This document shows, piece by piece, positions 1 to 64,000 of a stretch of DNA of 64,000 bases. The first letter of the stretch is position 1. The number at the start of each line of letters is the position of its first letter. Origin of the DNA: a virus (Duplodnaviria; Caudoviricetes); the IMG/VR virus record IMGVR_UViG_2773857985_000001, positions 17,890-81,889 of that record; one strand, written 5' to 3'. The translations under genes were made by a program, and so were the position numbers. The notes below the pieces were generated by a model. The model ran no database searches and was not told the DNA's origin. It worked only from the letters and a program-made list of their open reading frames with translations.

Positions 1-361
1 TGGCGCTGGCGTCCTCGACGAACGCGTTCCACTCCTCGAGCGTCGGGTCGATGTCGAGGTAGAACTCGTAGTCGTCCGGGTGGAGGATCTTCTGCGCGAA
101 GGTGTCGATCTGCCCCTGGTTGAGGGCGCGTGTCCAGGAGGCCCGCCACATCGACGGCGGCACCACCTGCACGTCCTCGCCGCACAGGTCAGCGGTGACG
201 TAGCCGTCGGCTTCGATCTCCTGCGCTTCGGCAGCCGACACTTCAACGTCATCGGTCTCCGGCTCCACGTCCGGCTCGACCGCCCGCCGGGTGGCGGGGC
301 GGGATGCGGCACGGGCCGCAGTGCGCGGCTTCCTGCTGGTGCTCTTGCTCGTGGTGGCCAC
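1..361 (-). CDS. Tail assembly chaperone (partial, runs off window)
   Basis: GTG at 361 after AAGGAG; reads VATTSKSTSRKPR...AQEIEADGYVTADLCGEDVQVVPPSMWRASW...; directly follows major tail gene. Confidence 0.75.
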   Translation of the reverse strand, partial: MATTSKSTSRKPRTAARAASRPATRRAVEPDVEPETDDVEVSAAEAQEIEADGYVTADLCGEDVQVVPPSMWRASWTRALNQGQIDTFAQKILHPDDYEFYLDIDPTLEEWNAFVEDASA

Positions 362-408
362 GGCGCGGGCTCCTTCATGTCAGGGCGCGGGCAAGGATGG
401 TGGTGAAG

Positions 409-451
409 GTGGGCGGGCCGGGCCCGCGCCGACGGTGATCGGCCCGCCCAC
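409..451 (-). terminator. Stem-loop after major tail gene
   Basis: Inverted repeat GTGGGCGGGCCG...CGGCCCGCCCAC just downstream of the stop at 456. Confidence 0.55.
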
Positions 452-455
452 CAGC

Positions 456-1043
456 TCAGGACCCGGTGTACGCCTCGGTCTCAGGCACCCGGTCGAAGTG
501 ATAGACCGTGTTCCCGGCGAGGTCCGGGTAGGCGGTGATCGTCCACTCGTAGCCGGCGACCTCAGACTGCTGGTGATTTACGTCCGACCGCTCCGTGATC
601 TCCCCCTCCGGCACGTAGAAGCCGCGCTGGAAGTTGTCGCCGTCGAGGACGATGAACCAGAACGCCCTGCGGTCCGGCTCCGGGGACGCGGTCTCCGCGA
701 ACGACGTGAGACCGTCGACCGGGGTCAGGTCCGCCGAGTCGAGTCGGTACTGCAGGGCCTGCACGGTCGTCCGTCCGGTCTCCCACACCGTCAGCCCGAA
801 CGTCCGCAGCGAGCTGGTGATGGTGGTGCGGATCGGCGCCGTGTACCCCCACGGCGTGAACGACTCCGAGTCCTCCTCGAAGCCCTGCACCAGACCGTCG
901 TCGCTGATGGCGCCGAGCGGCAGCCACGGGCCCACCGGCTGAATCGCCGGATCCCCGGGCGACGACGTGCCCAGCGGCGCCGTCCAGCCGGCCCCGTTCG
1001 CGCCGACCTCCAGCAGATCCGCAGCGCGGGTGATGTTGACCAT
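456..1043 (-). CDS. Major tail (tube) protein
   Basis: ATG 1043 with GGAG RBS; LGAISDDGLVQG...WG...IRT, ITERSDV...GYEWTITAYP features of actinophage tail tubes; synteny. Confidence 0.9.
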   Translation of the reverse strand: MVNITRAADLLEVGANGAGWTAPLGTSSPGDPAIQPVGPWLPLGAISDDGLVQGFEEDSESFTPWGYTAPIRTTITSSLRTFGLTVWETGRTTVQALQYRLDSADLTPVDGLTSFAETASPEPDRRAFWFIVLDGDNFQRGFYVPEGEITERSDVNHQQSEVAGYEWTITAYPDLAGNTVYHFDRVPETEAYTGS

Positions 1044-1117
1044 GATGTCTCCAGACATGCGTGAAGCCCGCGCACGGGCGGGTGGTGAAAGGGGCCTGGC
1101 GCGGGCCGAACAGCCGG

Positions 1118-1510
1118 TCAGGAAACCGGGTGACAGAAGATCTCGAAGGTGCCGCCGACGCGGCGCAGGGCGGTGTTCTCGTAGGGCCGGGCGGCGGGCA
1201 GGGTGACGACATCGGCGCGGCCGATGGTCAGCGTGCTGGTGGTCGAGCCACGCAGCTCCCGCTCCACCCAAGCGACGGTCTCGCGGGCCAGGTCGAACGC
1301 CGCCTGGCGGGTGGCCGCGTACACGTCGATGTCGACGAGCATCCGCGCCAGCCGGCTGGCCGCAAGGTCACCGCCCGGGACCTGCGTGATCTGGATCGTC
1401 GGCAGCTCGTCCAACAGGCTGTTGTCCAACTCGTCGCGGACCACAGCGGCGGGCCAGCGGGCCTGAGCCCGAGGAATCAGTTCGCCCTCGATGTCAACGA
1501 CGACGATCAC
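1118..1510 (-). CDS. Tail terminator / tail completion protein
   Basis: GTGA overlap at 1507-1510; VDIDVYAATRQAAFDLA motif; position before major tail. Confidence 0.8.
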   Translation of the reverse strand: MIVVVDIEGELIPRAQARWPAAVVRDELDNSLLDELPTIQITQVPGGDLAASRLARMLVDIDVYAATRQAAFDLARETVAWVERELRGSTTSTLTIGRADVVTLPAARPYENTALRRVGGTFEIFCHPVS

Positions 1511-1836
1511 TGGTTCCGCCCACCGATCTGCGCGGCCCGCAGCAGCACGTGGTGGGCGGTGACTTTCTCGGTGCCGTACTCCACCCAGCGGGCGTAGTAG
1601 GCGGTGTTGCGAACGTAGCCGACAGCGCGGTCTCGGCGTCGGCCGCCGCGCCTCGTGCTGTCCGTCTCCCACGACTCCTTGTAGTGCCCCGGGTCAGGAC
1701 TGTTCTGGTCGACCGGGGAGAGGGCGACGGCGACGCTCTTGATGACCTCCGCGCGGCGCAGCATCTCCGCTTCCATGCCGGGCATGCGCAGCATCTGCCC
1801 GATGCCCTTCCGCTTCGGCTTGAACCTGGCAGCCAC
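1507..1836 (-). CDS. HK97 gp10-like neck/minor tail protein
   Basis: SPVD...GHYKESW...NTAYYARWVEYGT motif. Confidence 0.8.
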   Translation of the reverse strand: MAARFKPKRKGIGQMLRMPGMEAEMLRRAEVIKSVAVALSPVDQNSPDPGHYKESWETDSTRRGGRRRDRAVGYVRNTAYYARWVEYGTEKVTAHHVLLRAAQIGGRNQ

Positions 1837-1851
1837 CAGTACCTCCCTCGG

Positions 1852-2223
1852 TCAGCCGGTGACGCGGTCGGCGGCGAACTGGATGACGCCGCGGGTGCCG
1901 GTGAACGGGGACCGTCCCCAGTCGCCGGGTTCGCCAGTGATGTCGCAGTCGACACCGCGGATCCGGGCCTTGTCCGTAGTGCGCAGCGGCATGCCGGGCT
2001 GGTCGGCGGGCGCGTACACGGTCCAGCCGACGATGACCGTGTCCCGCTCCTGCTGCTCCGGGCCGCCCACCTGCGGCGTCTCCGCACGCGGCGTCACCAC
2101 ACAGCCCGGTAGGTCGAACGACTCATCGGGCCCAGGCAGCGGCTGGCCACGAGGATCCCGGCCTGGCGACTGGCCGGTGCGGACGATCCGCACGGTCTCC
2201 CCGAACGGGTACGGCGCCGGCAT
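1852..2223 (-). CDS. Head-to-tail stopper
   Basis: GETVRIVR...D.RG...; ITGEPGDW.SPFTG motif; synteny. Confidence 0.8.
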   Translation of the reverse strand: MPAPYPFGETVRIVRTGQSPGRDPRGQPLPGPDESFDLPGCVVTPRAETPQVGGPEQQERDTVIVGWTVYAPADQPGMPLRTTDKARIRGVDCDITGEPGDWGRSPFTGTRGVIQFAADRVTG

Positions 2224-2636
2224 CAGGAGTACCCCCAGCCCGGTTCGAACTCGTCGGCGAAGCCCATGTCGTCGATCGGCCACGTTGGCGACGGATCAGC
2301 CGTCTCCGGAGTCGGATCGATCGTGAACGCCCCACCCCGGCCCGCCAGCGACTTCAGCGCCGACTTGTCGGCCTTCGTCAGGTACAGGCCGCCAGACCCC
2401 TGGGGGCGCTGCACCGACATCGGGCCGATCGTCTCGTAGCTCACCTGCTGCGGGTTGACGTAGGCGCGGCCCGCCACCGACAGGACGACCGCCTCCGCAC
2501 CCTCAGGGAGCGGTTTCACGACCGTCTGACACAGCGACGCCGCCGTCGAGAGCAGCAGGTCAGCGCGCGCACCGTCGATCTCACCCATGCCCAGGTATAG
2601 GCCGAGCTGCTCGGCGGTCGGAGGGACGAATGCCAT
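2223..2636 (-). CDS. Head-to-tail adaptor
   Basis: RAYVNPQQVSYETIGPMS...GGLYLT motif typical of actinophage adaptors. Confidence 0.85.
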   Translation of the reverse strand: MAFVPPTAEQLGLYLGMGEIDGARADLLLSTAASLCQTVVKPLPEGAEAVVLSVAGRAYVNPQQVSYETIGPMSVQRPQGSGGLYLTKADKSALKSLAGRGGAFTIDPTPETADPSPTWPIDDMGFADEFEPGWGYS

Positions 2637-2646
2637 AACACCCTCC

Positions 2647-3678
2647 TCAAGCCAGAGACTCCACAGCCGAACACCACGCCGCCAGATCGGCGGCAGGATC
2701 CAGTTCGGCAGACCGGGCCCGCGCCCGCTTCGACGCCAGCCGGAACTCGGCAGGCTGCATCAACTTCCGCAGCACCGCCTCGTAGCCGTCGACATCGTTC
2801 CGGTCCACGAAGATCCCGGCCTCACCGAGGGACTCGCACAGCCCCGGGGTGGGGTGCGCGACGACCGGGATACCGGAGGCCAACGCCTCGCAGCCGGCAC
2901 GGCCCCACGACTCGTAGGACGACGGCATCAGCAGCACCCGAGTGCGGGCATACACCCGATCTCGCATGTCCTCGCCGCGGACGTGGTCGACGACCTCGAC
3001 GTTGGGCAAGTCCGGGAGGATCTGCTCCCCGTAGGCGCCCCGCACTGCCAGGAACTGCTGATCCGGCATCCGCTCGGCGAGGGCTCGAAGAACCTTGCCG
3101 CCCTTCTCCGGGTTGCAGTTGATCAGCGTGATGGCCTTGCCGGGCTTCGTCGCATACTCGGCGGCGAACACCGGAGGCCGCACGATCAGCGACTCGGCCG
3201 GGCGGACGGCCTTCGGGTACTCGGCGAAGAACAGCTCCGCCTCACGGGCCATCCACCGGCTGTTGTAGACCGCCAGTGCCGTCCCGCCCGCCGCAGCATC
3301 GCGGAAGGTGGGCCGGTGCGTGTTGTGGCAGACCACCACCAGCGGCTTGCCGTAGCCGCGGGCCAACGACGCCGTCGACGGCACCGTCTCCAGATGCGCC
3401 ACCAGCACATCCGCCCGGCGCACCGCAGTCGGAAAGTCCAGCCGCGACTCCAACGGGACGACATGGATGCCGCGGTACTCGTACTCCTGGTGGGCCTTGC
3501 CGTAGCGGGACAGCCACACCTGCACATCGTGGCCACGCTCCACCAGCGGACGCAGCATCGACACAAGCATGTGCTCGGCGCCCGCATTGTGCTCCGGCGG
3601 CATCGCATGGAAGCGGGCCACGACCTTCAGGGGCTTGGCTGCCCCGCCCGGCGCGGAAGCCGAGACAGCCCTGCTCAT
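2647..3678 (-). CDS. Glycosyltransferase, GT-B fold (family 4-like)
   Basis: AGAE N-terminal motif, KGG, and MPSSYESWGRAGCEALASGIPVV (E-X7-E); TGATG-coupled to capsid stop. Confidence 0.9.
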   Translation of the reverse strand: MSRAVSASAPGGAAKPLKVVARFHAMPPEHNAGAEHMLVSMLRPLVERGHDVQVWLSRYGKAHQEYEYRGIHVVPLESRLDFPTAVRRADVLVAHLETVPSTASLARGYGKPLVVVCHNTHRPTFRDAAAGGTALAVYNSRWMAREAELFFAEYPKAVRPAESLIVRPPVFAAEYATKPGKAITLINCNPEKGGKVLRALAERMPDQQFLAVRGAYGEQILPDLPNVEVVDHVRGEDMRDRVYARTRVLLMPSSYESWGRAGCEALASGIPVVAHPTPGLCESLGEAGIFVDRNDVDGYEAVLRKLMQPAEFRLASKRARARSAELDPAADLAAWCSAVESLA

Positions 3679-4637
3679 CAGGCGCTACCGGACGGCGTGC
3701 CCGTGTACTTGACGAACGCGTCGACGTCACCGAGGACGAAGCCGTAGTACGCCTCCGCCAGGATCAGCACCAGGTTCTCCTGGAACGCCGAGTGGACGCC
3801 GCCCTCCTCGTCGACGTAGGTGGCCTGGTCGGAGATCCGCACCGTGATGTCCATGCCCACGCCGTAGGCGGCCTGCGACCAGTCGCCGCCAATCGCCCGC
3901 AGCCCCGAGTCCACCGATGCCGACTGCCGGCGCTGCTTGCCCGACACGGACCGCGAGTAGGCGAGCGGCTCACCGATCAGCGTGCCCGCCGCCGCCATGT
4001 TCGTGCCCGGCGTCTGCGTGTCCACGAGGATCGGACGGCCCGTGGTGTCCGTCGCCAGCAGCAGCGACGGCTTCAGCCGGTGGTCCGCCACGGTGCCGGT
4101 GTAGTCCCAGTCGGAGTCGACGACCTCGGCCATGCCGTTGACGAAGTCGGCCCAGATGCCGCCCTGCGCCTGGGTGGCCGTGCCCAGCGCCACCGAGTTG
4201 GTGGTGGCGGCGAGGTACTCGGTGAACGGGCCTGCCGCGCCCTTCATGGTCTTGCCGTGGATCGTCGCGTGGTCGAAGGCGCGGGCGAACGCGGTCGGCA
4301 GATCCTTCTGCAGCTGGTCGTACAGGCCGCCCGCGTTGGTCTTCGCGACCTCCATGGCGACCGGGATGAGCACGGCGACCTTCTTCGCCTGCATCTGCTT
4401 GACGTCCACGCCGCCGGTCGACAGGGGCTTCTTGGCCGCCTGGCCGACCCAGTCGGCGACCGGGACGTCCATCGGGATCGGCACCGAAGTGGTGGCGTCC
4501 AGGGCGAGCGGCGCCGGGCGTGCCAGCTGCATGACCGCGGACGCTTCGACGGACTTCTCGAAGATCGGCGCGGTGATCGTGCGGGGCAGGAGCGCGCCGT
4601 CCACGTTGGACAGCGTCAGGGGGGCGGTGACCGCCAT
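3678..4637 (-). CDS. Major capsid protein (HK97 fold)
   Basis: 319 aa; ADWVGQ...KP, KKVAVLIPV, FQENLVLILAEAYYGF; follows scaffold. Confidence 0.95.
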   Translation of the reverse strand: MAVTAPLTLSNVDGALLPRTITAPIFEKSVEASAVMQLARPAPLALDATTSVPIPMDVPVADWVGQAAKKPLSTGGVDVKQMQAKKVAVLIPVAMEVAKTNAGGLYDQLQKDLPTAFARAFDHATIHGKTMKGAAGPFTEYLAATTNSVALGTATQAQGGIWADFVNGMAEVVDSDWDYTGTVADHRLKPSLLLATDTTGRPILVDTQTPGTNMAAAGTLIGEPLAYSRSVSGKQRRQSASVDSGLRAIGGDWSQAAYGVGMDITVRISDQATYVDEEGGVHSAFQENLVLILAEAYYGFVLGDVDAFVKYTGTPSGSA

Positions 4638-4656
4638 GATGTCTCTTCTCCCGAAG

Positions 4657-5307
4657 CTACGTGAGCTTCGAACTCAGCCACCCGGCGAACTCGTCGCGAG
4701 GGTTGGGGGCCTGCTTCTTGTTGGCACCGGATGCCTGTGTGCGGTCCGGTGCGGGTCGCCGCGGGCCCTCCGGGGGCTGGGTCTTCGCCCAGTGCGGCTT
4801 GCGCTCCAACAGCGCCTGGAGATCCGCCTCGATGGCGGACTCGTTGATGTCGCCCGAGTCGTCGATGTACGAGTCCAGATCGAGCTCGCCGAACGCGTCA
4901 GCCGGATCGGCGAACGCCGCCCGGCCCTCGGTGGCCGTGCCGGCGAGCGCCTGCACCTGGCTGCGGACCAGTCGCTGCCGGGTCTTCGCGATCTGATCCT
5001 GCGCGGCAGTGAGCTGCTCGTTGAGGCGTTCGGACTCGGAGAGTTCCGCGTCCTTGCGCTTCTGCAGCTCGGCGAGCAGAGGCTCCTGCTCCTTCAGGCG
5101 CTTGCGGAGGTTCGCGGCCTCTGAGTTCGCCTTCCGGATCTTCGCCTCGGCCTGCTTCCGGTCGAACGGCTTCTCCTCGCTGCTGGTGTCCGCCTCCTGG
5201 GCGGTCTCCTGCTGCTCGGTGCCGCTCTCCTCGGTGGCCGTCTCGTCGACGGTCTCCTCAGTGCCGGAGTCGGTCTGCTGCTCGGTCGTCTCGGTCTCTT
5301 CGGGCAT
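4657..5307 (-). CDS. Scaffolding protein
   Basis: Acidic N-terminus, KANSEAANLRKRLKE coiled coil, LLERKPHWA; position before capsid. Confidence 0.9.
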   Translation of the reverse strand: MPEETETTEQQTDSGTEETVDETATEESGTEQQETAQEADTSSEEKPFDRKQAEAKIRKANSEAANLRKRLKEQEPLLAELQKRKDAELSESERLNEQLTAAQDQIAKTRQRLVRSQVQALAGTATEGRAAFADPADAFGELDLDSYIDDSGDINESAIEADLQALLERKPHWAKTQPPEGPRRPAPDRTQASGANKKQAPNPRDEFAGWLSSKLT

Positions 5308-5369
5308 GACGAATCGGCCCTCCAGGGGCTGTCGAAAAGGGGAAGGCCGCCACCAGGGCGACCCGTTGA

Positions 5370-6185
5370 TCAGTGAGATCCGGGAAGCGGATACTCGTCG
5401 TGCTCCGCCAGCGCACGCCTGAACAGGCGCAACTGGTCTCCCGGATGACCTTGCGCGTACTCGCGATAGATCTCATCCCAGCGAGCCGCATGCGGCGACA
5501 ACTGGAAGCGCTGGCCGCGGAAGACCGGCAGGATTCCGCAGTGGCAGTTGTTGTGGAACTTCACCACCGACGCGTCACCTGAGAACCGGTCATTCGCATC
5601 CCGACCTGCGGTTTCTGCCGTGGCATAGACCGACCCGCGGGATGCCATGAGCTTGCAGAAGGAGCAGGCGCCGAGCGCTGCCACCCGGGCATACGCCACA
5701 GCCTGCCGATCCTGCCGGACCGCCTGCCGGACCGTCTCCCGGCCCACATCAGCCACAAGACGCTGTGTGGCCATGTCTGCTTTTACGAACGCGGCCTCCA
5801 GTCGAACATCGAGGGGTTCCAGCTGTGCGGGCGTCGCCACGTCGGCGTCCCGGTCCCACACGTCCTTCGTGGCCCAGCGCATCGACGCATCCACCTGCTC
5901 GCCCGGCGGCGGATCAGCCAACCGTGCCGTGAACCCACCCGGCACATCAGCGTCTGCGCGCTGCCCGTCGTAAAAGTCCGCGGCAAGAGCCGCCGACACC
6001 TCCGCATACTGGCCCACCACAACGGCCACCGCCTCAATCCACGGCGGCACCGTCGCCTGCAACCGGCGCGGATTGATCAGCCGCCGCAGCGTTCGCAAAT
6101 CCCGCAACAGCAGCGCTGTCAGGCCCTGCTGTGCAGACCGCCAACGCGCCGCGCCAGGCGAACTATCCGAGGTCGTCGACGCCAA
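5370..6185 (-). CDS. MuF-like minor capsid / capsid maturation protein
   Basis: YARV...ACSFCKLMASRG...FHNNCHC motif; between portal and scaffold. Confidence 0.8.
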   Translation of the reverse strand: MASTTSDSSPGAARWRSAQQGLTALLLRDLRTLRRLINPRRLQATVPPWIEAVAVVVGQYAEVSAALAADFYDGQRADADVPGGFTARLADPPPGEQVDASMRWATKDVWDRDADVATPAQLEPLDVRLEAAFVKADMATQRLVADVGRETVRQAVRQDRQAVAYARVAALGACSFCKLMASRGSVYATAETAGRDANDRFSGDASVVKFHNNCHCGILPVFRGQRFQLSPHAARWDEIYREYAQGHPGDQLRLFRRALAEHDEYPLPGSH

Positions 6186-7632
6186 CGTCGGCCTCCGACG
6201 GCTCCGTACTCGCCGTAGACGAGCCAGACCGAATCTCAGCGAAACGGTCCAGCAGTGCGCTGCTGGCCGCCCGGCCGACGCCGCGGCGCCGGTCCGCAGC
6301 GATCCGCTGCCGCTGCGGCTCCGTGAACCCAGCCATCTCCAGGGTGACGTCGGAGTCCGCGGGCAGTACCCCGGCCTGCACCAGCTTGACCGTGGCGTCC
6401 ACCTGGGCCGCTACCGTCGGTGTCGCAGGGTTCCGCCACACCGTCTCGATGCGGCGGGTCTTGTCCGGGGGTTCGCCGTCTCGGATCCACAGGGCGAGCC
6501 GCATGGCCTGCTGCCACCCGGCGCCGAACCGGCGGATACGCCGTTCGGCCTTCTTGACCTGCCGGTTGTCGGCGAAGCGGATCGCGTCCGCGGAGGCGGG
6601 GTTGTCGCTGCTGTAGCCGAGGACGTGCGGGGCCACCGACATCTGCGACGCCATGATCCTGGCGTACAGATCGATGATCTTCGTCATGCCGGTCGGATCG
6701 TGCGCAGCGAACTGGCCGACGTCCGGCACGTTGCCGTCCTCGTCCCGCTCCAACGCGAGCACACGACCGATGTACGTCTCCCAGGCGCTCTTAGCCGTAC
6801 CGTCCGCGTCCTGAAACGCCGACTCCGACGCGCCCAGAATGTAGCGCTGCGGGGCGCCGAAGAACTCGGCAGCCACCTCCATACCCATCAGCCGGCGGCA
6901 CGCCGCATCCGTGATCGACATAACCTCAGGAGTGATCTCCGACTTGCCGACCCGGTCTGCGGTCCGCTGCCGGTTCGCCAGACGCACGACCGGCACGACG
7001 CCGAGCCCGTGCATGTCCCGGTCGACGACCTCCCAGCCGCCAGACGCCGACGGCAGACACATCACCGTCTGATCCGGCAGATACAAGACCAGCATCCGCT
7101 CCTCAGGACCCGCCTCGATGTACGAGTCGGCGGCGCACTCTCGGAGCGCAGCCGTACCCATGCGCATGCGGGCATCCCACATCAGCGTCATGTCCAACGG
7201 CGACTCGGCGGTGATCAACGGCGGGCACTCGTCCGTTCCGCAACCACCCGACCCGACCGCCAGATACTCCCGGCCGTACACGAACGCGTCCAGGTGAGCC
7301 AGCGACGACTCGTCGAACAGGTCATTCGCCTCGGCGATCTCCGTCAGCTCACTGGAATTCGAGCCATCTGCCCACCGGAACGCCTCCAAGTCCAGGCGCT
7401 CCTCCAGCGACTCCACACCCACCCGCGGCCAGCCAATCACCGTATGCAGCCCTTTGAGCTGCGGCGGGATGGAGATGCCGAGGTCGCGGATCAGTTGCTC
7501 GCCGTTGAAGTAGGCGTCCCGGAGTTGCAGCGCGTACCGGTCCCGCAGCATGTCAGCCCGCAGCAGGTTGATCAGCGCCTGCTCCTCGTCCGAGAGATAC
7601 ACCAGCGGCAACTCAGGAATGGACAGGGTCAT
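6163..7632 (-). CDS. Portal protein (SPP1 gp6-like)
   Basis: ATG 7632; LGISIPPQL, GWPRVGV, GKSEIT, AEFFGAPQRYILG, NPASADAIR, WRNPATPT. Confidence 0.95.
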   Translation of the reverse strand: MTLSIPELPLVYLSDEEQALINLLRADMLRDRYALQLRDAYFNGEQLIRDLGISIPPQLKGLHTVIGWPRVGVESLEERLDLEAFRWADGSNSSELTEIAEANDLFDESSLAHLDAFVYGREYLAVGSGGCGTDECPPLITAESPLDMTLMWDARMRMGTAALRECAADSYIEAGPEERMLVLYLPDQTVMCLPSASGGWEVVDRDMHGLGVVPVVRLANRQRTADRVGKSEITPEVMSITDAACRRLMGMEVAAEFFGAPQRYILGASESAFQDADGTAKSAWETYIGRVLALERDEDGNVPDVGQFAAHDPTGMTKIIDLYARIMASQMSVAPHVLGYSSDNPASADAIRFADNRQVKKAERRIRRFGAGWQQAMRLALWIRDGEPPDKTRRIETVWRNPATPTVAAQVDATVKLVQAGVLPADSDVTLEMAGFTEPQRQRIAADRRRGVGRAASSALLDRFAEIRSGSSTASTEPSEADVGVDDLG

Positions 7633-9362
7633 CGCAGCACCACAACCCTCCCCTTGCCCGTAGCCTTCGAGCGCTTGGCCCACGCGGGCGAGTTCATGAC
7701 CATGCGACGCAGCATCCGGGCCCCGATCGCGCACACCACAAGGTCGATCTTTCGCGCCGACTCACGGTGCTCCTTGCCGATCGTGTAACCCCATGCGTTC
7801 GTCCGGCGTCGGGCGTTCGCGACGTGCTGTCGCAGAACCTTGTGTCCGTCATGCGGCACCTGCCGTTCCAAAACGTCCCGGTAGAAGCGGTCCACGGCCT
7901 CCGTGAACACCTGCTGGCGCCGACGGTCACCCATGTCCCACATCACCGCGTGCTGCCCATGCCCAGACGGCACTGCCTTCAGCTTCAGCCGCTTCCCATA
8001 CCGCTGAGCCCACGCGTCGACATAGCCATCCCAGTAGCGTTCTCCATCCGCATCGTCATATCCAGCGCCAGGGTCCGCGAAGAACGCCAGCGGCTTGTAC
8101 CGGGCGAACACCTGGTCCACCACGCCGTCGGCCTCCTCTCGCGGCACCCGATAGGGCACGTCCGATGGCCAGTTCGCCGGCCGCTGCCAGACCCCCAAAG
8201 TCCTCACGAACCCGTCTGACATCCGGCAGCCGACCAAGCCCGTAGCGTCGTCTGACTTGGAGCCATCGAAGAACAGGACGATCCCGTCGCCCTCTTCCAA
8301 AGCGAGGCCCTCATGCGGATTGGCATCCCATTCGTATGGCGCCAAGTAGGCGTCCTCGGCCGCCGCGATCTGGTTGAACCAGAACCGGCGCGACCTGCTG
8401 GGCGGGTTACGGATGTCGAGGATCGACGCCTTGAGCCGGTCCACGTCCAGCCACACCGAATCCCCGCGGACCGCCTTCAGCGTCGGCACGATCCACGCCT
8501 CGGTCAGCTTGGCCTCGGCCGGAGCCTCCAGCGAGTCGTAGAACAGTCCGGTGTCCGCCGCGCGCCCGGCCTCCGCCGACTCGAACGCCTCCCGGGTCCG
8601 CTCGGCGACGCTGTCCTCGCCGGGCTCGTAGGCGTTCGTGTTCGCCAGCGTCCGCGCTTGGCCATCCGCCGACTTGGTGGCGTTACGCTCGATTACCGCC
8701 GCCATCTCGTGCCCCTGATTCGACTCCACCCAGTGGTGCGTCTCCCCCAGCGAAACGAACGTCGGTCGGCCACCTTCCAGAGCACGCGGCGAGGACGTGA
8801 CCGCCTCGATCCGGGCCCGTCCCTTGTCGGCGTAGATGATCTCCTTGCCGAGGTCGATCCGGAACTCCTCGAGGGCCCGCTTAGTGAAGATGCTCGGGAA
8901 GAGCGTCATCGTGTTCCGCGTCTGGTCCTGCGACACCGCCGCGATCTGCACCCAGGCCGCCGGATGCTGCGTGCCGAGCGGCTGCCCCGCCCGGACACCC
9001 CACTCGTTGCCCTCGTCCGCAACCCCAGCGAGCCGGCACGGGCCGACGAACTCGAACGCCGACCACGTGGCGATCAGTGGGTCCTTGCCCCAGCCCTTCA
9101 GCCGCTGGATCACGCCGTCCCGCCAAAGGAACCGGTTCGTCTCCGGGTCCATCGCGTACCACCACAAGGTCAGGCGAGCTTGCTCGGGCGTGTACTGCCA
9201 GGCCTTCCCGACGTAGTGCTGCAGGTATGTCTTGGTCCAGGCGAGGCACTGCCAGCCCAGCGTGTACTCGGGCAGGATGAACTTTCCATCTGGGCCGCGC
9301 TTCCACGTCGGGCCGAGCGTGAAGGGTTCGACGACGTCGGGGACCTGCTCCTCAGCCTCCAT
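7629..9362 (-). CDS. Terminase large subunit
   Basis: Walker A QRLKGWGKDP, AAVSQDQT, FFDGSKSDDAT nuclease motif, KIDLVV. Confidence 0.96.
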   Translation of the reverse strand: MEAEEQVPDVVEPFTLGPTWKRGPDGKFILPEYTLGWQCLAWTKTYLQHYVGKAWQYTPEQARLTLWWYAMDPETNRFLWRDGVIQRLKGWGKDPLIATWSAFEFVGPCRLAGVADEGNEWGVRAGQPLGTQHPAAWVQIAAVSQDQTRNTMTLFPSIFTKRALEEFRIDLGKEIIYADKGRARIEAVTSSPRALEGGRPTFVSLGETHHWVESNQGHEMAAVIERNATKSADGQARTLANTNAYEPGEDSVAERTREAFESAEAGRAADTGLFYDSLEAPAEAKLTEAWIVPTLKAVRGDSVWLDVDRLKASILDIRNPPSRSRRFWFNQIAAAEDAYLAPYEWDANPHEGLALEEGDGIVLFFDGSKSDDATGLVGCRMSDGFVRTLGVWQRPANWPSDVPYRVPREEADGVVDQVFARYKPLAFFADPGAGYDDADGERYWDGYVDAWAQRYGKRLKLKAVPSGHGQHAVMWDMGDRRRQQVFTEAVDRFYRDVLERQVPHDGHKVLRQHVANARRRTNAWGYTIGKEHRESARKIDLVVCAIGARMLRRMVMNSPAWAKRSKATGKGRVVVLR

Positions 9363-9624
9363 CGCCGCGAATGTCGCGCAGCGGGGAGCGCCGCTTCAGC
9401 TCGTTGCGCAGAAGGCATGCCTCAATGTCGCCCCGATCCGGCCGATCGAAGAAGCCCCGCAGCCGAACCACAGCGAAGTCCCGGAGGCCCTCGATTCGCC
9501 TCAGCGAACCGGCGTACAGACACTGCTGTTGCGGGATGTCGTGAAGTCGGGCCCAGGCCTGCGCCTCGTCCTGGCTGCCCGCGCAGACGACGTACTTGAC
9601 CACGTCAGCCCCCTGCGATGTCAC
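9352..9624 (-). CDS. Hypothetical protein between terminase subunits
   Basis: 90-aa ORF filling the gap and overlapping both neighbours. Confidence 0.55.
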   Translation of the reverse strand: MTSQGADVVKYVVCAGSQDEAQAWARLHDIPQQQCLYAGSLRRIEGLRDFAVVRLRGFFDRPDRGDIEACLLRNELKRRSPLRDIRGDGG

Positions 9625-10042
9625 GGTACGAGTCCAGCGGGCTCACCGACGCCAACTGAGGGCCAGCGGGCTTCTTCCGCTCCAGCTCCATACGAGCCCG
9701 GCGGCGATCGCCCTCGGTCGTCAGCAGCGACGACATCACCGAGTTCAGTGCGGCTACCAGCTGGCCGTTCGGCCCGCGCTCTGACTGCAGCACCTTCGAC
9801 ATCAGGTCGGCTGCATACCGGGCGACCGCCCAGTCCGACGGCTCGTAGAACGCGGCCTGCCCCGACTCTCTGAGCGAGAGGTACCAGTCCGCGGCGATCG
9901 GATGCCACAGCGGGTCTGCGCCGGGCAGGTCCGGCAGGTCGCTGGGGGCTCCAGAGGGGGCTTGGATCAGTTCGGGCCCGTCGTCCTTGTTGCGGCGACG
10001 ACGTTCCTCGGAACGCTTCGGGATAGGTCCGTGTGCGCCCAT
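9605..10042 (-). CDS. Terminase small subunit
   Basis: MGAHGPIPKRSEERRRRNK...WHPIA..WY.SL..SGQ..FYEPSDWA...TEGDRRR; GGAGG RBS. Confidence 0.92.
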   Translation of the reverse strand: MGAHGPIPKRSEERRRRNKDDGPELIQAPSGAPSDLPDLPGADPLWHPIAADWYLSLRESGQAAFYEPSDWAVARYAADLMSKVLQSERGPNGQLVAALNSVMSSLLTTEGDRRRARMELERKKPAGPQLASVSPLDSYRDIAGG

Positions 10043-10124
10043 GACGACCTCCAGGGTCAATGCACGCCACCAGGGCGCACGAAGGGCTGGAAACAACGAC
10101 GCTCGCAGGGACGCCGCCAGGGCG

Positions 10125-10760
10125 TCAGAGCGAGGCGATCAAACCGGCCGCGTCAGGCAGCTCGGCAAGCTCAAGAGGGGTACCAGGAACCCGGTCACCC
10201 ACGATCATGTAGCGGCGATCCGAGTACACCTCGACCGCCAACTCCCCGCGGCGGATCCGCCGGCCGTGCGACACCGCACCCCGGAACCACAAGTGCAGGC
10301 CTCGGCCGGAACGGCCGCGTTCCATGTACGTCGCAGGCAGCCGATCCAGGATGGCCTGCGCCCACGGCAACACCCGACCGCCCTCGACAGCGTGGTCCAG
10401 GTCTACAACGACGATCCCGTCGCCGGCCGTCAGCACGAAGCCAACACCCTCACCAGCCGACGCCCTCGCCGCCGCCGAGTAGTTCGACCACGACGACGGG
10501 TCATCCACCGAAGCGAAGCGGCCGTCGCCCCGCAGCGGCACCTTCCGCGACGAGTACCGAACCCACCGCGCCTTCGTCCGCAACTCGACCGGCACCCGCG
10601 CCACCTGCTCCGACACCACCCGCTGCCGCTCCAGACGGTGACGCTCGCGGTACGCGGCCTGCCTGCACGCCGACGAGCAGAACCGCGCATCAGCCCGAGC
10701 CGTCAACGGCATCGGACCCACGCAGCGCTCGCACTCAGTGCGGCAGGTCGTCGAGGTCAT
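10125..10760 (-). CDS. Stand-alone AEP/Prim-Pol primase domain with N-terminal Zn ribbon
   Basis: CxxC...FCSSACRQAAYR; DLDH (DxD), SGRGLHLW, EVYSDRRY motifs. Confidence 0.8.
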   Translation of the reverse strand: MTSTTCRTECERCVGPMPLTARADARFCSSACRQAAYRERHRLERQRVVSEQVARVPVELRTKARWVRYSSRKVPLRGDGRFASVDDPSSWSNYSAAARASAGEGVGFVLTAGDGIVVVDLDHAVEGGRVLPWAQAILDRLPATYMERGRSGRGLHLWFRGAVSHGRRIRRGELAVEVYSDRRYMIVGDRVPGTPLELAELPDAAGLIASL

Positions 10761-10859
10761 GACCCCAGTCTAGCGCCACCGCGTTACGGCTACAGGCTCT
10801 CCACCTGCACCGTTACCGTTCCGTGCCGCACATGCGGCACGCCCCGCCGACAGGCCGGC

Positions 10860-11120
10860 CTGCATCACCGCAGGTCAGGGACCTAGGGAACCCGTACAGA
10901 TCCAGGCGAGCTACACGGCCCCGATCCGGAATGATCACCGGGAGGGGTGATCACCCCCAGGTTGGATCATGGTTGGCGTGATCTTGAAACGCCCTTTTTG
11001 ATCATGAGATTTGGAGGCTTGGTGATCTTGCCATCCTTGATCCACAGGGCTCTGATCGGCTCGCATCGATCTTGGTCCTGTCGCCGTTCGCGATCACCAT
11101 CACGACGCTGACGATCACCG
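10860..11120. other. Putative packaging initiation (cos/pac) region
   Basis: Non-coding, between HNH and terminase; GGGGTGATCACCCC palindrome at 10944-10957; 13 GATC in 218 bp. Confidence 0.5.
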
Positions 11121-11210
11121 TGACCGCGTCACCACGCCTCACCCCGTGGCCGCCTGCCCTACCCCGTCGGCCGCGCCCTGGTGGGCTGGCACCGTCCGGT
11201 GGGCAGCCGG

Positions 11211-11378
11211 CTACCGGAGCGCGTGCTCCCGGCCGTCGAGGGAGTGGTGCACCAGCAGCCAGCCGACCGACCCGCCGGCCTGGAGGGCTGGTCTGGTCTC
11301 CGGTCCGCACACGCACTCGGCGGTGCTGGTGTCGTGGTCGGCCTGGTCGCCGATCGGGGTGACGTGGAGTGTGGTCAC
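11211..11378 (-). CDS. Small hypothetical protein
   Basis: GTGA overlap; HVTPIGD..H....CVCGP...VHHSLDGRE. Confidence 0.6.
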   Translation of the reverse strand: MTTLHVTPIGDQADHDTSTAECVCGPETRPALQAGGSVGWLLVHHSLDGREHALR

Positions 11379-11608
11379 CGTCGTCGGCCGACGTTGCGCC
11401 GGTCGCCCGGCCAGACCCCGGTGCGTTCGAAGTGGAGGCGGGCGCAGTACGCCTTGGCTCGCGGACCAAGGTACTTCGCCAGCTGACGTGAACACCTTCG
11501 GTGATCACCGGCCGTGTTCCATCTGATCTTGGCCGAGCCTGCGCCGGTGGCCCAGTACTGCTTCAGCTGGGCGGCGTTGCCGCGCCGGCCGCGTCCTTTG
11601 GATGCCAC
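11375..11608 (-). CDS. Conserved basic actinophage protein
   Basis: GNAAQLKQYW..G.G.AKIRW.T.GD..RC...L.KY...CA.LH. Confidence 0.7.
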   Translation of the reverse strand: MASKGRGRRGNAAQLKQYWATGAGSAKIRWNTAGDHRRCSRQLAKYLGPRAKAYCARLHFERTGVWPGDRRNVGRRR

Positions 11609-11614
11609 AGGTCA

Positions 11615-11839
11615 TCACTCCTTCTGCGGCGCGGGCTCCTCTGGTTCGTCTACCCGTTCGATGCGGCGGACTTGTGTGGCGGGGATGGCGATGGCGACCC
11701 GGTTCGACTGGATGAGGTCCCGGTCTTTGAAGAGGGCCCAGCCGTCGACGAACTCGACGGTGAGGTTGGGATCTTCGATGAGGGTGTCGTCGCCGTGCCG
11801 TTCGGAGTGGATGACGAGGTAGGCGGGCACGCTGCTCAC
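11615..11839 (-). CDS. Hypothetical protein
   Basis: 74-aa ORF coupled to HNH stop. Confidence 0.6.
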   Translation of the reverse strand: MSSVPAYLVIHSERHGDDTLIEDPNLTVEFVDGWALFKDRDLIQSNRVAIAIPATQVRRIERVDEPEEPAPQKE

Positions 11840-12129
11840 CTCATCCCGGGGTGCGGTTCGTCTGGCCGTCGTCGTCCGGGCCGAGGGTTGGCGCGCTGGG
11901 CGGCGTTGCCTTCACGTGACGACTTCTGATCATGGCAGGGGCCGCAGACGCCTTGTAGATCCTCGGGCCCGTTCCTGTCGGCCTTGGCCTCGATGTGATC
12001 GCAGAACCGACTGGGTCGGACCCCACACAGGACGCAGACCCGATCCCGTTCCAGGATCCGTGCGCGGATCTTGTCCCATCCGCGGGGCAGCCGGCTCTTG
12101 CGGTCCGACCCTTCCCACCCGCCGCTCAT
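11836..12129 (-). CDS. HNH endonuclease (packaging-associated)
   Basis: W..IRARILERDRVC..C...CDHI...LQGVC..CH..KS; upstream of terminase. Confidence 0.9.
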   Translation of the reverse strand: MSGGWEGSDRKSRLPRGWDKIRARILERDRVCVLCGVRPSRFCDHIEAKADRNGPEDLQGVCGPCHDQKSSREGNAAQRANPRPGRRRPDEPHPGMR

Positions 12130-12488
12130 TGCGGCTGGCGGCAGTCGTCGATGTGCTGCTTGCCGAGGGTTTGGAAGGCGAGGCTGCAGCACCAGTCGCG
12201 CCGGGGCTTGGCGCTCACCGGGTCTCCGTTGAGTTCGACGACGAGTTCCTGCTTGGTGGCGGGCGCGGCGAGGTATCCGCTGGTGTCGTTGGCGGGGATG
12301 TCGATGGTGTCTTCGAAGACGAGGACGGCGCGGGCGCCGGTGCGCGCGGCGAGGTAGTCGTCCATCAGGTCGCGTCGGAGGGCTTCGAATCCGTCCCCGT
12401 TGGCGGGCACCTGGTCGACGACGAGCAGGAACGGCGGCCGGTCGTCGCTGCTGCCTTCGGGGAGTTCGAGGATCTGCAGGCGGGCCAT
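12126..12488 (-). CDS. Hypothetical protein
   Basis: Coupled ORF; LQILELP...PPFLLVVDQ. Confidence 0.7.
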   Translation of the reverse strand: MARLQILELPEGSSDDRPPFLLVVDQVPANGDGFEALRRDLMDDYLAARTGARAVLVFEDTIDIPANDTSGYLAAPATKQELVVELNGDPVSAKPRRDWCCSLAFQTLGKQHIDDCRQPQ

Positions 12489-12676
12489 CAGTCGGTCACC
12501 GCCTGGGGCTCGTCGACGAGGACGATGCTGAGGACGTTGCCGCTGGGGACGTAGGCGACCACGCGGCCGTTGGCGTCGTGGAAGCGGTAGTCGTCTCCGT
12601 CGATGCTCTTGTCGACCTTGGCGGCGTGGACGATCTCTTCGTCGCCAGTCATGTAGTTGATCGTGTACTGGGCCAT
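12488..12676 (-). CDS. Hypothetical protein
   Basis: GGAG RBS with boundary motif; 62 aa. Confidence 0.7.
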   Translation of the reverse strand: MAQYTINYMTGDEEIVHAAKVDKSIDGDDYRFHDANGRVVAYVPSGNVLSIVLVDEPQAVTD

Positions 12677-12701
12677 GGCGCGGGCTCCTGCGGGGTGGTG
12701 G

Positions 12702-13058
12702 TCAGGTGAAGTCGTTGGTGCTGAACTCGTGTCCGTCGCTGACGAACCAGCCGTGATCGGCGCGGAATACCCCGAGGTCGGGCTGGGGTTCCATGTGGCT
12801 TCGCAGTTGTTGCCGGTCGTGGATGAGGCGGAGCAGGTCGGCGAGGCTGTGGGCGCTGCCGTACTCGTCAGTGATCACGCCGCTCATGGCGAGCTTCATC
12901 CACTCGGTGAACCCGTTGAGGGGGCCCCAGTCGGGTTGGGCTTGGAAGCTGAACCGCCAGCCTGCCGACGCCTTGCCGAGGTGGATGTGTTCGCTGGCGG
13001 AGCAGTGTTCGCAGGCGGTGGGGCAGGGCTCGGTTTGGACGTAGTAGTTGGTACCCAT
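12702..13058 (-). CDS. Conserved hypothetical phage protein
   Basis: MGTNYY...HLGKASAGWRFSFQ...ITDEYG. Confidence 0.75.
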   Translation of the reverse strand: MGTNYYVQTEPCPTACEHCSASEHIHLGKASAGWRFSFQAQPDWGPLNGFTEWMKLAMSGVITDEYGSAHSLADLLRLIHDRQQLRSHMEPQPDLGVFRADHGWFVSDGHEFSTNDFT

Positions 13059-13079
13059 TCGGCGCGGGCTCCTGTGGGG

Positions 13080-13667
13080 TCAGGGTTTCCAGCGGGGTCC
13101 GCGTAGTGCGGCGGGCACGTCGCTGGTGGTGATGGGTTTGATGCCGAGGACGTGGGCGAGGCCTCTGATTCCGGTCTGTGCGGGCGCGGTCTGCATGCGG
13201 GTGCAGGGTTCGCTGGGCTGCGGCCGGTCGAGTCCGGTGAGGGTCTCGTAGGTGAGCCCGTGGGCGTGGGCTAGGTCGAGGAGTTCGGGGCAGTCGTTGA
13301 GGTTGTCGATGTTGGGGAGTCCCCAGTCGTCCAGCCCGCAGCCTTCGCAGGCTGCCGCGTAGGTGACGCTGTCTGCCTGCCCGGGGTCGAGCCGGTGCCG
13401 GGCGAGGATGCGCCGGTCGGCTTCGCAGCGGCGCAGGATGGCGGCCACGGCCTGCACGGGCGCGGGCGTGTCGTCGCGAGCTTCGACGCCGTACTGGGCG
13501 ACGTTGAGCTGCATGCCGTCGGGGGTCTGGGTGACGCTGGTGACGATGCCGGTGATGGCGGGCCCGCCACTGTGGGGTTCGAAGACGACGCGGCGGCACT
13601 CCAGCTCCGCCTGGGCGGCGGCTTCCACGGTGTCGACTTGCTGGGTGATCCAGGCGTAGAGATCCAT
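13080..13667 (-). CDS. DUF6221-like protein
   Basis: MDLYAWITQQV...LRRCEADRRILARH...CPELLDLA. Confidence 0.65.
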   Translation of the reverse strand: MDLYAWITQQVDTVEAAAQAELECRRVVFEPHSGGPAITGIVTSVTQTPDGMQLNVAQYGVEARDDTPAPVQAVAAILRRCEADRRILARHRLDPGQADSVTYAAACEGCGLDDWGLPNIDNLNDCPELLDLAHAHGLTYETLTGLDRPQPSEPCTRMQTAPAQTGIRGLAHVLGIKPITTSDVPAALRGPRWKP

Positions 13668-13698
13668 GGCGCGGGCTCCGGGTGGGGTCAAAGATCGG

Positions 13699-13881
13699 TC
13701 AGTTCCGGCGCCGATCGGCTTCGGTCAGCAGGTGGTTGCCGACGATGGCTAGCGCCATGAGGAACACGGCGATCCCGGTGCCGACGGCGAGTTCGGCGAG
13801 TTGATCGGCAAGGCCAGCGAGGAGTACGAGCGTGAGCGGGATCAGTGCGAGCACGCACCACCCGGCGAAGCGGCGGATCAC
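13699..13881 (-). CDS. Small membrane protein (2 TM)
   Basis: GTGA overlap; two hydrophobic segments. Confidence 0.55.
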   Translation of the reverse strand: MIRRFAGWCVLALIPLTLVLLAGLADQLAELAVGTGIAVFLMALAIVGNHLLTEADRRRN

Positions 13882-14156
13882 GACGTCGCCTCCGCTCCGG
13901 CCTCGTCCTTCGGTGTCCCGAAGAAGGCGTCCATGAGGTCGCCCCACGTCTCGGCGGCTTTGTCGGCGATCTGCTGGCCGCTGGCCTTCTTCACGTAGCA
14001 GCTGATCGCTTCGGCCTGCTGGCGGACTTCGGGCGGGACGGCGTGCAGGACACCGTTCAGGCAGGTGTCGCTGTTGCCGTGCAGCTCTTCGTGCTGCTGC
14101 ATGGCGATGATCAGATTCCATGCCCAGAGGGGCAGGTCAGGGACAGGGGAAGCCAT
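13878..14156 (-). CDS. Hypothetical protein
   Basis: RBS with boundary motif; 92 aa. Confidence 0.65.
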   Translation of the reverse strand: MASPVPDLPLWAWNLIIAMQQHEELHGNSDTCLNGVLHAVPPEVRQQAEAISCYVKKASGQQIADKAAETWGDLMDAFFGTPKDEAGAEATS

Positions 14157-14177
14157 GAGCGCGGGCCTTCCGTGGGG

Positions 14178-15059
14178 TCAGACGTTGACGGCCCGTCGCA
14201 CGCCTTCTTCCAGCGTGATCGTGGGCGTGTAGTGGTCGAGCATCCGGGAGGGGTCGGATACGCGGTGGTGGACGCCTTGCGGGGCGTCGTGCCGGTGCTT
14301 GAGCGCCGGCCGGTAGCCCGCTTCGGCGCACATGATCCGGGCGAGGTCGTTGAAGCTGGTCGCCCTGCCCCAGCCGAGGTTGACGGGGCCGGTGACGTCG
14401 GCGTCGAGGAGGGCGAGGGTGGCGCCGACAAGGTCATCCACGTGGATCCAGTCGCGGGTGGAGTCGCCGGAACCCCAGATCTCGAACGGGTCCTGATGCT
14501 CGCGGGCCCGCCGGGCGAACGCCGGAAACGGGTAGCAGTTGTCCTGATCCTCGCCGTACCCGGAGAACGGGCGCGGCACGAGGATGCGGCAGCCCTCCGT
14601 CTCCGCATACCTGACGAGCTTCTCCCCGGTCAGCTTCGCCCAGCCGTAGGTGGCGTCGGGCTGCTCAGGCCGGTCCAGGTCGATGTCCTCTTCGTACAGC
14701 TTCCGCACGTCGCCGGGCTGCTGAAGCTCCACCGGGTAAGCGGCGCTGCTGGAGAAGTAGACGGCTCGCGGGGTGCCGGTGCGGACCAGCCACCGCATGT
14801 ACCAGGAGTCCAACGCCAGGTTGGTGGCGACACCGAGCGGAGAGCCGTCGATGGACGCCCGGCCGCCGACGATCGCCGCACAGTGGATCGCGAGATCCAT
14901 GTGGGTGTCGTCATAGCGGAAGAAGTCCAACGCATCCCCCGACTCCACGCCCGGCGTGGGCCGCAGGTCGAGGGCGAACACGTCATCGCCACGAGCTGCC
15001 AGCGCCTGGTGCAGGTGGCGACCGACGAAACCGGACGCGCCGGTCAGCAGGACTCGCAA
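14178..15059 (-). CDS. NAD-dependent NDP-sugar epimerase/dehydratase (extended SDR)
   Basis: TGASGFVG Rossmann motif, FSSSAAY, YGWAK (YxxxK), WGSG..TRDWIHVDD. Confidence 0.93.
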   Translation of the reverse strand: MRVLLTGASGFVGRHLHQALAARGDDVFALDLRPTPGVESGDALDFFRYDDTHMDLAIHCAAIVGGRASIDGSPLGVATNLALDSWYMRWLVRTGTPRAVYFSSSAAYPVELQQPGDVRKLYEEDIDLDRPEQPDATYGWAKLTGEKLVRYAETEGCRILVPRPFSGYGEDQDNCYPFPAFARRAREHQDPFEIWGSGDSTRDWIHVDDLVGATLALLDADVTGPVNLGWGRATSFNDLARIMCAEAGYRPALKHRHDAPQGVHHRVSDPSRMLDHYTPTITLEEGVRRAVNV

Positions 15060-15062
15060 GGC

Positions 15063-15308
15063 TCAGTCCAGATCGCCGTAGGTGGAGGGATCCTCAGCGC
15101 GCGAGAGCCGCCGGAAGGCTTCCCTGGCGTCAGCCAGCGAGGACCACGTCCCGGCGAGCTTGACGTAGTCCTCGGATGTCGTGGTGGTCTCGTCCGCCAG
15201 CAGTGCGTAGAGGCGGATGGTGCCGCCGCCTTCGTCGTTCGCCGTGACCTTGAAGAAGTGGTCGAGGTTGATGTAGTTGCCGGTCTCGTCCTCAGCCCAC
15301 AGCGCCAT
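15063..15308 (-). CDS. Hypothetical protein
   Basis: ATG 15308 after GGAAGGAG; MALWAEDETGNYINLDHF. Confidence 0.6.
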   Translation of the reverse strand: MALWAEDETGNYINLDHFFKVTANDEGGGTIRLYALLADETTTTSEDYVKLAGTWSSLADAREAFRRLSRAEDPSTYGDLD

Positions 15309-15879
15309 GGCGTCGGCTCCTTCCCACGATGATCTGCGACCAGTCCAGGCCGAGGTGTGTAGTGATCTCGAAGTACGGTTCGATGAGGGTCCGGTAACCG
15401 TCTTCGTCCCATGCCCAGGCGTGGCAGTCGCCATGATGGGCGGCCGTCTCGTGCCGGGGCGACGAGGCAACGATCCACTTCGCGTTGCGGGCGACCCACT
15501 TGACGGTGCCGTGCGGATCGGTGAGATGCTCCAGCACCTCGGTTAGCACGGCGAGTTCACCCCACCGGGGAACGTCGCGGGCGTTGAACACGTCACGCCG
15601 TTCGGCGGTGACGCCTCGCTCCGCCCAGGCGGCTTCGTTGCTGGGCTGGAAGTCGTAGCCCCAGGACGGAATGTCCTTGATGAGGCTGAGGAGTCCTCCG
15701 TCACCGCAGCCGAGGTCGACGACGGAGGCGGGCGCGATACCTCGAATGAGCCGGGCGCATCGCTTGAGGCGGGCTCGGTGGTCGGGCTGCTCGAGGTGGG
15801 GCGCACGTTCGCGGCCGCGGTGGAAGTCGAGGGTGGCCACATACGGGGTGTCGCCGTCGAACAGTTTCCATTCGGTCAC
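15292..15879 (-). CDS. Class I SAM-dependent methyltransferase
   Basis: VVDLGCGDGGLL; TEVLEHL.DP. Confidence 0.88.
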   Translation of the reverse strand: MTEWKLFDGDTPYVATLDFHRGRERAPHLEQPDHRARLKRCARLIRGIAPASVVDLGCGDGGLLSLIKDIPSWGYDFQPSNEAAWAERGVTAERRDVFNARDVPRWGELAVLTEVLEHLTDPHGTVKWVARNAKWIVASSPRHETAAHHGDCHAWAWDEDGYRTLIEPYFEITTHLGLDWSQIIVGRSRRHGAVG

Positions 15880-16475
15880 GACGCCACCTTCACGGCCCGG
15901 TAGACGCCCCACGGCAGCCCGCTGTCGACGGCCTCCAGTCCGATCTCGGCGCACGCGTCGGCCTGCTGCTGCCGGGACCAGGTGGTGACGCCGATCCACG
16001 AGTCGGCTTCGGCCGGCTGGCCGGAGACAGGCCAGTCGAGGATCAGGATGCCGCCGAGCTTGGTCGCCGCGCGAAGCCGGCTGATGATGTGCAGGCAGTC
16101 CGTGTAGCTGTGGTGGATGAGGACGGCCAGCGCGTACACGGCGTCCATGCGGCGGCGGCCGAGGTGCGAGGCCATACCGTCGGCGTCCGCTTGCACGGTG
16201 GTGACGTCCGGGGTGCGTTCAGTGATCCGGTCGAGCATCCGTTGTGACGAGTCGACAGCCGTGACCTCGTAGCCGAGTGCGGCCATCGGGATGGCGACCC
16301 GCCCATCACCGCAGCCGAAGTCCATGACCTTCGCCCCGTCGGGGACGACGCCGGCGAGCATGTCGGCCTGCACCTTCCCGGACTCCCAGTACGCCTCTTC
16401 GGAGACCTGCCGCAGCGGGTGGATCGCGGTCGGGTCGGCTCGGTCCCACGCTTGGATGACGGCTTCGGCGGTCAC
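15876..16475 (-). CDS. Class I SAM-dependent methyltransferase
   Basis: VMDFGCGDGRV; AVDSS..ML; DAVYALAVLIH; GGILILD. Confidence 0.88.
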   Translation of the reverse strand: MTAEAVIQAWDRADPTAIHPLRQVSEEAYWESGKVQADMLAGVVPDGAKVMDFGCGDGRVAIPMAALGYEVTAVDSSQRMLDRITERTPDVTTVQADADGMASHLGRRRMDAVYALAVLIHHSYTDCLHIISRLRAATKLGGILILDWPVSGQPAEADSWIGVTTWSRQQQADACAEIGLEAVDSGLPWGVYRAVKVAS

Positions 16476-17182
16476 GATGCCTCCTCGACGAGCTTCCGCA
16501 GCTTGGCCAGGTCGGCTTCCAACCCGCCGGCATCGCGGTACTCGTAGTAGGCGGCCGTGTCGGCGGACACCTGCTGCTCGCTGTTGCACTCCTCGTACAC
16601 GGCATCCAGCTCGGCCTTCGACGCGGCCGGGTGCAGGTGCTCGATCACCATGTCGTCGAGGTAGGTGATCCGCTGCATGCCACGGCCCCATTCGACCCAC
16701 ACCAGGTCTACACAGAGATGCACCATGGCCGGGGGCGCCATGTAGCCAAGGGCGGTGACGATGTCGCTGGTCATGGCGACGGCGGTGGCCATCTTCTCGC
16801 CCTGCAGCAGGTCGTTGCCGTAGACGATGCCGGGCCCACCGGACAGGCACTCCCGGATGCGGGCATCCCACGGCATCGCCGCCGGGCGCGGGCGGTGGTC
16901 GTCGCCCATGAACGCCAGGAACCGGTAGGAGCCGGCTGCCTTCACGGCCTGCTGGTTGAGGGTGCCGACGAGGCGCCGCCGCTTGCTGAACGTGAACCGC
17001 GCCCGCCCGTCCGCCTTGTAGGCGGCAGCCTGCTTCTTGTACGCGGCCAGCTCGGGGTCGTCGGTGTCGACGGCGAACAGGACGTGCGCGGTAGCGCCGG
17101 TCTCGTCCCACGCGGCCATGATCTCGGGCACGGTGTGGGGTCGGCCTCGGGTCGGGATGATGACGAGCAGGTCGTCGGCCAT
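16472..17182 (-). CDS. Glycosyltransferase, GT-A fold (family 2-like)
   Basis: LLVIIPTRGRP; FMGDDH; VYGND; IEHLHP. Confidence 0.85.
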   Translation of the reverse strand: MADDLLVIIPTRGRPHTVPEIMAAWDETGATAHVLFAVDTDDPELAAYKKQAAAYKADGRARFTFSKRRRLVGTLNQQAVKAAGSYRFLAFMGDDHRPRPAAMPWDARIRECLSGGPGIVYGNDLLQGEKMATAVAMTSDIVTALGYMAPPAMVHLCVDLVWVEWGRGMQRITYLDDMVIEHLHPAASKAELDAVYEECNSEQQVSADTAAYYEYRDAGGLEADLAKLRKLVEEAS

Positions 17183-17196
17183 GGCGCGGGCGCTTC

Positions 17197-17496
17197 CTAG
17201 TAGACGGTGAGTGTTCCGGCCCGGTAGACCGGGGTTTCGAGCCCGGCAGCCCAGGTGAGCCACACCCGGTACTCGCCCGGGTCCAGGCTCGTGACCCCGC
17301 CGTTGGGGCCGAGCAGGATGCGGGCGTGCGGGCTGGCCCACTCCCCCGTCCACCAGTCCTCGGCGGCCGGGTTGCCTGCGGCCGAGGTGGGCTGGAACGC
17401 GAACTGCGGCGGCGCGGCGGGGCTGATCGTGCTGCCGCCGGCGGCGCTGACGGCGGTGACCCGCACGTATTCGGTGCTCGATGCGGCTATCTCCAC
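17197..17496 (-). CDS. Small beta-rich virion-type protein
   Basis: STEYVRV...ARILLGP.GG...L.PGEYRVW....AG.E.PV; resembles small actinophage tail-associated proteins. Confidence 0.6.
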   Translation of the reverse strand: MEIAASSTEYVRVTAVSAAGGSTISPAAPPQFAFQPTSAAGNPAAEDWWTGEWASPHARILLGPNGGVTSLDPGEYRVWLTWAAGLETPVYRAGTLTVY

Positions 17497-18323
17497 GGCG
17501 CGCTCACCACCCATCCGCTGTGTGGCCGTCCGAGCTGGAAGTCGATGTCGTTGCGGTCGGTGCCGCCAGCGGTGGCGGTGGCGTCTGTATCGAGGCTGCC
17601 GGCGCCGGTGGCGTGGTAGATGGCGGAGGAGTTGGCGGTCACGTCGGTGTCGGCGCTGCCCGCTCCGGTTCCGGTGGCTGCCCGCCCGGGTGTGGCGGTG
17701 GCTGTGGTGGTCATGGTGCCGGTGCCGGTGGCGGTTACGACGGCGCCGTCGGCGAGGGTGTTGACGTTGTCGTAGGCGGCGTGGTCGGTGGTTCCGGCGT
17801 CGCGGTAGGCGTACAGGTCAACAGCGCACGTGTCGACGGCTGCGGTGATCCAGGCAGGGGTGGCGAGCGTCCGGCGGTTGGTCCACGTGCTGCCGTTCGT
17901 GCTGGTGTCCCAGTACACGTTGGTGCCGTCTTCACGGAGCCGCAGCCACAGATGATCCGTCGCCGAATAGGTGAGCTCGACAGCCGCAGCGTCGTAGTAG
18001 TCGACGTTCGACTGCAACCTGAGCTTGCTGGTGACCGCGTTGTACTTGAAGCCGATGCTCGTGCCCTCAACAGCCGAAGTGATCAAGAAGTTTGCGGACA
18101 CGTCCGTGCCCGTCGACGCTGCGGGCCGGGTGACCAGCTTCAGGTAGATGGAGGCGCCGGCGAGGGTCCAGGCCCGCCCCGTCTGGTAGCCGGCATAGAC
18201 GCCAGCAGCGCAGGGAACGCGGGCTTGGCCGCCGGTCTCGGTCGCGCCGCCGTAGGAGTTGCCCCAGTTGGCGCCGATGACGCCGTCGTTGAAGGTGTCG
18301 ACGAGGGTGGTGAGGAGCGCCAT
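17487..18323 (-). CDS. Lectin/LamG-like beta-sandwich protein with Thr/Ala/Gly-rich C-terminus (putative virion fibre)
   Basis: DTFNDG...W; WLRLREDGTNVYWDTSTNGSTWT; Thr-rich tail. Confidence 0.6.
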   Translation of the reverse strand: MALLTTLVDTFNDGVIGANWGNSYGGATETGGQARVPCAAGVYAGYQTGRAWTLAGASIYLKLVTRPAASTGTDVSANFLITSAVEGTSIGFKYNAVTSKLRLQSNVDYYDAAAVELTYSATDHLWLRLREDGTNVYWDTSTNGSTWTNRRTLATPAWITAAVDTCAVDLYAYRDAGTTDHAAYDNVNTLADGAVVTATGTGTMTTTATATPGRAATGTGAGSADTDVTANSSAIYHATGAGSLDTDATATAGGTDRNDIDFQLGRPHSGWVVSAPWR

Positions 18324-18333
18324 CAGGGTCTCC

Positions 18334-18717
18334 TCACGACGCGGAGAACGTCCACGCCCCGGCGGCGACCTTGAACTCGTCGCCGGCGGCGACGGTCTTG
18401 GAAGCGTCGAACGGGCCGTAGGACCAGCGGACCGGGCTCCCGGCCGAGTCCCAGATTTCCCAGCCGACGACCGTGCAGGCGGGCATGCCGGTGAAGATCA
18501 GGTCCGCACTGTTGGAGACGGCGCCGTTGACGGCGGCAGCCACGGAGATGTTCTTGCGGGCGTAGGAACCGCCGGTGACCTCGGTACCTGCGGCGGAGTC
18601 GCTGCCTGCCGCGGTGACCAGCGCCATCTTCAGGGGAACGACGGGCCCTTCCACGTCTACCCCAAACAGCCAGTCGACGGTGCGGTTCTCGGCCGTGTTC
18701 GAAAGGTTGTCTGCGAT
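18334..18717 (-). CDS. Phage tail-fibre-associated structural protein (apparent ATC start)
   Basis: ADNLSNTAENR..DW; GTEVTGGSYAR; SNSADLIF; IWDSAG; KTVAAGDEF; GAGGAGG 9 nt before ATC. Confidence 0.7.
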   Translation of the reverse strand: MADNLSNTAENRTVDWLFGVDVEGPVVPLKMALVTAAGSDSAAGTEVTGGSYARKNISVAAAVNGAVSNSADLIFTGMPACTVVGWEIWDSAGSPVRWSYGPFDASKTVAAGDEFKVAAGAWTFSAS

Positions 18718-18911
18718 GGCGACTGCCCTCCTCGGGCGGGGGCGCCGCGCGGCGCGTGGTTGGGGTGCCCCGCCGCCTGGACGGGGGGCATCGGGCGGCG
18801 GGACGTGGTTGTTGTCCGCCCGGCCACCCCACGTGGACCGGGCGGACGTGGTGGGCCGAGCGCAGGGGCGCTGCAAGGCCCAACCCTGCGGGAGCCGTCA
18901 CGCAGGGAGCA

Positions 18912-19193
18912 TCAGGCGGCGTGGGCGTGGGGGCCGCGACTGTTGGCGGCGGGGTCGGCGGGCCGGTGTTTGGCGCCGCCTTCTGCTGCTCGTCGGATGG
19001 TGGGGAGGTGGAAGTACTGGCCTGCTTCGCCGTCGAGGATGGGTTCGATCTTGCCTCGGGTGACCCATACGCGGATGGTTCCGGGCTTCACCTCGGCAAC
19101 CTTGGCGGCTTCCCAGAGATCACCGATGTCGTCGTTGCCTTCGACCTGCGCGAAGTGGATCTCGTCCAGCGGCGGGTTGGGGTAGGCGACCAC
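18912..19193 (-). CDS. HTH DNA-binding protein (MerR/Xis-like), possible late regulator
   Basis: EAAKVAEVKPGTIRVWVTRGKI; GGAGG RBS. Confidence 0.7.
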   Translation of the reverse strand: MVAYPNPPLDEIHFAQVEGNDDIGDLWEAAKVAEVKPGTIRVWVTRGKIEPILDGEAGQYFHLPTIRRAAEGGAKHRPADPAANSRGPHAHAA

Positions 19194-19217
19194 AACACCT
19201 CCCCCGGATACGAGAAG

Positions 19218-19246
19218 GCCCCCGCCGGGGTGTTCACGGCGGGGGC
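19218..19246 (-). terminator. Stem-loop / possible attenuator in late leader
   Basis: GCCCCCGCCG...CGGCGGGGGC followed by CTTCTC on the minus strand. Confidence 0.5.
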
Positions 19247-19361
19247 TCCAGAAGCGTGTGGTGACTCGTGTTCCACGATCAAGGATCACGATTACAGATC
19301 CCAAGACTGTCCGTCAAGTACCGGCCACGTCCAGGCGGGATCGTGTCTGTCCATGGCAACG

Positions 19362-19808
19362 CTACGGCGTCCACGCCTGACCCTTGTGCTCGAGATGCCC
19401 GGCAAACGGCTGGGCGAGGCGGCACAGGGTCTCTTCCGCCGCGCCGAGTCCGCCGTAGTGGTCGACTTCGGTGTCCCCTTCGGCGGCGTCGAGTGTCCGG
19501 TCCATGAGGTCGACGATGCCGAGCTTGGCGTCCAGGTCGGCGAGTACGGCGTCTGGGTCGTGGGTGGCGACGTGGTTGCCGATCTCGGCGTCGATGGTGT
19601 CGCCGATATATGACCCGGCTTCGGTGACGAGCGGCGTCCACAGCTCGCGGCGGGCGGGTACGTCGTTGGGGAAGGTCTGCACGGCGGCCACGTGGTCGCT
19701 GCCTGGCTGGTAGCGCCAGTCTCCGGTTCCAGCCTGTTCGGCTGCGGCCTCAGCGATGGCCCGCTGTTCGGCGTACCGGGCGCGGAGGAAGTCGGCGATG
19801 TCGCTCAC
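19362..19808 (-). CDS. DUF6221-like protein
   Basis: DIADFLRARY.E...HVATHDPDAVLADLDAKLGIV...LAQPFAGH. Confidence 0.75.
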   Translation of the reverse strand: MSDIADFLRARYAEQRAIAEAAAEQAGTGDWRYQPGSDHVAAVQTFPNDVPARRELWTPLVTEAGSYIGDTIDAEIGNHVATHDPDAVLADLDAKLGIVDLMDRTLDAAEGDTEVDHYGGLGAAEETLCRLAQPFAGHLEHKGQAWTP

Positions 19809-20038
19809 GGTGTCTCCCGGGTGGCTGCGATGGCGCGGAATTCGAGGGTGTCGGCTTCAACATCGATGGCGGCCCCGGCGGTGTGGAGGTCGCAGTCGGG
19901 GTCGTCGGCGAGGTTCCGGCAGGACGTGGCGATGGCCCGCAGCAGGATCGTGACGGCTTCGCACGGCAGGTACGGCTGCCCGTCGTTGGCGGTCACGATC
20001 GGCATGCTGTCCGCCGCATGCGGCAGCGGGGCAGTCAC
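19805..20038 (-). CDS. Hypothetical protein
   Basis: GTGA overlap; DGQPYLPCEAVTILLRAIA. Confidence 0.6.
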   Translation of the reverse strand: MTAPLPHAADSMPIVTANDGQPYLPCEAVTILLRAIATSCRNLADDPDCDLHTAGAAIDVEADTLEFRAIAATRETP

Positions 20039-20268
20039 GGACGAACCTCGTACACCTCGGCCACGGCGCCGTCGTAGTCCCTCACCTCGAACCGATCGGT
20101 CGCCACAGCCACTCCACCGCCGTACCGGATCAGGGCATCCACGCTGCTTTCGACACCCGCCTGCGGCATGTCGGCACGGTCGTACCAGCGGCCGTTCTCC
20201 CGCTCGGGCAGGAACCCCTCCGGCAGATCGGGCGCGGGACGGATGACGATGTAGTCCGGTTCGTTCAC
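20035..20268 (-). CDS. Hypothetical protein
   Basis: Coupled ORF; ATDRFEVRDYDGAVAEVYEVR. Confidence 0.6.
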   Translation of the reverse strand: MNEPDYIVIRPAPDLPEGFLPERENGRWYDRADMPQAGVESSVDALIRYGGGVAVATDRFEVRDYDGAVAEVYEVRP

Positions 20269-20990
20269 GCTGCCACCTCTGTCTGCTCCCGCTGCTGCTG
20301 CTCGGTGACAGCATCCTGTGCGGCCCGGAGTTCCCGCCATTCCCCCAGGGTTTCCCACCGGGCCCCGCAGCCTGCGCATCGGACGCGGTGGCTGGCGGCG
20401 GTCGCGGTCAACGGCGTCCCGCACGACTGGTCGTCGACACGTACCGGGCACACACCGATCTTGACGCGGCCGGGCCGCCGGTCACCGTCGACGATCGCCT
20501 TGCACTCGGCGTGCAGCCGCCGCAGGTCGTCGATGTCCTGGCCGACCTCCTCGTAGCTGGAGCACGCCCACAGGAGGTTGTTGGCCAGGAAGCCGATCAG
20601 CAGCGGCACCGACTGCGCCGGGGAGCCACGCCACGGGGCGACGGTCCAGCCGAGCGCGGCCCGCCACGCATCCTCGATCGCCGACAAGCGAGCGGCCACA
20701 CCACCAGGACCGACAAGGGCGAGGACTTCCAGCCGGGGCGGGATCGGCGGCGTCTTCGACCCGGTGCCACCGGATCCGCCGGGCCGGCGCGCACCCCGCA
20801 TCAACATCGCCGTGCTGTCGAGCCGGCGGAACAGGGCGGGCAGTTCGGCTATCCGCTGGCTCGTCGCGTCCTCGCAGGGGCGGCAGGCCCAGCGGCCGGT
20901 CTCGTTGACCCAAAGCTGACGGCCACAGTTCGGGGCGGTACAGACCGGCCAGTCATATCCGTCGAGGCCATTGGTGGGGTTGTCGTGCAC
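20265..20990 (-). CDS. Multi-Zn-finger protein, putative late-gene activator
   Basis: Four Cys pairs; PPIPPRLEVL; located at the early/late boundary. Confidence 0.6.
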   Translation of the reverse strand: MHDNPTNGLDGYDWPVCTAPNCGRQLWVNETGRWACRPCEDATSQRIAELPALFRRLDSTAMLMRGARRPGGSGGTGSKTPPIPPRLEVLALVGPGGVAARLSAIEDAWRAALGWTVAPWRGSPAQSVPLLIGFLANNLLWACSSYEEVGQDIDDLRRLHAECKAIVDGDRRPGRVKIGVCPVRVDDQSCGTPLTATAASHRVRCAGCGARWETLGEWRELRAAQDAVTEQQQREQTEVAA

Positions 20991-21128
20991 GGCAGGCTCC
21001 TCATGGTGCGGGAAGCAGGGTGACGCTTGAGCCAATAGTGCACGATCCGGTTGACACACTGGTCCGTTGGCACAGTCGGACATGCGTGAGGGCCCGCACT
21101 GGTCTGGTGCGGGCCCTCGGCGGGGCGG

Positions 21129-24100
21129 TCACTTCTCGGCGGGTAGTGGCCTGCCGCATCGGGCGCAGCGGGTGTGCCCGTCTTGGCGGATGTGGCCTGC
21201 GGTGCGTTCGTTGCCGTAGGCGTCGACGCATCTGTCGATCAGCACGGTCATGGTTCTCACTCCTCGGTGGCGGGGTGGGCCCCTACCAGGGGCATGGGGT
21301 TGGGGCGGGCGGCGCACGCCCGGCAGTAGGCGAGGGTGTTTCCGTCGTCGACGGGGGTACCGCGCTTGCGGCACAGGGTGGCGACAGCGGGGCCGTCGCC
21401 GATGAGCCGGGCGGAGTGCCTGACCCGACCGCCGGGGAGGGCGACGTGCAGCGGGTACCGGGGCTCGCCGTGACTGGCCATGGTCGGGGTCCTCACTTCT
21501 CGGTGTCCGGTGCGGCGGGCGCGATCAACCCGGCGACCTTGGCGGTTTCCCGGAGCCCGTCGAGGCGCGCTGCACGCCGCAGGATCTCGGTCGCGGTCTG
21601 CGTCAGGCGGTACGCCTCCCCGCTCAGGGTCCGGCCGGCGGCGACATCCTGTGCGAGTTGGCTGTACGCCTGGGCTAGGCGCTCCGCGTCGTGGACTACG
21701 GCGGCGGCTTCGGCGCTGATTTGGTTGGTCACGACACGGCGGGTCAGATCATCGATCATGGTGTCCTCGTTTCTGGTCTGCGTGCATGATGCCGATGGCG
21801 GCGATGTCGCCCCGGCTGAGCTGGTAGCGGCATCCGTCGGCCTCGGTGGTGATCCCGCCGGGACTCGCTTCGGTGATCTCGTAGACGCACTTCCGGTTCC
21901 TGCGCATCCCGGCGCGCGGGAACCGCACCCGGTCGCCTGCCGCGTACTGCTGGCCGCCGGCCTCGAAGGCGGCCTCGGTGCGGGGTTCGGTGTCGGTCAT
22001 GGCTGTCCGCCGTATCGCACCTTGTCGGCGGCAGAGTCGATGGCGTCGTTCCATCCGGCAACGTAGCGCTCGGACCACCCCTTGGGCGTCTCGGTGATCT
22101 TCTCGGCGAAGATCTCGCGTGCGGCCTGCTTTCGGGTGTCGGTGACCGCCTTCGCCGCCGCTTCCTTCTCGACGCGGTCGAGGAGCTCGTCGAGGTATTC
22201 CCCGCCGAGGTGGGCGTCGTCGGCGTAGTTGTACAGCTCGTCTCGGGCGTTCATCAGTCCTCGTCTCGGGCTTCGTTGATGATGGCCTGCGCCTCGGCCA
22301 GGGTCATGGCGTGCTGGTCGCCGGGTTGGGCGATGACGATGCGCGGGTTGTTCTCGTCGGTCCAGTCGACGTCGTAGCGGCGGTCCACGGTCACGGGTCA
22401 GTCCTCGTCTCGGTCGAAGTGTGCGCGGTCGTAGCGGGCTGCTTCGGCGGGGGTTTCGTCCCACCAGTCGGCGGGAGGCCCCGGCTCGACCAGCGGGGCA
22501 GGCGGCTGGGCGGTCACGTCGGGAACACCTCCGGGTGGGCGGCCTTCCAGTCCAGCCAGTGCGGCATCGGCTCGTCGCCGATGGTGTGGCAGAGGTCCAT
22601 GACCTGTTCCAGCGAGAGCGGGCCGGGGTGCTTCGTGTACTCGTGTTCGGTGCCCCGGGTCTTGGGACTGGACGGCACGTAGGTGGGCCCGTTCTGCCAG
22701 GTGACGACGCGGTATCCCCAGTCGTCGGTGCCGTACTTGATGAAGACGCGGGTGACGACTCGGCCTTCGACGTCGAGGGGCCGCTTGAGCATCCGCTGCC
22801 GTTCGCGGTCGCCGAGGAAGTAGTGGATGTACTCGTCGATGTAGGACCGCAGCATCGCCGCTTCGGCGCCGGTGGGCCGTTCGGCGCTGCCCCAGCTGTA
22901 GCGGCTGGTGTCGACGTCGATGTAGGCGGCGATGTACTTCCACTCCGGGTTGAAGCTGGTGACGACGGGGATGCGGAGCTTGGTCAGCGGGTCGTGTTCG
23001 GCGGCATCGGTGCCGAACGGCCAGGCTGCGATGGTCACGACGTCCTCCTGGGCGTCTCTTCGCGGGCGGCGATGAGCGCCTCGCGGTGGTTCTCCATCGC
23101 CGCCTCCCGGTCGAGGGCTCGCTTCGACGAGGAGTCGATGACGTAGCCGCCGAGGAGCATGCCCCGGTGTCGCTTGTCGGGGCTGGCGTCGAAGATGACG
23201 GTGTCGTAGTAGTCGGCGGCGATCCGGATCGTGGAGACGGTGAGCTGCTTGTCTCCGTGGAAGACGGGCCGCTGGGCGACGATCGTGGGAGCGCTCATCG
23301 CTCCTCCTTCGTGATCAGGGTTGGGATGTTGGCCCACCGCACGGTGAGCCCAGGATTGCGGGCGGTGGGGGCCTTGGAGGCCCTCGGCCCGGCTGCGGGT
23401 GGTTACAGGAGGCCTTCGGGGTCGGCGAATCGGGCGGTGGTGCGCGCCCAGTGGTGCCGGGCGTCGTGCCCGTCGGAGATCAGGACCGCGTTGCGGAGCG
23501 CCGCGATGAACTGCGCCCGCCGCAGACCGTCGAACCCGAACTCGGTGACCGCCTGTTCGCGGATGAGTCGCACGTCGTGCGGGGTGACCAGGTCGTCGGT
23601 GGGCAGCTCGGACAGGTACAGAGCCTGACCGGCGGGGGTGAGCGTCGTGTCGACCCAGTCGGGGTTGAGGTCGGGGTTCACGGCGGGCTCCTTCGCGGGG
23701 TGGTGGGCGGGGGTCAGCGGCGGGCGCGGCGGGCGGCCCAGCGGGCGGTTTCGGTGACGGCCATGACGGCGACCGCAACAACCGCAGCGACCTGCACCTC
23801 CCCAGTGCGGGCCCAGGCGGCAACCTCGGTGATGAAACCCATGACGACTCCTTCGTGGTCAGGCGGCGAGGGCGAGTCGGGCGGCGGCGAGCTTGAACGC
23901 GAGCCGGCGGGGCCGGTAGGCGGCGGCGATGAGGGCGACGGCGGCGGGCGTGTACCGGGTGCAGTCCCGCATCCGCCGGCCGCGGTGGATGCGGCCCGGG
24001 ATGCCGGCGACCCCCAGCTTGGCGGCGACTTTGCGCAACGTGCCGACCATGCTGCGGGCGTCGCGCGGGGCGAGTCCCTGGGCGATGGCGTGCGAGGCGA

Positions 24101-24197
24101 GGGTGCCGGTTCCGCGGCGGTTGATGCGGGCGGCGGCGCGGGTGGTGCGGGCGCGGGCTTTCAGCGTCTGCCTGCGGATGCGGTTCGAGCGGATCAT
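21129..24197 (-). other. Run of about 12 small coupled hypothetical ORFs (21129-21251, 21257-21496, 21493-21759, 21749-22000, 21997-22254, 22254-22394, 22398-22517, 22514-23038, 23035-23298, 23403-23681, 23859-24197)
   Basis: Abutting or overlapping start/stop codons with RBSs; no recognisable enzyme motifs. Confidence 0.6.
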
Positions 24198-24322
24198 CGT
24201 GCGGTCTCCCCCTTCACCGAGCGTGATCGCAATTAGCTAGCGATCATGTGTTGCGCTGGCGACACCTCAGACAGTACCCATGAGGCATAGGCACCGCAAG
24301 TCCCTTGCGCTAGATTGATGCC

Positions 24323-24613
24323 ATGACGCCGACCCCCGCCGACGAGCCGCCCACCCTCGAAGAGATCACCGCAGCCGGCACCCGCCGACAGCGCGACGCC
24401 GACCGCCTCAAGAAGTCCAGCGACGACCTCCGGGAACTCGTCCTCACAGCTCTCCGTGAAGGCCACCTCAAGCCCACCGAGGTCGCCAAAGCCTCCGGCT
24501 GGACCGGCGCCCACGTCCGCAAGATGGCGCGAGACGCGGGCATCGAGGCCGACGAGCGCTACGCAGAACGGGCAGCACGACTCAAGAAGGCTCAGAACGA
24601 GGAGCAGCCGTGA
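24323..24613 (+). CDS. Small HTH regulator, divergent, probably leaderless
   Basis: LKPTEVAKASGWTGAHVRKMAR; TAGATT -10 at 24311-24316. Confidence 0.8.
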   Translation: MTPTPADEPPTLEEITAAGTRRQRDADRLKKSSDDLRELVLTALREGHLKPTEVAKASGWTGAHVRKMARDAGIEADERYAERAARLKKAQNEEQP

Positions 24614-24903
24614 CCGCTAGCGTTCCTGAGTGGCTGCGCGACCAACTTGCGAAACGCCAGGCCGAACTCAGCGGGCTGGCTGACACACCCGACAACGCCC
24701 AAGAAAGGGTCACCATCGACTGGATGATGGAACGGGTGGCAGTCATTGATCAGTCGTCCTCACCCTGTCTGCACTCCACCGCTTCAGGTAGCCCGGACTC
24801 CCAGACTTGCCGTCATCCTGCCGCCGTCGAGGTGCGCAGCAGCGTCACAGGCGAACTCTTAGCTCGCCTCTGCCCCGACTGCGACAGCCAACTTCCCGCG
24901 TAA
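24610..24903 (+). CDS. Hypothetical protein with C-terminal Cys/His cluster
   Basis: GTGA overlap; CRH...CPDC. Confidence 0.55.
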   Translation: MTASVPEWLRDQLAKRQAELSGLADTPDNAQERVTIDWMMERVAVIDQSSSPCLHSTASGSPDSQTCRHPAAVEVRSSVTGELLARLCPDCDSQLPA

Positions 24904-24940
24904 CGCTCCGCCCGCAGCCGACTCCCGGCAGACTGCCGTC

Positions 24941-25141
24941 ATGGCGATCCGGGTGAGCGTCCAGGCGGCGACGGAGGACGAGTGCGTCGAGGGCCTCGCC
25001 CGCCTCGTGGATGCCGGGTTTCTGCCGGTGATGCTGCCCCGCTACCTCACCGACGGCCGCTGGATGGCGCGGGCGGTGCCGGCACCAACGACGAAGGCCC
25101 CGGCCGCGGGTGGCGGTCGGGGCCCTGTCGTTTCGGGTTGA
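24941..25141 (+). CDS. Small hypothetical protein
   Basis: CAGACT -10 six nt upstream; GRWMARAVP. Confidence 0.6.
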   Translation: MAIRVSVQAATEDECVEGLARLVDAGFLPVMLPRYLTDGRWMARAVPAPTTKAPAAGGGRGPVVSG

Positions 25142-27846
25142 TCAGGTGGCCATGTCCCGGTACTCGTCGGCCATGTCGCCCAGCCCCGCGAGGCACAGTG
25201 CCGCGCACTGCAGGAGTACCTCACGGCGTTGGGACTGCTCGTCGGCGGCTTCGGAGATCAGGCGGGCGGCGGATTTGAGGTCGTGGTGTCCGACGATCCC
25301 GGCCACCTCCAGATGGGCGGCGACCGCACCCAACTGGGCGATGAACCCGGCCGCGGTGGTGGCGGGGGCGGGTTCGTGGGCGAGGTAGGCGACGGTGTGC
25401 GCATGCTGCTGGACGAGACCGTCGACAGTGAACGCGGCGGGCATGGGGGTCACCGGCCCGCGTTGTCGATGAGCCACCGGCCGTATGCGCGGTCGGCGTC
25501 GGCGTGGATGCCTGTCCGGTCGCTTCCGGCGGCGACGGCGGCTTCTACGGCGGGCTGCACGGTGCCGCGGTAGAAGTCGCCGGTGCGCTCGCCGGCCCGC
25601 TCCTTCTTGTTCAAGTCGACGAGGGCGGCGACCGCCTTGCGTTCGAGCTGCTGCCTGCTGGCCATGGGTCTCCTACTGGTAGGCGGGTCCGTCGTATTCG
25701 ACGGCGGTGATCTGGGCGGACGGGTTCTCCTGCTGGGTGCGGAGGACGTCGGTGACGAGACTGTCGATGCTGTTCGTGGAGTTGAACGACAGCAACTTGC
25801 CGGTGCGCCGGTCGTACAGCCGGTAGTGCAGGTTGGTGTGCGTCTGACGGCGGACGGGCAGGGGCTTGCCGTTCCAGGTGTCGGGCATGGTCAGTTCCAC
25901 TCCCAGGTCTCGTTGGCGGTGTGGGCGCGGCGGGCGGATGCGGCGAGGAGCGTGGCGAGCTGCGCCCATTCCCGGTCCATGGCCCGGCTGTTGGCGGCCT
26001 TGGCGAGGAGGGCGGCGACCCGTCCGGCCTGCTGCGGCGGGGTGTGGACGGGCGTGTACAGCTTGCCGTCGAAGAGGTAGGCGACCTCCCGCCACTCGCT
26101 GCTGGTGAGTGCGTGGGCGAGGTGCTGGCCGAGGTTGGCGATGGTCGTCGCGGACCTGGTGGACGGCACGCCGTGGCTGATGCTGACGCCCATCAGAGGC
26201 CCTTCCTTGCGGCCTTCCGGAACCTCTTCGGCAACTGCTCCTCGGCGTCGATGACGGCCTGGTTGAGGCGCTGGTACTCGGGCGTTTCGTGGGTGATTCC
26301 GGCGGCGGCTTCACGGGCGGTGCTCTCGGCGAGGGCGGCCGACGCCTTGTGGTAGTCGGCGATCAGACGGTTCTCTTCGGCGTACACGTCGAGTTCTTCA
26401 CGGGTGGGCTTGGACATGATGGGTCTCCTACTTGTTGTGGGTGTGGGCGTGTCGGGTGGCGCGGTCGAAGGCGGCGAGCACGGGTGCGGCGGTTCGCTGC
26501 TGGGCGTTCCAGCTGGGGATCGTCTCGGCCGCGGGGAACTGGTCTTGGATGGCGTCGAGGAGGGCCACGCACGCGTCGTGCGCGGCATCCCGGTCGCCGC
26601 GGGATTCGAGGCGGATCGCTTGGATGGGGCAGACGGCGCCCGCTTCGTCGCGGACGGCGTCCCGGCACCAGCCCGCGGTCTCGATCCGAACGCGGGCCCG
26701 GTGGAGGAGGTCGGCGACGGGCGTCCGGTACGGGGACGGCGAGGCGGCCGGTGCGGGCAGGGGTGCTTCGGTGATGTGCGGAACCTGCCCGGCGCCGGGC
26801 AGGTGCGCGGTGTTGACCTCGAACTCGACCGCGGCTTCGTCGAGGCGGGCGGTCATGGCGGCGCCGGTCAGGGCGAGTCGGGCGTCCAGGTCGAGGACTG
26901 GCGGCGCCTGCCGGGTTGCGGGCGCGCGGGTGGTCGTGGGCATGATGGGGATCTCTCCGTCGATCTTCTGGTGGGCGGGTGAGACCGGGGCGCCCCTGGT
27001 CGCTGCCAGGCATTCGAGGGGCGCCCCGGGCGGAGCTACAGGTCTTCGCCGAAGCGGACGGTCATGGTGGCCTCGTGGAGTTCGGCAGCCTCGCTGCCGT
27101 CGGTGGCGCGGGTGTTGAAGCGGGCCGTGACCTCGCGGATGATCCGGTCCGTGGTGGCGCGGTCGCCGCGCCGCTTCGCCGCCACGTAGTCCTGCACGGA
27201 CTGGTGCTTGTACTCGGTGGGCATTGCGGTCACTCCCCCGTTCCGAAGGGGACGCGCGCGTCGGCCTGACCCAGTTCGATGATCTCGTCGCCGGTGGCCT
27301 GCCCGGCGTCGTAGCGACTGGTGACGTCGGCTGTGATGCGGTCGGCCGCTGCTCGGTCGCCGCGCTGCTTGGCGTCGACCAGGTCACGGACGGACTGGTG
27401 GGTGTACTGCACGGTGATCTCCTTCGGGTTGGGGTGGGTCAGATGCGCCAGCCGCCGAGGCGGCGACGCGTCTTCGGGTTGGACGTCTGCGCGGCCTGCT
27501 TCTCCAGACCCCGCAACTCGGCCTCGTCCAAGATCCCCTCGTAGTTGTCCGAGCCCATCGGGCCCGCAACCTGCGGGGCCGGGTCGGCGATGTTCCGCAT
27601 GCCGCGCGGCGGCGCGTCGAACACCGGGCCGCGGGTCTGGCACAGCGTCACCGCGCTGTACCCGGACTCCGTGCACGGGCTCCCCGTGAACGGAAGCCGG
27701 GACGTGAACCGGTACTCGCCGTACAGGTGCGCGTCCTCGTAGGGCGCGGCCCGCCGGCTGATGTCGTACACGACGTAGTACGACTTCCCAAGCTCCACAT
27801 CGCGGGCGAACTTCTTCGCCTGGCTGGCACTCCACGACTTCGACAT
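25142..27846 (-). other. Distal part of transfer-associated operon: hypothetical ORFs 25142-25453, 25450-25665, 25673-25888, 25891-26193, 26193-26417, 26428-26943 (DUF6197-like), 27036-27233, 27230-27412, 27439-27846
   Basis: Coupled ORFs with GGAG RBSs downstream of traB and the repeat array. Confidence 0.65.
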
Positions 27847-27885
27847 AGATGATCTCCGTTTCCGGTATGGGATGGTTTGCTCTCG

Positions 27886-28046
27886 CTGCTCAGGACTGCT
27901 CAGCGGGAGAAAGTGCAGGTCGGGTCTGCTCAGCCGCCTGATCAGGCGCTGCTCAGAGCAGACGCTGAGCAGGTCGTGAGCAGCAGCCTGAGCAGCTGTG
28001 ACCTGCGGGTTTGTGGCCTGATCAGGGCTGAGCAGGCCCTGATCAG
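27886..28046. repeat. clt-like array of 8-bp repeats (putative TraB recognition sequences)
   Basis: CTGCTCAG x4 (27886, 27896, 27926, 27949), CTGAGCAG x3 (27965, 27988, 28028), GTGAGCAG (27976), CTGATCAG x3 (27938, 28018, 28039); immediately 3' of traB. Confidence 0.8.
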
Positions 28047-28068
28047 GGGTACATACTTCGCATAGCGG

Positions 28069-30324
28069 TCACAGCAGGTGGCGGAGCCGATCACGCTTGA
28101 AGCCGCGCGGATTCTTCTCCTCGCCGATCGGACCCAGCGTGATCGGCGACCCAGCACCCGCCTGCTTCATCAGGGCCTTGAACGCGACGGCATCCATGTC
28201 GCCGTAGGCATCCGGGTCGTACTCCTGCAGCGCGGCAAGAAGCGGCTCGGTGATCATCCGGTCGACGTCCGCCTTCTCCATCACGTCGACCGCATCCTCG
28301 ACCGCAGCCCGTGCCGGCCCGTCCGTCAGCTCCGAGCCGGCGGGCGGCTCTGCGTCGCACAGGCGCAGCAGTTGCTCCCAGGTGAGAAGCTTGACGGGCG
28401 CCGGCTTCTTGATCTGGTCGTCCTTGTCGTACTCGGGCTCGCAGTACTCGGGGAGGTCGACGTTCTTCATCGCGTCGAGGCTGTCCTGGTCGGGCTCGAC
28501 CAGGCCGGCGTCGCACCTCTCCTGCGCCAGCTTGCGCAGCGTGGCGGAGGGCGTCTCGTGGACGGCGTACTCGATCGGCTCGTCCGGTCGGCCGGGCACG
28601 CCCTGGATGTAGACGTGGCCAGCGTCCTTAGGGTCGGTGTCGGTGGCGGGAGACAGCTTGTGTGGCATCCAGCCCTCGGCGACTGCCCCGTCTCCGAAGA
28701 CGGCGCGGGTGTCGCCGACCTTGCAGGGCCCGACCGCCTTGAAGGCGATCATCTGGGCGATGTTCTCGCCGAGGTACAGCTTGGTGCCGCCCTGCGAAGC
28801 GATGATCAGCGTGACGGCCTCCTTGCGGCCGACCAGCAGCAGATCGAAGGCCAGCTTCTTCGCCAGCTCGGATCCCTTGGGGAACTCGTCGAAGATGATC
28901 GTGAAGTGCGGGTGCTCCTTACTGACCTTCCACTTCTTGCCCATGCCGAGCTTCGCCCGCAGCCGGGCGCGACCCTTGGACAGCATCAGGAAGAACAGCA
29001 GGACTGCTTCGATCTGCTCGTGGCTGCGCCCGGTGACCCGGACGGCGTCGTGGAGGTCCTCCAGACCGTCGCCGTGGGGGTCGAGGTCGATGGTGATGTT
29101 GTCGTAGCAGGCGGTGGTGATCTCACCGATGGCCTGCAGCAGGCCGGTCTTGCCGCCGCCTGACGCCGCAACGACGAGCCCCATGACCCCAGCGAACGCG
29201 GCGTCGAGGGGTTCGCCGCCCACAGAGGATCCGAGACGGCTCTTGCCCGTGATGGAGATCGACTTGGGGGCGCGATGGGGCAGCCCGGGGGCGGTGGCGA
29301 ACGGGTCTCCCTCGACGAGGCGCAGGACCGCGCACGCCCGTCGCTCCAGGATGGGCTGGGGCCGGACACCGTTGGCTTTCAGGTCGAAGCGGGTCTCGAG
29401 GTCCCCGCTCTTCGCGATGATCGCTTCGGGGGTGCCTTCGCCGACGCGGACGACGCACTGCCAGCCCCACGGCTGCCGCTGCACATCGGCGACCTCGACG
29501 ATCGGCACGTTCTCGGCGCGGGCGGCGAGGAGGACGCATTCAGCGAGCTGCTGCGGCGTGGACACGTTCCTGAGCGGGAACGGCTTGGCGCCTTCGTCGA
29601 GCTGCTCGACGTTCATGACGACGTGCGATCCGACGCTCATCGCTCCCCCGGCCTGCGTCGGGTCCGCCAGGAACGTGGCGGGCAGGCTGACCGGGGCCTG
29701 ACCGAAAGGGGCCCCCACCTCCTTGGCCTCTTCGACGTGCGGGCGGGCCAGGAACCACCAGCCGAAGCCGCCGGCCGGGATCGACAGCAGCAGGAGGGCG
29801 GGTTCGGCGGCGATGCCGTGCAGGTAGCCGTAGCCTCCCGCGAGGACGGCGGCTACGCGGGTGGCCTTCTTCGTCCAGCGGGCACGGTCCAGTTCCCGGT
29901 TGGTGGGCGGCATGACGGCGACCGCGGGTCCTTCCGCAGCGCGGGTTTCGACGCGGGCCTGGAGCGCGGCGAGCTCGCCCTTGAGCCGCTCGATCTGGGG
30001 GCTGGTCTCCTCGCCCTGCCGGGCGGCGTCGATGCGGGCCTGTGCGAGGCGGCTGTTGACTCGGCCGACCTGGCGCAGGAGTTCGTCATCTTGGCGCTGC
30101 GCCTGGCGACGCTTGCTGTCGACGACCTGTTCGGCGAGCTTCTGGTCGTCGATGTCGGCGGTGGCGAACCAGCCGGCGAGGCGCTGCCGGACGTTCTGCT
30201 TCTGCTCACCGTAGGCGGCCTTGGCCTGCAGCTTCACGGTGTCAATCCGCCGCTTACGGGGGATGGTGGGCGGGTTGACGGGCATGGGCGGGATCTGCTC
30301 GAAGGGTTCGGTCTCGGTGGCCAC
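28069..30324 (-). CDS. traB: TraB-type FtsK/SpoIIIE conjugal dsDNA translocase
   Basis: Two N-proximal TM helices; Walker A ASGGGKT; Walker B IIFDEFP; GRKEAVTLIIASQ; C-terminal winged-helix-like domain ending NPRGF. Confidence 0.85.
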   Translation of the reverse strand: MATETEPFEQIPPMPVNPPTIPRKRRIDTVKLQAKAAYGEQKQNVRQRLAGWFATADIDDQKLAEQVVDSKRRQAQRQDDELLRQVGRVNSRLAQARIDAARQGEETSPQIERLKGELAALQARVETRAAEGPAVAVMPPTNRELDRARWTKKATRVAAVLAGGYGYLHGIAAEPALLLLSIPAGGFGWWFLARPHVEEAKEVGAPFGQAPVSLPATFLADPTQAGGAMSVGSHVVMNVEQLDEGAKPFPLRNVSTPQQLAECVLLAARAENVPIVEVADVQRQPWGWQCVVRVGEGTPEAIIAKSGDLETRFDLKANGVRPQPILERRACAVLRLVEGDPFATAPGLPHRAPKSISITGKSRLGSSVGGEPLDAAFAGVMGLVVAASGGGKTGLLQAIGEITTACYDNITIDLDPHGDGLEDLHDAVRVTGRSHEQIEAVLLFFLMLSKGRARLRAKLGMGKKWKVSKEHPHFTIIFDEFPKGSELAKKLAFDLLLVGRKEAVTLIIASQGGTKLYLGENIAQMIAFKAVGPCKVGDTRAVFGDGAVAEGWMPHKLSPATDTDPKDAGHVYIQGVPGRPDEPIEYAVHETPSATLRKLAQERCDAGLVEPDQDSLDAMKNVDLPEYCEPEYDKDDQIKKPAPVKLLTWEQLLRLCDAEPPAGSELTDGPARAAVEDAVDVMEKADVDRMITEPLLAALQEYDPDAYGDMDAVAFKALMKQAGAGSPITLGPIGEEKNPRGFKRDRLRHLL

Positions 30325-30383
30325 AAGCTGTCCTTTCCTGGGTCGGGGGCGGGGCCCCGGGTTGGGGCCCCGCCGGGGTGTGG

Positions 30384-30977
30384 TCAGCCGAGGTTGCCGA
30401 GCATGGTGCCCAGCGATCCGACGAGCGAGTTCGTGAGCTGGCTGCCCATGGCGCCGACGACGGTCCCGGACAGGGCGATCCCGAGCAGGCCACCGAGGAC
30501 CGCGTCGCCAGCCTTGAGGCCACTGTGCTTGACCTTGACGAACACGATGATCGCCAGGATGAGGATGGTGACGACGCCGACTCCGATGGCGCCTCCGCCG
30601 GCCTGGGTCTGGTACTGCTGCTGGGTTCCGGCGGGCATCTGCTGCTGCGGGTTGACGAGCTGACTGCCGCTGCCGCTGTCGGGGGTGAGGCCGTTGGTGA
30701 TGCCGTCGCCGCTGCCGGGCTCGGTGTCCGCCTTGAACCCGGCGACGGTGGCGACGTGCGTGTCGGTGGCGTGGTGGCCGTAGCCGCCCATGCCGGTGAT
30801 CCGCATCGTCCGCCCATCGGGCAGGGTGACGGGGGCGGTCACCGCCCGCTCGACCACGTGCTCGGAGACAGCGGCGGAAGCCGGGGCGGGGGCGGCCATC
30901 GTGATGGTGGCGGCGCCGCCGAGGACGGCGACCGCGGCACTGCCCGACACGGCGACACGACGAAGGGTGCTGGTCAT
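30384..30977 (-). CDS. Secreted/membrane protein (signal peptide plus C-terminal TM pair), transfer-associated
   Basis: APAPASA signal peptide; C-terminus ILILAIIVFVKVKHSGLKAGDAVLGGLLG. Confidence 0.7.
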   Translation of the reverse strand: MTSTLRRVAVSGSAAVAVLGGAATITMAAPAPASAAVSEHVVERAVTAPVTLPDGRTMRITGMGGYGHHATDTHVATVAGFKADTEPGSGDGITNGLTPDSGSGSQLVNPQQQMPAGTQQQYQTQAGGGAIGVGVVTILILAIIVFVKVKHSGLKAGDAVLGGLLGIALSGTVVGAMGSQLTNSLVGSLGTMLGNLG

Positions 30978-31000
30978 TTCGATCTTCTCCAGGAGGTGGG

Positions 31001-32377
31001 TTAGTTGGCGTTCGGGCGAGTGCTCTTGACTGAGTTCTGAGCTGTGATGGCGGCCTGCTTCCGGGCGGCTCCGACGTACCTCGGGGTGTCGCCAGGACGG
31101 CGTGTCGCGCGCGTCTTCAGGACCCGATTCGGACCGGGGGGCATTTGAGCAGCACGCTGCGCGTTTGTGGTCTTGCTGAGGGTGCTCACGGGGGTGCCAG
31201 TGAGGGCTGACTGGACGCGCTTCTCGGCCTTGCTGCGGGCGGTGATGGACTCGATGGACTCGCCCGGCTCGCAGCCCTGAATGTTCCGGTAGGCGCGCGC
31301 CCAGACCTTCTCGGTCACGGTCACTTCGCCGACCGCGGCAGCGATCTTCTCGGCCTCGTCCCACACCTCGGGAAACTCCTCCGCGCGGGCACCGGCAAGG
31401 ATCTCGGCCGCCTCCGCCGCAGCCTCTTCGGCGGCCTTCTTCTCGGCGGCCCGCCGCTTCTCCTCCGCGGCCTTCTCGGCGGCGATCCGCTTGGCCTCCT
31501 TCTCGGCCGCCTTCCGCTCTCCGCGGGTGGGCACGCCGTCGCGCTTGCGGATGCGGCCGTGCTCGTGGAGGTCCCACATGCCGGGGCCGGCGACGGATGC
31601 GAGGGCGGTGCCGAACGCGGTGGCTGCGTCGAACGCGCCGAGGCCGTGGACGGCGTTGATGGTGGCGGCGGTGAGGGCGCCGGCCCAGGCGACGAGCCGG
31701 TAGTGCCACTGCGGGCGGCCGTCGGTGACGGCGGCTGCGGCGCCGACGAGAGCGACGAGGGCGATGACCTCGATGAAGATCGGGGCGACGAGGAGGTACT
31801 TGGCGTTCGGGTCCCAGAACGCGGCCATCTGCACGGGCAGGGCGACGGTGGCGCACAGGGCGTAGAAGCCGAGGGCGACGCGGCGCCACCGCTTGCTGGA
31901 CTTGGCGACGACCGCCGCCTTGTCGGTCTCTGTCTGCTGCTGCTCGGCGTCCTCGCGGGCGGCGCGCTCGCGGGCCCGGTCGGCGTCGTCGCGGCGCCGC
32001 TGGTGTTCGGCGATCCGCGCCTCCGAGGCGGCCTGCTCCTCGGCGGCTTTGCGTTCGGCACGGTCGTTGGCGAGGCGGGCCTTGCGGGCGTCCTCCTCCG
32101 CCTTGGCGCGGATGGCTTCGGCTTCGGCCTCGGCCTTGATCCGCCGCTCTTCCTTGGCGGCTTCGGCGGCGACGCGCCGTTCCTCAGCCTCGGCCCACGC
32201 CCTGGCGCGCGCTACCTCAACGTCGGCGGCTGTGGGCTCGGGGTTGGCCGGCTCGGGTTCGGGGTTGCGCTGCTCCTCGGCGGGCTCCGGCTCTGTGGCG
32301 ACGGGCTGCCAGTCCCCCAGTACTTGCAGGGCCGGCGGCCGGGCGTGGCCGTTCACCTTCGGCGGGCTGGCAGTCAT
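31001..32377 (-). CDS. SpdB2/DUF2637-like spread protein
   Basis: N-terminal Ala/Glu/Arg coiled coil, four TM helices, second coiled coil and basic C-terminus; two genes upstream of traB. Confidence 0.7.
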   Translation of the reverse strand: MTASPPKVNGHARPPALQVLGDWQPVATEPEPAEEQRNPEPEPANPEPTAADVEVARARAWAEAEERRVAAEAAKEERRIKAEAEAEAIRAKAEEDARKARLANDRAERKAAEEQAASEARIAEHQRRRDDADRARERAAREDAEQQQTETDKAAVVAKSSKRWRRVALGFYALCATVALPVQMAAFWDPNAKYLLVAPIFIEVIALVALVGAAAAVTDGRPQWHYRLVAWAGALTAATINAVHGLGAFDAATAFGTALASVAGPGMWDLHEHGRIRKRDGVPTRGERKAAEKEAKRIAAEKAAEEKRRAAEKKAAEEAAAEAAEILAGARAEEFPEVWDEAEKIAAAVGEVTVTEKVWARAYRNIQGCEPGESIESITARSKAEKRVQSALTGTPVSTLSKTTNAQRAAQMPPGPNRVLKTRATRRPGDTPRYVGAARKQAAITAQNSVKSTRPNAN

Positions 32378-32397
32378 GACGGTCGAAGTCCTTTCGA

Positions 32398-32604
32398 TCA
32401 GCGGGGGTTGCGGCGGCGGGTGGAGCGGTAGCCGAACGGGCCGGGCAGGTCATAGCTGGTGGTGGTCTGGCCGGTGTTGGACCAGGTGCGCTTGGGCCCG
32501 CCCCGGGGTCCGACGGTGATCGACCAGGACCGGCGGTTCAGGTTGATGCGAACCCCGGGCAGGATCCGGAAGCTCTTACGGAACGTGACCGGCACAGCGA
32601 TCAC
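32398..32604 (-). CDS. DUF4236-like protein
   Basis: FRKSFRILPGVRINLN..S.SITVG. Confidence 0.75.
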   Translation of the reverse strand: MIAVPVTFRKSFRILPGVRINLNRRSWSITVGPRGGPKRTWSNTGQTTTSYDLPGPFGYRSTRRRNPR

Positions 32605-34691
32605 GCCTCCCGCTTGACGGGCGCGCAGTCCGGGCAGTTCGGGTCGTCGCAGAGGGTGATACGTCCGCAGCCGATGGCCTCGGACACCCGGTTGGCGGCC
32701 CGGCTGCCGCGCTCCCCGGCCACGGTGAGGCCGATCTGCTGCAGCCGACGCGCGATCCCCTCGCGCGGGTCCATCTGGTTGGTCTTCTTGGTCTTCTTGG
32801 GCATGTGATGCCTCTCGGATCGGTGATCGGATGCTGGTGCGTGCCCTGGGCCCGATTCGCTCGGGCACCGTCGCGGCTTGGCCGGGGCTGGGGTGCCGGG
32901 GCGCGGTGAGGGTTTCCGCGCCCCGGCGGTCTAGGACTGCTTTCGGCATCCGCAACGGCACGGCAAGCAGCAGCAGGTGGCTGGAGGCTTCTCGGCTTCC
33001 GTCTCGGCCAGCGCCCTCCGGGCGATCCCGGTCGCCACGAACAGGGCGCCGACGATGGCGATCGCTACCGGCAGGGCACCCATCAGGTGGCCCCGGCGAT
33101 GAGGTGGCTCGCCTGCCGAGCGGATTCCACGAACTGGATGCTCATCCACCGCTGGTCGACTCCGGGCCCGGTGAGGTACCAACCGTCGATACCGTCGATG
33201 ACGGTGTAGTCGAGGCACCAGCCGGTGCCGGTCTCCCAGCGGGTCCCGGCGGAGGTGGTCGACCAGGTGATGCCGTTGATGGTCTGCCAGGCTTCGGTCA
33301 TCGCACTTCCTTCCGGGTCAGGCGGCGGCGGGCTCGTTGAATCCGTCGAGTTCGGCGAGCAGGTCGGGGTCGGCGGCGAGCCGGATCGTCGCCACCCGCG
33401 CCCGGTCACCGCGCGCCACGGCGGCGGCGTAGTCGGCGAACAGGTCCGAGATCGACATGACGTGCAGGTCGGCCACGAGGGTGACGGCGCGGAGCCGGCT
33501 GCCGGTCGCGGTGTGGGCGTCGTCGGCAGAAGACAGGTACGGAGACATAGCGGTGGCCCTCTCAGGGTCGGTAGTGCGGGGGTGGGGTGGGTTACAGCTG
33601 GTCGGGCTGCAGGTCGAAGAAGAGGACCGCGGCGGCCCCGTAGTGCTGGGCCTGCTGCCCGTACAGGCGCCGGAACACCTCGTGACGGGAGGCCCCGGCG
33701 GGCAGAGTGATGACGCCGGTGTCGCCGACGGTGCCGCGGTCGGTCTGCAGGGTCAGGACCCAATGCCAGTCGGTGGTCTGGTCGGAAGCGGACATGCCTG
33801 AACTCCTCGGCGTGCAGTGGGGTGGGATTGGGGGCCGCGAGGGCGGGACGGGGGTGAACACCGCCCCCGCGGCGGAACCGGGTTGCTACTTGGGCCGGTT
33901 GGAGGACTGCCGGTTGGCTTCCTTCACCTTCTGGCGCATCGCTTCACGCTCGGCATCCGTCACGGGGTCACCCCCTGCGGGTGCGGGCGCGGCGGGTGGA
34001 TCGGCAGCGGCTCCTTCGCCCTCTCGTGCTCGTCGCTCACGACTCGGCCCTCACGACGAGCAGCCGGTCGGACGACAGATCCATGACCACCGTCGCCGGG
34101 GTACCGGAGGCGGTCAGCTCGGCGGCCTTCTCCTCCGCCGGCCACGACCCACGCGGGTTTCCCGCCGGGAAGTCCGCCAGGATCTCGCGGGCGCTCACGA
34201 CGCCTCCACCAGGTGCAGCATTCCCGTGGCAGTCAAGGCGCGGACCGTGTCGGCCATCGTGTCCTGCACCAGGGCCAGACTCTCAAACTCGGCGCCCGTC
34301 ATCGGGCGGTCCAGCGTGGTCAGCTCCCGGTAGCGGGCGGCGGCCACCTCGTAGCGGGTGACGGCGCGCTGCACATCCCGGGTGATCACGGAGGCCATCA
34401 CGCACCGCCGATCAGCTTGAGCTGGCCGGCCTTGGCGAGAACCGACCGCGCGGCGGCCATGACGTCCTCGGCGTCGGCCAGTGACCGGGCCTGCAGGTCG
34501 GTCATCCGACCGGACGCGGCGACACCCGCCAGCTGCGCGGCATGCTCGGCGGCCGTCTCGTACTCGGCGACCGCCTGAACCAGCGGGAAGTGCGGCAGGG
34601 CCTTGGCCAGCGCGGCGGCGGCCTTCGGCGACAGCGGGGCGGTACCCATGTTCTCGGCGCGCTCGGGCGCCGGTACGATCTGCGTAGCCAC
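32601..34691 (-). other. Proximal part of transfer-associated operon: small ORFs 32601-32804, 32931-33083 (TM), 33083-33301, 33318-33548, 33592-33795, 34195-34401, 34398-34691
   Basis: Short co-oriented ORFs with RBSs or overlaps. Confidence 0.55.
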
Positions 34692-34826
34692 AGGGTCTCC
34701 TTCACAGAACCTGGTGGTTAGGGCCGGTGCGTGCGCGATGTAGGAGTCGCAAGCGCCCGGCCCGTCTTGTGTTGTGTGCCGTCCGCGGACTGGGTCCGGT
34801 AGGAGTGGACGACAAGCACCAGCCTG

Positions 34827-34844
34827 CTCAAGCCGCGACTTGAG
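34827..34844. promoter_or_regulatory. Palindromic operator in divergent promoter region
   Basis: CTCAAG-N6-CTTGAG; further half sites near 34883 and 34916. Confidence 0.5.
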
Positions 34845-34951
34845 GGCCGATGTGAAAGACCGTAGAGGGCCCGCCGGGGCGAGTCAAGCACCCAACGAAA
34901 GTTCTCCATACGAGCCTTGAGGACCCGTCGGATCACCCGTACCCTCACGTC

Positions 34952-35206
34952 ATGGCCGACTCCCCCGACACCCCATTCGCCCCCTACGACGAGCAACTGC
35001 GCGCGATCACAGACCTCCCCGAACGGTGGAAGGCCTACGTCGACCGGGCGAAGTACCTGGAGCGGGAACTGGAGTCGTTCCGCAAACGCCAACGCCAGGA
35101 GATCGCCACCGGACTCAAGGCGCAGGGCAAGACGTGGAAGGAAGTCGGAGAAATCATGGGGGGCGTCACGTACCAACGCGCCCACCAATTCGGCAGAAGC
35201 GAATGA
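34952..35206 (+). CDS. Small HTH regulator divergent from the transfer operon
   Basis: KTWKEVGEIMGGVTYQRAHQF; TACCCT -10 six nt upstream. Confidence 0.8.
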   Translation: MADSPDTPFAPYDEQLRAITDLPERWKAYVDRAKYLERELESFRKRQRQEIATGLKAQGKTWKEVGEIMGGVTYQRAHQFGRSE

Positions 35207-35252
35207 CCGGATCTTCATGAAGCCAAGTCTCCGCGCGCGGACACACCCACAC

Positions 35253-35312
35253 CATGAAGATCCCATGCAGCACCATGCAGTGACCTGAAGCGGAACATGC
35301 AGCCACATGCAG
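35253..35312. repeat. Helically phased heptamer repeats
   Basis: CATGAAG 35253, CATGCAG 35264/35274/35296/35306, CCTGAAG 35284. Confidence 0.7.
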
Positions 35313-35355
35313 AACCGCCACACGAGGGCCCACAAACGCGGCCAAGGAGCCGATA

Positions 35356-35994
35356 GTGGCAGACGTCCACCAGTGGACCGGGGAGAAAGCCGCCCGGCTC
35401 CAAGACGCATTCGAAATGACCCAGGAAGAGTTCGCCGGAAAGCTCGGCGTCTCGGTACGCAGCGTCGCCTCATGGCGCGCCAACCCGAGCATGGTGCCGC
35501 AGCCGGAAACGCAACGCATCCTGGACACGACCTTGGGATTGGCAGGTGATGCGGTGCGCCGGCGGTTCATTCACCTGGCGCGGGCAGCGGCTCCCCAGCC
35601 GGCAGCGCAGGCGTTGCGGGTGGCGATCGCCGTCGTCCGCCGCGGCGGCAACGTGCTGCTCGTGTGCAGGCAGGACGGCGACGACATCACCTGGCAATTC
35701 CCGGCCGGAATCGTCAAGCCCGGCGGGAACGCGCCGAAAGTGGCGGTGCGGGAAACGCTGGACGAGACCGGCGTCCACTGCATGGTCCGCGAACACCTGG
35801 GCGAACGCCTGCATCCGGTGACGCGCGCATTCTGCGACTACTTCATTTGCGACTACGTGCACGGTGAGGCAGTCAATGGGGATGCCTCCGAGAACGTTGC
35901 CGTGGCTTGGGCTCCGATAGCGGGGCTCTCTCGTTTCATCCCCACCGACCGGATCTATCCGCCGATCTTGACCGCCTTGGAGGCGACCGTATGA
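35356..35994 (+). CDS. XRE-HTH/Nudix fusion protein
   Basis: MTQEEFAGKLGVSVRSVASW plus WQFPAGIVKPGGNAPKVAVRETLDETG. Confidence 0.9.
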   Translation: MADVHQWTGEKAARLQDAFEMTQEEFAGKLGVSVRSVASWRANPSMVPQPETQRILDTTLGLAGDAVRRRFIHLARAAAPQPAAQALRVAIAVVRRGGNVLLVCRQDGDDITWQFPAGIVKPGGNAPKVAVRETLDETGVHCMVREHLGERLHPVTRAFCDYFICDYVHGEAVNGDASENVAVAWAPIAGLSRFIPTDRIYPPILTALEATV

Positions 35995-36401
35995 CCGAGA
36001 CCATCACCGACAAGCCGGGCATTTCTGCCGCGATCATCGTCCGGGACGGCCGGGTGCTGATGGTGCGCCGCGCCGTGAAGGAGGGCGAGCTGATGTGGCA
36101 GTTCCCCGCGGGTGGCATCGAGGCCGGCGAGTCGCCGGAGGAGGCGGCGGTGCGGGAGACGCTGGAGGAGACGGCGCTCACGGTGAAGGCGGTGCGGCTG
36201 CTGGGGCAGCGGGTGCATCCGAAGACGGGCCGGGAGATGTCGTACACGGCGTGCGATGTCGTGGATGGCGAGGCTCGGGTGGCGGACGACGAGGAGCTGG
36301 ACGCGGTCGCCTGGGTCACCCATGGCGAGATCGCCGACTACGTGCCCTACGGCCTGTTCGAGCCCGTCCAGGAGTACCTGGATGACGTCCTGCCGCACTG
36401 A
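35991..36401 (+). CDS. Nudix hydrolase (pSAM2 Pif-like context)
   Basis: WQFPAGGIEAGESPEEAAVRETLEETAL Nudix box; ATGA overlap. Confidence 0.92.
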   Translation: MTETITDKPGISAAIIVRDGRVLMVRRAVKEGELMWQFPAGGIEAGESPEEAAVRETLEETALTVKAVRLLGQRVHPKTGREMSYTACDVVDGEARVADDEELDAVAWVTHGEIADYVPYGLFEPVQEYLDDVLPH

Positions 36402-36585
36402 GCTGCCACGATCACAAGTTGCACGGCGCTAAGTGAGGGTTCCGCTTGAACTGATCACTCACGGCAGGGGAGTCTTTCCCCCGGGGACGCGAAAGGCCGG
36501 GCGGTCATCACCCGCCCGGCCATTTCGACCAGCGAGTTCACGGCTCGCTGACCACCAACCCACCCACCTCAGGAAGGCAAGTTGC

Positions 36586-36882
36586 ATGGCGACAGTAACG
36601 CCTCCATCTAATTCATTCAACGCGGAACTCATCCGCACCCGACTCCTGCATGATCCACTCTCTGACCTGTTCGCCGAGTATGGCGTGGAGGTGGTGGAGT
36701 TGGAGGCGGACTCGGGGTTCACGGGCGGCTCCTTCGTCCGCGGGGATGATTCCGTGCTGTTCGTGCGTCCGGCGGGCAGGCCGGTCGTCGAGTGGGAGAT
36801 CACGGCGCGCGCCTTGTTGGGCCGGGTGTTGCGGGTGCCGTTGCCGCCGATGCCGGAGCCGTTCGAAGTGACTGAGGTGTAG
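36586..36882 (+). CDS. Hypothetical protein
   Basis: AGGAAGG RBS; 98 aa. Confidence 0.65.
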   Translation: MATVTPPSNSFNAELIRTRLLHDPLSDLFAEYGVEVVELEADSGFTGGSFVRGDDSVLFVRPAGRPVVEWEITARALLGRVLRVPLPPMPEPFEVTEV

Positions 36883-37095
36883 GCGGCGCGGCGCGTCGTG
36901 GGCCCCGGTTGGCGTAGTGCGGCCGGGGTTCACTCGTGTGCCTGGATTGACGCTGTCACCTGCGGGTCTGGTGGTGGTCTTGCGGGTATGGACTGGGTGG
37001 GCTTCACTCGGTCGGATGTTGTTTGTGCGGGGCGCGCGGACGGCTGTCGGTGGGTGCTGCTTGACTGGCGGTCAGCTACGAGTTGGGGGTTCGCA

Positions 37096-37320
37096 ATGAC
37101 GACGGTGATCCATAAGACGCCGCAGGAGTTACGCGAGCAGAGGAGCAGCCTGCTGGCCGAGGTCCGCATGTCCTACGAGCAGTTGCGGGACCGGGCTGAG
37201 ATGTACAGCTTGTCGATGGATGAGCTGGACGTGTGGCACACCATCGAGGGCATCGACTACCTTCTCGACGGTGACCGAGGAGACGTCGAGGCTCGACAAG
37301 TTAGCGGCCGAGTTCGCTGA
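37096..37320 (+). CDS. Small acidic protein, putative antitoxin
   Basis: 74 aa, helical, overlaps the next gene. Confidence 0.55.
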   Translation: MTTVIHKTPQELREQRSSLLAEVRMSYEQLRDRAEMYSLSMDELDVWHTIEGIDYLLDGDRGDVEARQVSGRVR

Positions 37321-38017
37321 TGATCTGACTGGCTTGGTGCGGGGTGTTCTCGGCGAGGACACCCCGCCTTTTACTGCCCTCAACATGGGGACGCGTGTTC
37401 GGGTGTCGCCGATAACGGATGACGAGACGGAACTCCGGATTCCCGTCTCGATCAACGGCGAGCCGGTGCTGAGCCTCCGGGCCCGCTACTTCTGCTGCTG
37501 GGACGGCAGCAGCACCTTCCTGGCGACCGACCAGGCAGACATTCACCTCCACTACGCGGACATCCCGGATCCGCTGATCCGCTTCGAGTACGTGCGGACG
37601 AGCAAGGAGCCTCCGGGCGCGCACATTCAGGTGCACGCGCACCGGGACGAGGTGGCGTTCCTGTTGCGTCTGGCGGATTCGGGCCGTCCGAAGCAGGGCT
37701 TCAAGCGGCGGAAGCTGCCGCGGCTGTCGGCGATACACCTGCCGGTGGGCGGGCATCGGATGCGGCCGGCGCTGGAGGATGTGCTGCTGTTCTTGAAGCG
37801 GGAGTTCGCGATCGATACGGAGCCGGGGTGGCGGTCGGTGATCGAGGGTCGGCTGCGGACGTGGCGTCAGATCCAGTTGATGACTGCGGTGCGCGATGCG
37901 CCGGAGGTTGCGGCGCGGGCGTTGGAGGCGATGGGGTACAAGATCGGGCGGCCTCTTCCGACGCAGCGGGGTCCGCTGGATGACGCGCCGGGCGACGCGA
38001 AGCTGTACTGGCCGTAA
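37271..38017 (+). CDS. Hypothetical protein, putative toxin/defence effector
   Basis: IRFEY...AHIQVHAH...HLPVGGHRMRPALEDVL His-rich core. Confidence 0.6.
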   Translation: MTEETSRLDKLAAEFADDLTGLVRGVLGEDTPPFTALNMGTRVRVSPITDDETELRIPVSINGEPVLSLRARYFCCWDGSSTFLATDQADIHLHYADIPDPLIRFEYVRTSKEPPGAHIQVHAHRDEVAFLLRLADSGRPKQGFKRRKLPRLSAIHLPVGGHRMRPALEDVLLFLKREFAIDTEPGWRSVIEGRLRTWRQIQLMTAVRDAPEVAARALEAMGYKIGRPLPTQRGPLDDAPGDAKLYWP

Positions 38018-38032
38018 CCGTTGGCCAGTTGG

Positions 38033-38060
38033 AGGCCCCGCCCGATATCGGGCGGGGCCT
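38033..38060 (+). terminator. Intrinsic terminator
   Basis: AGGCCCCGCCCGAT/ATCGGGCGGGGCCT followed by TCCTGTTGTT. Confidence 0.75.
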
Positions 38061-38168
38061 TCCTGTTGTTGATCTGTGCTCCCGCCCACATCTCCCCCAA
38101 GCCGCTTGCTGTACCGACCGGTATCCCTCGACTCTGCTGTCCCGGTCTGCCGCTGCTTGGGAGTTGTT

Positions 38169-38489
38169 GTGATCGCTTGCCCGTCCGTCAAGTGTTTGTC
38201 ACCGAATGTTGCGGATCTTCCGCACTACTGGGCGTCCCTGCCCGCCGACTCGCCGCTGAAAGGCCGGTACGCGCCGCCGGAGGTGCCGCAGGCCTCGTAC
38301 TGGCTGCCGTTGGCGGCGGTCGCGGTGGGGGTGCTGCTGCTGGTCGGCGGAAGCCTCGCCGGGCTCCTCGTCGTCGCAGGCGCCGGCGCGTGGGGTGCGC
38401 TCGCGTGGCGGTCGGCGCAGCAGGTCGAGGCGAAGCGGACGGCGTGGGAGTCGTCGCACGTATGCCTGGCCTGCACCGGAACCTTCTGA
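38169..38489 (+). CDS. Membrane protein (2 TM) with Cys pairs at both ends
   Basis: CPSVKC...two TM...CLAC. Confidence 0.65.
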   Translation: MIACPSVKCLSPNVADLPHYWASLPADSPLKGRYAPPEVPQASYWLPLAAVAVGVLLLVGGSLAGLLVVAGAGAWGALAWRSAQQVEAKRTAWESSHVCLACTGTF

Positions 38490-38493
38490 ACAC

Positions 38494-38539
38494 GACGAAG
38501 CCCCCGCCACCTCCTGCACGGAGGGGCGGGGGCTTCGTC
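38494..38539. terminator. Bidirectional terminator between convergent genes
   Basis: GACGAAGCCCCCGCC...GGCGGGGGCTTCGTC. Confidence 0.75.
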
Positions 38540-39238
38540 AGTGGCCGGCCTGGGGCGGCGCGCCGTCGGTGCATATGGCTGCCTGGCGCAGGCGGTTGAT
38601 CTCCGCCCGCAGTAGGTGCGCGCCGAGCGCGTCTCGGGCATCGACGGCCCAGCTACCCGCCTCGTCGACGATCACCGTGCCGCTGGCCGGCTCGCCCTCC
38701 GCAGGCTGGTGGTGCATGGCGTCGCCGCTGACTTCCCAGACGTCGAGGGTGTCGTCGATGCGGGTGAGGATGTCGTCGCCGCGCATCACGCCTCCGTCGC
38801 GGTGTTGAGGCCGTGGAGGGCGGTGCGGAGTCCGGCGGCGAGTCCGTTGTGCGGGCTGATCCGCAGCTCGTCCCGGACGCCGCCGCGCTCCTCGGTGACG
38901 CGGTCGGCGCGCTCCGCCTTGTCGACCTGGTCGGCCAGCCATGCCCGGTACCTGTCGAGGCGGCCGAGTTCGGGCTGGAGTTCGGCGAGGACCGCGCGGG
39001 CTACGGCACGCCGGGCGGACAGCGGCAGCCACTCCCCCGCCTCCCGCAGCGCAGGCTGGACCGCGTTGAAGGCGCGCGCCTCGAGCTGCGTCCACGGCGG
39101 GGCGGGCGGCGGCTCGGGCTGTCCGTGGCCGGGGCAGTGGACGGGGTTCATGCCGGGCTGCGGTTCCCAGTCGTGCGGCGGATGCGGCTGGCGGAGGGTG
39201 GCGGTGGAGCAGGGCAGGCTGGTCGGGAGGTCGGTCAT
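38538..39238 (-). other. Two hypothetical ORFs (38538-38786, 38786-39238)
   Basis: Coupled starts and stops. Confidence 0.55.
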
Positions 39239-39477
39239 GCTGCGGCTTCTCTCTGCTGGTCGGGGATGTGGATTTGGTGGATGCCGATTTCGCCGACGGC
39301 CAGGGCGATGGCGACGGCTTGGGCTCGGTCGGTGGCGCCGAGCCGGCGGTAGGCGGCTGACAGGATTTCGGCGACGGAGTGGACGGTGACGCCGCGCCAG
39401 GCGGCGATGGTGCTGTTGGGGTTGCCGTTCGCGGCGAGGGTGAGGACTTCCCGCTGCCGGGCGGTCAGCTGCCTCAC
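39235..39477 (-). CDS. LuxR-family HTH regulator
   Basis: LTARQREVLTLAANG.....IA....T..SV......YRRLGATDRAQAVAIA. Confidence 0.88.
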   Translation of the reverse strand: MRQLTARQREVLTLAANGNPNSTIAAWRGVTVHSVAEILSAAYRRLGATDRAQAVAIALAVGEIGIHQIHIPDQQREAAA

Positions 39478-39662
39478 GGCACTCTCCGCGGCCGGTGCTG
39501 GGTGTGGACTTTGCCGCGGGTGTCCAACATTCCGTCGGCGTGGGCGAGGAGGAGTAGGGCGCGGCGGAGGACGTCGCGGGGCCGGTCTCCGCGGCGGCCG
39601 TAGGCGGCGAGGATCGCAGCCGAGGTGTCGTCGGGCTGCCAGTGCAGCGGTCGGCGGGGCAT
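39474..39662 (-). CDS. Small hypothetical protein
   Basis: DVLRRALLLLAHADGMLD; coupled to the LuxR gene. Confidence 0.55.
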   Translation of the reverse strand: MPRRPLHWQPDDTSAAILAAYGRRGDRPRDVLRRALLLLAHADGMLDTRGKVHTQHRPRRVP

Positions 39663-39725
39663 GGTGGCCTCCAGATCGGGGTGCGGGTGGGGGCGTGCTG
39701 GTTCGGCACGCCCCTTCGCCGTCGG

Positions 39726-40325
39726 TCAGTCGAGAGCGATGATGTGGTCGCCCTCGACGCAGTGCGAGGCGATGCATCGGCCGGCCTTCGCGCGGGGTAG
39801 CGCGTCCAGGTGCTGCGCGCGGATCAGGTTGTGGCGGGCGTCGGCGAGGGCGTTGTGGGCGCCGTCCGGCTGCTCGGGCAGCGCCGGATCGCCGAGCCGT
39901 GCGGCTTCCTGCTTCAGGTCGTTGGTCCACATCGGGACGCCGTCGGGCAGGTCGATCATCCGGCCGAAGAGCTGCGCCAGGGCGACGTGGTCGTAGGCCC
40001 CGTACCAGGCCCACAGCTGGACGTCCGGGCCTGCGGCGCGCACGAAGTCGGTGACGAGACGGGCGATCTGCGCGCGGGGGCGGACGTCGGGGTGGTCGAG
40101 GTCGAGGCGGTCCGTGCCGCGGACGCCGGGCGGGTTCTTCCGGATCGGGAGGGACGGCCAGACGTTGTCGCGGAGCCACGGGTGCTGGCGGACGGCGGAC
40201 TGGTCGAACTCGGAGCTGACGGCGTACAGTTCGGCGCCGTCTTCGCGGACCATGCCGATGCTGATGAGGTCGATGGTGGTGCCGTTCTCGTGGAACTCGG
40301 TGTCGTAGTAGATCCGCATGGTCAC
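39726..40325 (-). CDS. DEDDh 3'-5' exoribonuclease (Rv2179c/RNase AS-like)
   Basis: YYDTEF, LISIG, WAWYGAYDHV, HNALADA. Confidence 0.9.
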   Translation of the reverse strand: MTMRIYYDTEFHENGTTIDLISIGMVREDGAELYAVSSEFDQSAVRQHPWLRDNVWPSLPIRKNPPGVRGTDRLDLDHPDVRPRAQIARLVTDFVRAAGPDVQLWAWYGAYDHVALAQLFGRMIDLPDGVPMWTNDLKQEAARLGDPALPEQPDGAHNALADARHNLIRAQHLDALPRAKAGRCIASHCVEGDHIIALD

Positions 40326-42827
40326 TTCTCCGTGGTCTGTTCGGCGGGCGGGAGGGTGTCGTTGAGGGCGAGGTCCAGGCCTTCCCAGGTCGGGCCTTGG
40401 GATGCGGGTGCTTCGGTGCGGGCGCGTTCTCGGAGGCCGCGTACCCGGGCGATCGCGGTCTCGGCGCGGTCGGCGCGCTGCCGCTGCTGCTCGTACTCAT
40501 CGGGAGTGGGGGCGCAGTCGCCGCGCCCGCATGCCGGGCAGTAGCCAGGCGCCTCGGCCGCTGCCGGGGCGGGTCCGGCGGCGGTCCTGATGCGGGCCGC
40601 GAGTTCGGTGTGGTTGGCGGTCCAGGGGGCGCCTGCGTGGATGACGGCGGCGAGGTGGTGGACGCGGACGAGCGCGGCCTCGGCGCGTTCCAGGTCGGGC
40701 ACGATCGCCTGTACGTGCCGCTTGTTGCCCGCGGCCACGTGCTCCAGCGTCTTGATCCGGCGGTGCGCAGCGTCGAGTTGGTCGTAGAGGGCGTCCAACT
40801 GGTCGCTGGTGAGGTCGTCGAGGGGGATGCGGTCGGTCATGCTGCGCTCCGGTGGTCGGGGTCGGTGTTGAGGAGGGCCGTGTCGCTGGCGGCGGCGTCG
40901 TGGAGGCGTTCATGGAGATCGGCTCGCCGGTCACCCGCGTCCTGGGCCGACGCGGCGCCCCATAGGAGGAAGGCGGCGCCGACGAGACCGGGCACGGCGT
41001 ACCACGGGTGCCAGGTGGCGGCGATGGCGGCGCTGAGGGTGGAGATGCCGGCGGCGAGGTGGCAGGCGGCAGCCGTCCGCCGAGCCGGGGTCACGGGGTG
41101 CCGTTGATCTGGCGGGCCACGGCGAGGGCGGCGTCCGGGATGGCGATGCGCCCTTCGTCGAGCGCGGCGGCCTGCCACTCCAGCCAGTCGGCGAGGGCGA
41201 GGCCGACGGCGGGGTCCATGGTCGCGGCGTAGTCGCCGACGGGCGCTGACACGTAGGCGGGCGGGCGTCGGCCACCTCGGAGGAGGGGCTTCACGCCGAC
41301 GGCCCAGAGGGTGGTGAATGTGGAGTCGGGCTGGTCGGGGAAGTGGCGGCTGGCCTTCCAGGCGGTGTTGCCGCTGTCGTCGGCGGCTGCGGTGGCGAGT
41401 TGGCGGATCTTGTCGGCGGCGGCGCGGAGTTCGTCGGCGGGGGTCATGGGGTGCCTTCCGGGTGGGGCCCCGGCCGGTCGGGCCGGGGCGGTGGGTTCAG
41501 GCGGCGTGGTCGTAGCCGGGTGGGCGGCGTGCGTAGCGGCGTGCTGTGTGGCCTCTCAGGGCCCAGGAGGGGCGCGGACGACGCCCGGGACGCACGAGCC
41601 GCCGGGAGGCCGCCCAGAGGCCGCACAGGGCCGCGTGGACGGTGAGCAGCACGACGGCCAGGAGCAGGGCGACGGCGACCGCGCCGACGAGCAGCCACAC
41701 GCCTGCCGCGGCGAGCAGCGTCCACAGCGCGTCCAGCGCCTCGGCGACGATCACGACGCCCCGCCCCGCCGCGCCCCGGCGGCGGTGGCGCGCTTGCAGC
41801 CCCGGCAGTCCACCGGCATGTGGCTCATCGGAGTACCGCCGCGCCCCACGCGCTCCCCGCAGGCAGTCCAGAACCGCTGCTTGTCGTTGACGACGAAGCG
41901 CGCGGTGGCGTGCACCCGGCGGTCGCCGGGGCGCTTGTGGCGTCCGGGCCATTCCGTGGTGGTCGCCCACTCCGGAGGCGCGACGGGCGGAGCGGACAGT
42001 GCCTTCGCCATGCGTCGGCACTTGGCGAGCTTCTCCTCCTCGGTCTCCGGCCGCGCCCACTCCGGCGTCTCGGTGGCTGCCGTCTCGTCGGCCATGCGGC
42101 GCAGCGCGGCGCGAACGTCGGTGCCGGTGCGGAACGTGCCGTTGGCAACCGGGTACATGGCGACGGTGTCGGACCAGTGGAAGCCATGTTCGTCGGTGTG
42201 CGCGGTGCGCTCGTGCTGCGCGGCCCGGATGCACAGGCGAGCCGCGTCCTCGCCGGGGCCGTGGTACTGCGCGGAGCACGTCGCGGCGGGCGCCGTGTCG
42301 GTGTCGTGGCCGGTGGCCGCGGGCAGCACGGCCGCGAGGCGCAGCAGGCTGCACGACTCACCCCGCTCGATCCGGTCGGCGTCCGTCTCCAGCGTCGCCG
42401 CCGCGTCGTCGGCCCATTCGCCGCTGTAGGTGCCGCGGACGAACGAGGCGCAGGCGCGGACGAGCGCGGCCGGGTCGACGGGCGCGGTGCTCGTGCGGGA
42501 CGCGTCGTAGGCGGCCAGCAGCTCCTCCGGCGACCCGTAGCCGAGCGGCGGGACACGGGTGCCGTCGATCGCCGCCAGCAGCTGCTCGCGCACGGCGGTC
42601 GGGTCGGTAGGCGGGGCCGGGACGGCAGCGGGGCACTGGTCAGCCGGGTGCGACTGCCGCATCGTCTTCGCCGCCGACCAGTGATGCTGATCGCACGCCT
42701 CCGTCACTCCGTCCTCGACGACGAGCCCGCACGGGGCCTTCGGGCAGGGGCAGGCGGCTTCGATGTCGGCGGACATGCCGCGGAACGACCGGCCGATGTG
42801 CTGGCCGGTGGTGGTGGGTTCGGTCAT
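40322..42827 (-). other. Hypothetical ORFs 40322-40840, 40837-41094 (TM), 41091-41447, 41497-41754 (TM), 41751-42827
   Basis: ATGA/GTGA-coupled ORFs. Confidence 0.6.
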
Positions 42828-42903
42828 CGGGTTCCTCCTGGTGGGTGGGTAGGGTTCGGGCACCGGCCGCCCGCGCACTTCGACTGCGCAGGCGGCCGGC
42901 TTG

Positions 42904-43347
42904 CTACTCGGTCGGGTTGGCCAGCTCCAGCAGCACCGCGGCGTGGCAGTGGTCGGGCTGGCCGTCGGCGGGGAGCGGGCACCAGCACATGAGGTCCCGG
43001 CCCGCCAGTTCGGTACGCGCGGCCTCGGCGAGGCTCGGCTTCAGGACGAGCCAGTCACGGAACATCGCCACGGCCTGCTCGCGGGTGGCGTCCTGCACGA
43101 GGTGCGAGGTGGTGGTGCCGTCGGGGTGCCGGAAGCCGTGCCACTGGCCGGACGTCTTGCCGAGGCGTCCCTCTCGCTCCCACTCCGAGCCGTCCAGGGC
43201 GGGCATGCGGATCTGGGTGCAGGGGTTGCCCCAGCGGGTGCCGCGGCCGACGTAGACGGCGCCGTCGGGCTTGCGCCAGCCCTTCGTGCGGCGGCGCTGG
43301 ACCCGCCGGGGCCCGGCCTGCTGCTGGTCGGTGGGGTGGTCGGTCAT
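42904..43347 (-). CDS. DUF4326 protein
   Basis: [25 protein letters not shown]...[10 protein letters not shown]...CHAAVL. Confidence 0.88.
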
Positions 43348-43403
43348 GGTCGCTCCTGGTGGTGTGGGTGTCGGATTATGTGCGGTTTCGACGCCACCGG
43401 TCC

Positions 43404-44390
43404 TCAAGCGGAACCGGCAGGCAGCATCGGGTCGTCACGCCGCGTGTAGGGCTGCGGGACGGGGCCCGGCGAGTGAAACCAGGTGACGGGGACCGCGTCG
43501 GGCGTGGTCTCGGCGGCGGCCGTGACCGTCCATCCGCCGTCCGGACGCCGGGTGAACAGGGCGTGGCCGCAGTCGAGCCAGTAGTAGGCGTTCCGCAGAT
43601 CCGCAGTGGTGTCATCGAGCAGGTTGGGCTGCCCGCAGACGCGCCGGTAGTACTGGTCGAGCGCCTCAAGGGCCTGCCGCTTGTCGCCGGTGAGGGCGAT
43701 CGCAGCACCGGTCTCACCGAGGGAGGCGACGAGGACGCCGTCGAAGCAGTCCTCCATGTCGTTCGGGCCGGGGGTGAAGACGCGGCCCGGGGTGAGGGCG
43801 TCGTGGGTGGTGTTGGTCATCGGGGTCTCCTGGGCGGGTAGGGTCCGGCGGAGACCCGGGCGCGGTTCGAGCGCGCCCGGGTCGCCGCGTTCACGGGATG
43901 GGGTGGGTCGCCGCGAGGCAGGCCGCGACGATCACGACGGTGGGCGTCGAGCCGGGGAACTCGATGACCGCGCCGTTCGGGCAGTCCGGGCCGGAGTCGT
44001 CGGACTCGTTGGTCACGGCCCAAACGGCGCCGGACGGGTGCCGCAGGATGCTCAGCGGCATGTCCTCGTCGGCGATCCATCCGGCCGCCTCCAGTGCCTC
44101 CAGGACGTCGAGGCGGCCGTACCAATCCCCGGACGCGGGCGGGGTGATGATCAGGTGCAGGTCGGTCATTGCTTCTCCTTCGGGTTGGCTGGTCACAGCG
44201 ACCAGAGGCTGGGCTGGTGGTCGGTGAGGTCGAGTTCGGTCTGTCCGGGTACGTGGTGGTCGGGTGGTGGCGCGGCCCGCACGGTGGCCGACGGGCGGGC
44301 GGTAGGGGCGAGTCGGCGGGCGCAGACGGGGCCGAGGCCGGTGGGTGACGGGCGGCGTAGGCGCCGGCCGCACGCCGCGCAGCGGGACAT
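43404..44390 (-). other. Hypothetical ORFs 43404-43820, 43891-44169 and Zn-ribbon DUF6011-like 44193-44390
   Basis: RCAACGRRL....GLGPVC in the last ORF; RBSs present. Confidence 0.6.
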
Positions 44391-46099
44391 CAGGCCGCCT
44401 CGGCGAGATCCGCGACGTCTTCGTGCCGGGTGAGTTCCTCCCCGGTGATCGCTTCGACGAGGGCGCAGACGAGGACTTCGGCGGCGTTCGGGGTAACGGC
44501 ATTGCCGTATTGACGCACTTTCTCCCGCTTGTTGCCAAGAACGACGTAACTGTCCGCGAAGGACATCGCGCGGCCGATCTCGTGCGGCTCGAGCATCCGG
44601 AACAGCACGTCGTCGATGTCGACCTCACCCCGGACGAGGGCGTACCGGTCGCGGGTCGTCAGCGCGCCGATCGGCTCGTTCACGGACCGCGGGGCGCCGT
44701 TGCCGTAGTACGGGACGAGCATGTGCTCCCAGGTGAGGAGCGACTGGTGCCCGGCCGTCGTCATCGTCCGGAACGGCTCATCGACGGGCGTGCACATCTG
44801 CGCGGCGTTCCCGCGCGGGGTGTTGTTCCGCATGACCATCGCAGGCATGGCCGGAGCGACGAGACCATGGTGGTTCCCGGACGCCGTGACCGTGGCGAGG
44901 GACTCGCCGACGGACCGGGCCACGCTGCCGCCACCGCGGAGCTCGGCGATGAACGGCAGCCACGCCAGCCCCGTCTCATTCCGGGTCGTCATGGCCCGCA
45001 GCGGGGCGTGCGCCGACGCGGCGCTCTTCCCGTCCCGGCCCTCCACGGGGACCATCAGCGGCGGCACCATCAGCGCGTCGTTCTCGCGGGTGGTCCGCGC
45101 GGCCATCGGCTCCCCGACGGACACGGCCGCGTCCCGCCAGGTACCGCCGGCCGGGACCATCATCGGCACCGGGCGGGCGAACTTCTTCAACCCGGCCTCG
45201 ATCCGCTTCAGGGTCTTGTCCGCGAGCGGCTTGGCCCGGTCCCCGATCCGCTGCCCAGGGATGGACCAGTCGATCGCCGCAGCGGCCGGCAGGGCCTCCG
45301 GCTCCACGACCTGGTTGCGGCAGGAGGTGTTCGGGCACCGGTAGACGTACTGCTGCCGGTAGCGGCCCATGTCCCGCTTCGGGTCCTTGAACACCTGCAT
45401 CGCCTGCACGAACGCGTCGCATCCCGAGCACCAGGCTCGCGGGCGCAACCACTTGTCCCAGTCCGGCGTCCGGCCCAGGCTCTCGTGCCAGTAGCCGACG
45501 TACAGGCGGTCACGGGACTGCGGCGCCGCGTGCACCGACCTGGGGTTCGCGTGCATCGAGTTGAGAGCGATGATCCGGGAGCGGTAGCCGAGCTTGTGGA
45601 TCTCGCCGATCCACCGGTCCCACTGATCCCAGGCACGCACGTCGGTGACGTTCTCGACGATGCCCGCCTTCACCAGCCCGCCGCGCTCCTGCACGCCCCG
45701 CAGGTACAGCGGGACCTCCTCCATCAGCGCGCGGGACTCCTCCTCGGCGGACGGCTCGTCGTCGTCCTCGGCGAGCGCGAGCAGGTCCAGGAGGCTGCCC
45801 TGCATGGCGCCGGCGAAGTCCCGCTTCTTCCCCTTCGCCACCGACCAGTTCGTGCACTCGGGCGACGCCCAGAAGATGTCGGTGACGGGCCAGTCCCACA
45901 CCGGGGCCTTCCGGATGTCGCCCTGGTAGTGCGACGTGGTCGGGAAGTTCTCGGCGTGCGACTCGATCGCGAGCTTCCAGTGGTTCGCGGCGCGCTCCAC
46001 CCGGACACCGGGGACGGCGTGGACGCCCTGGCTGCTGCCTCCGGCTCCGCAGAACCAGTCCATGACGGTGAGTGCGTCGTTGTCGTGCTGAGACATCAT
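44390..46099 (-). CDS. DNA (cytosine-5) methyltransferase
   Basis: DWFCGAGG (motif I), ASPECT (IV), ENV (VI), QSRDRLY (VIII), QYGNAV (X). Confidence 0.93.
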   Translation of the reverse strand: MMSQHDNDALTVMDWFCGAGGSSQGVHAVPGVRVERAANHWKLAIESHAENFPTTSHYQGDIRKAPVWDWPVTDIFWASPECTNWSVAKGKKRDFAGAMQGSLLDLLALAEDDDEPSAEEESRALMEEVPLYLRGVQERGGLVKAGIVENVTDVRAWDQWDRWIGEIHKLGYRSRIIALNSMHANPRSVHAAPQSRDRLYVGYWHESLGRTPDWDKWLRPRAWCSGCDAFVQAMQVFKDPKRDMGRYRQQYVYRCPNTSCRNQVVEPEALPAAAAIDWSIPGQRIGDRAKPLADKTLKRIEAGLKKFARPVPMMVPAGGTWRDAAVSVGEPMAARTTRENDALMVPPLMVPVEGRDGKSAASAHAPLRAMTTRNETGLAWLPFIAELRGGGSVARSVGESLATVTASGNHHGLVAPAMPAMVMRNNTPRGNAAQMCTPVDEPFRTMTTAGHQSLLTWEHMLVPYYGNGAPRSVNEPIGALTTRDRYALVRGEVDIDDVLFRMLEPHEIGRAMSFADSYVVLGNKREKVRQYGNAVTPNAAEVLVCALVEAITGEELTRHEDVADLAEAA

Positions 46100-47187
46100 G
46101 CGGCGTCCTTCCGGTAAGTGGTGGTGCTGGTGTTGCCGTCGATGACTCGGAGCAGGGGCCGATGGGGTCCGCGGGTTTCGAAGCCGACGAGGGCGGCTTC
46201 GAGTTCGGCGCGGTGTGCGGCCTGCTCCTCCGGGGTCCAGGAGGGCCGCGAAGGGGCCTCTCGCGGCCTTTCGGGGCGCGAGCGCCCGAACGTGCCCGTA
46301 GGGACGGCTTCGGCCATCAGGCGCTCGTAGGGGGTCATGCGGCGGTCGCCTCGGCTTCCTGGTAGCGGCGGGCGTGGACGGTGCGGCGGGCGCGGCCGTC
46401 CTCGTGACACGGGGTGGCCAGCCCGACCTGGCACTGCGGGCAGCAGGCCGTGGCCTGAGCCCAGTCCGACACCCGCTGCGGGTGCGGCTGACTGAGGACC
46501 GTGTTCCGGGTACGGACCCGGCACGGCCGATGCGCGGCGGCCCCACAGTGCGGGCACGGCACGGACCGGGCCGGGTGCTGCTTCGCACGGAGGACGTGGC
46601 GCAGGGACTCCGGCATCTGGGCGGCAGGCTGGCGAGTGGTCATCGACGGCCCCCGTTCACGGCACGGGCGATCAGCAGGGCGTGGTTGCCGTCACACCAG
46701 GTGCAGGTGTCGCCGCCGCGGTCCTCGGAGCCGAGCATGGCCTGGCAGCCCAGCCAGTCGGCCACCTGCTCCATGACCTCGGGGTCCTGCGGCGCGTCGG
46801 GCTGGGTACGCAGCCGCTGGGCCGCGTTGCTGAACTCGATCTCGGGCTTCACTGGTTCTCCTCTGGCGGGCAGTTGCCGCAGTCGCACGGCTGGTCGGGG
46901 AAGTGCTCGGTGTTGCGGTAGTGGCGGACGGCCGCATCCCAGGCGGCCTTCGGGTAGCTCCACTCCGGTGGTGGACCCGGCGGCGAACTTCCCGTTGGCC
47001 AGGCGCCCGGACGGTGACCTGGCGGGCTCGGGGCCGCCGCCGGCTTGGCGGGCTCGGTGCGGCGTGCGCGGCCGATGTCGATCTGCGCCCGCATCAGCGC
47101 CCGAAGCTCAGCCCGGCCGCCGGCACGGACCGCCCGCATGTCCTCAACCTGGATGCCGTCGTCGTCCGGGATCTGCGCGTCACTCAC
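46096..47187 (-). other. Small ORFs 46096-46338, 46335-46643 (double Zn finger), 46640-46852, 46849-47187
   Basis: CPHCGA..C...H..R repeats; coupled genes. Confidence 0.6.
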
Positions 47188-47801
47188 GACGCCTCCTCGA
47201 CGCCGGGACCTTCGTCCGTCTGGCTGCCGAGGATGCGGGCCGAGGCCGCCTTGCGGCGTTCAATCTCGGCCTGCTCGTCACGGCCAGACCGTGCCGAGTG
47301 GGGAGCGCGTTCCCGACCGCTGTCCATCCGGCAGGGCCTGCCTATCGGTGCTCCGCACGCGGGGCACTCGATGCCCAGCGGGCCCGGACGTCTTACGACG
47401 GCCACCTCGTCCGGGATCTCCCGGCCGACGCCGGCCAGGAGCTCAGCGACAGGACGGCGCTTCATCACCTGACCGTCCGCTGCACGAGTGCGCTGACCAC
47501 GGAGGGCCGCCAGGTAGGCCTGGACGTCGTCCGGGTCGGCGTCCGGCACCTCGGCGGGCAGGCCAGGCCCCTGAATGTCGGAGGCGCGGTCGTCCCGGGT
47601 GCGTCGGATCTCCGCAATGATCTCGGCGGGGCTGACGAACGGCTGCTTGCGGGCTACGGCGGCGGCGGCGGCACGGGCATCGGCGAGGGCGAAGTCGGCG
47701 AGGACGTCGTGCCAGGCATCCGGGGTGTACTCGTCGAACTTCTGCTGGGGGCAGAGGGCTCGCACGTAGCGGGCGAGCACTACAGCTTCGTCGGGGGTCA
47801 C
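47184..47801 (-). CDS. Replication accessory protein (helicase-loader-inhibitor-like N-terminus plus Zn finger)
   Basis: MTPDEAV.L...CPQQKFDEYTPDAWHDVL...FVSPAEI; CPAC..C..H; follows the initiator. Confidence 0.6.
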   Translation of the reverse strand: MTPDEAVVLARYVRALCPQQKFDEYTPDAWHDVLADFALADARAAAAAVARKQPFVSPAEIIAEIRRTRDDRASDIQGPGLPAEVPDADPDDVQAYLAALRGQRTRAADGQVMKRRPVAELLAGVGREIPDEVAVVRRPGPLGIECPACGAPIGRPCRMDSGRERAPHSARSGRDEQAEIERRKAASARILGSQTDEGPGVEEAS

Positions 47802-48766
47802 TGATCCTCCTGCATGCGGGACTTGGCGCGCTGCATGGCGCGGTCGAAGAGGTCGTTGGTTTCCTGCTGCTGACGGGGGACGGGGCCGCTCTGCCCGACT
47901 GCGGTGGGCAAGTACGCGATTCCGTTCTGCTCCTCGGGGGCCTCGAGGGTTCGCCAGCCCTGCACCCAGGCGGAGGCCCCGGCCGGTACGCCTTTGAGGC
48001 GGGCGGAGTTAACGGCGAAGGCGACCATCGCGGCGACGCCGACGCGGTTGATGGCTTGCCGCGTGTACTCCCAGCCGGACTCTCGGAGGTCCCAGCCGAC
48101 GCCTGCGAGGCCCGCGTTGGCGATGCCCCGCTTCAGTTCGGCGAGGGGGTCGGGGAGGCCGTCCGCTCGCGGCTCGCTAGCAGCACCAGTACTTCCGTAG
48201 GAAGTACTGGGGTATGGAGTGGCAGCGGCATGGATACCCGTGACGGAAGCGTCACGCCGTGACAACCCGCTCTGACCTGCACTGCTGTCGGAACTTTGAG
48301 ATTTTTCCGAAGCACTTTCACTTTTTTTGGAGGACGAATCGAAGGTAAAGTCCTTCGATTCGTCGGCGTTTCCATCGCCTTTTCGGTCGCTGGGACGCCC
48401 CCCGCGGGCGCCCTCGCGGTGCTTCGACTGGCGGTCGCGGGCCTTCTTCCGCTCGGCCTCGGCGCGGGCGCGGGAGGTGTTGCGGCCGTCGTCGAGGAAG
48501 TTGTGGAAGACATAGTCGCCGGGCGCCGGGGCGGGGCATCCGTCGGGGCAGTTGTGGCCGTGCTCGTGCCACAGGCCGGCCTTGACGAGCTTGGCCGCCT
48601 GCGGCTTGGTGCCGTACAGCTCGGCGACGACGCCAGGCACGATGCCGTCGGTCAGGTGCTGTGCGGCGTAGGAGCCGCAGCGCAGCCACAGACCGAGCGC
48701 AGCGTTCCCAGCCTTGATCAGCTTCGGGTGGGAGTGCGCCTTGTCGTCGATCCTGAACCAGGGCAT
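47798..48766 (-). CDS. Replication initiator (lambda O-like)
   Basis: MPWFRIDD..HSHPK...A.GLW...GSY....TDG; central low-complexity linker with repeats. Confidence 0.8.
   Translation of the reverse strand: MPWFRIDDKAHSHPKLIKAGNAALGLWLRCGSYAAQHLTDGIVPGVVAELYGTKPQAAKLVKAGLWHEHGHNCPDGCPAPAPGDYVFHNFLDDGRNTSRARAEAERKKARDRQSKHREGARGGRPSDRKGDGNADESKDFTFDSSSKKSESASEKSQSSDSSAGQSGLSRRDASVTGIHAAATPYPSTSYGSTGAASEPRADGLPDPLAELKRGIANAGLAGVGWDLRESGWEYTRQAINRVGVAAMVAFAVNSARLKGVPAGASAWVQGWRTLEAPEEQNGIAYLPTAVGQSGPVPRQQQETNDLFDRAMQRAKSRMQEDQ
48186..48365. other. Putative replication origin inside the initiator gene
   Basis: CGTGAC/GTCACG repeats at 48239-48263, AT-rich tract at 48290-48330, two inverted repeats. 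Confidence 0.55.
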
Positions 48767-48797
48767 CAGTTCTCCCTGGAGGTTTCGGTGTGGTCCA

Positions 48798-50120
48798 TCA
48801 GGCGGCACCGCCCAGCGGCTGCGCGGCGATCTCCAGAACGGAGAGGTGCCGCGGAAGGCAGGTGGCGAGGTCGGTGTCCTGGTAGGCGCCTGCTGCGGCT
48901 GCGGCGGCGAGGACGTCGTTGAGGTAGAAGTCGCCGTCGGCGACCACGCGGTTGTAGTGGTTCATGAACGCGCTTCGCTCTTCGGCCTCGGGCCACCGGT
49001 TGGCACCCGCGCGGAAGCTGCGCGACCAAAGGTCGACAGCACGGTGCCGGAATGCATCGACGCCGGTGTACTCAAGTTCGTTCGGGCGCAGTCCGTGGTG
49101 CAGCTCCGAGGAGTGGTGGGAGCCGGCGAGGAGTGCGGCGCGCCTGATGCGGTCCAGCGAGACGCCGCCATCCGCGAGGTCGTCGACCTGGTTCTGGACG
49201 ACCCTGAGCAGGAACGTGTCCGGTGGCTCAATGTACGTGGATAGCCCGTCGAGCTCGGTCCAGGCGTCGCACCACTCGATGACGACGTCGGCACGTTCCT
49301 GGTCGGTGGCCCCGGCCATCGCATCCTGGATGGTTGAGACGCCTGTGGATCCGCCGAAGATGGCCGCCCTGATCACCTGCTCGGGGTCTGTCCATTCGCT
49401 ACATGCCTCAAGTTCCATGAGGCTGCGCGCGAACTGGGCGCGCAGTTCGCCCGAGGGCTCCGCTTCCAGATCAGATGCCCACGCGCGGGCCCAGCGGTCG
49501 ACGGCCGCCTGTCCGATCAGGCTGAGCGAGCCGGGGGCCTTCTTCGTTGACGGGGTGACGATCTCTTGCGCGCGCTCATGGAGTTCCTTGACCATGCGCC
49601 AGCCGATTCCGCAGGCGTAGCGAAAGGTGTTGTCGATCCTGACCGTGGGGTTGGTCATGGCCTTCTCGACGATGTCGGGCCAGACTTCCTGCGGCAGGCC
49701 GGCCGCATAGAAGGCGTCGAGGCTGCCCTTCCAACTGTCGGGCAGTTCGACGCGCTCGGTTTTCCAGCCGTTCTCTCGAGTCCATCCGCTCCAGGTCTTC
49801 CTGAAGGACTCGCGGTACTCGTTCTTCGGCGCCTGCAGCTGGCGGAGATCCTCCGCCGCCTGCTTCATGGCGTCAGCCCAGCGGAGGGCGTCGTCGCTGA
49901 CGTTGGCTACGACGGCGGAGTCGACGGTTGCGCTGCTCTTGCCGCTGTTGCACGGCTCGCAGCTGGCGACGAGGTTGTCGGGCGTGTCGGTGCCGCCGAG
50001 CGCGACGGGGGTGACGTGATCGACGCGCAGCGGGACGTCCGGGGCGGACGTGCCGCAGTAGCGGCAGGTGTGGTTGTCCCTGCGGAGGATCTCGTAGCGG
50101 AGTCGCTTGGAGACGGCCAT
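48798..50120 (-). CDS. HNH endonuclease with long repeated helical C-terminus
   Basis: LRYEILRRDNHTCRYCG...VDHV.P...GG...DNLVASCEPCNSGK. Confidence 0.9.
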   Translation of the reverse strand: MAVSKRLRYEILRRDNHTCRYCGTSAPDVPLRVDHVTPVALGGTDTPDNLVASCEPCNSGKSSATVDSAVVANVSDDALRWADAMKQAAEDLRQLQAPKNEYRESFRKTWSGWTRENGWKTERVELPDSWKGSLDAFYAAGLPQEVWPDIVEKAMTNPTVRIDNTFRYACGIGWRMVKELHERAQEIVTPSTKKAPGSLSLIGQAAVDRWARAWASDLEAEPSGELRAQFARSLMELEACSEWTDPEQVIRAAIFGGSTGVSTIQDAMAGATDQERADVVIEWCDAWTELDGLSTYIEPPDTFLLRVVQNQVDDLADGGVSLDRIRRAALLAGSHHSSELHHGLRPNELEYTGVDAFRHRAVDLWSRSFRAGANRWPEAEERSAFMNHYNRVVADGDFYLNDVLAAAAAAGAYQDTDLATCLPRHLSVLEIAAQPLGGAA

Positions 50121-50199
50121 TGAGTGGTGTCCTTTGATCGTTTTGCGCTGGTCGTTCTGAGGGCGCAAAGGGGTAGACGGGGGGCTCGACTTGACGCCT

Positions 50200-50273
50200 C
50201 CGTGTACGTACACGACCTTACCGGTCGTGTACGTACACGGCAACGCCCTATCTGGCGCTCGTGTACACACACG
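50200..50273. promoter_or_regulatory. Operator array
   Basis: CGTGTACGTACACG at 50201 and 50226; variant CGTGTACACACACG at 50260. Confidence 0.8.
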
Positions 50274-50288
50274 CGCTACGCTCGGACC

Positions 50289-50540
50289 ATGGCCCCGAAG
50301 GAGACCCACACGACCGCCCGTCCCGTCCGTATCCCGCAGAAGGACTGGGATGACTTCGGCGTGCTCGTGGGAGAACGGGAGCGGTCCCGCCTGGTCCGCG
50401 AATTCATCGCCTGGTACCTGCGCCGGCCGAAGGCGACGCTCCCCAAGCGGCCAGACGCGTCCCCGCGGCCTGACGTGACCCTCCGACGGGACGACGACAC
50501 CACCGTGGTCTTCGAAGCGAAGTACAACCGGAACGCCTGA
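50289..50540 (+). CDS. Ribbon-helix-helix regulator, probably leaderless
   Basis: ARPVRIPQKDWDDF...RSRLVREFIAWYL; TACGCT -10 at 50277. Confidence 0.8.
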   Translation: MAPKETHTTARPVRIPQKDWDDFGVLVGERERSRLVREFIAWYLRRPKATLPKRPDASPRPDVTLRRDDDTTVVFEAKYNRNA

Positions 50541-50568
50541 CATCCCCGCCTCCTTTCGTTCGTCCTCC

Positions 50569-50592
50569 GGGCCCCGCCGCGTGGCGGGGCCT
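50569..50592. terminator. Stem-loop between convergent genes
   Basis: GGCCCCGCC-GCGT-GGCGGGGCC then TTTGT. Confidence 0.7.
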
Positions 50593-50602
50593 TTGTCGTG
50601 GG

Positions 50603-51484
50603 CTATGCGGCGGCTGGCCGCTTGCGGTCGCGCCTCTGTCCGGTGCGCCATTCCTGGACGACCTGCCGGACGGTGGAGATGGCGACTTCGTCGTTGAGCC
50701 GGTCGACGATCTGCTCGGGGCTGTGGCCGCACCAGGCGAGGTGCTCGATCTCCTCGCGGCGGAGCTGGGCACGCTCGAAGAAGTTGAGTTCGCGCAGGGT
50801 CTCGGCCGGGTCGTAGGCGGGGTCGTCCAGCGCTTCGTCGTCCCAGTAGGCGGTGCCCACCCAGCCTTTGGAGGCGGCCCGGCTGCGGGTGCGTTCGGCG
50901 ATGTGGGGGGCGATGCCGTGGTCTTCGGGCTTGAGGCCGTCGAGTTCGGTGTAGAGCTTGGTGACGTAGTCGGCGACCCAGCGGCGGACGGTTGTGGTCT
51001 CTGTCTGGTTTTGCAGGTAGACGATGAACTGTTTGTGGCGGGAGCAGCGGTGGGCGAGTTCGGTTGCGGTCCAGCCGTCGGCGGCGAGCGCGCGCAGCCG
51101 GCGGACGGTGCCGAGGCCGGAGGTTTGGCTGCCGGATCCGGGGAGGTCGGTGTTGGTGGCCTTGAGGGCGAGTACGCGCGTTTCGGTGGAGCGGTGGATG
51201 GTGCCTTCGTCGCCGTCGCGGACGATGCGGTAGAGCACGTTCTCGCTGATGAGGGCGTCGGCCATGATTTGGCGGTCGGGCATGCCGGCGTCGCGGAGGC
51301 GGGCGATGTGTCGGGCGGCCCGGTGGGTGGTGGTGAGGAGGCCGCGTCCGGTGGCGCGGAGGTAGCGTCCGCGACGGACTTCGGCGGTGACGGCGGTGGT
51401 GCACGGGCGGCATTTGCATCCGCGGCGGTAGCGGCGGGGGTCTCCGTGGTCGAAGGCTTCGGCGGGGATGGCGGGGCGGCCCAT
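50603..51484 (-). CDS. Zn-binding/HTH DNA-binding protein
   Basis: HG..RYRRGCKCRPC; GTVRRLRALAADGW; C-terminal HTH-like segment. Confidence 0.7.
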   Translation of the reverse strand: MGRPAIPAEAFDHGDPRRYRRGCKCRPCTTAVTAEVRRGRYLRATGRGLLTTTHRAARHIARLRDAGMPDRQIMADALISENVLYRIVRDGDEGTIHRSTETRVLALKATNTDLPGSGSQTSGLGTVRRLRALAADGWTATELAHRCSRHKQFIVYLQNQTETTTVRRWVADYVTKLYTELDGLKPEDHGIAPHIAERTRSRAASKGWVGTAYWDDEALDDPAYDPAETLRELNFFERAQLRREEIEHLAWCGHSPEQIVDRLNDEVAISTVRQVVQEWRTGQRRDRKRPAAA

Positions 51485-51774
51485 TACTTCTCCTTCCGGG
51501 GCGGGGTGTCGGTGTTCCAGGTGGTGCGGCAGGTGTTGAGGAGCTGGTTGTCGGTGCCGGGCTGGGTGTCTTCCGCGGGCCGGGTGTCGGCGAGGAGTTC
51601 GCGGGCGGCGGTGATGCGGTCGTGGGCGTCGGCGAGGCGGTCGAGGGTGCGCCAGGTGAGGCGTCCTATGAGCCACCAGGCGGCGGCGAGGACCACGCCG
51701 GGCCCGAAGGTGTCGATCTGGGTGTCGAGCCAGGTGTAGGCGTCGATGGCGGCGGCCAGCTGGTCGACGGTCAC
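51484..51774 (-). CDS. Hypothetical membrane protein
   Basis: One hydrophobic segment; coupled. Confidence 0.55.
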   Translation of the reverse strand: MTVDQLAAAIDAYTWLDTQIDTFGPGVVLAAAWWLIGRLTWRTLDRLADAHDRITAARELLADTRPAEDTQPGTDNQLLNTCRTTWNTDTPPRKEK

Positions 51775-52763
51775 GACGCCTCCCCGAGGTCGAAGGTGAG
51801 CTGTTCCTCCCGGGCTGTGGGGAGCTCGACGACGTCGGTCTTCGGCAGGGGCTGGGCGAGCATGTCGGCGAGGGCGTCGAACTCGGCCATGGCGTCGCGG
51901 ACGTTGTCGCGGAGTTCGTCGAGGATCTCCATCGGGTTCCGGAACTCCGTCTCCGGCTGCTCCGGGATCTCACGCGTCGGCCAGGTGGTGGGCTTGGCGT
52001 TGGCGGGCCGGCTAGCTGGGATGGTGACGATGACGGTGTCCACATCGGTGCCGGACTCCTTGAACGCGCCGCCAGCGACCGCTTCGACGGTGCCGCCGCG
52101 GGCTTCGACGAGTGATCGAAACTTGGCGGTCTTCCGGCCCTGGAACGTGACCGCCCACGACATGACCGACACGAGCAGCCCGTCGGGCTTGAGGAAGCGC
52201 AGGGCGTGTTCGATGTGCTGCATGTCGGCGCCCTTGGTGAACGGCGGGTTCATGACGATGCGGTCGTAGCAGGGCTGGGCGGGGACGGTGAGGAAGTCGG
52301 CGACGGTCAGGGTGCGGGCGACGCCGGTGTCGGTGAGGACGGCGGCGTATCCGGGGTCGCGTTCGATGCAGTCGACGACCGCGCCCGCGGTGGTGGCTGC
52401 GGTGGCGATGGCGCCGGAGCCGGCCGACGGTTCGAGTACTTCCATGCCCGGCTTGATCGCGGCGAGGTCGATGAGGCGCTGTACGACGGCACTCGGGGTG
52501 GGAAAGTACTGGGCGCTCTGCCGCTTCTCCCGCAGCGTTACGACCTGCCCCGACTCCAGGACGGGGGCGAGCGCCTGGGCGGCGTCGACGGGGAAGACGT
52601 GGGCCTGCTCGTTGGTCGTCCACCGGCCACCGACCGCCTCGAGGACTTCGTTGACCCGCTGGTACAGCTTCGGGTCCATGCGCGGGCCGGTGAGGACCAG
52701 GTGCGTGCCGTCGATGGCGGTCCGCTCCCGCAGCGCGGTGAGGATGTCGTCGGTGAGCTTCAC
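51771..52763 (-). CDS. Amino-methyltransferase, probably DNA N6-adenine
   Basis: QYFPTP, VLEPSAGSGAI, DRIVMNPPF. Confidence 0.85.
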   Translation of the reverse strand: MKLTDDILTALRERTAIDGTHLVLTGPRMDPKLYQRVNEVLEAVGGRWTTNEQAHVFPVDAAQALAPVLESGQVVTLREKRQSAQYFPTPSAVVQRLIDLAAIKPGMEVLEPSAGSGAIATAATTAGAVVDCIERDPGYAAVLTDTGVARTLTVADFLTVPAQPCYDRIVMNPPFTKGADMQHIEHALRFLKPDGLLVSVMSWAVTFQGRKTAKFRSLVEARGGTVEAVAGGAFKESGTDVDTVIVTIPASRPANAKPTTWPTREIPEQPETEFRNPMEILDELRDNVRDAMAEFDALADMLAQPLPKTDVVELPTAREEQLTFDLGEAS

Positions 52764-53140
52764 GCTGCGGCCCTCCTGGCGGCGGCCTGGCGGGCGGCGC
52801 GACGCTGGGCGGCTATGCGGCGGCCCTTGTGGGTGAGGGTCCAGACCCCGATTCGGTGTCCGTGGGTGCTGGCCTGGGTGGAGGGCACAGTGCGTCCGGT
52901 GTGCTGGATGATTCCGCCGCGGCTGAGCGCGTTGATGGCGGCGCCGAGGAAGCCGTGGCCCAACTCGGGCAGCACGTCACGCAGGTCGTTGCAGGAGAAG
53001 TCGTTGTGGCGCTGGCCGAAGTGGAAGACGGCCTGCTCGACGAGGAACTGGTCCCAGGAGGACTGGTCGTAGATCTCCTCGAGGAGGAAGTCCTTCTCGG
53101 CGGAGGCGAGTCGTTCAGCGGGTGTGAGCTTGCGGGCCAT
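52760..53140 (-). CDS. Hypothetical winged-helix-like protein
   Basis: FSCNDLR...LGAAI...S...THGHRI.VW. Confidence 0.6.
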   Translation of the reverse strand: MARKLTPAERLASAEKDFLLEEIYDQSSWDQFLVEQAVFHFGQRHNDFSCNDLRDVLPELGHGFLGAAINALSRGGIIQHTGRTVPSTQASTHGHRIGVWTLTHKGRRIAAQRRAARQAAARRAAA

Positions 53141-53219
53141 AGTGGGCTCCCTCGGTGTGTGGTGTGCTGGATGGTGGGGCTGCCGCAGGTTCGGGCCGCG
53201 GCAGCCCCAGCGGGTCCGG

Positions 53220-53618
53220 TTAGCAGACGGTGTCGGCGAGCTGTGCCTGGACGGCGGCGAGCACGTCGTCGTCCGCCGTCCAGAAGCCGAGGGCGCCCTT
53301 GGCGGGTACGGGCTCGGGCAGGGCGATCACGTCGGCGAGGGTCCAGTGGTAGAGGCCGGGCTGGGCCCAGTAGCTGCAGCAGACCTGGTTGCCGTTGTCG
53401 TAGTGGCAGCCGGTGATCGTGGCGACGGCGACGATCGCGGAGTACACGTCGAGGTGCTCGCCGTACACCTGCGCGTGGCGGTCGGGCTGGGCTCCGGCGT
53501 GGATGAGGATGCGGGCGCCCTCGTACTTCGCGGGCAGCCTCCACGAGCGGTTCTCGACCCGCTTCGTTCCGTGGGCGATCGCGCCCGCCCACGGCTGGCG
53601 GATGGTCAATGCCTTCAT
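53220..53618 (-). CDS. ASCH domain protein
   Basis: ALTIRQPWAGAIAHGTKRVENRSW...ILIHAG...KGALGFW. Confidence 0.9.
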   Translation of the reverse strand: MKALTIRQPWAGAIAHGTKRVENRSWRLPAKYEGARILIHAGAQPDRHAQVYGEHLDVYSAIVAVATITGCHYDNGNQVCCSYWAQPGLYHWTLADVIALPEPVPAKGALGFWTADDDVLAAVQAQLADTVC

Positions 53619-53689
53619 CAGGTGGTTTCCTTGTCGGGTGATGGGGCCGCCCGCGATACGCCCGCGGGCGGCCCTGTTGCGTGTGCGGG

Positions 53690-54523
53690 CTACTGCTGGG
53701 CGGGCGCCGTGGCCGGCTTGTCGGTGTTGCCGCCGGTCAGCTCGTCGGCGGACACGCGGGGCGCCGGGAACTCGTCCTCGGCGGTGACCTCGCCGCGCTG
53801 GATCGACTTGTAGATGACCAGGAGCTGGGCGACGTCGTGCTCGGTCCACTTCGTCGACGGCCGGTCGAATCGGTTCTCGATGCGGTCGGCGGTGACGCCG
53901 ATGCCCTCGAAGACCTTGATGGCGTCCGCGATGCGCTGAGCGAGGGGCTTGCCGCCGCCGTCCCGCAACGTCTGGTTGCACAGTTCCTTGGCCTCTTCGA
54001 CGAACCAGGGCGGGAGGATCGCGAAGATCGCCTCGCGGACGCGGCGGGCACCGTTGTTGGCGTTCGTCTCATAGATGTCGCGCATGTCGGTGAGCTGCTT
54101 CGGCCCGTTCTTCGTGTCGCGGCGGTGCGGAACGATGAACGTTGAGCTGTTGCGGGAGTTGGTCTGGACGTCCCAGGCGAAGGCCTGCATCTCGGACTGG
54201 CCGTACTCGTCGTCGCGGCGCATCTCGACGAGGCCGTACTGGACGTTGCCCCAGACGCGGGCCAGTTCGCGGGCGAGGTGGACGGAGGCGCCGGTGACGG
54301 TGGAGCCGCCGCGGGAGTAGCGGAAGAAGGCCCGCTCGGCGAGGCCCTGCTGCTTGCAGGACTCGCGCATTTCGGCGACGGCGGCCTGGATGTTGCGGGG
54401 GCACTGCTGGGCGACGACGACCGCGGCCTGGACCTCGGCGGCGGCGCGGGACTGTTCGACGGCGGTGCCCTGACCGATGCGGGCCGGCGCCGTGGTGGAC
54501 GGGACGGGGATGGGCTGGTTCAC
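53690..54523 (-). CDS. Putative single-strand annealing protein (RecE partner)
   Basis: EQSRA.AEVQA...PR...G.SVHLARELARVWGN; coupled to the exonuclease. Confidence 0.6.
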   Translation of the reverse strand: MNQPIPVPSTTAPARIGQGTAVEQSRAAAEVQAAVVVAQQCPRNIQAAVAEMRESCKQQGLAERAFFRYSRGGSTVTGASVHLARELARVWGNVQYGLVEMRRDDEYGQSEMQAFAWDVQTNSRNSSTFIVPHRRDTKNGPKQLTDMRDIYETNANNGARRVREAIFAILPPWFVEEAKELCNQTLRDGGGKPLAQRIADAIKVFEGIGVTADRIENRFDRPSTKWTEHDVAQLLVIYKSIQRGEVTAEDEFPAPRVSADELTGGNTDKPATAPAQQ

Positions 54524-55383
54524 GCGTACTCCTCTTGGTCGCGCCGCTCGGCCCAGGCGGGCAGCGGCAGGTAGGTGATGCGGTCGTTGAAGCCGGGCCA
54601 GCTGCCGGTGCGCTCGCATTCGGCGTAAATCCGCAGGGCGCGCTCGTTGCGGGCGCCGCCGAGGGCGAGGGCGGGGAAGTCGAGCTCGACGAGGTGCACC
54701 AGGTAGGGCGCGGTTTTCGCCTGGAACACGAAGATGAACGCGGGCTCCTGGTCGCCGTGGAGGCCGGCGGTCTTGACGCCGTCGAGGTAGAAGGCGGCCT
54801 GTGCGTGGTAGCCACGGTCGTAGACGGCTTTGGCGAGGGCTGCTTCGTCTACGGCTTTGGCGGTCTTGTAGTCGACGACGACGAGGCGGCCGTTCTCCTG
54901 TCGGGTGGGCATCCAGTCGGGTCGGCAGCGGCAGCGGACTCCGGTGCGGCGGTCTGTCCAGTAGATCGACTGCTCTGCCACTCCCCTGCCGGGCGTGAAT
55001 AGCGGCCCGGCGATGGGGTGCTGGCGGATGGCGTCGGCCATCGCCTGGACCATGTCGTGGTCCTTGGTGAGCAGCGGCACCTTGCCCGCCAGGTAGGCGT
55101 CGTCGCGCTGGATTTGGGCGTCCTTCTTCCGCCAGTCCGGGAAGTCGATGACCTCCAGTTCGGGCCCCTCCCCCAGCACGTAGAGGTGGGCGGCGTGCCC
55201 GAGGTCGAAGTCCTTCTTCGGCGGGGTGGGGTGGTCGCGGTCGTACTTGAACTGGGCGGGGCAGCCGGGCGCGAGGAGGGCACGCAGCCCGGACGAGGAG
55301 ATCGACGTGCGGTCGGCGTGGTACTCCTCGGCGGACAGTCCGTCGATGACCTTCGGCGCCTCGACCTCGACGGCGGCGGTCAC
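54520..55383 (-). CDS. RecE/ExoVIII-like PD-(D/E)XK exonuclease
   Basis: EEYHAD...SSSG; GHAAH; RCRPDW; VDYKT; YHAQAAFY. Confidence 0.9.
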   Translation of the reverse strand: MTAAVEVEAPKVIDGLSAEEYHADRTSISSSGLRALLAPGCPAQFKYDRDHPTPPKKDFDLGHAAHLYVLGEGPELEVIDFPDWRKKDAQIQRDDAYLAGKVPLLTKDHDMVQAMADAIRQHPIAGPLFTPGRGVAEQSIYWTDRRTGVRCRCRPDWMPTRQENGRLVVVDYKTAKAVDEAALAKAVYDRGYHAQAAFYLDGVKTAGLHGDQEPAFIFVFQAKTAPYLVHLVELDFPALALGGARNERALRIYAECERTGSWPGFNDRITYLPLPAWAERRDQEEYA

Positions 55384-58300
55384 GCGACACCGTCCAGGGG
55401 CATGGGGCGGGCGCACGGCTCGCACAGGCCGTCGGGCGTGAACGGTCCGTCGGTGCCCCAGCAGCGCTTGCAGGTGATCGGCGTGGGCTGGAGTCCGGCG
55501 ATCCGCTGGAGGGTGGCGATGCCTTCCTCGTCGTACTTGGCGAGGGCGATGGCGGCGCCGTAGTCGGGGAAGGTGGCGGTGAGTTTGGCCTGGTGGACCA
55601 TGTCGGCGCGGTCGATGAGGCTGATCAGGTCTGCGGTCCAGTCGCCGGCTGGGTAGCCGCCGCGCCCGTAGTGGGAGAGGACGTGGGCGGCGACTTCGGC
55701 GGGAATGCTGGGGTTTGTGGTGCTCATCTGGTGCTCCTGAGGGTGTGCGGGGTGGTGGCGGCCCGTCCCGACGGGGGGAGGTGCGGGACGGGCCGCCTGG
55801 GATGCCGCGGAGCGTGGGGGTCGCCCAGCGCGGCGGGTATGGGGTTGTGGAGGCGGGTCAGGTGGCGACGAGGAGGCCGCGGGTCTTCTCCATCAGCCGG
55901 TCGTAGTAGCCGGTGAGGTCGAAGCCGGGGTCGCCGCGGAGTGCGTCGGCGCTGCGCGTCCAGTCCGCGAAGTCAGCGACCTCACAGGCGGCAGTCACGG
56001 CCTCCTCCTTGGTGGTGAAGGCGGCCATGGCGTAGCCGGAGTGGTGTCCGAGCCGCCAGGGGTGGGTCGTGTCGTCACCGGGGCCGCGGAGTTCGGCGGG
56101 CTGCTCGTAGACGTGCAGGCCGGGCACGGGCTCGATAGCGAGGACGAGGACGGGCGTCGCGCCGGCGCGGGCGATCACCTCATGGGTTGCGGCATTCAAG
56201 GGGTCCTCCGTGATCTACTGGTGTCGGACCCCCGAGCGGTGCAAGCGCTCGGGGTTCTTTCTTGGGCGCCGCCCGCGCCGGCCGGTGTCTTCCGGCGGGG
56301 CGGCGGGTCAGGCGGCCGGGTAGGTCGGCCAGGGCTGCGGCACGTCGATGAGGGCGATCTCCTGCGTCTCGTCGTTGCTGGTGTCGCGGTGCGGCACCGG
56401 CGAGACGTAGGGCAGGACGACGGTCGGCGAGTAGGGCCGGACGAGGTCGGTGGGGACTTCGCGGATGCGGGGCCGGGCGTTGATGACGGCGCGGCGGAGG
56501 CGTTCCTGTTCGGCCTTGGCGCGGATCGTGGTCCGGCGGAGTTCCGCGTTCGCTTCCTTGATCGCCTCGTTCTCGGCGCGGAGTTCGGCGATGGCCATGG
56601 CGTCCTGGCAGCCGCGGATCAGCGCCGTGTGGAGCTGCTGCTCACGCTCTTCGACGGCCCCGGTGAGGACGGTGTTGTCGTCTTCGATGCGGCGGGTGTG
56701 GGCGAGGAGCTTCTGGTACGGCTGGCTGTGCTTGCCGCCCGCGATGACGGTGAGGGTGCTCACTGGTGCCCCTTTCGCTGGAGGTATTCGACGAGGCCGA
56801 GGATCAGAAGCGGCATGATCAGGACGAAGGGGGCGGCTATCGCGATCACGACGCCTCCGCGGGCAGGGGCAGGTCGGTGACCGTTCGGCTCCTGGGCTGC
56901 GGCATGGCCACCACGTCGGCCGGGCCATCGCCCGGCCCGCACTGCGGGGAGTTGCCGGCGAGGCAGATCCGTTCGACCTGCCGCATCGCCGCGGAGGCCT
57001 TCTCGTCCCACTCCACGCGCCGCTGCTCGCGGAGCTCGCGCATGTTGTCGCCGACGTATTGGAACGGTGAGCCGGGGTTGCCGGGCCAGCGGTCGCCGGT
57101 GTCCGGGTCGAAGTGCATGTTGCGGTAGTCCAGCCACATCTGGTGGTGGACCGGGCAGACGTCCTTGGGTGGGCTGACGTTGAACCGCTCGTCCGGCGGG
57201 TACATGCGGTTGTCGGCGCGGTGCTGCTGCTGGCGCCATGCGGCGGCTTCCCACGTGCGCCACTGCCGCTTGAGGTGCTCGGGCACCGGGGCGCCGATGA
57301 ACGTGTCGGGAGCGGTGTTCACGGCTTCTCCAGGAAAGTGCGGTCGATGTAGCCGGCGGCTTCGGTCTCCCGGAAGCTGGCGGCGGTGCGGAGTTCGTGG
57401 CCGCGTTCGCGTTCGGCGGTGATCGCGGCTTCCAGGGCGGCTTCGCGGGCCACGAGTTCGTCGATGGCGGCCTGCGGGTCGACGGGCGCGGTCATGCTGC
57501 GGCCTGTCGGAGGACGTGCCGGTAGAGGGCGGCGGTCGCGGGGCGCGGGGTGGGGATGAGCGGCCCGTGCCACGCGTACAGGTCGGGCAGCGAGACCAGC
57601 GGCGGCAGGAAGATGACGCTCCCCCGCTCGGTCGCCCCCATCCACGGTTCGCCGGTCTCGTTCCAGTCGCCGGACCACTGCCATTCGACGCCGGTCACGT
57701 CGGTGTGGGTGACGGCCAGGTCGAAGCAGACACCGTCATGCAGGTAGGTGGTCATGCCGTGGTCTCCTGCTCGTGGGTGCGGAGCCACTGGCGGCGGTGG
57801 TTGTAGCGGACGTGGACCTTCTCGATCTCGGTGACGTACTCGGTCGGCGTCCACGGCTTCAGGCCGCGGGCCCGCCGCGCCATCTCCGCTTCGATGCGGG
57901 CGAGGGCGTCCTGTTCGAGGTCGGCGAGCGGTCGGGGCTCGATGACGGTCGCCATGTCAGGCCACCTCGCGGAGTCGGCGGGCCCGGTTGTCGGCGGCGG
58001 CTTGGGCGGCGACGGTGGCGAGTTTGTCGACGGCGTGCTGGGCGGTGAGGGGCAGGGCGATGGAGATGGGGCCGAGGAGGATGAAGGCGTGCCCGTCGTG
58101 GACTTCGAAGGCGACCTCGTCGGGGTTGGTGCCGAGGATGATCGTCTGGTTGAGGATGCTGGTGTCGCTCACGCCGCCGCCTCCTCGAACGCGCCCTTGA
58201 CCATGGCGTTGTGGGTGTCGGCGGCGGTGTTGTAGCAGCCCATGCAGAGGAAGCTGACGGGCATCTCCTCGTCGGGGCTGTGCCAGGGCTGGGCGGGCGG

Positions 58301-60869
58301 CTGGAAGCGGAACAGGCGACGGTTGTGGCCGCAGTCGGGGCACTTGCCGTAGCGGCTGCTGCCGACGATCAGCGCTTCTTCCTGGCGCCGCAGCTCGGTC
58401 TCGTGGTCGCGGTAGGTGATGCCGCAGCGGGAGCAGTCGCCGGGGTGAAAGAGCGAGCCGCCAGGGGCGACGATCGGGAAGCGGTGCTTGCAGAGGGAGA
58501 TCTTCACGGCGTTGCCTCCACGGGGTAGTTGTCGGGCAGGGGGTCGATGCCGCGGATGTCGACGGGGCCGACCAGTCCGTCGACGTGGACGACGGTCAGG
58601 CCGTGCTGCACGTCGACCGCGGCGGTGCGGGTGCGGGTGGTGCGGGGGCGTTCCGCCTGCGTCTCCGGGAAGGCGCGGACCGGCGTGCCGACGGCGTACA
58701 GGCGGTTGAAGGTCTCGGCGTCCATCACGACGCCTCCTGGGCTCGGCGGCGAAGCTGGACGGCGATGTCGCGGCACAGTCCCTGCTCGACCGAGCCAGCC
58801 CCGTAGCGGGCGACCAGATCGGCGGCAGCCGTGAACGCGGCAGCCGTGGCACGGTCGCGTTCGGCGCGGACCGCGGCCAACTCGGCGAGGAGCTCGCGGG
58901 TTCCGTCGGCCGGGCCGTGGGCCGAGCAGCAGGCGAACCCGATGTTCGGGTGGCCCTCGTACACGGCGACCGCTGCGGCGATCTCAGCTTCGCGCTGCGG
59001 CGACAGGCGGGCGGTCATGACGCCTCCCCGTTGTTGAGTCGGCGGGCGTCGGTGGCGGCGCCGCGCATGACGCGGGCCCGGTAGCCGTGCTGGTCTGTCT
59101 CGGCGTCAGCCAGACCGTCGAAGAAAGCGGCGGCCTCCTCGAAGGCGGCGGTTCGGGCCTCGGCGGTCAGCTCGTCGATGGCGTCGCGGTAGTGGGCGGT
59201 GCCGATGAAAGCCCGGACGGCGCCCCGGTCCAGCTTCGAGGCGAGCGTCCCGATGGCGTCGGCCTGGAGGGCGTGCTGCTTACTGCCGGTGGAGTAGTAC
59301 TCGCTGGCCTTCTTCACCAGCCAGTCGACGGTCTCGACCTTGGCCTCGGCGAGGATCTGGGCACGGTAGGCGTCGACCAACTTCTGTGCGCTGGTCTCGT
59401 CGCCACCCCGGCGGGACGCCAGCCCCGACACGATCGCCTCGGCGGGCGTGCGGGTGGCCTTGCACCAGCGGCAGGCGAGCCCGTTCCCCCAGTCGTGACC
59501 GGGCGGGTTCGTCGGGCACGTGGCAGCCTGCTCGGCCGCCATCTCAGCCGCGAGAGCCTCCGCCCACACCTCCTCCGACACCGGGTCGACGTGGGTCAGC
59601 GCGATGTAGGCGCCCTCCCCCTCCACCCAGACCACCGGGTCACCGGACGCGGACAGTTGGGCTGCGGTGCGGGTGCGGGTCACGAGGCGGGTACCCGTGC
59701 CGTCCTCCGGACGGCAGCCCGGGTAGGCGAACACCAGAGTGCCGACCGGGTGCAGGGCGTTCCACTGCTCGGCATTCACGACGCCACCTCGGTTCCCTCG
59801 GCCGCCTGGTCGGCGAGCTTCTCCAGGTGCTCGGCTGCGGCGTCCAAGCCGTGCGTGTAGCCGTTGAGGTACTCGCGGGAGTACTCGCCGTCCGACGGGC
59901 GACTCTCCATGCCCTCGACGGCCGTCGACGCCTCGGAGAAGACGCTGGACCGGTAGGCGCGCGGCTGGGCGAACGGGTCGTCCGCGTGCGGCATCGCCTG
60001 GTTGTAGAGCCACTGGGCTCCCAGCGCGTCCGCGCCGGGGTCGGTCGAGTCGAAGATGAACGACGACAGCGAACGGCCAGCCGCCGCCAGGGCGTTCTCC
60101 AACTCGGCGATGCGGGCCGCCTGCCGCTTCTCCACCGTCTCCGCCTCGTGCTGCGGGGTGAAGACCTGGGTGCCGTACTTGGTGGCGGTGGCGCACGGCC
60201 AGCCCGTGACGACGCCGTCCTCCCAGCAGACCGCGCACAGCCACGAGTTCGGCACGCCGCAGTCGTCGAAGACGGGAACGTGGAAGCGGGCCGGGAGCTT
60301 CGCGTTCTCCTCCAGGGAGAAGCCGGCGAGGATCTCGTAGTGCGGGTGGTCGGGGGCCTGGAGGAGCGTGGCGCGCTGGGCGCAGCCCTCGTGCTCCACC
60401 GGCTCCCCGGCCGCGACGTTGCCACGGCAGGTGCCGCACGCGGACGGGTCAGCGGAGGTGCTGCCCTTGGCGAGGAACTCGGAGCGGGCCTTGACCCAGA
60501 ACGGGTCGAGATCGGAGACGGTCATCGGCCGTTCTCCTTCCGATACGTGGAACCGGTGATGCCACCCGGAGTCATGCCGATACCGGTTCCGCTCGCCATG
60601 AAGCTGCCCGCGGACTGGTAGCCGCGTCCGGTGCGACTGGGGGCGTTGGAGCGGAGCTTCTCCGTCCACTCGCCCCAACTGACGTGCACGTGCGTGCCCG
60701 CCACGAGCGCCGCGTGCAGAGCGGCGGAGTACGGCAGCAGGTAGTCGTGGCGGCCGTGGGCGTACTTCAGGTCGTTGCACAGGCTGCAGTGGCAGCCCAT
60801 GCCGTCTTTGCCGGACAGTTCGTCGTCGAACGGGGAGAAGTCCAGCGGAGTCTGGGATGATCGAGGCAC
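55380..60869 (-). other. Early operon of about 15 small hypothetical ORFs (55380-55727, 55858-56199, 56308-56763, 56846-57322, 57319-57495, 57492-57755, 57752-57955, 57957-58172, 58169-58507, 58504-58728, 58725-59018, 59015-59779, 59776-60525, 60522-60869)
   Basis: Mostly ATGA/GTGA-coupled ORFs, several ending in EAS/EVA/EAAA codons that encode the next gene's RBS; GC hairpins near 55754 and 56229. Confidence 0.65.
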
Positions 60870-60960
60870 GTGAAGCCCCTTTCGTTGCGTGCTCTGGATG
60901 GGGTGGAGCGTGAGGTCGTCGCGGGCTTAGCGGGTCGCGGCGGCCTCTTTGCGTTGCCGG

Positions 60961-61287
60961 TCAGGCGGCAGCGCGGGCGGTGCTGAGCGGCTTGGCGTAC
61001 TTGTTCGGCACGCGCTCGCCCTGGGCCTGCACCCAGCGGATGTGGTCGGCCGTCATGCGCGGCGACTTGCCGACGTAGGTGTGGGGGATTCGGCCGGCCT
61101 GGATGTTCTCGACCACCCAGTTCTCGGTCTTGCCGAGGAGTTCGGCGGCCCGCGCCGGCGTGAACGCGGTCAGTTCCAGCTCGGCGGGGCTCGGGCCGGA
61201 GGCCAGTCGCTCAACAGCTGCGGTGAGCTGGGTCAGGTGCAGGATCAGGGTCTCGTCGGTGGGGGGATCCAGATCGTTCTTGATCAC
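60961..61287 (-). CDS. Excisionase-like HTH protein
   Basis: FTPARAAELLGKTENWV...GRIPHTYVGKSPRMT. Confidence 0.8.
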   Translation of the reverse strand: MIKNDLDPPTDETLILHLTQLTAAVERLASGPSPAELELTAFTPARAAELLGKTENWVVENIQAGRIPHTYVGKSPRMTADHIRWVQAQGERVPNKYAKPLSTARAAA

Positions 61288-61492
61288 GGGGTGTCTCCTT
61301 GTGGGTTATGGCGGCGATTGGCACGGCGAGACGCTCGGCGTAGCGGTGGAGGGTTTCGGCTCCTGCTCCTTGTTGGTCGCGTTCGACCTTGGAGAGGAAG
61401 CCGACGTCTCGGCCGATGTCTTTGGCGAGCTGCTGAAGGCTGATCCCCCGTGCCTCGCGGATTGCCTTCATTGCGGCTCCGTTCGGTCTCAC
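61211..61492 (-). CDS. Cro-like XRE HTH protein
   Basis: NGAAMKAIREARGISLQQLA..IG....FLSKVERD; divergent from repressor. Confidence 0.85.
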   Translation of the reverse strand: MRPNGAAMKAIREARGISLQQLAKDIGRDVGFLSKVERDQQGAGAETLHRYAERLAVPIAAITHKETPRDQERSGSPHRRDPDPAPDPAHRSC

Positions 61493-61539
61493 ACCCGCAA
61501 CGTAGACCCAATGAAGGCTGGAAGGCAAGCCGTTGCGCT

Positions 61540-61594
61540 GGATTCGTTGGGTGTAGTTCGGGATTGCTTGGGTGTGAGTGGCCGTGTTGGGTGT
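61540..61594. promoter_or_regulatory. Repeated operator sites of the immunity switch
   Basis: TTGGGTGT at 61547, 61568, 61587 between cro and repressor. Confidence 0.55.
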
Positions 61595-61761
61595 CGAACC
61601 CATGGCCATAGGAGTTCGGTGAGCAAGGGCGCACTCACGGCGCGCGAGCGCAACGAAGGGCCAACGAGGCAACAAAAATGCGCCCCCATCACCGATCAAT
61701 CCTGGTCAATTGGGGGAATCGATGGGTGCGTGTTGCCAACCGGTGCGGCATGATGAAGGCC

Positions 61762-62304
61762 ATGACAGAGGACCGGACCACCTGGCAGTGGGGCAAGCTC
61801 GGAGCAGCCATCAAGGCAGCCCGCGAAGCGCGCGGCCTCCGCCAGATCGACCTCGCCGAACGCGCCGGCGTCAGCGAGGGCACCGTCCAGAACCTCGAAG
61901 GCGGCGAACCGCGTTCGCGCATGCCGCAGAGCCTCGCCAAAGTCGAGCCCCACATCGGATGGGCGGCCGGCTCGGGCCTCGCCGTCCTCCGCGGCGGCGA
62001 ACCGACCCTTGTCCCGGTCGTTCACGAAGCCACCGCCACGCTCGGACGCGGCAATGATCCGTTGCGGGAGAAGCTGCCGCTGCGGGTCGTCGACGAGTTG
62101 GAGAGCGACGACCCGCTGATCGACTCGCAGGTGATCCAACTGCCCGGCATTCCGGGCGCCCGCATGACGGTAGTGGTGCACGGCAGTCGGGATGCGACGC
62201 CGGAGCAGATCCAGGAGGCACTGCTCGCCTGGCGGCGCGCCGAGGCGAACCTGCACCGCCTGCCGGACGACCCCGACGAACCACGGGCAGCGAACGGGCA
62301 GTAA
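61762..62304 (+). CDS. Immunity repressor (XRE HTH)
   Basis: LGAAIKAAREARGLRQIDLAERAGVSEGTVQNLEGG; upstream of integrase. Confidence 0.88.
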   Translation: MTEDRTTWQWGKLGAAIKAAREARGLRQIDLAERAGVSEGTVQNLEGGEPRSRMPQSLAKVEPHIGWAAGSGLAVLRGGEPTLVPVVHEATATLGRGNDPLREKLPLRVVDELESDDPLIDSQVIQLPGIPGARMTVVVHGSRDATPEQIQEALLAWRRAEANLHRLPDDPDEPRAANGQ

Positions 62305-62411
62305 CTATCTGCACAGTTCGTTGCGCACGATCCCTCCACATTTCACTCTCTGGTGTGGTCTCATATCCGGACACCACAAAGGGGGGCACCCGTGGTGGTC
62401 TTGGGGGACCT

Positions 62412-62630
62412 ATGAATGTGCGGGTTCTGCGCGTGTCAGAGATGCCGTTCAACGTGGACGTCTGGGTTGACGACCGGGACAACGGCACCTTCGTCATCTA
62501 CATCGACCGTGACCTGATCACGGACCGCGGCGCGGGGGCGCTGCAGCAGATGCTGGGCACCACCATCGCCGGCTGGCGGCGGTTGGATGATTCACACGTC
62601 TACGCCACACTTCGAGCCGTCACCGGCTAA
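62412..62630 (+). CDS. Small hypothetical protein
   Basis: 72 aa with GGGGGA RBS, between repressor and integrase. Confidence 0.65.
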   Translation: MNVRVLRVSEMPFNVDVWVDDRDNGTFVIYIDRDLITDRGAGALQQMLGTTIAGWRRLDDSHVYATLRAVTG

Positions 62631-62653
62631 CCAACAGCTCGGCGAGGTGCACG

Positions 62654-64000
62654 ATGGCGTATGGGGAAAAGCGCAGCTACGACAAGAAGGCCCGCAAGTG
62701 GCGGTACCGCGGGCGGTACAAGAAGCCTGACGGGACGTGGGGGTCCGTCAGCAAGGACGACGAGGGGCAGCCGTTTCACACTGAGCGGGCTGCGGAGGAA
62801 TACGCGCACGGTCTGGAAACCGACGTGCGCCGCAAGACGTACCTGGACCCGAAGAACAGCCGGATCACTGTTCAGGAGTGGTCGGAGCTGTGGATCGAGT
62901 CGGTGGAGCTCGCCAACCGCAGCGACAAGACGTACCGGCAGCGCCTCCGGTCGGTGATCGTCCCGAGGTGGGGGAAGCTCGCCATGGGCGACGTCACCAC
63001 CGTCGCCGTCAAGACCTGGGAGCAGCAGCTGCGCAAGCAGTACAAGCCCCGGTACGTCAAGTCGGTCATGTCGGTGCTGCGTGTCATGTTCGATGACGCG
63101 GTCGCCTCCAAAGTCCGTGCCGACAACCCCGTGCCCACGCTGCAGTCGCGGAGGCGCGGCAAGTTCAAGGGGAAGCAGGAGCACGACGAAGTCGTCATCG
63201 CGACCCCGCGCCAGGCGCTGCTGCTGGCGCGGAATGCGAAGGCGATGCGCGGCGTCGTCGGCTACACGCTGGTCCTGACCGTCGCCTACTGCGGCCTGCG
63301 GATCTCCGAGGTCGCCGGTCTGCGCCGGGAGCACCTCGTCCTCGACGACCACGGCCAGGGATGCCGTCTCCTGGTGCAGGAGCAGAGCCAGTACGTGGAC
63401 GGCGAGAAGCAGCAGGTGCCGCCGAAGTACGGGTCGACGGGCAGCATCATCCTGCCGCCGTTCCTCGCCGGCCTGCTGCGGCAGGTGCTGGCATCCCATG
63501 ACAAGGAGTGGGTGTTCCCCAGTCCGACGGGCAAGAAGATGGACACCGGGGCCTACTTCTACGCTGACATCTGGCGGCGCTGGGTCGACGGCCATCAGGC
63601 GGTACCCGACCGGCTGGGAAGGCCGGCGAGGCTCCCGAGCATGCAGGCCGTCGCCGGGATCCGGGACATCGTGCCGCACGGGCTGCGGCACAGCATGAAG
63701 GTGTGGCTGGACGAGCTGAAGCATCCGCGGGTGGCGGTGGAGGAGCGGATGCGGCACGTCCTGCCGGGCGTGGAGGGCACGTACTCGCACACGACGCTGG
63801 CGATGGAGTTGGACATCGCCGCGGATCTGCAGAAGCTGTGGGAGACAGCGCTGGGGGTGAGGGACCACCATCGGGAGTGGGAGGCTCCTCGGCCTCGCCG
63901 GAAGCGGCAGCAGGGGTTGAAGTTGATCTCCCAGGAATCTCCCACGGCCTTGCCGGTCGATGTTGCCGAGGTCGAGGCTGAGGGTGGTGAGGTCGCGTGA
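62654..64000 (+). CDS. int: Tyrosine integrase
   Basis: GLRISEV (R), PPK (K), HGLRHS (HxxR), MRH, GTYSH (Y); N-terminal arm-binding domain. Confidence 0.95.
   Translation: MAYGEKRSYDKKARKWRYRGRYKKPDGTWGSVSKDDEGQPFHTERAAEEYAHGLETDVRRKTYLDPKNSRITVQEWSELWIESVELANRSDKTYRQRLRSVIVPRWGKLAMGDVTTVAVKTWEQQLRKQYKPRYVKSVMSVLRVMFDDAVASKVRADNPVPTLQSRRRGKFKGKQEHDEVVIATPRQALLLARNAKAMRGVVGYTLVLTVAYCGLRISEVAGLRREHLVLDDHGQGCRLLVQEQSQYVDGEKQQVPPKYGSTGSIILPPFLAGLLRQVLASHDKEWVFPSPTGKKMDTGAYFYADIWRRWVDGHQAVPDRLGRPARLPSMQAVAGIRDIVPHGLRHSMKVWLDELKHPRVAVEERMRHVLPGVEGTYSHTTLAMELDIAADLQKLWETALGVRDHHREWEAPRPRRKRQQGLKLISQESPTALPVDVAEVEAEGGEVA

Follow-up and report, generated by a model that had tools for sequence, protein, structure and literature searches.

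The window, that is, the whole stretch of 64,000 nucleotides that was analyzed, contains a compact array of short repeats lying directly behind a gene for an FtsK/SpoIIIE/TraB-like ATPase (hereafter the pump). Pump gene and array lie within a tailed Streptomyces prophage of roughly 80 kb, a setting unmentioned in the earlier note on this DNA. The genes and features at the locus and in the surrounding prophage are as follows (window coordinates, with strand where given).

Immediately beyond the left edge of the window: more tail genes and an ORF of 1565 aa taken as a tape-measure gene
456-9362: terminase, portal, capsid, and tail-tube genes
2647-3678: glycosyltransferase, flanked by the capsid gene on one side and the head-tail genes on the other
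10125-10760: Prim-Pol gene, approximately 17 kb from the array
27439..27846, minus strand: 135-aa ORF (P0002), directly downstream of the pump and array
27847..27885, minus strand: leader of the gene after the array, an A/C-rich stretch followed by GGAG and ATG (read from aligned loci)
27886..28046: the repeat array
28069..30324, minus strand: FtsK/SpoIIIE/TraB-like ATPase (P0001), 751 aa, with a match to phrog_12531
28072..28317, minus strand: C-terminal domain of the pump (approximately residues 670-751), modelled as a winged helix, with the codon of T729 at 28138-28140
31001..32377, minus strand: membrane protein of 458 aa upstream of the pump, with hydrophobic segments at residues 167-220
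35356-36401: two overlapping NUDIX-domain ORFs
44390-46588: C5 cytosine methylase
61678-62304: HTH regulator
62654-64000: tyrosine integrase
Also beyond the head and tail genes: a PD-(D/E)XK nuclease gene

A related portal gene was identified 11-22 kb downstream and in the same orientation in four of the five complete genomes holding a pump relative, while the portal query found none in the fifth. An exact direct repeat of 18 bp has one copy at window positions 62374-62391 and the other, near 274704 of C1, approximately 21.9 kb beyond the left edge of the window; approximately 0.001 such repeats were expected by chance over the regions compared. The two copies are candidate att sites for an element of approximately 84 kb, and with these ends the tyrosine integrase at 62654-64000 would be excluded from it. 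Near the left end, a resolvase-domain ORF adjoins one of 437 aa, and the two may together represent a large serine recombinase. Cargo-like genes of the prophage include Ku, a GmrSD-type nuclease domain, the C5 cytosine methylase, the glycosyltransferase, and the two NUDIX-domain ORFs. Neither the window nor its 20-kb flanks yielded a tRNA.

The pump protein P0001 carries the Walker A and B motifs of a P-loop motor, AASGGGKT (residues 386-393) and FDEF (near residues 477-480), matched the family phrog_12531 ("FtsK/SpoIIIE-like protein") with an E-value of 3.7e-66, and in tblastn searches displayed 29-46% identity to Streptomyces plasmids and phages, some of these matches being annotated as DNA translocase FtsK. 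P0001 itself gave no Pfam, NCBIfam, or PDB sequence match. When PF01580 was searched directly, the complete protein had no match at E <= 0.01 and its last 500 residues had none at E <= 1, and eight of 29 aligned relatives were matched by this family with a best E-value of 2e-6. Residues 165-195, considered as a possible N-terminal membrane anchor, are moderately hydrophobic (best 19-aa windows at KD 1.45-1.48, below the threshold of 1.6). From its sequence, P0001 was called a TraB-like pump of the pFP1 type. The membrane protein encoded at 31001-32377 is weakly similar to the DUF2637 protein encoded ahead of tra in pFP1 (27% identity across 169 aa, E-value of 6e-5 in a single comparison), and this likeness suggests that membrane protein, pump, and array may form a cassette in that order.

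The array fills the 222-bp gap between the pump stop codon and the start of the 27439-27846 minus-strand ORF, beginning 23 nt past the stop codon. Its non-coding status, claimed from the sequence in the earlier note, was supported by codon-position GC, and two short mechanical ORFs overlap the region. The product of the downstream 135-aa ORF gave no family match in Pfam, NCBIfam, and phrog searches; proteins with P0002-like N-termini occur downstream of the array in many related loci, although not in all, and the downstream gene varies among loci. An A/C-rich stretch reading roughly AACAAACCAYCACAAAC was present just upstream of the ribosome binding site after the array in loci L001-L017, even before differing genes.

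A word search of the window recovered all eleven of the 8-mers that had been claimed for the array, each at its given coordinate, together with the claimed mirrored heptamers GCAGGTC at 27915 and GACCTGC at 28000 (hereafter the brackets) and the reversal of word orientation near 27960, which was located between the words at 27949 and 27965. Four exact copies of CTGCTCAG lie on the plus strand (27886, 27896, 27926, and 27949), three positions carry its exact reverse complement CTGAGCAG (27965, 27988, and 28028), the variant GTGAGCAG occurs once (27976), and the palindromic word CTGATCAG is found in three exact copies (27938, 28018, and 28039). An additional copy with one mismatch, CAGAGCAG at 27954, overlaps the copy at 27949 and brings the array to approximately 12 sites, ten of which are exact words. 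Words sit around and between the brackets, those on the proximal side (nearest the pump) pointing one way and those on the distal side the other, and their spacing inside each block is 10-12 bp, or about one helical turn. From the distal to the proximal end, the parts of the array are as follows.

27886..27903: distal outer block, two words (CTGCTCAG at 27886 and 27896, plus strand)
27915..27921: distal bracket, in gene sense (T)GACCTGC, 85 bp from the proximal bracket
27926..27995: inner mirrored block, on the plus strand with 27926, 27938, and 27949 reading one way and 27965, 27976, and 27988 the other, and including the one-mismatch copy at 27954 between the two orientations
28000..28006: proximal bracket, in gene sense GCAGGTC(A), 65 nt past the first base of the stop codon
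28018..28046: three-word proximal outer block, closest to the pump stop codon (CTGATCAG at 28018, CTGAGCAG at 28028, CTGATCAG at 28039)

Counts of the words in the window and in the host genome put their clustering in the array far above chance. CTGMTCAG was present 17 times on both strands of the window compared to 4.5 +/- 2.7 in 100 shuffles, none of which reached 17, and beyond 27886-28046 it occurred at three places in the window (14661, 49204, and 55621). The count in the host chromosome that had been proposed as a check gave 165, 182, and 158 copies of the three words (505) in the 8.58-Mb genome; the 165 and 182 obtained for CTGCTCAG are near the expectation of approximately 140 per strand estimated from base composition. 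The array was the sole place in the genome with at least four copies per 200 bp, having ten exact copies within 154 bp. Bracket pairs 60-130 bp apart were likewise at chance level in the own genome (44 compared to approximately 54 expected), and among these 44 only the pair of the array encloses mirrored repeats; from the genome bracket frequencies, the chance of a bracket pair was estimated at approximately 0.002 per locus. Neither word nor bracket displayed strand skew in the host contigs, per-contig counts being approximately equal on both strands, and the idea of the bracket as a polar word of the host was dropped for this reason.

Conservation of the array was evaluated in 57 unique loci, this window counted, that remained after removal of 14 duplicates from loci gathered by protein query (8), by a 16-row alignment query (33), and from a search of 401 Streptomyces genomes, 30 of which (own genome included) had a match at E <= 1e-30. 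The array occupied the same place in 8/8 of the first homologous loci. An exact GCAGGTC...GACCTGC pair within 330 bp past the pump stop codon was identified in 41 of the 57 loci and a pair allowing one mismatch in 46, one of them doubtful, while the remaining 11 had no bracket pair even at one mismatch, several of these retaining mirrored repeats and a lone distal bracket. The distal bracket was retained although the proximal one is absent in L023, L029, L032, L089, and L090. Within the close clade, the layout was present in 35 of 36 loci; the exception, L082, is without brackets and has mirrored CCCGGAC/GTCCGGG-type words, a different center, and a different tail sequence. The adjacency of pump gene and array thereby survived the comparison that the earlier note had named as the one that could overturn it, namely a search for homologous traB genes without an adjacent array.

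Read in gene sense, the conserved layout consists of GCAGGTCA, forward words, reverse words, and TGACCTGC. The complete shared order begins with the stop codon, which up to three outer words may follow before the proximal bracket. Between the two brackets stand three or four forward words and then reverse words, and beyond the distal bracket come two to three further reverse words, the A/C-rich leader with GGAG, and the next gene. Over the 41 loci, the bracket consensus was cCGCAGGTCAcaG for the proximal and CcCTGACCTGCac for the distal copy, and the bracket spacing was 85 bp in 23 loci, 86 in six, 97 in three, 106 in three, 107 in two, and 74, 87, 88, and 89 in one each, so that the main classes differ by approximately one helical turn, equivalent to one extra word per arm. 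The brackets stay constant while the enclosed word varies by lineage, the words found being CTGCTCAG, CTGCTCGG, CTGCTA.., GGTGCTCG, CGTGACG, CTCTAC, and CCGGAAC.

The same layout was identified after the tra/FtsK-like genes of the conjugative plasmid pFP1, of a 53-kb Kitasatospora plasmid, and of a 46-kb Streptomyces plasmid, and two 24-kb linear plasmids have mirrored arrays with the distal bracket only. No array and no bracket words were found after the FtsK-like gene of the 133-kb lytic phage Wofford, the one lytic phage examined of 89 phage records with a pump match, and the two PF01580-type TraB-like genes of the own genome are without a mirrored array. Portal genes 78% identical to that of the window were observed in the plasmid records NZ_CP108705.1 (88 kb; L043 and L044) and NZ_CP109578.1 (92 kb). 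The 88-kb record is circular and looks like a phage-plasmid of the pZL12/pSLE1 kind, with genes for all virion parts alongside ParAB and a type III PKS-like gene (PhlD); neither a pump relative nor an array was found in it.

The C-terminal domain of the pump was modelled with confidence as a winged helix. The AlphaFold model of the last 105 residues has a pLDDT of 85.6 and the order helix-strand-helix-helix-wing; a longer model, of 500 aa, was of low quality (pLDDT 55) and served for its tail only. Structure matches to the tail were weak and generic, mainly to winged-helix domains (Foldseek E >= 0.2; VIA Z 5-6.8), with no Foldseek match at E <= 0.001 and with FtsK gamma absent among the structure matches listed. 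Thirty-six loci were classed by their consensus word into 20 with ..TCAG, eight with ..TCG, four of CTGCTA-type, and four "odd" loci. With the odd loci left out, residue 729 was the only perfectly associated column of the 105 (normalized mutual information 1.00), bearing in mind that the classes were assigned by hand from consensus strings and that this residue had been noticed before the column scan; the next-best tail column, K720, with which the third helix ends, reached 0.61. Residue 729 is the T of ..SPITLG.., on the strand following the third helix. Loci with ..TCAG words carry T (19) or A (1) at this position, those with ..TCG words carry S, P, or G (8), and those with CTGCTA-type words carry Q (4).

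On a tree built from the motor domain only, the word class changes at least nine times, with the classes in many separate places. Independent pairs agreed in approximately 6/6 cases (median p 0.03, odd rows left out) and the link between Q and CTGCTA held in 4/4; with the odd loci counted as non-TCA, the sign test was not significant (median p 0.125). The co-variation of repeat and presumed reader that the earlier note had proposed examining is supported in that word class follows tail residue 729, with an exception in the four odd loci (L003, L010, L059, and L066), all of which have T729. In L003 the word reads CTGATCGG and in the other three it is degenerate. All four have intact brackets with degenerate or shifted words, the last 37 pump residues of L003 and L010 are nearly identical to those of the window, and the arrays of these loci may be decaying sites or reflect looser specificity. 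Tail domain and array lie less than 300 bp apart, so their joint exchange by recombination could give co-variation without contact; as an internal control, other equally linked tail columns fail to track the word.

Gene exchange in Streptomyces proceeds mainly by TraB-type conjugation, and to our knowledge few of the clt sites on which it acts have been defined so far. The recognition word of pSVH1 TraB is reportedly GACCCGGA. A winged-helix tail of a hexameric double-stranded DNA pump that reads oriented 8-bp words is also known from FtsK gamma with KOPS and from SpoIIIE with SRS; KOPS and SRS words are scattered and strand-skewed over the chromosome, whereas the sites described here are all packed into 161 bp, and neither word nor bracket is skewed in the host contigs. 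An identical layout stands in pFP1 (NC_006912.1), where a bracket is followed by CTCTAC words in forward orientation, a palindrome at the center, words in reverse orientation, a second bracket at a spacing of 107, and two more reverse words. This plasmid also encodes a DUF2637 membrane protein upstream of its tra gene, and differs in the word itself and in being without the proximal outer block.

In the accessible portions of the literature on characterized sites, TraB is described as binding 8-bp clt repeats via a C-terminal winged helix (PMC4447253, PMC3583192). The clt of pWTY27, the characterized site to which the proposed docking site comes nearest, is given there as 16 bp of traA and 159 bp downstream, containing direct and inverted repeats, showing two TraA footprints, and being needed in cis for transfer (PMC3583192). 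It resembles the present array in abutting the 3' end of a tra gene, in its similar size, and in having several 7-bp direct repeats along with inverted repeats, and differs in its words (TGACACC and CCCGCCC) and in lying on a plasmid and not a prophage, a comparison made by description only. In the genome contigs, at least 120 stretches with three phased copies of the pWTY27 word were counted, and the 11 actinomycete stretches among the matches listed were simple tandem repeats, none of them clt-like. The pSVH1 system shares one FtsK-like pump with a C-terminal winged helix and repeated 8-bp words on its own element; its repeats are described as direct in the text available (PMC4447253, PMC4170104), and the pump studied here belongs to a pFP1-type clade beyond the reach of PF01580. 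The earlier note characterized known clt loci as mostly direct 8-bp repeats, which is only roughly right: inverted repeats are mentioned for the clt of pIJ101, pJV1, and pWTY27 in the consulted part of PMC3583192.

Among plasmid-phages, pZL12 is described in the excerpted source as a characterized Streptomyces example with pSLE1 as its relative (PMC4487206), and its transfer is stated to require a tra gene (PMC3583192, in part). Both resemble the present element in combining a tailed-phage genome with plasmid-type functions and, as far as the same excerpts go, differ in replicating as ParAB plasmids (PMC4487206), the element here being integrated. Clt sites and the repeats recognized by TraB are established knowledge, and inverted repeats within clt loci are on record (PMC3583192, in the portion available). 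The bracket pair, the quantized spacing, and the reach of the layout across word lineages were not found in the literature searched, a body of text outside which the primary pSVH1, pFP1, and pZL12 papers and their supplements lie, and may be in print. The brackets were also compared to the sps palindrome of SpdA2 and this identification was rejected, because sps, a palindrome of 12 bp, goes with spdA genes and neither bracket word appears in the available text of PMC4170104.

The interpretation favored here, with a probability of roughly 0.7, is that the adjacent TraB-like pump docks on the array, which would be a site of the clt type. The "clt-like TraB site" of the earlier note is to this extent supported by comparison, through its place beside the pump, the plasmid layouts, and the tracking of residue 729, and it has the standing of a predicted site. 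Each winged-helix tail of the pump subunits would read one word, residue 729 with its neighbors would help set which word is read, and, in line with a suggestion of the earlier note, the mirrored halves would permit pump assemblies to load in either or both orientations. The pump would then carry the double-stranded element from one hyphal compartment or cell to another, in the way that TraB transports Streptomyces plasmids; the DNA moved here would be the prophage genome, either excised or in replication. The point at which a docking site is strained is that a reader with lineage-changing specificity leaves the invariant brackets unexplained.

Other explanations for the array involve base pairing, replication, or regulation. 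The earlier note had suggested that the near-palindromic array could form a cruciform, and this was evaluated in the 23 loci with 85-bp spacing by comparing each column with its mirror partner. Complementarity was approximately 90-99% in the word columns and 10-35%, near chance, in most of the spacer columns, and overall it reached 62% in the true register compared to 17-41% in every shifted register. Complementary words with non-complementary spacers argue for protein sites over a hairpin, and by this comparison the conserved feature is the mirrored placement of sites and not pairing along a stem; cruciform formation is thus not favored. More broadly, a structural DNA or RNA element selected for pairing, be it a cruciform, a terminator, or an mRNA-processing hairpin, would fit the near-palindromic layout and the predicted single-stranded DNA fold of the array (-56.5 kcal/mol compared to -34.9 +/- 3.4 in shuffles, z -6.3). 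Any mirrored repeats would, however, be expected to give a strong fold, the predicted one differs from a simple symmetric hairpin, and no terminator-like site was found on the strand of the pump gene, the sole terminator-like match (27856-27875; 0.5 expected in shuffles) being on the other strand. With the spacer columns mostly unpaired, such an element is the least probable of the explanations weighed here. The same fold can be cited for a replication origin with iterons like the RepAM-bound 8-bp repeat hairpin of pMEA300, and hairpin-capable arrays of 8-bp repeats are described as the putative ori for RepAM in the part of the source available (PMC2440964). Against this stand the expectation of a strong fold from any mirrored repeats, the lack of an adjoining replication gene (the flanks are the pump and the 135-aa ORF, and Prim-Pol is approximately 17 kb off), and the pump gene as the constant neighbor across loci, which leave an origin quite improbable.

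A role as the operator or regulatory region of the downstream operon, with a repressor, an activator, or the pump tail binding words and brackets, is unlikely as well, even though a co-oriented gene always follows the array, introduced by a recurring leader and ribosome binding site, and the distal bracket is the one kept in the five loci where the proximal is missing. The downstream gene varies while the array holds its place relative to the pump stop codon, no sigma-70-like promoter was found in 27300-28600, twelve phased sites are many for such a region, and the word class tracks the pump tail rather than a neighboring regulator. A further proposal extends the docking site and addresses its brackets directly, and taken whole it is rather unlikely, if less so than an operator. 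According to this proposal, brackets placed an integral number of helical turns apart would, with the mirrored arms, assemble two pump rings in opposite orientations, much as double hexamers form at the origins of viral replication. Reading of the brackets would fall either to a conserved feature of the tail, its nearly invariant NPRG wing motif, or to a host factor, and the variable words would supply the private address of each element. If true, a phage genome could spread through the mycelium or into a mating partner without virions.

For the docking site as such, the comparisons point to a widespread and precisely built class of arrays, with mirrored words, invariant brackets, and spacing steps of approximately one helical turn, that follows pFP1-type pump genes in plasmids and prophages. 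The class lends itself to direct predictions on which tail residue would select which base of the word, on whether the brackets are required, and on whether a tailed prophage could travel as naked double-stranded DNA.
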